Assembly: GCA_964016885.1 (NCBI GenBank)
Contig: OZ024762.1
Coordinates: forward strand, 25,606,001-25,670,000
Direction of reading: 5' to 3'
From: Eledone cirrhosa
Taxonomy: Eukaryota
DNA: 64,000 nt
Part shown: in pieces, positions 1 to 64,000 of the stretch
Layout: each line of letters opens with the position of its first letter
Position numbering within the stretch: position 1 is the first letter of the stretch
Program-made: the position numbers and the translations under genes
Notes under the pieces: model-generated
The model's input: only the letters and a program-made list of their open reading frames with translations
Database searches by the model: none
What the model was told of the DNA's origin: nothing

Positions 1-138
1 TAGCGTTAAAGCAGAACGGTAATTATGTTATTATACACTATAGATATATAATTAAAAAAATAATAAAAAAAGCTAAGATATACGTAACTAATAATATATT
101 ATGTTATTATACAGATACACTTATTTGCAAAAAATTGC

Positions 139-654
139 TAAGTTGCCCAAAACATTGCTAAATTAAACACTAAAATTCTAAAACAAAACCAGCATAATGA
201 TCTTAATAATAGCGTTAACATAAATGATACTAAACCAAAATGTAATTCTAGAAATAAAACTGACTGCCCTCTGCAAAATAATTGTCTAGATAGTAATTTG
301 GTTTATAAATGCACCGTAAAAACTGATCACAACACATACAACTACATAGGATCGACTTCTTCTACATTTAAAGCCAGATTTGCGAAGTATAAATGCTCAT
401 TTTCGAACTCCAAGAGAAAATCATCCACTTCTTTATCACAGCTAATATGGTCATTAAAAGAGAGGAATTTAAAATACTCCATTCTTTGGACGAAACTTCG
501 GAATTGTGGAGTTTACCGCAACTCAAGTATATCAAGTAATTGCGCGCTCGGTACAATGGAGAGCCTGTTGATTATTAATAACTATGAGACCCTAATTAGC
601 AAAAAAGTGAATTATTCTCTAATTGCCTTCATAAAGCTATGTCTACATTCCTAG
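139..654 (+). pseudogene. PLE GIY-YIG endonuclease remnant
   Basis: ORF 298-654 VYKC..YIG..FKARF..LSQLIW; frameshifted tail; linker Cys mutated. Confidence 0.8.
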
Positions 655-1803
655 CCTCCCATAAGACCAGAAAAAAAAACACTAAGCCATTAAACTTGGT
701 TTTTAGACGTAAATAATCAACAGGTGAAAACCTTAATGGCCTTTAATATTGCTTTATCTTATAACTATCTATAGAGGAAATAACGCTCGAATGAATGACA
801 CTTGTTCAATAACACGCTGACACGTTGATATACACAACATAATACTATTAACTTTGATCCATACCATTATTTCTCTATCTTTATTTTCCTATCTAAGTTT
901 TAATTTTAGTTTAAATATTCAACCTGTAAATTTTTACGGAACTTATTTTTAACTGTGAATCATTCATGTGTTTACACTTTTTTATTTATAATATGTATGT
1001 ATTTAACTTTAGCACGTTGAAATCTATTATATAAGATTATAATCGTTATCATTTATCAAAAGTATACTGTATCACTAATACTTAGTATATCTCTCTATAC
1101 CTAATTTTGTAAGTTTTTAAATATACCTACCTTTATATTTAAATATAGTGCAAATATCCAACCTGTATATTTTTACGGACCTTATTTTGAACTGTGAATC
1201 ACCCATGCGTTTACATTTTTTTTAAATATAGGTATGTATTTAACTTTAGCACGTTGAAATCTATTATATAAGATTATAACCGTTATCATTTACCAAAAGT
1301 ATACTGTATCACTAATACTTAGTATATCTCTCTATACCTAATTTTTAGATAATTTTAAAATTTTTAGATTATTTATTTTGAACTGTGAATACTTCATTTC
1401 TTTACACTCTTTTATATATATATGTATGTATTTAACTTTAGCATGTTTGAATCTATTATTTTATATTCTTTATCATTTACCTAAAGTATACTGGCTCATT
1501 AATATTTAGTATATCTCTCTATACCTAATTTTTATTTTTGCAAATAAGGGTATCTGTATAATAACATGATCATAGTATTAGTTACGTATATCTCAGCTTT
1601 TGTGTTTTTTTTTGCATATATATCTATAATGTATAATAACATAATTACCGTTTCGTTTAACGCTATATATAGTTCTTACCGATATATAGTTTGTGCAAAT
1701 ATAGATATTTGTACAATAGCATATTTATTATAGCTATCATGAAGGTAGAACTTATATAGAGATTTAATATAATGTAACAAATATTAATTTATTACCATAA
1801 TTC

Positions 1804-1885
<82 letters not shown>

Positions 1886-2548
1886 TGGCTGAAAACTGCG
1901 TTAATCATTACGCTAACTACTTGACAATTAATCTTTAGATATTTCTAAAAATAAGTACTTTATATGCTTTACATACCGAAAATGTTGACATTCTTATAGG
2001 TAATTTTCGCTAAAGATTACATTTAGGAAAATATTCAACAGTGTAAATTTTCCTTTCGCTTGTCAGGTAAATCCTTTAAATTTTGTCCTCATAAAATTCA
2101 GAATTTTAGAAATGTTAACACATTTATAGAATTTATAAAATGAATAAATATAAATAACCATCAACTTTTAAAAAAACTTAAAATTTTGATTTTTCACCCT
2201 TAAAATAACATAAATTAAATATTTTGAAACTTAACCGTTTAGCCTTTAAGGAAAAAAAATGTCTGCATATATTACTCCCCTTTATCTCTCCTTCTCTTAA
2301 ATCTATCAGTGGCCTTCATAAATAGTTATAATTCAAGTGACGTTTTCCTAGATAACCATAACTTGTAGTTTAAATTCTCTATAGCTGTCACATTAAGCAA
2401 CGTTTTTCATACTCACACATCCTCTATTGAATTTATTACATTTTCGCATTTTCTCATTATTAGGGTATAAATGTTGAGTTTTCTCTTAGGTTAATCACTA
2501 CCTTGATTAAATCTTAACCATTTAACATCTCAGGGTATGTCATGTATC

Positions 2549-2612
2549 ATTATATTTTGTCTGATGAGGACGTACTGTTGTACCTCTGAAATATGTATAA
2601 TAAAATTTAATT
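2549..2612 (+). ncRNA. Type I hammerhead ribozyme (PLE 3' end)
   Basis: CTGATGA 2561-2567, stem II gacgtac/gtac, GAAA 2588-2591, TATGTATA; a better-paired copy is at 49845-49907. Confidence 0.7.
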
Positions 2613-2846
2613 GATCAAAAGAACATCTATTTTATTAATATTTGTATTTATATATATATATATATACACATTTATTCATACACATTATATATATAAATCT
2701 GTACACAGGCACGCAGATATAAATATATATATATATATATATAAAGTCATAAATATATGTGTTTTGCAACGGGTCACTTTGTGGCTCAATGAAGAATTAA
2801 TAAATTAAATAATCACAGCTATCATTAATTGTCTAAATTTGAGCTA

Positions 2847-2924
2847 ACTTCCTGAAGAATCCGAAGCTCTAGATATCCAATGTTATCGGATGTCTTACAA
2901 TGTGGATGAAACCATGGTAGAGGT
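2847..2924 (+). ncRNA. Type I hammerhead ribozyme in a TA-flanked ~2740-3200 fragment
   Basis: ACTTC-CTGAAGA-ATCC...GGAT-GAAA-CCATGG-TA-GAGGT; palindromic stem III. Confidence 0.8.
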
Positions 2925-3199
2925 AATTAAATATGTACACTTTTCTTCTAGTTTATTTTACACCTAATTGTGTTTTGTTGACTGTATATCTGGTCGATTT
3001 ATAGATGCTGTCGAAATATTCGATAAATGATCCGTCGTAACCGCCGCGAAGGGGCTGCTTTCAGTTATTTGTCGGAGATTTCTTCATAGGAGCCTTTATT
3101 CTTATAGCTTGGTCTAATTAATTTTTTATATGGTTAATTATGCTAATTGGGAGAGGAAACGGTATATATTTTATCTGGTGATTCTATAGACATGTTTTG

Positions 3200-3251
<52 letters not shown>

Positions 3252-3844
3252 GCGTGCGTGTGTACAGATATATGTACATATTTTTTTAATGTCTTATTGC
3301 AAGATATATAACTATATAACACTTTTGGTATCAACACATATACAGTATATATATCGACAAGTTACTACAGTGAAATATATGGCAACATTTAATTAACTAT
3401 TTAGATACTTTTCAATAATGTATACCTCTTTCAAATGTCTAACGTTATTTCACTTACACATATGTACTTACATATTCTCCATGACACTTTCCGATTGGTG
3501 CAAACGTACATTAAACTGAGAGTGTTTTATTATTTTCATGGTTTCTGTTGTTCTGCGGCATTTGCTTACCTTTTACTAATAAAAACACCTAACATCGTGC
3601 AACAATAAATTAGTTATGCATGACTATAAGACATCTTATCTTCTGCCATATATAATTATGTAACACATGAAATATTTAGATCTCAAAGGCCTTAACATAT
3701 ACAGTTATTTACATTTTAAAGTAGTGTACTTTTATACGTGGTACGGCGTTTACAGTGTATTTAGATGTGTTGGATTATACTCTCCACAATTCACACATAT
3801 CATACATATATACATACATATATTCATAAATATACATAATTAAT

Positions 3845-3887
<43 letters not shown>

Positions 3888-3967
3888 GCAATAAGTGAAC
3901 AGAAGTGACAAAGCAGACAATACGATACAAGAAATGTATGTTCGTATCTATGTTTCTCTATTCATGA

Positions 3968-3998
<31 letters not shown>

Positions 3999-4141
3999 CA
4001 TGTGTGAGTGTGTGTGCGTGTGTATATATATATATATATATATATATGTTTCTAAAGCAGAATTAAATGATTTAATTGGAAAGTATCACGAAAAATATTT
4101 ACCAGACAAACAAATCATACATACCTACGTACCTATAAATC

Positions 4142-4177
<36 letters not shown>

Positions 4178-4413
4178 ATATATATATATATACATATATA
4201 CACACATATATATGTCCATCAAATACATATATATATATATGAGTATATACACATATATATATATACATGTCCATCAAATACATATATATATATATGAGTA
4301 TATACACATATATATATGAGTATATATATATACATGTATATATATATATACACACATATATATATACTTATATGTATATATATATATACATATGTATACA
4401 TACACATACATAC

Positions 4414-4476
<63 letters not shown>

Positions 4477-4564
4477 ATATATATATATATTCATATATAC
4501 ACATTTTACCAACCTCCACATTAATATAAATCTATTCCTAGCCCCGGTCGCTCTTTCTCTCTTT

Positions 4565-4643
<79 letters not shown>

Positions 4644-4666
4644 CTCATATACATATATACATATAT

Positions 4667-4702
<36 letters not shown>

Positions 4703-5073
4703 TCATATACATATATACATATACTCATATACATATATACACACATATATATATATATATATAAATATATAAATATATATATGAGTACATCCATCCATCC
4801 CTACAACATTAGCTGGTTTCCTCTCTGTATTGCTGTGTAGGTGAATATTTAGTCTCACGTCTCTTTATATCTAATTGAAATTTATAGTAAACAGAAATAA
4901 AAAGTTAGTAATTTTAATTTTCTTGACATCAACTGACAACAGATGTTTTCTTTTAATTGTCTTACGTAGCACGTTTTTATCTCTGACTCTATTAGTTTTG
5001 TTTATGTTTCATTTGGTATCACAATAGTATGGCTATATACACATATATATATACACGAGAGAGCATAGTTGTT

Positions 5074-5138
<65 letters not shown>

Positions 5139-5288
5139 CATATATATGAAAAGTGTAATTTTCTACACAAAACGAAGCTTATAGAGAACATTGAGGTTGG
5201 TAATGGCACATGGAATATATAAGAGACAGAATACTTTTTTGTGAAAAAACATATAATTTTATAAGGTAAGGAAATAATAAAGGGTATA

Positions 5289-5338
5289 AAAAATGACCGG
5301 TTTCGATGGGTCTGCAAAAGCCCTCTTTTCAAATGTTG
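5289..5338 (-). ncRNA. Degenerate type I hammerhead
   Basis: TTGAAAA-GAGGGC..ACCCATC-GAAA-CCGG-TC; core deviates from CUGANGA. Confidence 0.5.
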
Positions 5339-5782
5339 ATTAATATTAAGAAAAATTAATAATAAGAAGAGTTAAAACTTGAGATTTGAAAATTCAAGTA
5401 TAAAATTCATTGTGGGATTTCATAGTAGTTTTCATCTAGGTAGCAGCAAGTTGACTGCTGTGTCCCTTTCTGGTAGTGAATGAGAAGTTATTTGGGGTGT
5501 GGGTTATTTTATAAAGGTCAGATTTAGCGATGGCCAACTGGCCAGCTGCTGGTCAGTGAGGGGTTGGAAGCAATATACATACACATATCTTCCTGTGGTG
5601 GGTAGGAGAGTGGAGCGTGATAGAAAGGGATTTAGTGCACTTACACCTATATATACACACATACCTTCATCCACACATACATACATATACATATATATAT
5701 ATATACATATACATATACACACATACATACACACACACATATACATATACATACACACATACACACACATATATATACACAT

Positions 5783-5827
<45 letters not shown>

Positions 5828-6509
5828 TATATATACATACACATACATCCAGATACACACATACATACACACACACACACACACATATATATATACACAT
5901 ATATATATATATATATATACACATACACACACACACCCCCACACATACATACACACACACACACACATATATATATATACATACACACATACAAACATAT
6001 ATATACACATACACACACATATATATACACACACACACGCGCATATATATATATATATACACATACGCATACATCCAGATACACACATACATACACACAC
6101 ACACACGCACACACAATACATACATCCACATGCACACACATACACACACACACACATATACACATACATACACCCACACACAGAGAAATGGCCTCCAAAT
6201 ATATATATATATATACATACAGACACATATATTTTTTCCATAAGAAGTTGGGACAGTGAAATTAAAATACAAGTCATTCTGATCACATTGAGTTCTTCAT
6301 GTAGATTGGGCCCCGCAACCGACAGTGGTGAATTCTGTGTGCGCATATATATATAGATATATGTGTGTGCACGTGCAGGGTTTAACATGGATGTGTTGGT
6401 CACACAAAGGCATGGTCTGTCAACGAATAAACCTGATTCTACAGAATTGGTCTCTGGTCTTTAATAGTAGTGATTCCGTGCGTATGTGTGTTTATATTTT
6501 ATGACAATT

Positions 6510-7367
6510 CTATTGGGGTGATAACCCGTTTAGTTTTGGTTTAAATTTGTTAAGGAATAGATTTTCTTTGTTTATTCTTTGTTGCTGTGTGAACGAATCT
6601 GAGCACTTGTAGAAGGGGAAGATTTTAAAGTTGGGTAGTGTCATTCCTGCGCAGTTCGCAATATGGCTGCTCAAGGGGATTTTTCTTGTGTTAGCGTCCC
6701 GGATTTGTTGGCGGTGGATGGTCATTCTTTTGCGTAATGAGTGCCCGTCTGTCCTATGTAGTTGTGTTTGCACCCACCGCAAATTATTGCGTAAATCAAG
6801 TTCTCCGAGTTGCAGGTGAAATTGTTTTTTACTGTAAATGTTTGGCCATCTTTGAATGTAAATCTTTTTCCTTCAGTGAGGTAGAGGCACGTTCCACAGT
6901 TTGTTCTACCACATTTGGTAACTGTAGGGTTGAGGATTGGTTTGGGTATATTTGGTCCAGTGAGAATGCGTTTAAGTGATTTGGGTTGTCTTTTACTTTT
7001 AAGGATCTTGTGTGTTTCAAGAATAGACTTCATTTTTACATCTTTAAGTAGGATGGGGAGGTTTTTGTGTAGGTGATCAAACATTTCGGTATTTCTGGGG
7101 TTGAAAGTGGATACATATGGCAGGGTGTTGAGTGTGGTTTTCTGTTTTGGATTGTTAAGTTGATGGGGATTTAGGTGTTTTGCCCTGTCTATTCCATTGT
7201 TGATTATTTCAAGTGGAAAGGCTCTTAAGATAAGGGTGTCTTTTAGTTCCTTTAGTCTTTGCTCCCGTTTAGGTGGATCTGATACTATGGTACATATACG
7301 TTTGGCCAAATTGTAAGGAATGTTAAGTTTTGTATGTTTTGGGTGACTTGATGTGAAAAAGAGGTAT
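6510..7367 (-). pseudogene. PLE RT thumb plus GIY-YIG endonuclease, frameshift near 6738
   Basis: ORFs 6722-7309 and 6510-6782 join at YIGQTG/LRKRMT. Confidence 0.88.
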
Positions 7368-7468
7368 TATATATTATATATTATATATTATATATATATA
7401 TATATTAGGTATAGGATTACCCAAGATGTAGTAATGGTTAATTATGTCTACCTGTTATTATTCATTCT

Positions 7469-7539
<71 letters not shown>

Positions 7540-7546
<7 letters not shown>

Positions 7547-10500
7547 TCAGGTTATCAATAATGTAGTGATAATATATCGTTACGTTAGAGATGAACAGCG
7601 TACGTGCAGGTTTGCTCAACGAGTATAAATTATATTCCGGAGAAATGTAGAAAGGATGAATATAAAATGAAAGTGCTTTTGTTAAAAAAGGAATTTGTTA
7701 GGTATTGACATATGTTTCTGTAACAGACCGAATACCTATGTATCGCTGCTTGCGTAATCATATAATGTTAGCAAGTATTCGAAAGCAAATGTATAATCAG
7801 TTGTCACTTCTTGAGAGATTTTGGATAAACTGGATAAAATCAGAAAAATTGAAGTATTTATATTAGTAAAAGAGGAAGGAACAGAGGGGATAGAATATGA
7901 CAGATGGTAAAATAATTTACTGCTAAACAAGTATATAATGGGTTTTTAATGAGAATACCATGAGTAAATCTAAATAAGAATTTTGGGAGTGCCAATTTTA
8001 ATCTCTACTTGACCAACTGGACAGTGGACAGGGCTGGTCATTTGGTGCAGTAGTATTAATTATAAAGTGTCAATTGGGGAAGGGGGAGATTTCGATTGCT
8101 ACTAAATAACATCAATGCTAGTAGCCAGCTGGTATATGCACTAGGGAATTGAATCAAGAAATCAGAAATCTCATTTTATCTATAGTAGTTTGTATTAAAA
8201 GGTAAATAATAGAAGAGTTGATAGAATTAAGACTAATAAAGAATGTTCATATCTATTTTGACAATCAAACGGGGATAGAGACAGGCGTTCAATCCTGGTA
8301 GTATTTATAATATGAAAATGTAGATTTTAAGCGATGGTTACAGTATAACGATCGCTCTATTCTGTTATTTAATAAAATGTTTTTGGATTTCATAATACAA
8401 AATAATTCTACATTACATAATTTACAAAATTCCTGTCCATTGGATTATGGGGGGCAGTCTCTATTATATCCCATTTTAGGTGAAATTGTTGGTTATTTTC
8501 ACGCAGCTGCCAAGCCTTGTCTGCGAGTGTTGTTACATAACGCTGGTTTTCATGTTTTATCGAATAACGATGTCTATAAAGGCGTGATTTGAAGGAGGTG
8601 GCTGTAGATCCCACATAGTACCACTTCTGTCTATCCGATTCGATAGTACATTTGTATACGATGTTGCGTTCAAGACACTGATTGTTCAACGGACACATTC
8701 CTGGTTGGATACAGTTGCAATTACAATTTTGCGTTGTTGTATTGCCATGGATGGGTTGATGAGGTTGCTTATGTAGGACAGGATGTTGTTTGTTGTTTTG
8801 TGATGTTATAGCTAATGTTTTACGTGTATTGTTATGTGTTGGAAGGCGTTTATACAACCGTTTTGCGTTAAGCTTTTTTATATGTTGTTCAATATTAGGG
8901 GCGGTTGAATATGAAAGTCGAATAGTGTTAGGGTTTAAGATTTTATTATATTTATGTGATGTTGGAAAGTGTTTTCTAACTAATCGAAAGAATGTTGAGG
9001 GTAGATTGGTTTTAATAGATTTGTTATAGACCGGGTTGTACCAGATATACCCCTTACATCGCCTTCTGTTTGGTGGTGTGCGACTATTATTGTGTCTATT
9101 GCGGTAGTGTATGTATGGTGGTGATTCTGTGCTATTTCTACTCCTATGTGATTTATTTTGGGTGTTTTGGTGATCATTGACTATATACTCTATATTATCT
9201 AGGTGACCGGCTTTCCTAAGTGCATCATCATAATACTCGGCATGTTCTTTGAAGGTTTGTTGGTTGGACGATAGGCGGGAGATTCTAAGAGAAACATTTC
9301 TAGGGATGGATTTAATTATAGAGAGTGGATGGTTAGAACTCGTATTTACATATTTAAGGTTCTCATTTAGTTTATGGAACGGTTTAATCGTATCTGTATT
9401 GAGATTGAAAGTAACATCAAGGAAATTGACCTCTTTGAGGTTATATTCAAATGTAATATTTAATCCTAGTTCTTTAAAAAGTTTTCTGATATTTTTACGC
9501 ATCCTTTCTAAATTCTGGTTATTCATATGCTTAACTAATAGGAGCGCATCGTCACGGTAAATTCCACCGTGGAGATCCTTGAATTTTCCTTGTAATCTGT
9601 GGGTGATATAAATTCCCACAAGATCTGTTACTTCCGCCGAATCATTAGAACCCATAGTGATATCAAAATTAGAAGGTCTATCTTTGCGAACCCAGTAGCT
9701 ATCATCGAATTTAACTATAGTTTTTCTCGCTTCCATAATAATTTTAATTTCAGCATCCGTAAGGTCGGAATTATCCTTAGCGAACGAAAGAGCTTCATGT
9801 AGAGTATCAGGTGAAATTGAGGAATAATATTCATCAATATCAAACTGAATAAATTTTGATTTTTTCTTATCAGTAATGTTGTTAAACCATCTTATTGCTT
9901 CATGAGTGTTACCCCATAGTTTAATCTCTACTTTAACCTTAACTTGGGGGATAATTCTGTCTAGTATATATTTGCTAATTTTACCTATATCAGATTTAGA
10001 GGGGCATATAAGTCTAATATTAGGGTTAGTATCGAAGTTTACCTTGTGGTCCTTCAGGTTGAAGGATGGTATAGCTGGTGTTAAGGGTTGCGTTCTATCG
10101 TCAATACAAAGTTTTTTAACAATATCACATGCCGAGTGGTGATGTTTTTAAGTGTGGCTTCATTAGTTTTCCTGTATTTTTTATGCAATTCCTTACGGAT
10201 GAAGTTATTGTAAGTGTCCACATCCATGGTATATACGTTTGATGTTTTGTCTGCTCTAACAATAATTCCATTGGCGTTTTTTAGATTATTGAGCAGTGCC
10301 GTGATGTCATTCTGTAGTTTATTGTTCTTACGTTTTGTAAATTTGATCTCCATGATCATATCCATTAGGTCTTGTTCAAATGCATCCAAAAGTGGGTTTG
10401 AGGGTGGGTTCTTGTAAGATTTAAATCCAAATTTATCCTTGTTAAGATCCGATGTTTGGTTTATACGGCTTTTGTCAAAATGGAATGTTTTCCATCTGAT

Positions 10501-11423
10501 TCGTCGAATAAAATCATTGGTCCTTCGTATCATACCTAGAATATATTCCCTTTTTGCCTGAATAGGTATGTTTTTTAACGACATATCCAATTGGTGCCTT
10601 TCCATTTTAGAAGCGTATGCTGAATTAGTTGCTCAACTGTATAGGAGATTAATAAAATTTCAGGTTATCAATAATGTAGTGATAATATATCGTTACGTTA
10701 GAGATGAACAGCGTACGTGCAGGTTTGCTCAACGAGTATAAATTATATTCCGGAGAAATGTAGAAAGGATGAATATAAAATGAAAGTGCTTTTGTTAAAA
10801 TCCCCGTTTGATTGTCAAAATAGATATGAACATTCTTTATTAGTCTTAATTCCATCAACTCTTCTATTATTTACCTTTTAATACAAACTGCTATAGATAA
10901 AATGAGATTTCTGATTTCTTGATTCAATTCCCTAGTGCATATACCAGCTGGCTACTAGAATTGATGTTATTTAGTAGCAATCGAAATCTCCCCCTTCCCC
11001 AATTGACACTTTATAATTAATACTACTGCACCAAATGACCAGCCCTGTCCACTGTCCAGTTGGTCAAGTAGAGATTAAAATTGGCACTCCCAAAATTCAT
11101 ATTTAGATTTACTCATGGTATTCTCATTAAAAACCCATTATATACTTGTTTAGCAGTAAATTATTTTACCATCTGTCATATTCTATCCCCTCTGTTCCTT
11201 CCTCTTTTACTAATATAAATACTTCAATTTTTCTGATTTTATCCAGTTTATCCAAAATCTCTGAAGAAGTGACAACTGATTATACATTTGCTTTCGAATA
11301 CTTGCTAACATTATATGATTACGCAAGCAGCGATACATAGGTATTCGGTCTGTTACAGAAATATATGTCAATACCTAATAAATTTCTTTTTTAACAAAAG
11401 CACTTTCATTTTATATTCATCCT

Positions 11424-11430
<7 letters not shown>
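7540..11430 (-). mobile_element. Near full-length Hydra-clade-like PLE with direct partial pLTR (7540-7687 = 10654-10800) and inverted 5' copy (10800-11428 = reverse complement of ~8275-7648)
   Basis: Direct and inverted repeats read in the sequence; (TA)n on both sides; complete RT-EN reading frame. Confidence 0.92.
8289..10605 (-). pseudogene. PLE RT-GIY-YIG ORF with two frameshifts (~10140, ~8445)
   Basis: SLKNIP, FIRRIRWK, FGFKS, ADKT, FIQFDI.EYY, FDITMGS.DSAE, GIYRDD, FLDV, SNHP, CNCx5CPLx3C, VYKC..YVGS..FKSR, CKLC; TGA at 8289-8291. Confidence 0.92.
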
Positions 11431-11461
<31 letters not shown>

Positions 11462-11769
11462 CAAGAAAGAAGAGTGACATGGTTTGCTATACATTAAGGG
11501 CTTTATTCACATTGCTGACAATTGTTTCTCTGAACTGAAAGGTCTAGAGATCGCTACCCGCCTGTTTTTGCGTCAATCGATCACCAATACTCCAAGTATA
11601 AACTACATAGAAATCACCGCGTACTCGCAGCATCACTATGGAAATGTCTTGTTGAGTCAAACTTAGCCAAGCGTTAGTACCATCCACTACTCGGAGTACC
11701 TTAACTGGACTACATCTAAGTGGACTACCTATAACAATAATTTGTTATCCCGTATATATATATATATAT

Positions 11770-11961
11770 AACGAAGGAAATGTGGTAAGGAACCAGGTGG
11801 ACCATAACGCACCAAAGTACTCAATACTTAGGGTAGTAGAGTGGGTAATAGGAACGAGTAGGACCCCGACGGCTGAGCTCAAGCCGTTTCGACGGCTAAT
11901 TCTGGACTCAGAATTAGCCGTCGAAACGGCTCGAGCTCAGCCGTCGGGGTCCTACTCGTTC

Positions 11962-11965
<4 letters not shown>
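11770..11965 (-). mobile_element. Fold-back mini-element family B (PLE-type 3' end with half-hammerhead)
   Basis: Palindrome 11848-11965 containing GAAA-CGGCT..AGCCG-TC-GGGGTCC; related copies at 43067, 44750 and 19120. Confidence 0.75.
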
Positions 11966-11993
<28 letters not shown>

Positions 11994-11994
11994 G

Positions 11995-12505
11995 AATTTA
12001 TGTATACCATATTTGGTAATATACTGTATGTTTAATTAAAAACATTTTGAAGACCTTGCGCTATTATTTTAAAGTAGTGACTATGTCACTTACTTCTTTT
12101 TTGCAGCAAAGGGAGGGAGAGAAGCTGACAGATTCTGTTTCACACTCTTGGTGTTCCTCAGAGCAACGACCTGTGCCAAAAATTATAGAGGCTGGATTCT
12201 TATAGAATTCCAGTAATAATCAGGAACTGATTATACATAGCGATTGCCGGTCCAGCAAAAATTAAAAATTAGGATTGGTACTCTGAAATATCATCCAGCC
12301 TCTATAATTTTCGGCAGAGGTCGGCGAGTACTTTGCTCTGAGGAACACCAAGAGTGTGAAACAGATCTGTCAGCTTATCTCCCTTCCTTTGCTGAAACAA
12401 AGAAGTAAGTGACATAGTCACTACTTTAAAATAATAGCGCAAGGTCTTCAAAATGATTTTAATTAAACATACAGTATATTATCAAATATACTATACATAC
12501 ATTCA
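11995..12505. mobile_element. Inverted-repeat element with an HHR in each arm
   Basis: Arms ~11995-12197 and ~12293-12505; GCT-CTGAGGA-ACAC/GTGT-GAAA-CAGATCTG-TC-AGC at 12335-12374 (+) and its mirror at ~12123-12164 (-). Confidence 0.75.
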
Positions 12506-12648
12506 TATATATGTGTGTGTGTGTGTGTGTAAGTGTGTGTGAGTGTGTAAATGTTTATATATATATTTATTTATATATATATATATTTATATATATGTAT
12601 ACATATATATACATATATGTATATATATGTATACATATATATAAAATT

Positions 12649-12707
<59 letters not shown>

Positions 12708-12710
<3 letters not shown>

Positions 12711-13014
12711 TGTTATGCTTTGGGAGGGTCATGTTGCCAATAAGAAACACACGCACCAGTTATTTCACTTCAATTTATTATAAATTTCCGGTTGGTCGGT
12801 TGCTTCTATAACCGGATGGTTCTTCATATATTGTCAAAGTTGAACAACCATCTGGTTATAGAACCACCAACCAACCGGAGATTTATAATAAATTGAAGTG
12901 AAAACACCGGTGCGTGTGTTTCTTATTGGCAACATGACCCTCCCAAAGTATAACAATACCGGTTTCAAAACACGTTTTCAGATAAGGAATCTTGCTAAAC
13001 AAATTCAGAAACGA
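12708..13014. repeat. ~250-bp imperfect palindrome plus ~56-nt tail, flanked by (TA)n
   Basis: 12708-12826 is the reverse complement of 12841-12958. Confidence 0.75.
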
Positions 13015-13023
13015 TATATATAC

Positions 13024-13092
<69 letters not shown>

Positions 13093-13468
13093 AGAAAACG
13101 AAAAATCAGTGATGCATCTGGACTTAAATTATTGCGTGTTACAATTGTTTCTCCGGCAGGAGGCTCGAGAGGTGGTCCTTGGATGGATCCGACTGATTCT
13201 ACTTCTGCAGGTTCATTCAGACACGAGTATTTCGTTAGGAGCAAATTTTATCACTGGGGTGTTATAAAAAAATACCCTAAAAAAAAACCTACCTCCACTT
13301 GTGTCCTGCCATTGGCTGTTTTTACTCCACGTCATCACAATTTCTGGTCAGTATCTACTGCCACACTGGTCATCAGCCATTTTCCGTCCGACACATTTCG
13401 ATGGAGTCATGCTGGGTTCAGCATCCCACACGTCTGTTCACACCTCATAATAAGCATCCGCACATACC

Positions 13469-13556
<88 letters not shown>

Positions 13557-15181
13557 AACGTGCCAGGACTTTTCTTCTGAGCGCTAGATGAGTGCTCTCC
13601 GCCGACAAACAAATACCATAATATCTTCAACCGCCACACGGTGAAATTTTCCTTCTCCACAGCGCCTAATATGGCCGACTACATGGCTAAAACTAACGCG
13701 GTGAAGTTGGCGCATACTGGCCGTTAACCGCGGCGAAAGAGTGACCGTCTTTCGGAGCGCGGAGAACCAACCAGGGACCTGCCCTCAAATGATAACCCGG
13801 CCCCGAGGCGACCAGAGCGCCCCCGGAGGCCGATATGGTACAACACCAAGAGGAAAACAGTGGCATGGGGGAGACAATATTGTCGGCGTTACAACACCAT
13901 GAGAACCGTGAGAGGGCCATAACAGACCGATGCCTGGTCATCGGATGCACAAGAACTGACAGCAGAACTTGTAACTGTAGAGAGGGCACCCGGTGCCCCC
14001 TACAGGGAAAATGCACGATGAAAGACGTAATATACAAGTGTGTGGTTACAACCCAAAACGCGCATCGCACCAACATTGGCGCAACATCCACGACCTTTAA
14101 ATCGCGGATGTATAATCACACGAATTCCTTCAGGGACAGGAGCGAAAGGCACTCCACTAGGTTAGCGGATCTGGTGTGGGACCTGAAAGAAAAAGGCACT
14201 CCGTACGCCCTGGAATGGAGTATCGTTCGCCACGCGAGGGAATATTCGGCCGGAAGTAGAAAGTGCCGAGTGTGCCTACACGAGGCCATGTAGATAGTCA
14301 GACTGAAGGATGACGCCGTCAACCTGAAGTCTGAAATTATCATGACATGCAGACACCAGAGAAGATGTACATTTGCAGCATGCAATCCTCCGGGTGACGC
14401 AGGCAGGGGGCATGGGAACGAGTACGCACAGACCCGATTGGCCCAACGGGAGTAGGGGACATGACGCCATGCCATGATGACGGTGTGCGACCCGTGAGGC
14501 AAACATATGTAAACCAGGGGCGCACCTGACCGAGCACACAACATTTGAAGATACTTCGCATGGGCCGGGACCGGCTAACACGGGGTCCACTGCCGCCCGG
14601 TCCTGTGCCCTAAACATATAGAACAGCACACCCCAGCCACGGTGCCATGCCCCATGGCGACCGGGACGAGCGTACCAATGAATGTATACCCCGTCAGTCG
14701 TAACTATATACTCTCCACCTTGTCCACTTTGGAACAATGAGTATTACTATCATTAAGTACCGTACTAAGAGTGAGAAATGAAATTTCGTTTCATTCTATT
14801 CCATGTATTGTTCTATTATTGTTCTGTTACTGTTACCTGTTCTACACACGGACACAGGTTTGCACCTCCTACTACCTGTGTGTAGTATGTCACATGGACA
14901 CACGCACCTTCTCCTGTGCCTCCCTCCTGTTTTTTTTATTTTACCTGTTTTTTTTTTATTTTACCTGTTTTTTTTTATTTTACCCCTCCTTTTATTCTAA
15001 CTATTTATGCAGTTACATACAGATTTTAATGTACACTAAAATATTGTAAATTTATTTACTTATTTATTTTGCTTTATTATCATATTGTGTTTATATTCGC
15101 GTGTTATTATGCGTGGACCTGTGCGTAGACATATGTTTGTGTGTGTGTGTGTGTGTAGATATGTATATATATATATATATA

Positions 15182-15520
15182 TGGAATAGAATGAAACGAA
15201 ATTTCATTTCTCACTCTTAGTACGGCACTTACTTAAATGTAAGTATGTATGTATGTATACGTACATACATATATGTATACAGGCGTACAGTAGTATGTAT
15301 ATATATACATACATGCACACATATATATATGCACGTATCGGTTTACCGAACATTTATTATAATGTTCGGTTTGTTTGTTTGTAAACAAACAAACAGCCCG
15401 AATTACGCCGTACAGTGTTTAGGCAACCACGTCACCTTTTTGTTCAACACTGACACAGGAACGATGTACTAGTTTCAAGCTTATTAGCTATCGTCAGCAT
15501 CGTATACCTTCCTGCCAGAT
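15182..15520 (-). mobile_element. Partial copy of the ~400-nt retrozyme-like unit, HHR at 15461-15503
   Basis: ACGATG-CTGACGA-TAGCTAATAAGCTT-GAAA-CTAG-TA-CATCGT; homologous to 19315-20310. Confidence 0.75.
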
Positions 15521-15972
15521 ATATATATACGTGAGTGTGTGCGGGGGGGGGGGGGTATATGGGCATGGGCGCGTGTGTGCATGAGCTTATATGCGCGTGT
15601 ATGTGCAGACATGTGCATGTATGTACATATGTGGCGGAAAATGTGTGTGTATGTGTGTATATGTATGTGTCTATGTGAATGTGCATATGTATGCATGTCT
15701 ATATATGTGTGCGTATGTACGTATAGCCACCTATGACTAGCTGTGTGTGTGGGGGTGAGTAAGCGTGCGCATATGTTTATGCGGGTATATACATATATGT
15801 ATATATATATATATGTGTATATATATATGTGCGGGTGCGGGTTTACATATATGTGGGCCTATATATGTGTGTATGTGTATCTGTGCATGCATGTAGGGGT
15901 TTATTTGCATCTCACATGTGTGCGGATGATTATATACGGAGTATATATGCTTTTTATTATTACTATTATTCT

Positions 15973-16165
15973 AGGGCGGTGGATTAACAATATCGGTAGA
16001 GGGTCGGACGCCATGCTTTGACGCATAGAGTTACGGCCCTTTCCATTCTGAGTTCAAAACCCGCCGAGGTTAACTTTGCCTTTCCTCCTTACGGGGTCGA
16101 TAAAATAAAGTACCAGTAATACACTGGGTAATTGCTGGCCTTGTGCCAAAATTAGATAAAATTAT
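15973..16165 (+). mobile_element. tRNA-derived SINE
   Basis: A-box-like head, B-box GTTCAAAAC, core GCCGAGGTTAACTTTGCCTTT..GGGGTCGATAAAATAAAGTACCAG, (ATT) tail. Confidence 0.8.
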
Positions 16166-16312
16166 TACTATTATTGTTGTTGTATTACTTTATCACATAT
16201 CCTGTGTATATATTCGTATATGTATGTATGAATCTGTGTACATGTGTGTGTGGGTATGTATATGTATATGTGTATATATATATGGGGATATATAGATATA
16301 TATATGGGGATA

Positions 16313-16359
<47 letters not shown>

Positions 16360-16921
16360 CATATTGTATATTACATTGTATATGTTATATTCTATGTTAC
16401 AGTAATTTACCGTTAGTTTATGGTATATGGTTTTTTTTATTATATAATGTATCTTTAACTTTTAATTCAAGGTTTTGTCTATATTTGTATATGTGGAAGC
16501 ACATATGTGTGCAGGCAAATATATATATATATATGTATATGATATTGTATGTTATATTTTATATATTATATTTTATGTTACAGTAATGTACCGTTAGTTT
16601 ATGGTATATTGTTTTTTATTGTATAAATAATTATTATTTACGGTTTTGTTTATACTTGTATATGTGGAAGCACATATGTATGCGGGCAAATATGAATATG
16701 TGCAGGTGTATGCATGTGGCAGCACGTGTGCGTATGCATATATAGATGTATATATGTCGGCATATGCGTGGGTGTATATATATATATGTGTGTATATGTG
16801 TCACTGTGCGTATGCATGTTAGGTTGTTGTTTTTTTGTGTATGTATATATATATATATATATATATATACGTGTGTGTATGTAATATATAGATGTATGTA
16901 TATATGTCGGCGTACGCGTGG

Positions 16922-16953
<32 letters not shown>

Positions 16954-17292
16954 GTGTATATATGTGGCTGTGCGTATGCATGTTAGGTTGTTGTTTTTGT
17001 ATATATATATATATATGTGTGCGTATGTAATGTTTGTGTACGTATGCGTATTTTGTATATATGTGTGGGCATGTATGAGTATATATATATATATGTGTAT
17101 GTATGTATGTGTATGTATGTATATATATATGTACATGCATGTGTGTGTGTGTATATGTATGTATGTGCATGTATGTGTGTATGCATATATGTGTGTATGG
17201 ACGAGTGTGTGTATATATAGTTATATAAATATATATAAGATTGGGCGTATGTATGTGTGATCGCGTATGTATGTGTGTATATACATATATAA

Positions 17293-17357
<65 letters not shown>

Positions 17358-18002
17358 GAAACGCGTAGGTTACTTCCCTTGCTTTTATCGAGAATCTCAA
17401 ATTGTAATACGTGACGTATTCTATTCTATAGCGATTAGGTCTTCAAAATGTTTATTGTAAACATACGGAATATTTTCGAATATTCTGTGTTTATCTTCAC
17501 ATATATATATATATATATGTGTGTATATGTTTGAACAGGACATGCTTATTCCAACCGGATGTATGGGGCGATGTAAGCAGCCCCCACAAGGCTTGTGGTG
17601 ATATGTATCTACAAGTGGGTGTGACTGGGTCTGTGGAGGTGAGGGAGAGAGTATGTGTGTATATAGACATATATGTATGTGGGGGTGTCTGCGCATGTTG
17701 ACGTACGTGTGTGTATGCATAAATCGGTCGGTGTCTGCATGGGTGTGTGTGTATATTGGTATGTGAGGGTGCTTATTATGAGGTGTGAACAGACGTGTGG
17801 GATGCTGAACCCAGCATGACTCCATCGAAATGTGTCGGACGGAAAATGGCTGATGACCCGTGTGGCAGTAGATACTGACCAGAACTTGTGATGACGTGGA
17901 GTAAAAACAGCCAATGGAAGCACAGAAGTGGAAGTAGGTTTTTTTGAGGGTGTTTTTTTATGATAACACCCCAGTGATAAAATTTGCTCCTAACGAAATA
18001 CT

Positions 18003-18093
18003 CGTGTCTGAATGAACCTGCAGAAGTAGAATCAGCCGGATCCATACAAGGACCACCTCTCGAGCCTCCTGCCGGAGAAACAATTGTAACACG
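18003..18093 (+). ncRNA. Type I hammerhead with 8-nt core and extended stem II (mirror copy 13135-13225, -)
   Basis: CGTGT-CTGAATGA-(61 nt)-GAAA-CAATTG-TA-ACACG. Confidence 0.7.
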
Positions 18094-18242
18094 CAATAAA
18101 TTGAGTCCAGATGCATCACTGATTTTTCGTTTTCTTTATAATATCTACACTCCACTCTGATGAATATCGAGTGCTAATTTTGGCATACCGCCTACGGAAG
18201 CACCATAGCTACACAACTATATACATATACACAACTATACAC

Positions 18243-18303
<61 letters not shown>

Positions 18304-18329
18304 CAACTATATATATATATATACACAAC

Positions 18330-18360
<31 letters not shown>

Positions 18361-18373
18361 ATACATATATATG

Positions 18374-18410
<37 letters not shown>

Positions 18411-18579
18411 GTATATATATGTATGTATATATATATATATATATACATATAGTAATAATAATAAATGTGAAGACAAAAATCCGAAAGGGGCTCGATAAGG
18501 ATAATTCGTCCCATACTTGTACCGCTAAAAATTGCAGCAGGTTTATGGGACTAAAGATTACGTATGGAGCCGAGAATAT

Positions 18580-19060
18580 TATATATAGAGTTATAAACTC
18601 AAAATAGTCTTTTATAATTAAATAGCTCATGTAATACAAATAAATATATGATAGGCGCTGTGACACATGTGCGTTCAACAACACATTTCACTCAGTCTTC
18701 TTAAGTATTTTGAAGTGAAACTTACCAATTTCTGGATACCCGCAGAAGAGCACAGGAATGGTAACTTTCATTTAATTGTTGCGAAACAAATTAAAAATGT
18801 GTCCGTATATCACGGCTATTGTCAATATAGGTTTGTTATTTTTATTGATTTATTATTTTAAATCGAGACAGGCAAACCGTATTATTTTACTTAGTATCTT
18901 TCAATCTAGCTAACTTGGTCATTTGCAATGCAAACACATGTATACTTGTATCAGTGTTTATCCCTCTCATATATTCATTTGTATTACACACCTCGGAAAC
19001 ATTCCTTTCTTTGAGCTATTTAATTGTAAAAGACTATTTGAGTTTATAACTCTATATATA
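18580..19060. mobile_element. TA-flanked element with ~50-bp terminal inverted repeats
   Basis: 18580-18629 is the reverse complement of 19012-19060. Confidence 0.55.
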
Positions 19061-19119
19061 ATATATATATATATGAGTTCAAATATAGTTTTCATTATGG
19101 AGTTTTAGCTACTACGCAA

Positions 19120-19268
19120 CCTCAGTGGATCCGAACAATCTAGCTGTTTTAACGAACAGAGCTATGCCGCCGGGGTCCTGACTCTTTTCCTATTACCCAC
19201 TTTACTAACCTAAGTATCGAGTATCCTGGTCCGTTATGGTCCACCTGTTTTCTTACCACACTTCTCTT

Positions 19269-19272
<4 letters not shown>
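19120..19272 (+). mobile_element. Diverged family B 3' end
   Basis: GGGGTCC..TTCCTATTACCCAC..TATCGAGTA..GTTATGGTCCACCTG..TTACCACA matches the 11770/44750 copies. Confidence 0.65.
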
Positions 19273-19314
<42 letters not shown>

Positions 19315-19317
<3 letters not shown>

Positions 19318-20308
19318 TATGTATACGTACATACATATATATATACAGACGTACAGTAGTATGTATATATATACATACATGCACACATATATATATGTAC
19401 GTATGGATTTACCGAACATTTATTATAATGCTCGGTTTGTTTGTAAACAAACACACATCCCAAATTAAGCCGTTCAACACTGACAAAGGAACGATGTACT
19501 AGTTTCAAGCTTATTAGCTATCGTCAGCACCGTATACCTTATTGCCAGATGATTGAACGTCTGAAAGTAAATACTTTCCTTATGCATATTAACGGCTGAG
19601 CAGCCTAATTTGCATATCGAGTGAGTTAATCGGCCGGGGTACCGAAAACGTTAAATGGAAAAAATGAAAAGACATTTCATTTCTCACTCTTAGTACGGCT
19701 GTTACTTAAATATAAGTATGTATACGTACATACATATATGTATACAGACATACAGTAGTATGTATATATATACATACATGCACACATATATATATGTACG
19801 TGTGGATTTACCGAGCACTTATTATAATGTGTATACATACTTATATTTAAGTAACAGCCGTACTAAGAGTGAGAAAGGAAATTTCGTTTCATTTTTTCCA
19901 TTTATCGTTTTCGGTGCGCCCGTCCGATTAACTGACTCGACATGCAAATTAGGCTGCTCAGCCGTTAATATGTATAAGGAAAGTATTTACTTTCAGACGT
20001 TCAATCATCTGGCAAGAAGGTATACGGTGCTGACGATAGCTAATAAGCTTGAAACTAGTACATCGTTCCTTTGTCAGTGTTGAACAAAAGGGCAACGATC
20101 GTTGCGAAACACTGTACTGCTTAATTCGGGATGTTTGTTTGTTTACAAACAAACCGAGCATTATAATACATACATATATATATATGTGTGTGCATGTATG
20201 TATATATATATACTACTGTACGTCTGTATACATATATGTATGTACGTATACATACTTATACTTTAGTAACAGCCGTACTAAGAGTGAGAAATGAAATTTC
20301 GTTATTCC

Positions 20309-20310
<2 letters not shown>
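19315..20310. mobile_element. Head-to-head pair of greater-than-unit-length copies of a ~400-415-nt HHR-containing tandem unit (retrozyme-like)
   Basis: HHR 19491-19533 (-) and 20024-20066 (+); direct repeats 19315-19430/19714-19830 and 19831-19890/20246-20305. Confidence 0.78.
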
Positions 20311-20368
<58 letters not shown>

Positions 20369-20372
<4 letters not shown>

Positions 20373-20745
20373 TTTGAGTTTATGTTGGTTGTATACCAAC
20401 ACCTCAGTATGCAGGCTGGAGCACTCGACTAAGTGCGCAGGTTGGTTTGGTTACTCCGGAGTAGTGTAAAATAAAGTTAAATAAAAGTCAAATGATTAAA
20501 ATTTAGCTTCGTTTATTACAGCTATATATATTTCAGTGACAGCCATCTTTGTCTGTGACCTCTTCAGGCAGTTTGAATTAGTATGGTATAGACAAGTACA
20601 TATGTAAACAACATATGTACTTGTCTATACCATACTAATTCAAACTGCCGGAAGAGGTCACAGCCAAAGATGGCTGTCACTGAAATATATATAGCAATAA
20701 TAAACTAAGCTAAATTTTAATCATTTTACTTTTATTTAACTTTAT

Positions 20746-20749
<4 letters not shown>
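20369..20749 (-). mobile_element. Fold-back mini-element with an HHR in each arm
   Basis: Inverted repeat 20467-20749; minus-strand HHR ACTGC-CTGAAGA-..-GAAA-TATATA-TA at 20518-20572; the plus arm has mutated CGGAAGA. Confidence 0.8.
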
Positions 20750-20782
<33 letters not shown>

Positions 20783-20786
<4 letters not shown>

Positions 20787-20967
20787 GAAAAGCTTCTACA
20801 GGACTAGAACTGTTTCATTCGTGAGAAATCATCAGGAAGCACCTGATTATTTCTCACGAATGAAACAGTTCTAGTCCTGTAGAAGCTTTTCTATATTAAA
20901 CATTTATAATCTGCTATGTATCGAGTACCTTACTTACTGTGGTTACCCCCGATTGTACAGGGAATAA

Positions 20968-20970
<3 letters not shown>
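20783..20970 (+). mobile_element. Fold-back mini-element family C with HHR
   Basis: Inverted repeat 20783-20896; GCTTC-CTGATGA-TTTCTCACGAAT-GAAA-CAG..CTG-TA-GAAGC at 20792-20840 (-). Confidence 0.8.
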
Positions 20971-21027
<57 letters not shown>

Positions 21028-21829
21028 TGTATGTTATATTTAAACTCAATTCTTTTTTTACTCGTGGTTCGAGTTTCAGTCTACTGTGATCGGCAGGCTA
21101 GACCTATCCTCTTTGGGACTGGTTCAATATTTTTTTTATAGCTAATTATTTTCATTGGTTCATCTCCAATGCAATTTATTGAAGCGTAAGATATGGTTGT
21201 TGTCGTTTCATTTTCCAAATAGTTGGTTTCTATTTATCATTGAATATCTTCGGTGATGTTTATCTGTATCGTTTTCAATTGGGCAACAAGATGTTAAAAC
21301 GGCTTCCTCCCCTCAACGTTAACCCAGAATAAAATTATCCTCCTCTTCTATATGTGATTCTGATCATATTCTAGAACAGACAGTATTCATTATCACTTTT
21401 GTTTGTTGTTAGTCCTGTAATATATTGAACATATACCTGGCTATCTATTTAAAAAAATATTCATTTAGCTGCAAATTTCGACTAAATTCGTTTAACGTAT
21501 TTCAATAAGATATTTGCATTTCAATTACTGTAAAAACAATTTAAATAAAAATAAATGAATATATTTGACATTAAATATTTGTAGTACAATAGCAAAATTG
21601 TAAAAGCGAAAATATGAAATTGCAATTTTTTTTTCTTTATAATTCTAATTATTTCTGTCTCTTATGCTATGATATTTGTGAGGGGCGGGAGGGGGGAGAA
21701 TGAATAATAGGTTCAACTGTATAGTTTTATTTTAAGTTTTAAACAACAATAACAGCAACAGCAACTATGACAATTACAACAACTACAACACGAATAAGGA
21801 ACATTCCTTGCAATGGTAACAATGATATA

Positions 21830-21835
21830 TTATAC

Positions 21836-21882
<47 letters not shown>

Positions 21883-22440
21883 TATATATGTATATTTATA
21901 TATGTACATACACACACACACATATATATATATATGTATGCATATTTACATATATACATATATATACATATATACACATACATAAACACACATATATACA
22001 CACATACATAAACACACATATATAAAACACATACACACTCATATATATATGCATATATATATATATATATATACATATATATATACATACATATACATCC
22101 ATATATACACATAAATACATATACATAAACACATACATATATATACGTATATACACATATAAATACATATATACACATACATACACATACATATATATAC
22201 ACACATACATATATATACACATACATACATATATATACACACACATATATATACATATATAGACATACATACTCATATGTACATTCTCATACATACAGGC
22301 ATATATATACATACATACAGACATATATATACACATACATACAGACATATATATATACACATACATACAGACATATATATATATACACACACATACATAC
22401 ACATATATTCAAAAACACACACACACACACATACATACAT
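21830..22440. repeat. Compound (TA)/(CA)/(CATA) microsatellite
   Basis: Direct reading. Confidence 0.9.
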
Positions 22441-23014
22441 CTGTTTATTTCTGACTGCTGTCTGGTGCCCCTCAAAAATTAGTGAACTTCACTCAGCCAT
22501 CAATCACGAAATTCACTTCCTTTTTCATTTTACATCAATCGCTTTCAAAATTTCTTTATTGCACTGCGAAAATTGTTTTCCTTTTAACTCTTGCCATAAA
22601 CCTGTCCTTCCCCGTTCGCTCCGCCATCTTTAAATTCCGAATTTATTTTCCTACTCTACTTCTGACAACTTATTTGATCGTTCTTATGATATAACCTTAA
22701 TCGACATTCAGGCACAATATTTCAAAACCAAATAGTCTCGCTGTGTTTTATTTTAGATTTGTTGTAGTTTTTGTTATTGTTGTTTTTGTTGTTGTTATTG
22801 GCATCATCACCATCATCATCATAATATTATTATTATTATAATATTATTATTATTATTATTATGGTAATGTAGAAGTGCATTTAAAATGGCCGACAACAGC
22901 GAAAGTTACCCCACTCAGCGCTCCTCCATTACAGATATTATTAAAATTAACACTAACATCGGCATTAAAAACTCCATTGAACCAAACTCCGAGAAAACAA
23001 ATACATTTAAACGT

Positions 23015-23392
23015 GAGAGGGGAGAGAGGGGGAAGAGAGAGGGGAAGTGAAAAAGAGAGGGTGGAAAGAGAGAAGGAAAAAAAGTTTGAAAGAGAGAGGG
23101 AACGAGGGTGAGAGAAGGAGAGCGAGAGTGAGGGAGAGAGAAAGTGAGAGGGTGCGAAAGAGTGAGAGGGTGAGAGGGTGAGAGAGAGAGAGGGTGAGAG
23201 GGTGAGAGAGAGAGAGGGTAAGAGAGAGAGAGTGAGAGGGCGAGAGAGAGAGAGTGAGAGGGCGAGAGAGAGAGAGTGAGAGGTTGAGAGAGGTAGACAG
23301 AGTGAGATAGTGAGAGTGAGAGGAAGAGTGAGAAGTTGAGAGAGGGCGAGTGAGAGAAACAGACAGATAGAGAGAAAGTGAGGGAAATAGAG

Positions 23393-23455
<63 letters not shown>

Positions 23456-23630
23456 GAGAGAGAGTGAGAGAGAGGGGGAGGGATATATATATATAGAGAG
23501 AGAGAGAATGAGTGTGAGCGAGAGAGAGAGAAAAAGAGAGGGAGAATGAGTGAGAGAGAGAAAGGGAGCGAGAGAGCAAGTGAGAGTTAGCGAGAAAGCG
23601 AGAGATTATTAGAGAAAGCGAGTGAAAGAG
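23015..23630. repeat. GA-rich tract with (GATA)n
   Basis: Direct reading. Confidence 0.9.
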
Positions 23631-23949
23631 AAACTAAAATGAAATGGGATTTAAACATTTAGGAACTAAAAAGAGAAATACTCATATTTATTCACCTTCC
23701 GAAAATTTCCCAAGTAGTTCTGTTAGAGATCGTTTAAAATTAATTCGTTATTGATTTCTTAGCAAAGCAGAAGGCAATTTTCTTCACCTAATTTTCGCTT
23801 TATTTTTATATTTTTTTCCTATTTCTTTCCTTTCCAGGCTCAAAGATCTCAATTTCGATTAGATGGTTGCCATAATTCATACATAAGCGTTTATTATTCT
23901 ACATATTCCGTCTTGGTTTAATCAGAAATGTTCATCTACAAATGATTAA

Positions 23950-24690
23950 TAATGGTTTTTACTATAGACTCAAGACCAACAATCTTGGGGGTGAAGGGAA
24001 AATTGATTAAATCGACCCAAGTGCATTACTGGTACTTTATTTTATCGACTCCGTAAGGATGAAAGGCAAAACTAACGTCGGAGGAATTTGAACTCAGACC
24101 GTGATGGGCCGCAACTCTATGTTCTAAAGCATAGCGACCGACTCTCTACCGTTACTGCCAATCCAAAGCTGGGTATAATAATTATTTCTACTTTTGGCAC
24201 AAAGCCAGCAATTATTCCAGTACATTACTGGTACTTTATTTTATGGATGAAAGGCAAAGTTAACCTCTGCGGGATTTGAACTCAGACCATAAAGGGTCGT
24301 AACTTTTTACTGCAAAGCATGGCGTCCAACCCTCTACCGATACTGCCAATCCACCGCCCTGGATATAATAATTGTTTCTACTTTTGGCACAAGGCCAGAA
24401 ATGACCCAGTGTATTACTGGTACTTTATTTTATCGACCCCGTAAGGATGAAAGGCAAAGTTAACCTCGGCGGGATTTGAACTCAGCCACAAAGCCACAAA
24501 GCCAACAATTTGGGGTGTGAAGGGAAAGTCGATTAAATCAACCTTAGTGCATTACTGATACTTTATTTTATCGACCCAGTAATGATGAAAGGCAAAGCTG
24601 ACCTGGGCGGAATTTTAACTCAAGACAGACAGGACCATAACTATGCCGCTTAGCATGTTGTACACACTCCACCGATTCTGTCGATTAATA
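23950..24690 (-). mobile_element. Tandem cluster of ~4 tRNA-SINE copies
   Basis: Repeated CTGGTACTTTATTTTATCGACCCCGTAAGGATGAAAGGCAAAGTTAACCTCGGCGGGATTTGAACTC. Confidence 0.85.
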
Positions 24691-25117
24691 ATGTGTGATA
24701 TTTATCACTCCAACTACAAAGTAATTTCGTGACAAAAATGGCCGCGCATTTCGGAAGCCATTTGCCTTTCAGCAACCACGTGATTGTGGCTTCGTTCCCC
24801 TTCCTTGCTCAGTCATTACTCTAGCATAAACACGAACTGATTAAGTAGAGAATATTATGTGAATACGTCGTAGCCGGCCTTATGTTTTTTTTTTAGAATT
24901 TCCCCAGTCCTCGTTTGAATGAATCCCTCCCCAAGTTTGGAGATGTTTCTAATAAACATCATGGGAGTTATCTTCCTTCCCCTGACGACTAAAGCACATA
25001 AAAGCATGTATAGACACACACACACCACACGCACACACACATAGTTGAAAATTAACAAACAGGACACAGGAGGCAATTATGTTTATGTATGATAGATAGA
25101 TAGATACACTTACACAA

Positions 25118-25148
<31 letters not shown>

Positions 25149-25180
25149 AATATATATAGAGAGAGGGGGGGCAGAGAAAT

Positions 25181-25231
25181 GGCTTCTACAGGACTAGAAC
25201 TGTTTCATTTGAGAGAAATCATCAGGGAGCC
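25181..25231 (-). ncRNA. Type I hammerhead (family C)
   Basis: GGCTCC-CTGATGA-..-GAAA-CAGTTCTAGTCCTG-TA-GAAGCC. Confidence 0.75.
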
Positions 25232-25318
25232 GACTATCCAAGTTATATATGCTACATAGTTACACTTACACACATAAATATATATATTTATATATATATT
25301 TATGTTAGTGTAACTATC

Positions 25319-25388
<70 letters not shown>

Positions 25389-25406
25389 GTAAGTGTATCT
25401 ATCTAT

Positions 25407-25451
<45 letters not shown>

Positions 25452-25612
25452 AAAGAGATCAATATATAATATTACGATCATACATCTTTCTCTCTCTCAT
25501 AAATATAAAGAAATATTATATATATATATACACACACACATATATATATATAAATATATATATGTATATATATACACACACACATATATATATATGTGTA
25601 TATATATATATA

Positions 25613-25694
<82 letters not shown>

Positions 25695-25732
25695 AACACA
25701 CACGCATATATATATATGTGTATATATATATA

Positions 25733-25772
<40 letters not shown>

Positions 25773-26165
25773 ATATTTATATTCGTGTAGTAGTAAGGTT
25801 ATAAATAAGAGAATGCTGTAGATAACTAATTGAACTTCTGTCGAAATTCAGTTTACCGGCTGTAAATTAGCTGAAAATGTGGCTTACATTCTATAGAAAA
25901 TACTTAAATACGTTTAGAAACAGTTTCAAAAGGGAATACAGAAATATAGATTTCAATGCAATCAAACGTTAGATGTACGAACATATATACATACATGCAC
26001 ATAAACACACATAGATATATACAGGAACACATACATAAATACATACACAAGCATAGCATATATACATATATGCATAGACAAGCTTAGATACATATATGCA
26101 TACACATGCATATATTCATACATACGCACACACGTATTTAAGTGAGTGTACTTATGTACTCGATA

Positions 26166-26365
26166 NNNNNNNNNNNNNNNNNNNNNNNNNNNNNNNNNNN
26201 NNNNNNNNNNNNNNNNNNNNNNNNNNNNNNNNNNNNNNNNNNNNNNNNNNNNNNNNNNNNNNNNNNNNNNNNNNNNNNNNNNNNNNNNNNNNNNNNNNNN
26301 NNNNNNNNNNNNNNNNNNNNNNNNNNNNNNNNNNNNNNNNNNNNNNNNNNNNNNNNNNNNNNNNN
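26166..26365. other. Assembly gap (200 N)
   Basis: N run. Confidence 0.99.
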
Positions 26366-28709
26366 CCCAAATAAAAATAAAATAAAGTATTACATCGGTA
26401 GTAGCATATAAATTATATGTTAACTAAAATAAAAATTATATATTTATTTCAATAGTATATGTTAATTAGTATATGTTAATTAGGTATACAATACATAAAG
26501 CAGATATTGTATTTCATCAATAGCATAATATAATTATATGCAAATAGAAATCAAAATTAATACGCATACATATACATATACATACACATACACATATACA
26601 TACATATACACACATATATATATATATATATATATACATATATACACATATATACATACATACAGATACACATACACACACACACATACACATACACATA
26701 TACATATACATATTTTTTTCAAAAAATTGCACAGAATATATTAACTAGGTATATATCCAAAACACATCCCATTCTATGATTACATGACATTCTGCAATTC
26801 GTCTGTATAATGATACTAATTTTAAGCAAATTAAAATTAAAATTTTTAGGTTGATTAAAACTAAAACCAAATAATAAATATATTTCCAAAATGTATATTA
26901 ATTAGGTCTATAATACTAAAAATTATTTCTCTGTCATTGGATACACGATATTATTTTGTTATATTTTATCTGTAAAAGAGTTATAATAAAAGGTTTAAAT
27001 AAATTAAAATTAATCTATAAATTAAATTACTAAGTATATATTAGTAATATTTAAAGGTTTTTCACAATTTATGATTACATAATATTTTATATTCTCATCT
27101 GTAATAAAATGTTAATTAGATTAAATTTATAGGTTAACTGACATTTAAATTAAATTAATTTCTAGAATAATGTTATTAATTAGGTTTATAATATTTAAAT
27201 GTTTTTTTTAGTTTATGATTACACGATATAATTAATTCCTGTCGTTTATTTAATAAGATATCCTTAGACTTCATTATTTCAAATAGTTCTTGGGAACATA
27301 ATCTACATTCCTTTCTATTATTTTGATAAGGGGTGGCTCTTTTGAGCACACTCCAGGTCAAATCATATTTTATATTCTTATTTTTATAACTATTGATTTT
27401 TTCTGCTAGAGATGTTGTATTAGCCAGTGCGGCATTTTTAAAACTATGCTTGTGGGTATTAAACCTTGTCTTAAAATTGTTAGAGGTAGCTCCTATATAT
27501 GAGCAAATAGAATCTTTAGTTTTAACATTACATTTATAGACTATGTTGTTAACAAGACAATTCCCTTTTAATGGGCAGTTTGCTTTGTTTCTACAGTTAC
27601 ATCCTTTCGTTAATTCTGTATTTGAGGAGATATTATGGTTAATTTGATGTACTGGTGGTATACTTATGGTTTTCTTACATTTATATGCATTATATGCACT
27701 TATATTTTGTTTTATGTTATTTGTTGTAGAGTATGAGAATTTAACTGTAGACCTATTTAAGATTTGATGGTATTTGTGGTTTGGCGGGAAGTTTTTCTCA
27801 AGGATATAAAAAAATTTTTTAGCAATATTATCCTTAACTTGTAAATTAAAAGGAGCATTATACCAAGTAACTCGTCTATTACGGTTTCTATGTTGTTTAT
27901 TATTTTTATTATTTTTATAGGTTGTATCGTGATTTTTACTAGGAGGATTAATGTTAATGATCTCACCACAACTATTTTTAGTTATATTTGTAGATTTAGG
28001 TGTTTTATCTTTTTTATTAGGAGTTTTATTATTAATATTTATTATAGTTGTATGATGAGTAGTTTTTTGAGGGTTACTATACTTTATATTAGAAGATTTA
28101 GTATTTTGGGGTATATTGTGGGTGGCATTTAGGTGTGTACTTTTCATTTGGTGTTTGTTGGTAATATTATGCTGTATGCTTTCAGTATTTTTAGTAGAAG
28201 GTATATACTCTAATCTATTTTTGTGGCCACTTCTATCTAGAGCTTCATTATAAAAGGTCGCATTTTTATCAAATACATCTTGGTTAGAAGAAAGGTTAGA
28301 AATTCTAAGTGATATATTATATGCAAGGTTTTTAAGGATAGATTTAGGGTGATTAGATTGTGAGTGTATGTAATGTAAGTTTTGGTTAGGTTTATGGTAA
28401 GGTTGGTATATACCCGTAGCTAAATCTAAAGTTATATCTAGGAAATTTACTACTTTACTTGTTTTTTCAAAAGTAATATTAAGATTATAATAGTCTTTAA
28501 GGAAAGTTCTAATATGTTTTTTGTTTTTTTCGATTCTGAAAGGCTAAGGTTGTTAGAAAGAAGAAGACAGTCATCACGATATAAACCACCTTTGAGGTGG
28601 GGAAAAGAGGCATTTATGTTGAAAAGGAGAAAGAGGCCCACAAGATCAGTAATTTGGGCGGAATCGCTTGAACCCATAGTAATATCAAAAAGATTACTGT
28701 ATGTGTTTC
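26366..28709 (-). mobile_element. Inverted duplicate of PLE 28742-31086
   Basis: Near-perfect reverse complement; a 1-nt indel near 28533 breaks the ORF. Confidence 0.9.
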
Positions 28710-28773
28710 ACTTATTGAATTTCAGAATGAATACTGGACCAGAAACACATACAGTAATCTTTTTGATATTACT

Positions 28774-30276
28774 ATGGGTTCAAGCGATTCCGCCCAAATT
28801 ACTGATCTTGTGGGCCTCTTTCTCCTTTTCAACATAAATGCCTCTTTTCCCCACCTCAAAGGTGGTTTATATCGTGATGACTGTCTTCTTCTTTCTAACA
28901 ACCTTAGCCTTTCAGAAATCGAAAAAAACAAAAAACATATTAGAACTTTCCTTAAAGACTATTATAATCTTAATATTACTTTTGAAAAAACAAGTAAAGT
29001 AGTAAATTTCCTAGATATAACTTTAGATTTAGCTACGGGTATATACCAACCTTACCATAAACCTAACCAAAACTTACATTACATACACTCACAATCTAAT
29101 CACCCTAAATCTATCCTTAAAAACCTTGCATATAATATATCACTTAGAATTTCTAACCTTTCTTCTAACCAAGATGTATTTGATAAAAATGCGACCTTTT
29201 ATAATGAAGCTCTAGATAGAAGTGGCCACAAAAATAGATTAGAGTATATACCTTCTACTAAAAATACTGAAAGCATACAGCATAATATTACCAACAAACA
29301 CCAAATGAAAAGTACACACCTAAATGCCACCCACAATATACCCCAAAATACTAAATCTTCTAATATAAAGTATAGTAACCCTCAAAAAACTACTCATCAT
29401 ACAACTATAATAAATATTAATAATAAAACTCCTAATAAAAAAGATAAAACACCTAAATCTACAAATATAACTAAAAATAGTTGTGGTGAGATCATTAACA
29501 TTAATCCTCCTAGTAAAAATCACGATACAACCTATAAAAATAATAAAAATAATAAACAACATAGAAACCGTAATAGACGAGTTACTTGGTATAATGCTCC
29601 TTTTAATTTACAAGTTAAGGATAATATTGCTAAAAAATTTTTTTATATCCTTGAGAAAAACTTCCCGCCAAACCACAAATACCATCAAATCTTAAATAGG
29701 TCTACAGTTAAATTCTCATACTCTACAACAAATAACATAAAACAAAATATAAGTGCATATAATGCATATAAATGTAAGAAAACCATAAGTATACCACCAG
29801 TACATCAAATTAACCATAATATCTCCTCAAATACAGAATTAACGAAAGGATGTAACTGTAGAAACAAAGCAAACTGCCCATTAAAAGGGAATTGTCTTGT
29901 TAACAACATAGTCTATAAATGTAATGTTAAAACTAAAGATTCTATTTGCTCATATATAGGAGCTACCTCTAACAATTTTAAGACAAGGTTTAATACCCAC
30001 AAGCATAGTTTTAAAAATGCCGCACTGGCTAATACAACATCTCTAGCAGAAAAAATCAATAGTTATAAAAATAAGAATATAAAATATGATTTGACCTGGA
30101 GTGTGCTCAAAAGAGCCACCCCTTATCAAAATAATAGAAAGGAATGTAGATTATGTTCCCAAGAACTATTTGAAATAATGAAGTCTAAGGATATCTTATT
30201 AAATAAACGACAGGAATTAATTATATCGTGTAATCATAAACTAAAAAAAACATTTAAATATTATAAACCTAATTAA
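28774..30276 (+). CDS. PLE RT C-terminal half plus GIY-YIG endonuclease (open, 5'-truncated)
   Basis: MGSSDSAQITDLVG, GGLYRDD, FLDI, SNHP, WYNAPF, CNCRNKANCPLKGNC, VYKC..YIGATS..FKTRF..H, CRLC. Confidence 0.9.
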   Translation: MGSSDSAQITDLVGLFLLFNINASFPHLKGGLYRDDCLLLSNNLSLSEIEKNKKHIRTFLKDYYNLNITFEKTSKVVNFLDITLDLATGIYQPYHKPNQNLHYIHSQSNHPKSILKNLAYNISLRISNLSSNQDVFDKNATFYNEALDRSGHKNRLEYIPSTKNTESIQHNITNKHQMKSTHLNATHNIPQNTKSSNIKYSNPQKTTHHTTIININNKTPNKKDKTPKSTNITKNSCGEIININPPSKNHDTTYKNNKNNKQHRNRNRRVTWYNAPFNLQVKDNIAKKFFYILEKNFPPNHKYHQILNRSTVKFSYSTTNNIKQNISAYNAYKCKKTISIPPVHQINHNISSNTELTKGCNCRNKANCPLKGNCLVNNIVYKCNVKTKDSICSYIGATSNNFKTRFNTHKHSFKNAALANTTSLAEKINSYKNKNIKYDLTWSVLKRATPYQNNRKECRLCSQELFEIMKSKDILLNKRQELIISCNHKLKKTFKYYKPN

Positions 30277-31981
30277 TAACATTATTCTAGAAATTAATTT
30301 AATTTAAATGTCAGTTAACCTATAAATTTAATCTAATTAACATTTTATTACAGATGAGAATATAAAATATTATGTAATCATAAATTGTGAAAAACCTTTA
30401 AATATTACTAATATATACTTAGTAATTTAATTTATAGATTAATTTTAATTTATTTAAACCTTTTATTATAACTCTTTTACAGATAAAATATAACAAAATA
30501 ATATCGTGTATCCAATGACAGAGAAATAATTTTTAGTATTATAGACCTAATTAATATACATTTTGGAAATATATTTATTATTTGGTTTTAGTTTTAATCA
30601 ACCTAAAAATTTTAATTTTAATTTGCTTAAAATTAGTATCATTATACAGACGAATTGCAGAATGTCATGTAATCATAGAATGGGATGTGTTTTGGATATA
30701 TACCTAGTTAATATATTCTGTGCAATTTTTTGAAAAAAATATGTATATGTATATGTGTATGTGTATGTGTGTGTGTGTATGTGTATCTGTATGTATGTAT
30801 ATATGTGTATATATGTATATATATATATATATATATATGTGTGTATATGTATGTATATGTGTATGTGTATGTATATGTATATGTATGCGTATTAATTTTG
30901 ATTTCTATTTGCATATAATTATATTATGCTATTGATGAAATACAATATCTGCTTTATGTATTGTATACCTAATTAACATATACTAATTAACATATACTAT
31001 TGAAATAAATATATAATTTTTATTTTAGTTAACATATAATTTATATGCTACTACCGATGTAATACTTTATTTTATTTTTATTTGGGTTTCTTTTCCCTAT
31101 TACTAAATTCATTTCCTAATATTGATACCATAACGTTATTAACTTTAATTTAGTTATACTGTAATTAATAATCTACTACTGTTTGACTTCAAAATTCTGC
31201 TTCAAATATTATAAACCTAACTAATTTACACCTTAGAAATCAATATGTTGACTATCTTTGGTTTAGTTAACATATGATTAATGGTATACTTATTTATTTT
31301 GAGATGCATAGATTTTGCCTTAGTTCTTGTTTGTCGTATTTCCTAGCACTGAAAATATGTAAGAACATACATTGAATAAAGATACGGAAAATATTATATG
31401 TTTCTTGAAACATATATTTACTTTGATCCCCTTCTCCAAACCCCCCCTTTCCCCCATACTATTATCATCTGTATTTGTAAGCGTCTATGTATGAATATAT
31501 ATGTAGGTAGGTGTCTATATAGGTTTGGGTATTTATATCTAAATATAAAAATACATATATGCGCATGCAAATATGAATGTAAGATTGCGTGTGTATATAT
31601 GAGTGTACATATGTATGTATATATATGTATATATATGCATTATATATGTATGTGTATGTGAATGTGTTGTATGTATATGTGTATGTATGTGTATATATGT
31701 GTATGTATGTGTATGCTTGTATATATAGGAATATATATATATGTATATATATATATATGTATATGTATATGCGTGTGTATGTATGTATGTGTATGTGTGT
31801 TGTATATATATATGTATGTCTCTCTATTTATATGTTTATCTTCGTATCTATGTGATATATGTGTGTGTATGTGCACGTATGCATATGTATGTGTTTGTGT
31901 GTGTTTGTATGTGTGTGTGTATATATGTGTATGTGCGCACACACACATACACATATATATATGTGAGTGTGTATGTGTGTC

Positions 31982-32035
<54 letters not shown>

Positions 32036-32147
32036 GAGATATATATATATATATATATAGGTGTCTATGTGTGAATATATGTCTTTATTCGTATGTGTGT
32101 ATTTATGTATGTATATGTTTATGTGTATGTATGTATGTGTATGTATG

Positions 32148-32186
<39 letters not shown>

Positions 32187-32495
32187 GTACATATATATAT
32201 GTATATTATTCTTTATTATTATAATATAACTTATGTGTATATGTGTATAAGTGAGGTTGTGTATGTGTATATAATATGTGTATATATAAGTGTAAAAAAA
32301 TATATATATATATATGTGCATGTCTGTTTTTTATGTGTGTGTATATATATATATATATGTATATATATACGTGTGTATATATATATATATATATATATGT
32401 GGGTGTTTGTATGTGTATTTATGGTGGTATGAGTGTGTGGATATATATGTTTATATATATATATATATATATATATGTATGAGTGTATGTGTGTG

Positions 32496-32526
<31 letters not shown>

Positions 32527-32839
32527 GTATATATATGTATATATATATATATGTGTATGTATGTGTGTATATATATATATATCTCTATTAATGCGTGTGT
32601 GTATGTATATACATATGCCTTTTTATTATTATTTTTATTTGTATGTCTGAGTTAGGTGAGGTTGTAGTGTTTTTTATGTATATACGCATATATGGAAGCG
32701 TATGTATTTATATATATGAGTATAAGTAGGTGCATATGTATGTATGATTATATATCTAATTCTATGTATGAATGTACATCTATATATATATATATATATA
32801 TGTGTATGTAAGTTGTGTGTGTATGTATCTATATGTCTA

Positions 32840-32896
<57 letters not shown>

Positions 32897-32975
32897 CGAT
32901 GTGCGTATATGTATGTACATGTATGTACATGTATGTGTGTATGTATGTGTATGTATATTTAGATGTATGTGTATG

Positions 32976-33016
<41 letters not shown>

Positions 33017-33838
33017 ATATATATATGGATATATATCTTTATTATTTATTTTTTATATATATGTGTATGTGTGTATGTGTTGCGTGTATGTGTGTGTGTA
33101 TATATATATCTTTATATATGTGTATGTGTATGTTCGTGTAAGTGTATGTGTGTGTATGACTGTATATGTATGTGTGTATGTGTGTATGCGTAAATATTTC
33201 TATGTGCGCGTACATGTATATATGTGTATATATCTGTATGTGTATGTATATTATATTATATTTATTATATTTTATTGTTTTATTTTTTTATTTTTCTTAA
33301 TTTATAGATACATTTATATTAGGCAGTCTGCTCAGACAATTGAATACTGACCCCTTCCCCCCCCCCCCTCCCACCTAATTTCTGTATCTTGATCTTGAAA
33401 TGTGTGTGCCAGTGTTTTATGTGAGTGATTTAATATCTATGTGCTTATGATTTTATATCCACATATATAAATGTGAGTGGGGATGTGTGTGTGTTTGTAC
33501 GTTCGTGGTTATGTGTATATTTATGCATATACGCGCGTGTATGTGTGATTGTACTGATATGTGTGAGTATGAAAAAATATATTTTATATGCTTGACTCCA
33601 TAAGTATCAATGCGCATCTTATCAGCGCATTTTAAGCTTACAGAGATATTAACCTTGAAATTTTGTGTTTGCATCCATCTTTTTAGTATGCGTATACAAG
33701 TTATACATACATTTTTGTAAAATATGTGTAAGGATTTTACATGTATATACACACACCGAACTGCTTTTAGCCCTTTGTGTTTTCATTGGTCAATTTTGAA
33801 CTGAAATTTTGAATTGTTGTTATTATCAATAAATATAC

Positions 33839-33993
33839 TTCATTATTTCTGAAGACGGCGTATATATGTGTTAGGTATGTATATTTAATCTTGATAATTT
33901 GTATAATTTTGTATAATTTTGTACATAGATCTGTTGAATATGCATACCAATTATAACACATATATGCCCTAGAAACGATCGTTAAATAATGAA
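33839..33993 (+). ncRNA. Type I hammerhead with ~115-nt stem II
   Basis: Perfect 10-bp stem I TTCATTATTT/AAATAATGAA; CTGAAGA 33849-33855; GAAA 33972-33975; CGATCG-TT. Confidence 0.75.
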
Positions 33994-34181
33994 CTTTTTT
34001 TGTTTAATATAAGGAATTGTTTATTCATTATTTGTTTAATATTTTATCTTGACTCTGTATACCGTTTATCTTTCACCGAAAGTGGTTTTTCATTACATCT
34101 CTTCTTTCCATGATATCCGGAATACATTGAGTTCTTCATACGGATTGGACACTACCGTAAACTCTTGGTAGATTTATCTAC

Positions 34182-37570
<3,389 letters not shown>

Positions 37571-37720
37571 ATCTATCACTCTCCGTTTGTAATCTTCCCT
37601 ATTCTTCGACATAGTGTGATAGTTTCTATTTAACCATGGCCAAGCATATCTTAACAGAATCACCAATAATATAAGGAAGACTGGAAGGGTAATAAAAATA
37701 ACAATAACACCAACAATTAA

Positions 37721-37763
<43 letters not shown>

Positions 37764-37885
37764 GACACAAAACGAACGCCTTGCAAGAATCAAAACAAAC
37801 TTAAACAAATAATAAATAATAACAAACTAAATATATAAATTAAAACGTACATACATAGAAACTAAGGAGGAAAAACGAATAATGA

Positions 37886-37916
<31 letters not shown>

Positions 37917-38111
37917 CACAACCACCACCACCACAACAACAACAACAACAGCAGCAATGTGATCGGCAGATGAAAAACAACGAAAATGTTATTGAAATAC
38001 ACTTTCAATAACATTTCTAGAGTAAAATCATGAGAAAGAGGAGGAGAGAGAGAGGGGGAGAGAGAGATGAAGAGAGAGGGAGCGGAATTGAGACAAAGAG
38101 AACGAATGGGC

Positions 38112-38147
<36 letters not shown>

Positions 38148-38349
38148 TGCAAATGTATATAAAGACTATAGATTGAGAGAAAAGATAGTGAGTGCGATAA
38201 GGGGTAGAGGGGAGGAAAACCAGACTGAGTGAAGGAGGAGGGGTGGTGTTGGCGAGAATCAGATTATTAGTGAGAGAGAAATAGTATGTTGGAGATGGAG
38301 GTAGAGAGTAATCGAGAAAGAGTGTTAGAGATTTGAAGAGACATGGAAA

Positions 38350-38638
38350 GTGAGAGGAGGAGCGTGAGAGCTCCCGAGAGCGTGAAAGAGAGGGAATATA
38401 AGAAAACTGGAGCGCGAGTGAGAGCGTGAGAAAGAGTGAGAGTAAGAGTATGAGAGAGTGAGAGTAAGAGTATGAAAGATGGAGAGAGAGAGAGAGAGAG
38501 AGGGGGGGAGAGAGAAGAATTAGATGGTTTTCAGGAGAGACACCGTTTATAGACTGGAGCAGTCTTTGCCCGTGAGAGAGAGAGAGAGAGGAGGGAGTAA
38601 GAGAGAGAGAGAGGAGGGAGTAAGAGAGCGAGAGAGCT

Positions 38639-38685
<47 letters not shown>

Positions 38686-39850
38686 AGAAAGCGTGTGAGA
38701 CAGAGAGAGGAATTAATTGGTTTGGAGAGAAAATACCGTTATAGAGTGAAGCAATATTTGGACGGAGTGAGAGAGCTGGAGTGAGCGACAGCGTACGTGA
38801 GAGAGAGAGAGAGTGGGAGAGCGTGAGAGCTAGAGAGAACGAGCGACAGAGAGTGTGTGAGAGAAAGAGAGGGCGTGAGAGCTAGTGAGTGAGAGGGAGT
38901 GACAGAGTATGTGAGAGCGAGATGGACGACAGAGAGTGTGAGAGAGAGGGGGAATTGGTCGGGTTTGAGGAGAAACACCGTTTATAGACTGGAACAATAT
39001 TTGGACGGAGTGTAAGAGTGCTAGAGTGAGTGACATAGTACGTGGGAGCGTGAGAGAGAGGGGGAGCGTGAGGGCTAGAGAGCGAGCGACGGTGAGTGTG
39101 AGTGAAAGGGGAGAGAGAGAGAGAGACAGAGAGAGGGAGAAAGAGGAAATAGCAACAGAGCGTGAGAGCTAGAGAGAGAGAGCGACAGAGTGTGTGTGAG
39201 AGAAAGGAAGAACGTGAGAGGTAGAGGGAACGACAAAGAGTGTAAGAGAGAAAGGGAGAAGGTGCGAGCGAGGGAGAGCGAGAGAGAGCGACGGAGAGTG
39301 TGTGAGAGGGAGAGAAATTAATAGGTTTTGAGGAGAAACACCGTTTATGGACTGGAGCATTATTCCAATGGAGTGTGAGAGGGATAGAGTCAGCAACAGA
39401 TTGTGTGAGAGCTAGAGAGAGAGTGAGAACGTGAGAGATAGAGAGGACGACAGAAAGCGTGAGAGCTTGAGAGAGAGTGAGAACGTGAGAGATAGAGAGG
39501 GACGACAGAGAGTGTGAGAGCTAGAAAGAGAACGACAGAGAGCGTGAGAGCTAGAGAGAGCGATAGAGAGCGTGAGAGCTAGAGAGAGCGACAGAGAGTG
39601 TCAGAGAGAGAGGAATTAGTCGGTTTTGAGGAGAGACACCGTTTATCGACTGGAGCAATATTCGGATGGAGTGTGAGAGAGATGGAGTGGGCAACAGATA
39701 GCTTGAGAGTTAGCAAGAGAGTGAGAACGTGAGAGCTAGAGAGAGCAACAGAGACCGTGAGAGCTAGAAAGAGACCGACAGAGAGTGTCAGGGAGAAGAA
39801 TTAGTCGAAGAAACACCGTTTATAGACTGGAGGAGCAATATCTGGTGTTG
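38350..39850. repeat. GA-rich satellite with a recurring ~60-nt unit
   Basis: AATT..GGTTTTGAGGAGAAACACCGTTTATAGACTGGAGCAATA at ~38517, 38710, 38952, 39315, 39612 and 39798. Confidence 0.8.
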
Positions 39851-39915
39851 GCTAATAATAATGTAAGAGTTAGGGACGACTTATCGGAATGGGAAAAGGA
39901 TACACACATACTTGG

Positions 39916-39917
<2 letters not shown>

Positions 39918-39963
<46 letters not shown>

Positions 39964-39992
39964 ACATATATATATACATATATATATATATA

Positions 39993-40029
<37 letters not shown>

Positions 40030-40031
40030 AC

Positions 40032-40065
<34 letters not shown>

Positions 40066-40091
40066 GTACATATATATATATATATGTGTAC

Positions 40092-40133
<42 letters not shown>

Positions 40134-40137
40134 GTAC

Positions 40138-40207
<70 letters not shown>

Positions 40208-40413
40208 GTACACACATATATATATATATATATATATGTACACACATATATATATATATATATACGTACACACATATATATATATATATATTTACACATA
40301 TATATATATATATATATATATTTACACATATATATATATATATATATTTACACATATATGTATATATTTATATATATTTATATATATATATATATATATA
40401 CACATGCATACAT

Positions 40414-40468
<55 letters not shown>

Positions 40469-40542
40469 AATATATATATATATATATATAGTTAGATATG
40501 TAAGTACATGTATATGTATATATAAATATATATGCACGTATG

Positions 40543-40586
<44 letters not shown>

Positions 40587-40619
40587 TGTACGTATGTATG
40601 TATGTATTTATATATATAT

Positions 40620-40654
<35 letters not shown>

Positions 40655-40674
40655 AATATATATATATGTGTATG

Positions 40675-40761
<87 letters not shown>

Positions 40762-41283
40762 GTATGTATGTATGTACGTATGTATGTATGTATGTGTATA
40801 TATATGTCTCAAGCAAAACAAATTTGAACGAAAACGAAATGAGAAAATAGGTAAAATGAACGCAAATAAAATGAGATTATCGTATCGATATCTCGGAAAG
40901 AAGTGTATATATATATATATACACATATATATATATATATATATATATACACGTATACACACACACACATACTTATACATAGGCAGGCAAACACACACAC
41001 ATATATATACGTATATATATATATTGGCACATACAAATATATATGTATGTATGGTTAAATTGGAGTTTACCAATATATATATATATATATTATATATATA
41101 TTATATATATATATATATTATATATATATATATATTATATATATTATATATATATATATATATTATATATATATATATATTATATATATTATATATATAT
41201 TATATATATTATATATATATATTATATATATATATTATATATATATATATATTATATATATATATATATTATATATATATATA
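39918..41283. repeat. (TA)n-dominated microsatellite field
   Basis: Direct reading. Confidence 0.92.
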
Positions 41284-41782
41284 ATTAAAAAAAATACAAA
41301 ACCAATATAGGCAGCAGCAACAACAACACACCAACAGCAGCAGCAGCAGCAACAACAACAACAACAACAACCCCAGCAGCAACAACAACAACAGCAGCAA
41401 TAGAAAACAAAACTGTAAAAGGGGGAATATTGTAATAGAATCTCCAAGGAATGTCTCTTAAGTTGATTAGAAATAACTTGAAGACGAATAAAGAGAAAGG
41501 GGGGAGGATGGAGGGATGGTAGGAGGGAGAGGGGGAGAGGCGGAGAAGGAGGAGAGAAGGATAAGTGGAGAAGGAGGAAAGAGGGAGAGGATAGAAGGAG
41601 GGAGGTGGAGAAGGAGGAAGGAGAGAATGGTAGGAGGAAAGAGGGGGAGGAAAGAGGGAGAGAGAAGGGGAGAGTGGGGAAGGTAGGAGACAGAAGGGAG
41701 CAGTGAAAAAAAGAAAGGAAGGGTTAAGCTGCACCAAGATAAATTTTGACATTTTCCACTAGAATGATGCGTATATATATAG

Positions 41783-41823
<41 letters not shown>

Positions 41824-41858
41824 ATATATATATATACGAATGTAATATATATATATAT

Positions 41859-42130
41859 ATTATTCTTATTATGTAATAAACAACATAAGGCAATTATTCC
41901 ATTTACCAGTGGTTTCTTAAAAGCAAAAGGTTTTGCTTTCAATCCTCAGAATGAAAAAACCAGGATTTTTCATTCTGAGGATTGAAAGCAAAACCTTTTG
42001 ATTTTAAGAAACCACTGGTAAATGGAATAATTGCCTTATGTTGTTTATTACATAATAATAATAATTAAGCTCTGTTGCATACATAGAGCACTCTTTTTTC
42101 CTGGACTTTTCCGATGGAATTACTTCATTT
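41859..42130 (+). mobile_element. Fold-back mini-element with an HHR in each arm
   Basis: Inverted repeat ~41859-42065; TTCATT-CTGAGGA-..-GAAA-CCACTGG-TA-AATGGA at 41969-42026. Confidence 0.8.
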
Positions 42131-42198
42131 ATATATATATATATACGAATGTAATATATATATACACATATATATATATATGAATGTAATATATATAC

Positions 42199-42263
<65 letters not shown>

Positions 42264-42277
42264 TGTAATATATATAC

Positions 42278-42330
<53 letters not shown>

Positions 42331-42346
42331 TGTAATATATATATAC

Positions 42347-42395
<49 letters not shown>

Positions 42396-42454
42396 TGTAA
42401 TATATATACATATATATGAATGTAATATATATATATATATAAATATATGAATGT

Positions 42455-42528
<74 letters not shown>

Positions 42529-42588
42529 TGTAATATATATACATATATAGAATTCACATGAATGAAAGTTCTGTTCAAACCATTTATT

Positions 42589-42634
42589 AGCTTACAATTG
42601 TTTCGTCCAAACCGAGGTTTGGGGTCTTCGGAGC
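42589..42634 (-). ncRNA. Type I hammerhead with a core substitution
   Basis: GCT-CCGAAGA-C-CCCAAACC/GGTTTGG-AC-GAAA-CAATTG-TA-AGC. Confidence 0.6.
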
Positions 42635-42806
42635 AATTTTTCAATGATTATTTACATACATGACCTCCTTTCCAACACAAGAGACATACAGACACATATG
42701 TGTATATTGCTGCACAGTGGGGTGACATCTATTATAATATTTTTGCATATATAACTATTTAAAGTTTTAGTATATACATAACCATAAATAGTATCCTTAA
42801 TACTAT

Positions 42807-42837
<31 letters not shown>

Positions 42838-42874
42838 TATGAATGTTATATATATATATATATATATATATATA

Positions 42875-43025
42875 CGTTATTCCGGGTTGAATCGGAGGTA
42901 ACCACAGTAAGTAAGGTACTCAATACATAGCAGAGTATAACAGTTTTAATATAGATGAGATTCTACACGATGAGATTCCTGATGATTTCTAAAGAATGAA
43001 ACAGTTCTAGTCCTGTAAAATCTCA

Positions 43026-43030
<5 letters not shown>
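42875..43030. mobile_element. Family C fold-back with HHR at 42969-43027 (+)
   Basis: GATGAGATTC-CTGATGA-..-GAAA-CAG..CTG-TA-AAATCTCATC; tail homologous to 20897-20970. Confidence 0.78.
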
Positions 43031-43066
<36 letters not shown>

Positions 43067-43068
<2 letters not shown>

Positions 43069-43250
43069 CGAAGGAAATGTGGTAAGAAACCAGGTGGACC
43101 ATAACGCACCAAAGTACTCAATACTTAGGGTAGTAGTGTGGGTAATAGGAACAAGTAAGACCCCGACGGCTGAGCTCAAGCCGTTTCGACGGCTAATTCT
43201 GAATTAGCCGTCGAAACGGCTTGAGCTCAGCCGTCGGGGTCTTACTTGTT

Positions 43251-43255
<5 letters not shown>
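43067..43255 (-). mobile_element. Family B fold-back mini-element
   Basis: Homologous to 11770-11965; palindrome centred near 43200. Confidence 0.78.
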
Positions 43256-43308
<53 letters not shown>

Positions 43309-44586
43309 TATATGAATGTAAAACATATACATATATATATATGTATTCTATTGGCACTTTTCATTGGGTTTTTCCACTTTCGACTGATGTGGTGAATTTC
43401 CTGGCTGCGCGCCGGGCGCTCGGAAAGTTCAGCCTTCCTCGAGTGCTTGGAAAAATCAATTTTCCCCTCTGTCGGTAAACGAAACTACTCGGAGCGGAGC
43501 GATTTACCCCGGGGCCCGCCGCACCGCCTGTTTTGACCGCCACATTATACTCATACCTATAAACTCTAGGCTTAGGCATAACTGTTAGCTGTATCATGCC
43601 TCCCTCTGCTGGCACGTAAATAAACCCCCTGTGAATTAATAGTATTCGTTTGGTACAGACGATGGCCTGTAGAAGATGGTTGATTTCCCGCTAGCACAAT
43701 CGGAACCTATCGCAGTTTAGTTCCTAGAGTACTCGCAAAAATGTATTTCCATTTATTTCGCTAGACTCGCTAGATACCACTCGAAATTGTCTGGCACGTG
43801 GTCAGGAGGTGCTGGCTGGGGTTTACAATCGAAGGCTTCTATCTTTACTCTAGATCCCACCTTGATAACTTATCGAGATTCCCTATAATACACTTAAACT
43901 TTTTCATATAAGACTCTCTCTGTAATTTCATTAAATAAGTCTCGCAACACAAACCTTTAATTTTCTATTAATTTTCTAATAATGTAATTTCATCCTATAA
44001 CTCTTAACATAAGTTAACGTTCCAATTTTCTGTTCACACATTAGACTATACAGACACCCATATATATGCCTTTGTTAAAATATGGGTTCTTTGGAATAAC
44101 ATTTTTCGCGGCGTCTTCTAGCATGTCTGTAGTGTGACCCTTGCGCTGACTTTTCTACTTTCTTTCTTTCTTTCTTCTCTTTTGTTATTCTCTGACGGAG
44201 AGGTGGTAGTACATTATAAGCCTTCGCCCCCTCACCAGATGGTCATTAGTAGACCGAGGTGAAAGCAGCTAGTTGCTCAGTCGTCCTCTCTGTCTCTGAT
44301 TTCGGACCCATGGATTTTATATATTCCTTTGTTATATTTTGAATACCTGATGATATCACCGGATTCCTACGGAACCCGGTCCTTGAAATGATCATAGTAT
44401 AATAAACTTTTCCGGGATTTACACCAGTCCAGCCTCCTGTTATTTTAATTATAATAATTATCTCCGTATTAGCACCACCAACTACACAAACGAAGACGGG
44501 TGAACTGCACTGAGTACTTTCCATAATATTACATCACGATTGACCATACGGAATGACCAATTCTATATCCAGTGGTGAACAAACAA

Positions 44587-44686
44587 TCCCGCCGAGGTTA
44601 ACTTTGCCTTTCATCCTTACGGGGTCGATAAAATAAAGTACCAGTAATGCACTGGGATAATCGCTGGCCTTGTGCCTAAAGTAGAA

Positions 44687-44690
<4 letters not shown>
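44587..44690 (+). mobile_element. SINE 3' part
   Basis: Core SINE motif. Confidence 0.8.
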
Positions 44691-45064
<374 letters not shown>

Positions 45065-45663
45065 TGTGTGTGTGTATGTATATATGTTTGTTCGTGTCTG
45101 TATGCATGTAAGCATGTCCGTCTATTTGGTTGCCGAATATGTATGTGTTCGTGTGCGAAGTACTTTTCGTCATCTTTAAGTTGTTGTAGACTATTTTCGC
45201 TTCGGCTGGTCTATACTTATTCATTGTTATCAAACCATCGGTACTATCACCATTGTATGTGCCCGAGGTATGTATATATTTTAATTCTTAGTCACCTTTA
45301 GTCATTCTATAGTATTTATTGAGGTTTTATATAAGCCTGCTCAACACTAACTAACAGTTATTTTGTTGGTTGATCTCCGACTAGAATGAAATAGTCACGT
45401 TCGGAAAAATATTTTTAAAAGATTAAGGGAATAATGATTTCCGTTAAATATACACCAAATGTTTTTCAGAAAACATTTTAGGACACGCACGCACACACTC
45501 AGACACTCATAAATAAATATATATATACATATATAATTGGTGTGGGATGCTTAAAGCGTCCGTAAGCGATAGGCCGTTTTTGAGCACTCGATGCTCTTAC
45601 AGAGCAGAGTATAATGTGTCTAATAAATCTTATTCATCACACCACTGATTCTCCGTTTCTTAT

Positions 45664-45748
<85 letters not shown>

Positions 45749-45839
45749 CAGAGAATGAAGGGTAGCCTCGGACAGAAACATGAACTTTCCTCTGTAAATA
45801 TGTATGTAGAAGCTAATCACTTTTTAAAAAATGTTATTA

Positions 45840-46370
45840 TTATTCGTATAAATATGCAATTTAACTGCATTCACTTTTGACTCTACAGGAGCAATTTTGA
45901 TGTTCTCTGGCTATTTTCTTATTGAGGATATAAGATTTAATAGGGGGACTGCAGGAGTAGCTGATTTTGACAGTTTCTAATGAAGATCTTATAGTATCTA
46001 TGTGTTCTAGGGAAATGTTTATCTAGGAGCTCTAGGAATTTTTTGCCAACATTAGTTTAACTGCTAGAGAGTAGGGGGTGTGAACCAGATTATTTTTCTT
46101 TTCCTATTATTATGTTTAAAGGAGTTAGTATTGTTGAGTATGTACTTAATCGGTTCGCTAAATCCGCTATTTTGGAGGGCTTTATTATAGTAGGGAGATG
46201 CCTTATTGAAAATAGCTTCTGAGGAAGAGAGGGTGAAGATCCTACGGCTAATATTAGGGATAAGATTTTTAAAAACTATAGGAGGATAGCAAGAGCCTTT
46301 ATTTATATATTTTAAATTTTCATTAGGTTTATGGTACGGTTTATAAGAAGCAGTAGGCAGATCTAGTGAC
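45840..46370 (-). pseudogene. PLE RT thumb/linker fragment
   Basis: Reverse translation LDLPTASYKPYHKPNENLKYIN..SEAIFNKASPYYNKALQNSGF..KIIWFTPP. Confidence 0.75.
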
Positions 46371-46740
46371 CTCTACCGACATTCACGTGACCTCTACCGA
46401 CAAATCAAAATTGTTTTGACTACAAGAATTTTTGCAACACGAATTGGCGCGAAATTTATAGTACTCATTCACGTGACATTCAACAACCAACCAAATCTTA
46501 ATACCTCTGGAGCCATTTTTTTCACATAAAAGGGGTATAATTTCCAAAACTGATCAGATTAGAGCAAACATCACAGGCGCTCTATCTCAAAATTATTTTT
46601 GAAAAGCATTAGAAATGCGCAAACGGTAAAAACTTAAAACTAAAACTGAATACTAACCAATACTTATTACTATTTTTACTTATTCCTAATTAAACTATTT
46701 TTCACTGGGAAAAATTTGTCAGCATTTTCTTTTCCTTTAA

Positions 46741-46779
<39 letters not shown>

Positions 46780-46780
<1 letters not shown>

Positions 46781-47089
46781 TGAGCCTGTATATTTTAGGT
46801 AAATGATAACGAAAATAAAAATAAAAATAAGATAATAGATTTAGGCATGCTAAAGTTAAATATATACGTATATATAAAAGGGTGTAAGTGCATTGATTAT
46901 TCATAGTTCAAAATAAATGATAATCAATAAATTTAACTAAAAATTATGCATAGAATGATATATGGAGGTTTATATGGATATAAATTAGTTATTATTGATA
47001 TAAATTATGTATTATTGATACAGTATACTTTAGGTAAATGATAACAGTTATAATTTTATATAATAAGGTTCGAAACGTGTTATAGTTAA

Positions 47090-47137
<48 letters not shown>

Positions 47138-50035
47138 AAAGCAAGGAAAGTTTACACTGTTGAATATTTTCCTAAATATAAAATTTACCGAAGAATCATT
47201 TGTCAAGTTATGGTATGTAAATCTTATGAAGTACTTATTGTTAGAAATATTTAATTAACGGTTATGTATATAGATATTTATTAATGAGCCAGTATATTTT
47301 AGGTAAATGATAACGAAAAAAATATAATAGATTGAGGCATGGAAAGTTAAATATATACCTATATATAACGGGGTGTAAATGCATTAATTATTCATAGTTC
47401 GAAATAAATAATAATCAAAAACACATGAAAAATTCACAGTTAGAAATAAGTTCTATAAAAATGTATGGGTTGGATATAAAACTAAAATTTAAACCTTAGA
47501 TAGGAAGATAAAGGTAGAGAAATAAAGAAATAATGGTATGGATCAAAGTTAATATTAAGTTATGTATATCAATGTTCCGGCATGTTATTGAACAAGTGTC
47601 TTTCATTCGAGCGTTATTTCTTCTATAGATAGATTATAAGATAATGCAATATTAAAGGCCATTAATGTTTTTCCCTGTTGATTATATGTCTGACAACCAA
47701 GTTTTTAATGGTTAAGTGTTTTTCTCTCTTTTTTTCTCGTTTTGTGAGAGGCTAAGTATGTGGACGTAGCTTTGTGGAGGCAACTAGAGAATAATTCACT
47801 TTTTTGTTAATTAGGGTCTCATAGTTATTAAATAATCAACAGGGTCCCCATTGTACAGAGCTCGCACTTATTTGATATACTGGAGTTGCGGTAAACTCCA
47901 CAGTTCCGAAGTTTAGTCCAAAGAATGGAGTATTTTAAATTCCTCTCTTTTAATGACCATATGAGCTGTGATAAAGACGTGGATGATTTCCTCTTGGTGT
48001 TTGAGAAGAAGCATTTATGGTTCGCAAATCTGGCTTTAAATGTATAAGTCTTCGATCCTATATAGTTGTATGTGTTGTGGTCAGTTTTTACGGTGCCTTT
48101 ATAAACCAAGTTACTATCTAGACAATTATTTTGCAAAGGGCAATCAGATTTATTTCTACAATTACATTTTGGTTTAGTATCATTTATGTTAACTCTATTA
48201 TTAAGATCATTATGCTGGTTTTGTTTTAGGATTTTAGTGTTTAATTTGGCAATGTTTTGGGCCATGTTCATCGTTGTCGAATATGAGAATTTAATTGTAT
48301 GGTATTTATGTTATTTATGTTGAGTAGGGAAAGAGGTGTCCAAAGCGTTAAAGAATAATTTTTCAATTGGTGTTTTGACTGCGACCGAAGCGGGGGGCGA
48401 ACCATATAACTGATTTAGTTCTAGTTCTTATCCTAGATTTATTTGGCGTATGGGTGTTTGAATTATAATTATTAGAGTTTTTCTTATATATGTTATTATT
48501 TTTATTACGATTAATACTTGGATTATTATTATCTACATATTCTATATTATTCATATATCCTGCTCTTTTTAACGCGTTGTTGTAGTATTCAGAGATTTCG
48601 TCGAATATAGCTTTATTGGCTGATATTTTAATAATTCGTTTTTGCACACTATTTACTATAGCTTTTTTACAGATTTCGGGTGATTGGAATGGTTACTAAC
48701 ATAATTTAAGTTTTCATTAGGCTTATGAAAAAGGTAATAGAAGCCAGTGTTTAAGTTAAAAGTAACGTCTAGGAAATTAACTATTTTGGTACCATTTTCT
48801 ACTTCTAACTTAAGGTCGTACTTTTTAAAGAATTCTATTATACTTTTCTTTACTCTATTTAGTTCTATATTGTTGTGTTTGACCACGGTAAATAAAATGT
48901 CGTCCCTATACAAACCACCGGTAATTTCCGGCAGTTTTCTATTTATCATATTTAATATGAAAATTCCCAGAAGATCTGTGATTTGCGCGGAATTGGATGC
49001 CCCCATAGTGATATCAAAATTTCTATCTCTATCTGAGCGGGTCCAATATTCGTTGTTGAAGTTAATAAGAGTTCTTCTGGCTGTTAGTATTATGTCTATT
49101 TCATCCGTGGTTATATCAGTATGCTTATAAGCATATGAAAGAGCCTTATTTAGAAGGCTAGGTGTTATGGAAGAATAGTATCTAGTAATGTCCATCTGGA
49201 TGAATTTATGGTTTTTCTAATCTTCTATATTCTTGTACCATTCTATGACTTCGTTTGGATCTTTCAATAAGCTCAAATTAGATCTCAATTTAAGGGTGGG
49301 TAATAATCTATCTATAATGTTTTTACTGATTACTCCAATATCCGATTTCGATGGAGCAATCAGTCTAACTAACATATTTTCCTCAGCTAAATCCTTTAAA
49401 ATTTATCATCATAAAATTCTGAAGTTTAGAAATGTTAAAACACCTATTGAATTTACAAAACTAATAAATAACCTGCAATTTAAAAAAAAAAAACCTAAAT
49501 TCTTGACTCTTCACCCTAAAATAGCATAAATTAAATATTTTCAAACTTAACCGTTTAACTTTCGGAAAATCTCCTACATATATTCCCTCTCTCTATCTAT
49601 ATATATATATTACATCAGCGGCTTTCATTAACCGCTTTCCCTGATAAATTGTAGTATCATACATTTTAAAATCTCTATAACTGTTAAATTAAGCAACGTT
49701 TTTCTTACTCACACATTCTCTATTGAATTTATTACGTTTTCACATTTTCTCATATTTAGGGTATAAATGTTAAACTTTCTCTTAGGTTAATCACTACCTT
49801 CATTAAATCTTAACCATTTAACATCTCAGGGTATGTCATATATCATTATATTTTGTCTGATGAGGACGTACTGTTGTACATCCGAAATATGTATAGTAAA
49901 ATGTAATTGATAAAAAGAACATCTATTTTATTAATATTTGTATTTAAATATTAATAACTCTGGAAAATTATTTTTCCATAGTGCTTCCAATCTACTGTAA
50001 AACTCATTGAATATTGTTTAACTCTTTAATATTTA
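46780..50035 (-). mobile_element. Hydra-clade-like PLE (same family as 139-2650) with an inverted 3'-end segment at 49388-50035
   Basis: ORFs 48656-49195 (YRDD), 48363-48647 and 47828-48271; 49388-49947 is homologous to ~2070-2648 on +. Confidence 0.85.
49845..49907 (+). ncRNA. Type I hammerhead
   Basis: ATTATATTTTGT-CTGATGA-GGACGTAC/GTACATCC-GAAA-TATGTATA-GTAAAATGTAAT. Confidence 0.75.
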
Positions 50036-50057
50036 TATATATATATAAATCTATATA

Positions 50058-51640
50058 GTGGTGGAACACTGGAAAGTAATATCCGTAGTGGTAGAGCACT
50101 CAGTCCAAGGGACGAGTTAGGTATAAGCGGTTACACAACAGTTAGTTCACCATACCGAAACAATTGTTTCACCTTCGAGGATCTTCAGCTCGGAATGGGC
50201 ATGGTTATAGGAACAGGAAGGACAACCGTACGAACGGGCATGCGCAGAAACGCGGTCACTTCACACAGGCAATACTAGACTGCGTGCGAGAAGTTCAAGG
50301 GAGATAACTGTGAAAGTCCGAAAAGTTTTTAGGTTGAAAATAAAATTACAAAGAATCAGTCCGGAGCCTTATAGTTATGCAGTAGGTGTTTGGCGACGTG
50401 TGGACAGCGTGTGAAAAATTCACCCCTCATGTTTAGGCAATCACTATTGCGTAATCTCTTTAGAATAGTTATTCGTTCGTCAATACAGAAGCCACACGTC
50501 AGATTTCCCCTTGTGTGTGGCTTGGACTTAGTGATGGCTTTCCATTGAATGGAGTAGTCTATACTTGAGTCCTTGACGGACCATACGTGGCTCGCGAGTT
50601 TCGTGGATGAACGTCTGTCAGGGTATCTGAAGGTAGACTGGTGGTTCGGGAAACATTCCTTGAATCGGCCCTCCGCCATGCCCACATAGGATTTGACCTC
50701 CTGTGGTTCGTTTGGTCGGTTGGAAGTGACCACAGCTTCATAGATTACAGCTGGTGTGTTGCATTGCTGTTGAAGGTGCAAGCTTCAGGCTTACGGCAAG
50801 CGCACCCTGGTGGGATGTTGCTCCTAGGGCTGCTGGTGATGTGGGTCTTTATGTTCTTAGCGCAGGAGTATTCTAGTTTAACTTTGTGTCTGTTAAAGAT
50901 GGAGCGGTATTTATGACCTATGGGGAAGTGTCTATCTAAGAGGGCTAGAAATTGTTTTCCTACATTGGTTTTAACGTTGAGTGAGAAGGGGGGAGAGAAC
51001 CAGATAGTTTGTCTATTGATGCGCTTACTTTTCTTAATAGTGTTGTTGCTAGTGGGAGAGTAAGTGATAGGTTGTGAGAAGCCGCTGTTAGCCAACGCCG
51101 TGTTATAGTAGGGTGCCGCCCTGTCAAAGATAGCCTTATTAGAGGAGAGGTTTGAGATTCTAGTACTGATATACTTAACGATGTTTCTAAAAACAGTGGG
51201 AGGGTGGCATGAGTCCTTGTGAATGTAATTATGTTTCTCGTTTAGCTTATGGAAGGGTCTGTGGCTGTGTGTGCGAAAGTCTAAATTAATGTCTAAGAAA
51301 TCTACGCTAGAGAGGTTGGTGGCTACTGTTATCCTAAGTCCTAACACCTTGAAAGTAGAAGCTAAGTCTTTTTTAAACCGGTCGAGGTCGTGACCACTTT
51401 TATGGCTCGATAAAGTCAGTCCATCGTCACGGTATATTCCCGTGTGGTAGTCCGGGAATCTAACACGTAATATGTCTAAGATAAAAAGGCCAACCAAGTC
51501 ACATACGTCAGCACTGTCAAACGATCCCATGGAGACGTTGAACAGGTCTGAAGATGTAGACATCTTTGAACAGGCTACGCCGTCGTTGAAGGGGAGGATT
51601 TTCCAGCAGTGAGCGATGATTTGCCTGTCTAAACCATCGA
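50058..51640 (-). mobile_element. 5'-truncated Hydra-clade-like PLE with short 3' region
   Basis: ORFs 50745-51563 (MGSFDSAD, GIYRDD, CACRKPEAC) and 50356-50781 (VIYEA..YVG..FK..NH, CGFC); HHR 50155-50193. Confidence 0.88.
50155..50193 (-). ncRNA. Minimal type I hammerhead
   Basis: CCGAG-CTGAAGA-TCCTCGAAGGT-GAAA-CAATTG-TT-TCGG. Confidence 0.75.
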
Positions 51641-51915
51641 TATATGTATATGTATATATATAAATATATATATATATCTATATATCTATATCTATATTAG
51701 CCTTTCTTCGATGTTGTTTACTTGTCTCACTCGCTGTACGCGTTTCACTTGTCCCAATAGCTTATTTTAGTTATTGCTCGCACCAACGTGAGGTATATGA
51801 TTTTTAATGCGATGAAATACCAATGATCGTTGGCAAATCACTGATGAGGGACTAATTTCATAATATGTAATCCATGTGCAACCATGCAACCATGCAGTAT
51901 TCTTCTCCCCATATT

Positions 51916-51952
<37 letters not shown>

Positions 51953-53023
51953 GCAAAAGACGAACAGAAAATATAAAGCAAACGACAGAGTACCAATAAC
52001 TTTCTGGCGTGGATTTAATCGATGTTCCCTTCTCCACAAATTGCTGGCCTTTTGACTAAAGTAGACACAATTATTATTATTATTATTGGACGCACATGTA
52101 TGAAGACGTACAAATCTTCGTGGGAAAAGTTTCGTAACTTTAAGCTGTTTTAAAGTAACATTTTTTGTATTTTCTTGTCGTTAACGAAACATAAGGTACC
52201 CACCTAGGTATCAAGGGAGGGATACTCTCAATATTCGGGATTTAAGCCCGAATATTCAGATTTATTTGTTAAAACATCGAAAAAATTCGCTTCCACACCA
52301 AGACAAAAAAAATGGAAATATTCGACCTTGAAACGGTAAACAACGTTGAGGTCAAAAGTTCAAAAGCAGCCATTGTAGATTTCACCACAACTACGACTAC
52401 TACGGACATATCTGTCGATATTTCACTGAATGTGAAGGCAAAACTCAAATGCTACCATCACAACCGCTCCCTTCTGTGTTAGCAGCAGTATCATCAGAAA
52501 ACCCCATCACCACCACCACCACCACAACAACAACATCAACTCACAGCAACAACGACAATAACACCGACAGCTTCAATGTAAACACGGATGGCGGTGGCAA
52601 CAGCAACAACAGACAAAATAACAACAACAACAACACCAATAACATCAGCAAGAACGACAACACCAACAACAAGAGCAACAGAGGCACCACATTTGCTGCA
52701 GCAGCAGCAAAAACAAAACGCTAATTGAATATTGATATTAGCGATAAAGACGAACGGTTGGCCCAGGCGTGGAGGTTAATTAAACGGGAGAAGTCCTGGC
52801 AAACATGACCATGCCGGACGGGGCAGTAGCGGCCATGCAAAGGAGGACGGTGTACTTTCGATGTATTTCGGTGCAGACACGCAAAGTGGAACTTGCCAGC
52901 CAAGCGGAGATCGAGGCTGCTTTGGAGTGCATCGGAAGTGACATAGAGTATAAAGCAAGGGCCAAATAGTTCGGTACCACCTCGGTACTGTTCAAAACCG
53001 AGGCGTTTGCTATTGAGCACTCG

Positions 53024-54217
53024 GTGACCCCCTGCAGAACGGAACGCATTATCATACACCCGTCCTACGAGGGTAAAAGGACAGTAAAGGTCCGCATTCC
53101 CAGTATCCCACCGGGAATGAACATATGGTGGCTCCTGGGATGCGTATTCGAAGAGGGGACAGACACTACCCTCCTGGATATCAAAAGGACAGAGAGAGCA
53201 GACTGGTCCGGAATGGATTTGGAGATTCTTCTCCAAATGAAACCACAGGACATGAAGAACATCAGGGATTTGTCCCGCCTGCAGGACGGGACAACAATCC
53301 AACTAATCACTGAGGTAAGACGGCCGCACTGCTTCGTCTGCGAGGAAGCAACGCATCTGCAAGCCTTCTGCCCTCAGCGCAAAAATGCAGGGGGTCGCAA
53401 ACCTCCTTTGTTGCTAACGCCAGTCTCAGCACGGAAATCTGCACCACCACCACCAAAAACAACACCAACAAAGACACGGACACCAACATCAAAAACAGCC
53501 GGACCACCACCAACACCAAAACCAATCCAAGGGGAAAACGAGCAAAGCACTCCCACTCCCCCTACCGACAAAACAATAAATGCACACACAGACACAGAGA
53601 CACTCACAGCCACAGACCCTTTGTCTTCCAGCAGCGAAGATGAAGGAAAACCCCAAAGTGCCAAAAAACAGAGAAAACTCACCAAAAGAAGCCCCAACAA
53701 AACAAAAAAACATACACAACAAAAAATACAGACACCACTAACGCAAACAAACACTTCCCCAATAACACCAGCACCAACAGCAACATCGACACCACACCCA
53801 AAATCCCCGAAACGCAAACAACCTAAACAAACAAAAGTACAAATAAACACACAAATATCTGAAATTGCAGACACTACACCTACAACAAACACAGACATAC
53901 CCGAAACAACACCACCAAAACCATCACCACCACAGTCACCAAAACGAAAACAAATAAAACCACACCAACAAAATGTTAAAAACTTCGTGCTTGTCAGAGG
54001 GACCAACGATAAACTGATGGCCTTCTTAGCACGAAGCGAGGAGATTCAAACAGAGAGGGAGATCTTTGAAATGAGCACATTTTGCGTGCCAGAAGATTTG
54101 CTTCTGGTCCGAATGTCACTCGATTCCTTCAAAGAAATTCGGGAGAGCTTTCCTCAAGACGTGGGAACCCCGAATGTGAAACCCACATCGAGACTTTTCA
54201 ATGGGTTCCCAAAATAA
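53024..54217 (+). pseudogene. Tx1-like ORF1 (CCHC zinc knuckle, P/T/K-rich)
   Basis: CX2CX4HX4C motif. Confidence 0.8.
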
Positions 54218-54306
54218 ACTCCACCAACCATGGAGGTCGAACCACCCGACCTTCACAAGACCCTGGGAGGTAAGTAAACATTCCCTCTCTCTTATAGCTT
54301 GCCAAC

Positions 54307-57300
54307 ATGGCCATATTAAGCGTAGGAAGTTTAAATGTTCGCAGCATGGGGTCACCCTGGAAGCAGGGTCGCCTGCTCAACGACCTCAGGTCGCTGGAAA
54401 TGGATGTGATTGCCGTCAGCGAGACCAGAATTTCCGACAAGCGCGCACTAGCCCCCATTTTCGACGACTATCTGATCTTCGCATCTGTTAACAGGCTGGG
54501 ATGGGAGATGGGGTGGCAGTGCGGTAAGTTAGTGGTCTTGGATGTAAGCAGTAGCGATGGTGGTGCCTTTACTGCTGGCCGTCTACGCCCCTACAGAGGC
54601 CGGACGACCGGACTTCTTTAGGCACTTGGATACTTTCTGGGTACGTCTCACCCTTTACTGTTAGCGGGGGACTGAAAAGGCATCTTAGTCGCACGCTGGG
54701 ATTGTGTGGGAGTAGCTGAAAGGAGCGGGGGTGCAAAAGCCTCAAGCACCTAACCAGCCATTTCCAACTGTCTGAAAGGTATCGACTAGATTTCTCCAAT
54801 GCGCCAGTATGGACATGGACCAACCGCATGCGGTCATCTAGATCGTATATAGACAGGATCTTCATTAGGAAAATAGATAGAAATAGTGTTGGCTGCCCAC
54901 TTTTTAAAACGGTCGCCTATTCAGATCACAAATTTGTGATCTGTATGGTCGACCTAGAGAAAACTCGTAGGTTGGGACCGGGTTACTGGAAGCTGAACAT
55001 GTCATTTCCTGCACGTAACGCTTACATGGACCGAGTCAACAATTTAGTTAAGCAAAAGCTGACAGGGGGATCATCAACAACAGATGGTGGTGGGCTCTCC
55101 AAAGAGAGATTAGAGTAACTTCGATAGAGTTCAGCAAAGAACTAGCGTTAGAGAAAAATAGAAAGGAGGGGGAGCTGGTAGATGAGTTAGACGAGGCTAT
55201 TTGTAGTGGCATTGCAACTGACGTGCTAGCGGCGAGAATGGCATTAGACCATTTATTCAATGTGAAACACGAAGGTTGCATTGTCAGAGCTAAGGCGCGT
55301 GCGCTGAGAAACGAGGGAACCAAAGCTGTTCGATCGGCCAGCGTGGCGGAGGCGCAGCGTGGTAATAAAACCACAATTCGGTCTTTGGCGGACTGAGGCG
55401 GACAGGAGATAAGCGATTCCAAGCGGATGTGTGAGGCCTATCGTCAGCCCTTTGCTCGGTTGTTCGGGGAGAGTGGCGAGTCAGAGAGAGTAGCGGATTT
55501 CAGTCCCTACCTTAACGGCTTGCCGCGCATCTCGACGGACGACGCTGAGCGCTGCGAAAGGTCGATTACTTCAGCCGAAATTCAGGACGGATGGCTTGGA
55601 TGGCCTGCCTACTAGCTTTACTTAAATATGCCAGACTTGTTCTCTGATTTACTCGAAGCACTCTACTGCAACTGGCAACAGAATGTGAGTATTCCCCGTT
55701 CTGTGAGCCGGTGAGTGGTGACGCTGATAAGGAAAGACGAGAACAAGAGGGATACATTAGACAACTTCAGGCCCATAACTCTGCACAACACAGAGTTAAA
55801 GATTTTGGATAAGTGTTAGCAAAGAGATAGGCGCTTGTCGTCGAGGATTTGGTTGGGGAGGCGCAAACTTGCGCAATCCCAGCCAGGTCCATACACGACA
55901 ATCTCCACCTCATGCGATACATCATAGAGAGGGTAGGGTGTAAACCTGGCTTCGGTGGGGCACTGATCAATTTAGATCAATCGAAAGCATTCGATAGGGC
56001 CGACCATCGGTATCTGGAGTTTGTCCTCAAAGCGGCTGGTTTCGGCCCTGTCTTCAGAAGCTGGATCGCTGCAATGCACACGTTCGGTGGTCAAGGTTAA
56101 TGGTCACCTCTTGGAACCATTTCGGCTATCCCGATCGGTCCATCAAGGGTGCCCTCTCTCTTACCTTCTGTACGTATTGACTCTCAACCCTTTGCTGCGG
56201 AAGCTGGAGCTGTTGCAGGGTATCCCGCTCGAACCGGGACGTGGAAAGGCGGTGTCGGCTTATGCGGAAGACATCACCGTGATGGTGTAGGACACCTCAG
56301 AAATTGAGGTGGTCGGCACCTTATTGAAGGAATATTAAAGGTTGACAAGAGCCAAACTTAACCCGGAAAAGTCGGTGGGACTGCAGTTCGGAACCTGGAG
56401 AGGCAAGCCTATGCCGTCCAAGAGCGTCGTGGGGCGCTGGACGGACGGACCGGTAAAGTTGCTCGGGGTTTGGTTCGGAACAGACCTCCAGGTTGAAATG
56501 AAATGGGACGAGGTAACGAGCAGAGTAGCCAGTCTCACCCAAAAATGGGCTGGGCGGAAGCTATCACTGAAAGGTCGCGCGGAGGTGGCGAATGCGTACA
56601 TCGCGTCCGTCATCTACTACCGCCTGATCGTCTTGCCTTTCCCCCGTCCGCGCCTCGTCAAGTTGGAACGGCTCCTCTTCGAATTCCTGTGGAGGGGACA
56701 AGTTCCGTTGGTGAGGCGGTCCATCTTCTGCCAGCACCCTCTACGCGGAGGGCTGGGCATACCGTGGCTAATGTTGCGCAGACATGTGTTGAGGCTGCGA
56801 CATCTCCAGATATTCTGCCTAAATGGTGAACAGGTGTGGTCGCCGTTTATCAGACAGGCCTTTCCGAAGCTCGTTTCTTTGACTGAGATCCAGTGCTGGG
56901 TCAAGAAGAGACTGACACTGGGCGACTGGCACCTGGAATGTTGCCAGGCACTCACTGCCCTCTACCAAGCGGGCAATGCAATCAGTGGAACTTCCACTCT
57001 CGAGTTCTATAGAGGATTAGTGGTGGGCAAGTGCGATGACGTACTCGGAGAAGCTTTGGGCCTCGACGAAGTCGAACTGACCTGTCTGCACCGGAGGACT
57101 TTCGAGCCGGGGACGATCGACAATGTCCAGAAATCCCACGCTTGGCAGTACTAGCGGGGGGGCACTGCTGGTTCGAGATAAACTCTACAGGCACGGAAGT
57201 GCTGTCAGACAGACCCACCCAAGATGCGCACAGAATGTCCGTGCATTACTGACTTGTGGAGTTATGTCGAACAGCTACTGTCGCGTGTGAAACGAATCCT

Positions 57301-57601
57301 GCTATCGGCCGTGTCCATAGTGAAGATCGATCCACCGCCTTCCTTAGGTCAGGAAGAGCAGGAAATTTTCCTGTCTGGTGGCAGTTGCGAAAGAGGTTAT
57401 ATGGTGACCAGATTAAAAGGACTAAAGACAGACATTTTTCTCTTCGGCCAATCCCTCATAAACTTCTTCAAGTTTCACCTGGAAAGGAAGGTGAGGGTGG
57501 AGAGAGATCCCCCCCCCCCCCCACGTACATTAGCTAAAAGGTGGATGAAATTGGCGAGAATGGCTCGTGTGAATGGGCCTACTCTGACCATGCCCCTATA
57601 G
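54307..57601 (+). pseudogene. Tx1-like ORF2 (APE endonuclease plus RT), fragmented
   Basis: Motifs spread across several frames. Confidence 0.88.
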
Positions 57602-57914
57602 GTTAGCTAACTTGAGGAGAGGGGTGCTCTCCCTGGGTGCCCTAGAAGCGCAGGGTGGTTCAGGATTGGTGGGGTACCTGAGTCACCCCAGGGTCGTCCA
57701 CCCCCTAGAGGGGAATTTATTTTGTTATATTTATGCATAGTTTATTTTATATTTTTTATATCTTCATTGTTAAATTAGTCTTGCCATTGTACACTTTTAC
57801 TCGACCTTATTGTAAACCCCCACTGTCCCTGTCTTTGTATTGTACCCTACATGTCGGCCCTTGTGGCTAATAAATGAAATCATTATTATTATTATTATTA
57901 TAATTATTTCGGAA

Positions 57915-58105
57915 AGGATGGTGGATTGGCAGAATTGGTAGAGCGTTGGACACCCTGCTTTGCGCATAGTTACGTCTCTATACGTTGCCTTTCATCCTTA
58001 CGGGGTCAATAAAATAAAGTACCAGTAATACACTAGGGTAGATTTAATCTACTTTCCCCTCTTACCAAATTACTGGCCTTGTGCCTATACTAGAAATCTT
58101 TATTA
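57915..58105 (+). mobile_element. tRNA-SINE
   Basis: TGGCAGAATTGGTAGAGCG head plus SINE core. Confidence 0.75.
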
Positions 58106-58469
58106 TTTCGGAAATTATCTTTTTTCATGCAAACAACTACCACTCGGCTTTTGTTTCCAATTATGCCGGATATTTAAATTAATTAATAGGTTTTAGGGTA
58201 CGTTACTTAGTACATTGCTGTTGGGTAGACACTATTTCAATAATAATATACCCAGGGTGTCGTGGGAATCCGCTTGATCTTTGAACGTGGCCCCATTATA
58301 ACAAGACTGTCCCCCGGCTAACTTAACAAGAAAAATTTACATCTGATAAAGTAATGCTAGATACACTATGTTTGAATTTTAAGGGAATAAAAAGAAAATA
58401 TTAAATTGGGCGTGGCTGAAATTCTTTTGATAAACGTGTTTCATCATGTTTCTCCTGCAGCTAAATACA

Positions 58470-59010
58470 TCAACAGCAACAACTACTAGAATAATGTAAA
58501 ACAAGAACAAGAACAACAACGACGACGATAATGATGATGATGATCGGGGTAACAATAACAACAGCAAAAATGACGATGACAACAACAAAAAAAACAACAA
58601 TGACGATGATCACAACAAGGACAACAACGACAACAACGACGACAACAACAGCAACAACAACAAAAACAACGACAGCAACAACAGAAACAACGACAACAAA
58701 AACAACGACAACCGCAACGAGGACACCATCACCACCACCAACAACAACAGAAACAACAATGACACCCACATCTCTAACAACAACAACACCACCACCAACA
58801 ACAATGACAACAACAACAACAACGACACCACCAACACCAACAACAATGACAGCAACACCACCACCAACAACAGAAACAACAACCACACCACCACTACCAC
58901 CACCAACAACAGCAAAAACGACAACGACGACGATCAAACAAACAACAACGACAACGACCCAACAAACAACACCACCACCACCGGGACTGCCACCAACAAC
59001 AACAACATCT
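58470..59010. repeat. (AAC)/(ACC)/(GAC) trinucleotide tract
   Basis: Direct reading. Confidence 0.9.
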
Positions 59011-59361
59011 CAACTAATTTCAAAGTCTAACACAGAGAGAAACACCATTGTAATGTGATTGTGCTGTTTATAATTCCTTCAAACACTGAGACAAGACCAA
59101 TATGAATACATAATGGCGCGAGGAAATGCGTATCATGTAAAGAAATATGCGTAGTTAATGAAAAGTAAAGAATGGAAGCGTCGTAGTTATTAATTATCTG
59201 CTATTTATAAACAATTGCGTCTATAGATTCAGTATTTGAAAGACTTCATACATTTATTAAACAAGTGAATAATGTAGGCATGCAAACATGTAACAATACT
59301 CCTTATATATTACTGTAGAAGTGAACGGGGTTGGTTTGAACTATAATATAACAACAACAGC

Positions 59362-59362
<1 letters not shown>

Positions 59363-59422
<60 letters not shown>

Positions 59423-59720
59423 AGAAGAAGAAGAAGAAGAAGAAGAAGAAGAAGAAAAATAAGAAGAAAGAGAAGAAAAAGAAAGAAAAAGAAAAAGAAA
59501 AAAGACGAAGAAGAACGAGATGAAAAAAAGAAAAGGAAAAGAAGAAGAAGAAGAAGAAGAAGAAGAAGAAGAAGAAGAAGAAGAAGAAGAAGAAGAAGAA
59601 GAAGAAGGAGAAGAAGCAGATGAAAGAAAAGGAAAAAAAGAAAAGAAAAATAACAAAAAGAAGAAAAAAAAACGAAGAAAAAATAAAAAGAAAAAGAAAA
59701 ATAGAAGGAAAAATAAAAAG
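59363..59720. repeat. (TAG)n, (AAG)n and purine-rich tract
   Basis: Direct reading. Confidence 0.92.
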
Positions 59721-59904
59721 AACCGTTGTTGTTCTTTGCCATAAACCAGACGTTCTGATGGTTTTGTCTGAGTTCAAAAATGAATATAGAAAGTATTATG
59801 TTGATTTTTATTCTATAATAAAAATTATAAATATAAATAATTATAAATATAAATTTTAGCATATTGTCTTCCTGTTGTTACTAATATTGTTGTTGTTATT
59901 ATTA

Positions 59905-60735
59905 AAGGGCTGTAACTTTGTAGTATAATCGGGAGAGCGTCGGGCACCTTGGTTTGTACCCATCGAGTTACGGCTCTTTACGTTCTCAGTTCAAATTCCA
60001 CCGAGGTTAGCTTTCCCTTTCATCCTAACGGGATCAATAAAATAAAGTACCAGTAATACACTGGGGTAGTTGCTGGCCTTGTGCCAAACGTACAAACAAT
60101 CATTGTTATTATTAGGCGGTGGATTGGCAGTATTGGTAGAGGGTCGGACGCCATGCTTTGCAGCAAAGAGTTACGTCCCTTTATGGTCTGAGTTCAAATC
60201 CCGCCGAGGTTAACTTTGCCTTTCATCCTTACGGGGTCGATAAAATAAAGTACCAGTAATGTACTGGGATAATTGCTGGCCTTGTGCCTAAAGTAGAAAC
60301 AATTATTAGAGGGCGATGGATTGGTAGAATCGGTAGATTTGGATCCATCGAGTTTCGGCTCTTTACGTTCTGAGTTCAAATCCCGCCAAGGTTAACTTTG
60401 CTTTTCATTCTGACGGGGTCGATAAGAATAAAACACCAGTAATGCACTGGGGTCGATTTAATCAACTTCCCCCTCTTCAAAAAAGTGTTGGCCTTGTGCC
60501 TAAATCATAAATCTTAGGCCCTGGTGGCCAATAAATAAAATCATTATTTCTGAATTGACAGTAGAATAGGGAGAGGATCGGACTACATACTTGCGGCATA
60601 GAGTTACATTCGTTTACGTTCTGAGTTCAAATCCCACCGAGGTTAGCTTTACCTTTCATCCTTACAGGGTCGATAAAATAAAGTACCAGTAATGCACTGG
60701 GGTCAATTTAATCAACTTTCCTCTTCCCTTGAAAT
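59905..60735 (+). mobile_element. Tandem array of 4 tRNA-SINEs
   Basis: GTTCAAATYCC B-box plus core repeated at ~59990, 60190, 60373 and 60625. Confidence 0.85.
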
Positions 60736-61180
60736 TGTATGTATTTATGTTTATCTCTCTCTCTTAATTTCGAGTACATTTTTGGCTGGCCACCTTCCTG
60801 GTGGCAAGGTTGTAAAAGAAAAGAAATTGTGATCCCTTAAATCAGAAGAATATTTTGCAAATTTTGAAGGTACCAGATATCGCAGCCATTTGTAGTCTAT
60901 GAATTAGGGAGCTGCGCTCTTTGTCCACAAATCCAAGTTCAGACATACTTTTGTCCAAGCGGATTGGTATATAACCTGTAGCTCCAATAATGAAGGGTAT
61001 GAAATTGAAGGTGTATCTTGGATACTGGATCTGCAAACTCCTCATCAACGGTCCGTAGATCTCCTCCTCTTGTATTTTTCTTACAACGTTGACATCAAGT
61101 GGGCAGCTGATCTCTACAACAGAGCACGTTTTCAATGTGTGATCCCAAACAACAATATCAGGCCGGTTATGCTTTATATA
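60736..61180 (-). mobile_element. 3' fragment of an RLE-type non-LTR retrotransposon (R4/Dong-like)
   Basis: HNRPDIVVWD..VVEISCP..K..YGPL..IPFIIGATG restriction-like endonuclease; (CATA)-like tail. Confidence 0.75.
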
Positions 61181-61189
61181 TGTATGTAT

Positions 61190-61555
61190 GTATGTGCAAG
61201 ACTCTGCCTCAGCAAAGCTGGACTCAAAAGTCATGTTCGCAGTCATAAAGTGAGACCAATGGTTGACTACCTGGCTGTTGTCGGAGATGCTACCCATCAT
61301 ACCTGTAAAGCATGTAGAAGAGAGTGTAGATCAGCAGGAGGGCTCAAACGACAAGCAAAAGTACATGAAATCCAACCACAGCCGGCTACTGCCAGTGATT
61401 GTTTGGTTGCCAACTCTGTGCAAGACATTTTAGATCATTGGCTGGGCTAAAAAGCCACATTCGATCGCAGAACCGTTAATTATTAATATATGTTGTTTAT
61501 TATTTTATTCATGCAATGGCCATACTCGATAACGAGGGGGCAACCATCATATATG
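61190..61555 (+). mobile_element. 3' end of an RTE-like LINE with three C2H2-type fingers
   Basis: CARLCLSKAGLKSHVRSH, CKACRRECRSAGGLK, CQLCARHFRSLAGLKSHIRS; 3' hairpin CTCG..CGAG. Confidence 0.6.
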
Positions 61556-61987
61556 TATCCATGTGTATCGGTAATTTCTTCATTAATAAATCGAGGTATC
61601 CCTATAAAATAATGTCTTTCCTATACAGTACTGTACTGTTCACTATGGACCGAATTTGTTTTCTGTTTATTTATGTTGCCCCCCCCCCCCCCCCACACAC
61701 ACCACACACACATTTATGTATTTCTTTAAATCGTTTTCGCAATGTGTGTGTATATATATATATATATATATAATATTCTAGTATCGTGAGAGAGTAGAGG
61801 TTTAAAGGGATAAGCGATACATATAGTTAGTTGCCAAAAGCTGGTGCATGTGTGCTCAATACTTGTGCTTACAGGGTTAAATATCGGAGGCGCTAATATT
61901 TAGTGGGCGAGAATATAAGCAGAGCGGCTACAAATGAAAGGATTACAAAGGAGAATACAGACTGTTAGAACATGTTTATACAAAAGC

Positions 61988-62026
61988 ACCTACCTACGTT
62001 TCGCCCGAAAGGGGCTTCTCAAGGGT
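61988..62026 (-). ncRNA. Hammerhead variant
   Basis: ACCC-TTGAGAA-GCCC/GGGC-GAAA-CGTAGG-TA-GGT. Confidence 0.55.
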
Positions 62027-62115
62027 ATACAAATCTAGAGAGTGTTCAGTATAGAACCCAGGAGTTTTAAGAATATATATATCCTGATGATTTACTTCTA
62101 AAGAAACACACACAC

Positions 62116-62198
<83 letters not shown>

Positions 62199-62682
62199 CG
62201 TGTGCGTGCGCGCGTGTGCGCGTGTGCGTGTGTGTGTGGTGTGTGTGTGTGTGTGTGTGTTTCTTTCGAAGTAAATCATCATGATATATATATATATATA
62301 TATATATATAATTGAAAATCAGTAAAATCGAATCTCTGGCGGTTTGCAAGTAAATTCGGCCTACTTATATGAAATGATGAGTTAGCAAAGCACTCGATAA
62401 GGTAGGGTCTCAGAGTTATAACATACGTTTAAATAGCTTGACAGATCGAACATTGTGGTAGGCTAAACTAACACACAATATATACCAAAGGAACGATAGA
62501 ACTAATCAGGTTGAGAAAAATACACCTGGACAAATCAAACGGGCATACGTTTAAAGTGTTTCTCTGAATCCGAAATCAAATATCAGACTTATTTGAATGG
62601 CAAGATCGTGGTTTTGGTGACTGAACAGAGGACTCAGTTTATCAACAGGTTTTCGTTCTGCTTAGAACTATATATATATATA

Positions 62683-63427
62683 GTGACGAAACACAAGTCA
62701 ATTGCATGAACTCATAATCCTTTATTTACTGCTATATATATTTCGATGATAGCCATTGAATGGCTATGACCTCATCAGGCAGTTAGTCAGTTCTTAGATA
62801 TGCCAGCTCTGTGTGTATTGTGTTGATGGTATCAGAGCCTTGGGACATATGAGCTTGTGAGGAATATTTTGATGTTGTCAGCAGGAATAGTCTTGATTCT
62901 CATTGGTCAGTTTGTAGATGGTAGTAGGTTGGAAATTGACTTCAAAGAGGCAGGTGGTGTTGTAAAGTTCAAACCGTCAGGCAAGATGACGATAGTTCCA
63001 TATGACTGATTTTCACAAAAGGCATTCTTGGTCAGATATATTTTCAAATAAGGTTAATAGTATGAAATAGATACTACAGGTCATTCTTAAATTGAGGGAT
63101 TTATGAGGAGTGGTGCTACTGAAATTTATGGTTGGAGTAGAAAGTTTACAAATAAAAGGCTTATGTAGGTTGGCTTGCACGTACACTCACACCCACCTCC
63201 ACAGACACACACACACATCCACACATACAATGAGTGGGGTGGTAATACTTAATATAATGGTTAGAGTCCAATACTTAGATAGTTTAGAAAATTTAGAAAT
63301 AAAGGGTTTATGCTGTTTCACTTGTACATACACTCACACCTACCCCCTCTAACACACACATCTACACACACAAATCCATACAGGTGTGTATATATACATA
63401 TGCATGCATGTATGTACGCACAAGTAT

Positions 63428-63473
<46 letters not shown>

Positions 63474-63478
63474 TATAT

Positions 63479-63558
<80 letters not shown>

Positions 63559-64000
63559 TATATACACAGAACATACATATATATAAAATATATACATACA
63601 AAAATATAAAAAAATATAAAAAAATATATATATACATAGAATACACACAAACAAAATATATACACACGTAAAACATACATATATATATATATATATATAA
63701 ATACACACACACATACACACATATATATATAAAATATATACATACAGATACGCACACATATAAAAAAAATACGCATACATACACATATAAAATAGATATA
63801 TATACACATGATACATATACACATATATATATAAAATCAGGTTCAATAAAACATTGTTTAGATGACTCCCAACCAGTAGAGGATCCGGTGGACCATCCAC
63901 CATAGGGACCACAAACCATGGGTGGTTGTTGTTGTCCACTGGTCATTGGTACGAGGTGTAGGGGACCTACCGGGGGGGGGGGGCTTGTGGGAGGCCGTAA
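62683..64000 (-). mobile_element. Probable PLE 3' region (TG-rich sense strand) with terminal HHR at 62728-62783
   Basis: ACTGC-CTGATGA-GGTCATAGCC..GGCTATCATC-GAAA-TATATA-TA-GCAGT; related to the HHR at 20518; no ORF inside the window. Confidence 0.6.

Follow-up and report, generated by a model that had tools for sequence, protein, structure and literature searches.

A retrozyme-like, probably non-autonomous unit of about 400 nt, likely inserted by a PLE, in a one-side-tailed fold-back of Eledone cirrhosa

Non-LTR retrozymes of metazoans are described in PMC7229834 as tandem repeats expressed as circles, with PLEs proposed as their movers, and the background given in a preliminary description of the present locus matches this account. 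In bioRxiv 10.64898/2026.07.22.740005, retrozymes are linked to pLTRs, solo copies are described, two consecutive ribozyme units are stated to be required for an active element, and the mechanism of mobilisation is treated as still open. The published proposal that animal retrozymes are mobilised by PLEs draws on the co-occurrence of the two and on likeness to pLTRs, for the most part in vertebrates. For PLEs, partial tandems, an adjacent inverted truncated copy, and a 30–40-bp tail at one end have been reported, together with (TA)n as the target of Hydra PLEs and non-autonomous PLEs in algae (PMC8557442); the head-to-head layout occurs likewise in rotifers (PMC3846280). In vitro, AT-rich DNA is cut by a PLE protein on both strands, each of which is then extended; reverse transcription starts at two internal RNA sites whose spacing gives the tail length, and ribozyme cleavage is not required (PMC11167929). 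Opposite-strand ribozyme pairs 100–700 bp apart were assigned to truncated PLEs in PMC4209133. No cephalopod retrozyme and no tailed, inverted, non-autonomous ribozyme PLE was found in a literature search that took in few subscription papers and part of the supplements.

The window analyzed here is a stretch of 64,000 nt (64 kb) of Eledone cirrhosa DNA (contig OZ024762.1, positions 25,606,001 to 25,670,000, forward strand), and all coordinates refer to it. The fold-back insertion consists of two arms, A and B, with the following features:

19272..19315, no strand: (TA)n target, left, on the arm A side
19315..19829, minus strand: arm A, 515 nt, period 399, 1.29 units
19491..19533, minus strand: type I hammerhead of A, predicted to cleave at 19497, all 43 nt the same as in B
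19830..20308, plus strand: arm B, 479 nt, period 415, 1.15 units
20024..20066, plus strand: type I hammerhead of B, predicted cleavage 3' of 20060
20261..20308, plus strand: one-sided tail, a copy of the first ~55 nt of the unit (from putative RT start site 1 to site 2) with a 6–7-nt deletion
20309..20368, no strand: (TA)n target, right, on the arm B side

Arm A starts with a 5'-truncated unit end of about 116–119 nt, followed by a single complete 399-nt unit, and arm B is made of about 15 nt of unit end, a complete 415-nt unit, and a tail of 48 nt. The arms abut 5'-to-5' at 19829/19830 with zero spacer, and the measured lengths agree with the ~1.3-mer on the minus and ~1.15-mer on the plus strand that had been described as lying head-to-head. 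At its 3' end (site 1), arm A has no tail and is flush with (TA)n; arm B ends at site 2, within (TA)n, its tail stopping where a predicted hairpin has its 3' base. The arms are 95.7% identical (ungapped columns), with a 32-nt block missing from arm A and a 15-nt block missing from arm B; on these grounds, a fold-back read artefact was excluded. The repeated parts within an arm differ at 5/119 positions (A) and at 5/56 positions plus an indel (B), against 4.3% between A and B. Since divergence within the arms is about that between them, these differences neither require nor exclude a circular template.

The insertion is of PLE type in that a partial tandem is joined head-to-head to an inverted 5'-truncated arm, and in that one end only is tailed (48 nt on B, 0 on A). 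This signature, with its (TA)n target, supports the earlier suggestion that a PLE RT was the likely copier. Retrozyme insertions, when they have a TSD, have one of more than 4 bp; both ends of this insertion fall inside (TA)n. The left (TA)n also terminates a repeat of an unrelated family (19159–19271), whose tail is 77 nt long, and the right one terminates the 98-nt tail of a fold-back at 20467–20749.

With 399 and 415 nt and a GC content of 35–36%, the unit is within the range given for retrozymes (150–450 nt, non-coding, GC under 50%). The three sense frames of A and B were checked and contained no recognisable coding or endonuclease remnant, nor did the unit contain the ORF of an autonomous PLE, with RT and, at the C-terminus, a GIY-YIG endonuclease. 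Because the end-to-start period is ~400 nt and an endonuclease remnant is lacking, the template of the insertion appears to have been a mini-element already. An internal block of ~115 nt is TA/CA-rich, as are both ends of the insertion. Predicted circular folding gave z = −5.0 for B and −7.3 for A (67% of positions paired), and z = −3.7 and −4.4 when the TA-rich block was left out. The 3' ends of coding PLEs gave +0.3 to +0.9 in four folds, and other controls −0.3 to −2.8. By these predictions, self-pairing is retrozyme-like in strength; it is no proof of selection on the sense RNA because the antisense strand folds almost equally well (z = −4.6).

An octamer motif was observed at 19942–19949 and 19608–19615, in both full units, within a predicted hairpin. 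An octamer of this kind, as part of an snRNA-type promoter, is known from newt satellite 2. As a promoter candidate it was rejected for weak statistics (8 seen vs 5 expected in the window; expectation per unit, 0.03), and the literature search found no support for an octamer in such units.

Intact hammerhead cores were located by descriptor scan at +20030, −19527, and −15497, which confirmed, in each arm, the description of a non-coding unit with one intact HHR. The strict descriptor had five matches in the window, three of them from the unit, and none in any of 40 block-shuffled windows. Rfam returned no gathering-score match in the window; at E ≤ 10 for 14000–21500, no hammerhead was among the matches listed (150 of 193), nearly all of which were miRNA-type hairpin models and every one below the cut-off. 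Stem I has 6 bp, stem II has 4 bp over a U.U mismatch at its base, and the position of stem III is occupied by a loopless 6-nt perfect palindrome. Intramolecular closure of the palindrome would cost ~5 kcal/mol in the model, against −6.8 kcal/mol for the pairing of two copies; ribozymes with such a stem III are described as functioning as dimers (PMC4209133).

Across the three ribozyme copies, the sole change is a G.U pair of stem I that becomes A-U in the third copy, C (see below). The excess of conservation over the flanks was not significant (variable columns, 1/43 vs 17/175; p = 0.09). By an eye count of File S2 in PMC8557442, the U.U layout is present in 14 of the 26 rows for the Hydra clade, 11 of the 14 from one species. 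As the axolotl retrozyme HHR_Amex2 (PMC7229834) has the U.U feature too, it cannot separate a retrozyme from a Hydra PLE. Other type I hammerheads with a palindromic stem III were seen at +2561, +49857, and −62778, those at 2561 and 49857 in one common repeat (81% over 475 nt).

Outside the fold-back, the unit is represented in the window by the following:

15182..15520, minus strand: copy C, 339 nt, 5'-truncated, one intact hammerhead, TA runs on both sides
15503–15461, minus strand: hammerhead of C, intact core
14753..14807, plus strand: fragment D, tail only (~55 nt from the unit start), subfamily of C

The further partial copy noted before at 15182–15520 was borne out, C being 92–93% identical to A and to B, and fragment D (14753–14807) is an additional copy. 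The tail of C finishes at site 2. D covers roughly site 1 to site 2, with similarity extending a few bases beyond, and is placed immediately 3' of a remnant of a Hydra-type PLE that is oriented likewise. The ends of A, B, and C are in TA runs, the target of the Hydra clade; those of D are not. The full unit is known from a single insertion event, and C alone fits the 3' end of a longer element.

The 5' ends all differ (19829, 19830, and 15520), and for these the claim of different start points stands. It does not stand for the 3' ends: B and C end at the identical unit position (site 2) and A ~50 nt upstream (site 1). Arm B starts ~15 nt before site 1. The copies are thus not circularly permuted at random, since they share 3' ends at two sites and vary only at the 5' end. 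A small hairpin is predicted around site 1, which falls in its loop, and a longer one has its 3' base at site 2. The chance of two of three (TA)n-flanked ends coinciding was estimated at ~6%, counting only the 48 of 415 positions that begin a 3-nt TA/AT run. The fixed-end argument, taken from the unit's own copies only, is modest. That the arm B tail came from a template of C/D type, in which case a monomeric circle would be ruled out, was considered and rejected, as the apparent sign of it did not survive realignment: two diagnostic columns place the tail with A and B, and one contrary character hinges on gap placement.

A coding control is present ~8 kb from the fold-back, with the same anatomy at eight times the size:

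7539..11431, minus strand: coding Hydra-clade PLE, main arm plus inverted arm, (TA)n on both sides

Its main arm comprises 1.05 units, the first 42 nt repeating the element's end, and carries a 104-nt tail; the inverted arm (632 nt) is tailless. Assignment to the Hydra clade was by motifs, namely RWK and DKT (10081–10632) and CxCX5C and YRDD (8408–10147), with the clade as defined in section 11 of PMC8557442. The element looks nearly full-length and young, with the ORF split near 10081–10147, the inverted arm 98.6% identical, and the direct repeat identical at 149/149 positions; at its 3' end, a hammerhead core is visible in its second half only. PLE remnants are dense across the window. A search with one window PLE ORF gave 393 relatives with identities up to 45%, one of them from Argonauta hians; Pfam assigned no family to any of 17 ORF fragments, and the PDB sequence search gave no match. 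PLE identity is accordingly based on the motifs and, for some homologues, on RT domains that had been precomputed.

One-sided tails were also found in other repeats. Among 12 further fold-backs, hand-picked from the repeat comparisons of the window, nine had one arm flush with a microsatellite and an extension of 64–130 nt on the other, two were flush on both sides, and one on neither. Three fold-backs of one repeat family had tails of 77, 77, and 77 nt. That family is present in four copies (11767–11965, 43064–43255, 44749–44958, and about 19159–19275); three are the fold-backs with the 77-nt tail, and the fourth terminates at the (TA)n of arm A.

Several further observations concern the surrounding DNA. 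Unrelated short microsatellite fold-backs at 11986–12512, 41859–42065, 20467–20749, and 20782–20896 bear hammerhead motifs, intact or decayed, on their opposite strands. A pair of inverted Hydra-type PLE copies at 26366–31086 (99.6% identical over 4.7 kb) begins at an N gap and is either a very young insertion or an assembly artefact. By eye, 52970–57600 looks like a broken LINE-like element with an ORF1-like region and endonuclease- and RT-like fragments; three of its fragments scanned with Pfam gave no match. A dispersed SINE-like repeat of ~200 nt has many copies (15966–16167, 24017–24676, 44585–44685, and 59928–60701), and the window contains no tRNA gene. From the ORF list, also by eye, 6510–7366 (minus strand) looks like a second PLE type and 60842–61330 (minus strand) like the restriction-like endonuclease of a non-LTR element.

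As to the suggested search for linkage to a PLE ORF, the unit core (19910–20165) aligned with all nine PLE-flanking stretches tested in the window no better than shuffles did; D adjoins a Hydra-type remnant, which has coding homology at 13557–14389 within a GC-rich remnant spanning 13557–14750. With the EN fragment next to D as query, no homologue was obtained among longer proteins. D could be the tail of the adjoining Hydra-type element, which would name the partner, or a stray insertion. Two motifs were absent from the supplement of PMC8557442, two exact patterns had no match in bacterial and archaeal genomes, and phage blastn gave no match.

The unit is best explained as a non-autonomous, retrozyme-like mini-element that was probably moved by a PLE, most plausibly of the Hydra clade, from an uncut RNA of more than unit length. 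A classical non-LTR retrozyme, in which multimer loci give rise to a ~400-nt circular RNA that served as the template of A and B, would share the PLE enzyme with this explanation and differ in the template. Unit size, GC content, the 6-bp stem I, the 4-bp stem II, and self-pairing fit metazoan retrozymes; both arms cross the end-to-start junction, the similar divergence within and between arms is compatible with identity at insertion, and circular templates have been proposed for PLEs generally (PMC4209133). A lineage that repeatedly yields greater-than-unit copies would also need tandem or circular templates somewhere. However, the multimer search proposed in the preliminary description gave no same-strand pair of ribozymes and no tandem of two or more consecutive ribozyme-bearing units within the 64-kb window, each arm having one ribozyme, and the 3' ends are confined to two sites without scatter. 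The greater-than-unit anatomy, which had been taken as the sign of a circular template and a ~400-nt circRNA, does not carry that conclusion, as the coding PLE at 7539–11431 has it too and the fixed 3' ends are explicable by internal RT starts on uncut RNA (PMC11167929). Uncut RNA was the main substrate in the sole PLE studied in vitro in that paper, and self-cleavage in vitro was reported for one of nine Xenopus retrozyme dimers (bioRxiv 10.64898/2026.07.22.740005). The circular template is regarded as unlikely for A and B. Somewhat more doubtful still is a combined reading, that a retrozyme-like RNA with the full PLE insertion signature has its tail, as the RT-loading leader, in common with the PLE neighboring D and is also expressed as circles from multimers. 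If true, the anatomy of the insertion would itself be direct evidence for the movement of animal retrozymes by PLE proteins, with the partner named and a 400-nt minimal substrate containing two predicted RT start sites.

That the unit is a one-off internal deletion derivative, or just the pLTR, of a coding PLE, with no independent family, is considered very unlikely. The ribozyme layout resembles that of Hydra-clade pLTR ribozymes, and several Hydra elements likewise have the ribozyme ~200 nt from the end. D directly follows a Hydra-type PLE remnant, beginning near site 1, and a coding element could have had C and D as its 3' ends. Against this, the end-to-start period is 399–415 nt in both arms with no ORF remnant, the nine PLE-flanking stretches tested show no similarity to the unit, and the folding of the unit is much stronger than that of the 3' ends tested from coding PLEs. 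The possibility, raised earlier, that the unit is never more than the pLTR of a coding PLE can be set aside for the A/B insertion, where the end joins the unit's own start with no ORF between. The least credible explanation, and a highly improbable one, is that DNA rich in microsatellites was locally duplicated and inverted, or that the assembly produced an artefact: TA/CA-rich sequence at both ends and in the internal block would favor it, as would the near-perfect inversion beside an N gap elsewhere in the window (26366–31086), but the arms differ by arm-specific indels at 95.7% identity, the independent copy C has TA flanks of its own, and the one-sided tail follows a pattern common to unrelated elements.

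Under the preferred explanation, insertion from an uncut RNA by a PLE, the source locus would be elsewhere, would contain at least ~1.3–1.45 units, probably in tandem, and would be transcribed. A PLE RT/GIY-YIG protein would bind the RNA near the unit start and nick both (TA)n strands, and each nick would prime cDNA synthesis from either of two internal start sites separated by ~50 nt, a start at site 2 giving the tailed arm B and a start at site 1 the tailless arm A. The cDNAs would stop at variable points and their ends would be joined, giving a head-to-head fold-back. The two-start-site mechanism was demonstrated for an element of the Poseidon clade, not the Hydra clade, and RT start sites 1 and 2 were deduced here from three ends. 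The tails of 48–55 nt are longer than the 30–40 bp in print, although 64–130 nt is usual in the window, and no autonomous partner was found among the nine PLE-flanking stretches tested in the window, which limits this explanation. Serial twin priming on one long RNA was not adopted, as other fold-backs in the window overlap by 50–300 nt.

Circles are not needed to explain the A/B insertion. The locus cannot yield a doubly cleaved monomer because each arm has a single ribozyme and the arms are on opposite strands; a read-through transcript would form a long hairpin. The ribozyme, with its palindromic stem III, would cleave efficiently only as a dimer, and copies with one ribozyme, A, B, and C among them, are probably dead ends. 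A multimer source locus elsewhere could give rise to circles.

Elements of this kind are known, so the finding is useful to the specialist more than surprising; the family is probably undescribed. The locus adds insertion anatomy as a new type of evidence, with a coding control adjacent, and two RT start sites are predicted at nucleotide level that can be checked genome-wide and in vitro.

Compared with metazoan non-LTR retrozymes (PMC7229834; bioRxiv 10.64898/2026.07.22.740005), the unit is similarly a non-coding sequence of 150–450 nt with GC under 50% and a type I hammerhead, with strong predicted self-pairing and PLEs as the proposed mobilisers, and mussel retrozyme units (350–390 nt) are near it in size. 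It differs in having no tandem of ribozyme-bearing units in the window, on account of which it is not filed as a retrozyme proper, in being inserted as a one-side-tailed fold-back, and in being known from DNA alone. With Hydra-clade EN+ PLEs (PMC8557442), it shares the partial tandem, the inverted 5'-truncated arm, the one-sided tail, (TA)n, and a hammerhead of similar layout near the 3' end. Unlike them, it has no RT-GIY-YIG ORF, a period of ~0.4 kb instead of 2–3 kb, a loopless 6-nt palindrome as stem III, and no match to the PLE flanks of the window. MRC1, of the Chlamys clade (PMC8557442), is likewise non-coding, forms pLTR-like partial tandems, and depends on a PLE protein; however, MRC1-type elements come from algae and have a 3' end that generally matches an autonomous family, whereas the Eledone unit is animal, ribozyme-bearing, and partnerless in the window. 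Poseidon PAc of Anolis (PMC11167929) resembles it in two fixed ends with a short tail between them, AT-rich targets, and stem-loops predicted at the end sites, but PAc is coding, belongs to another clade, and has start sites that are inside the ORF and were mapped in vitro.
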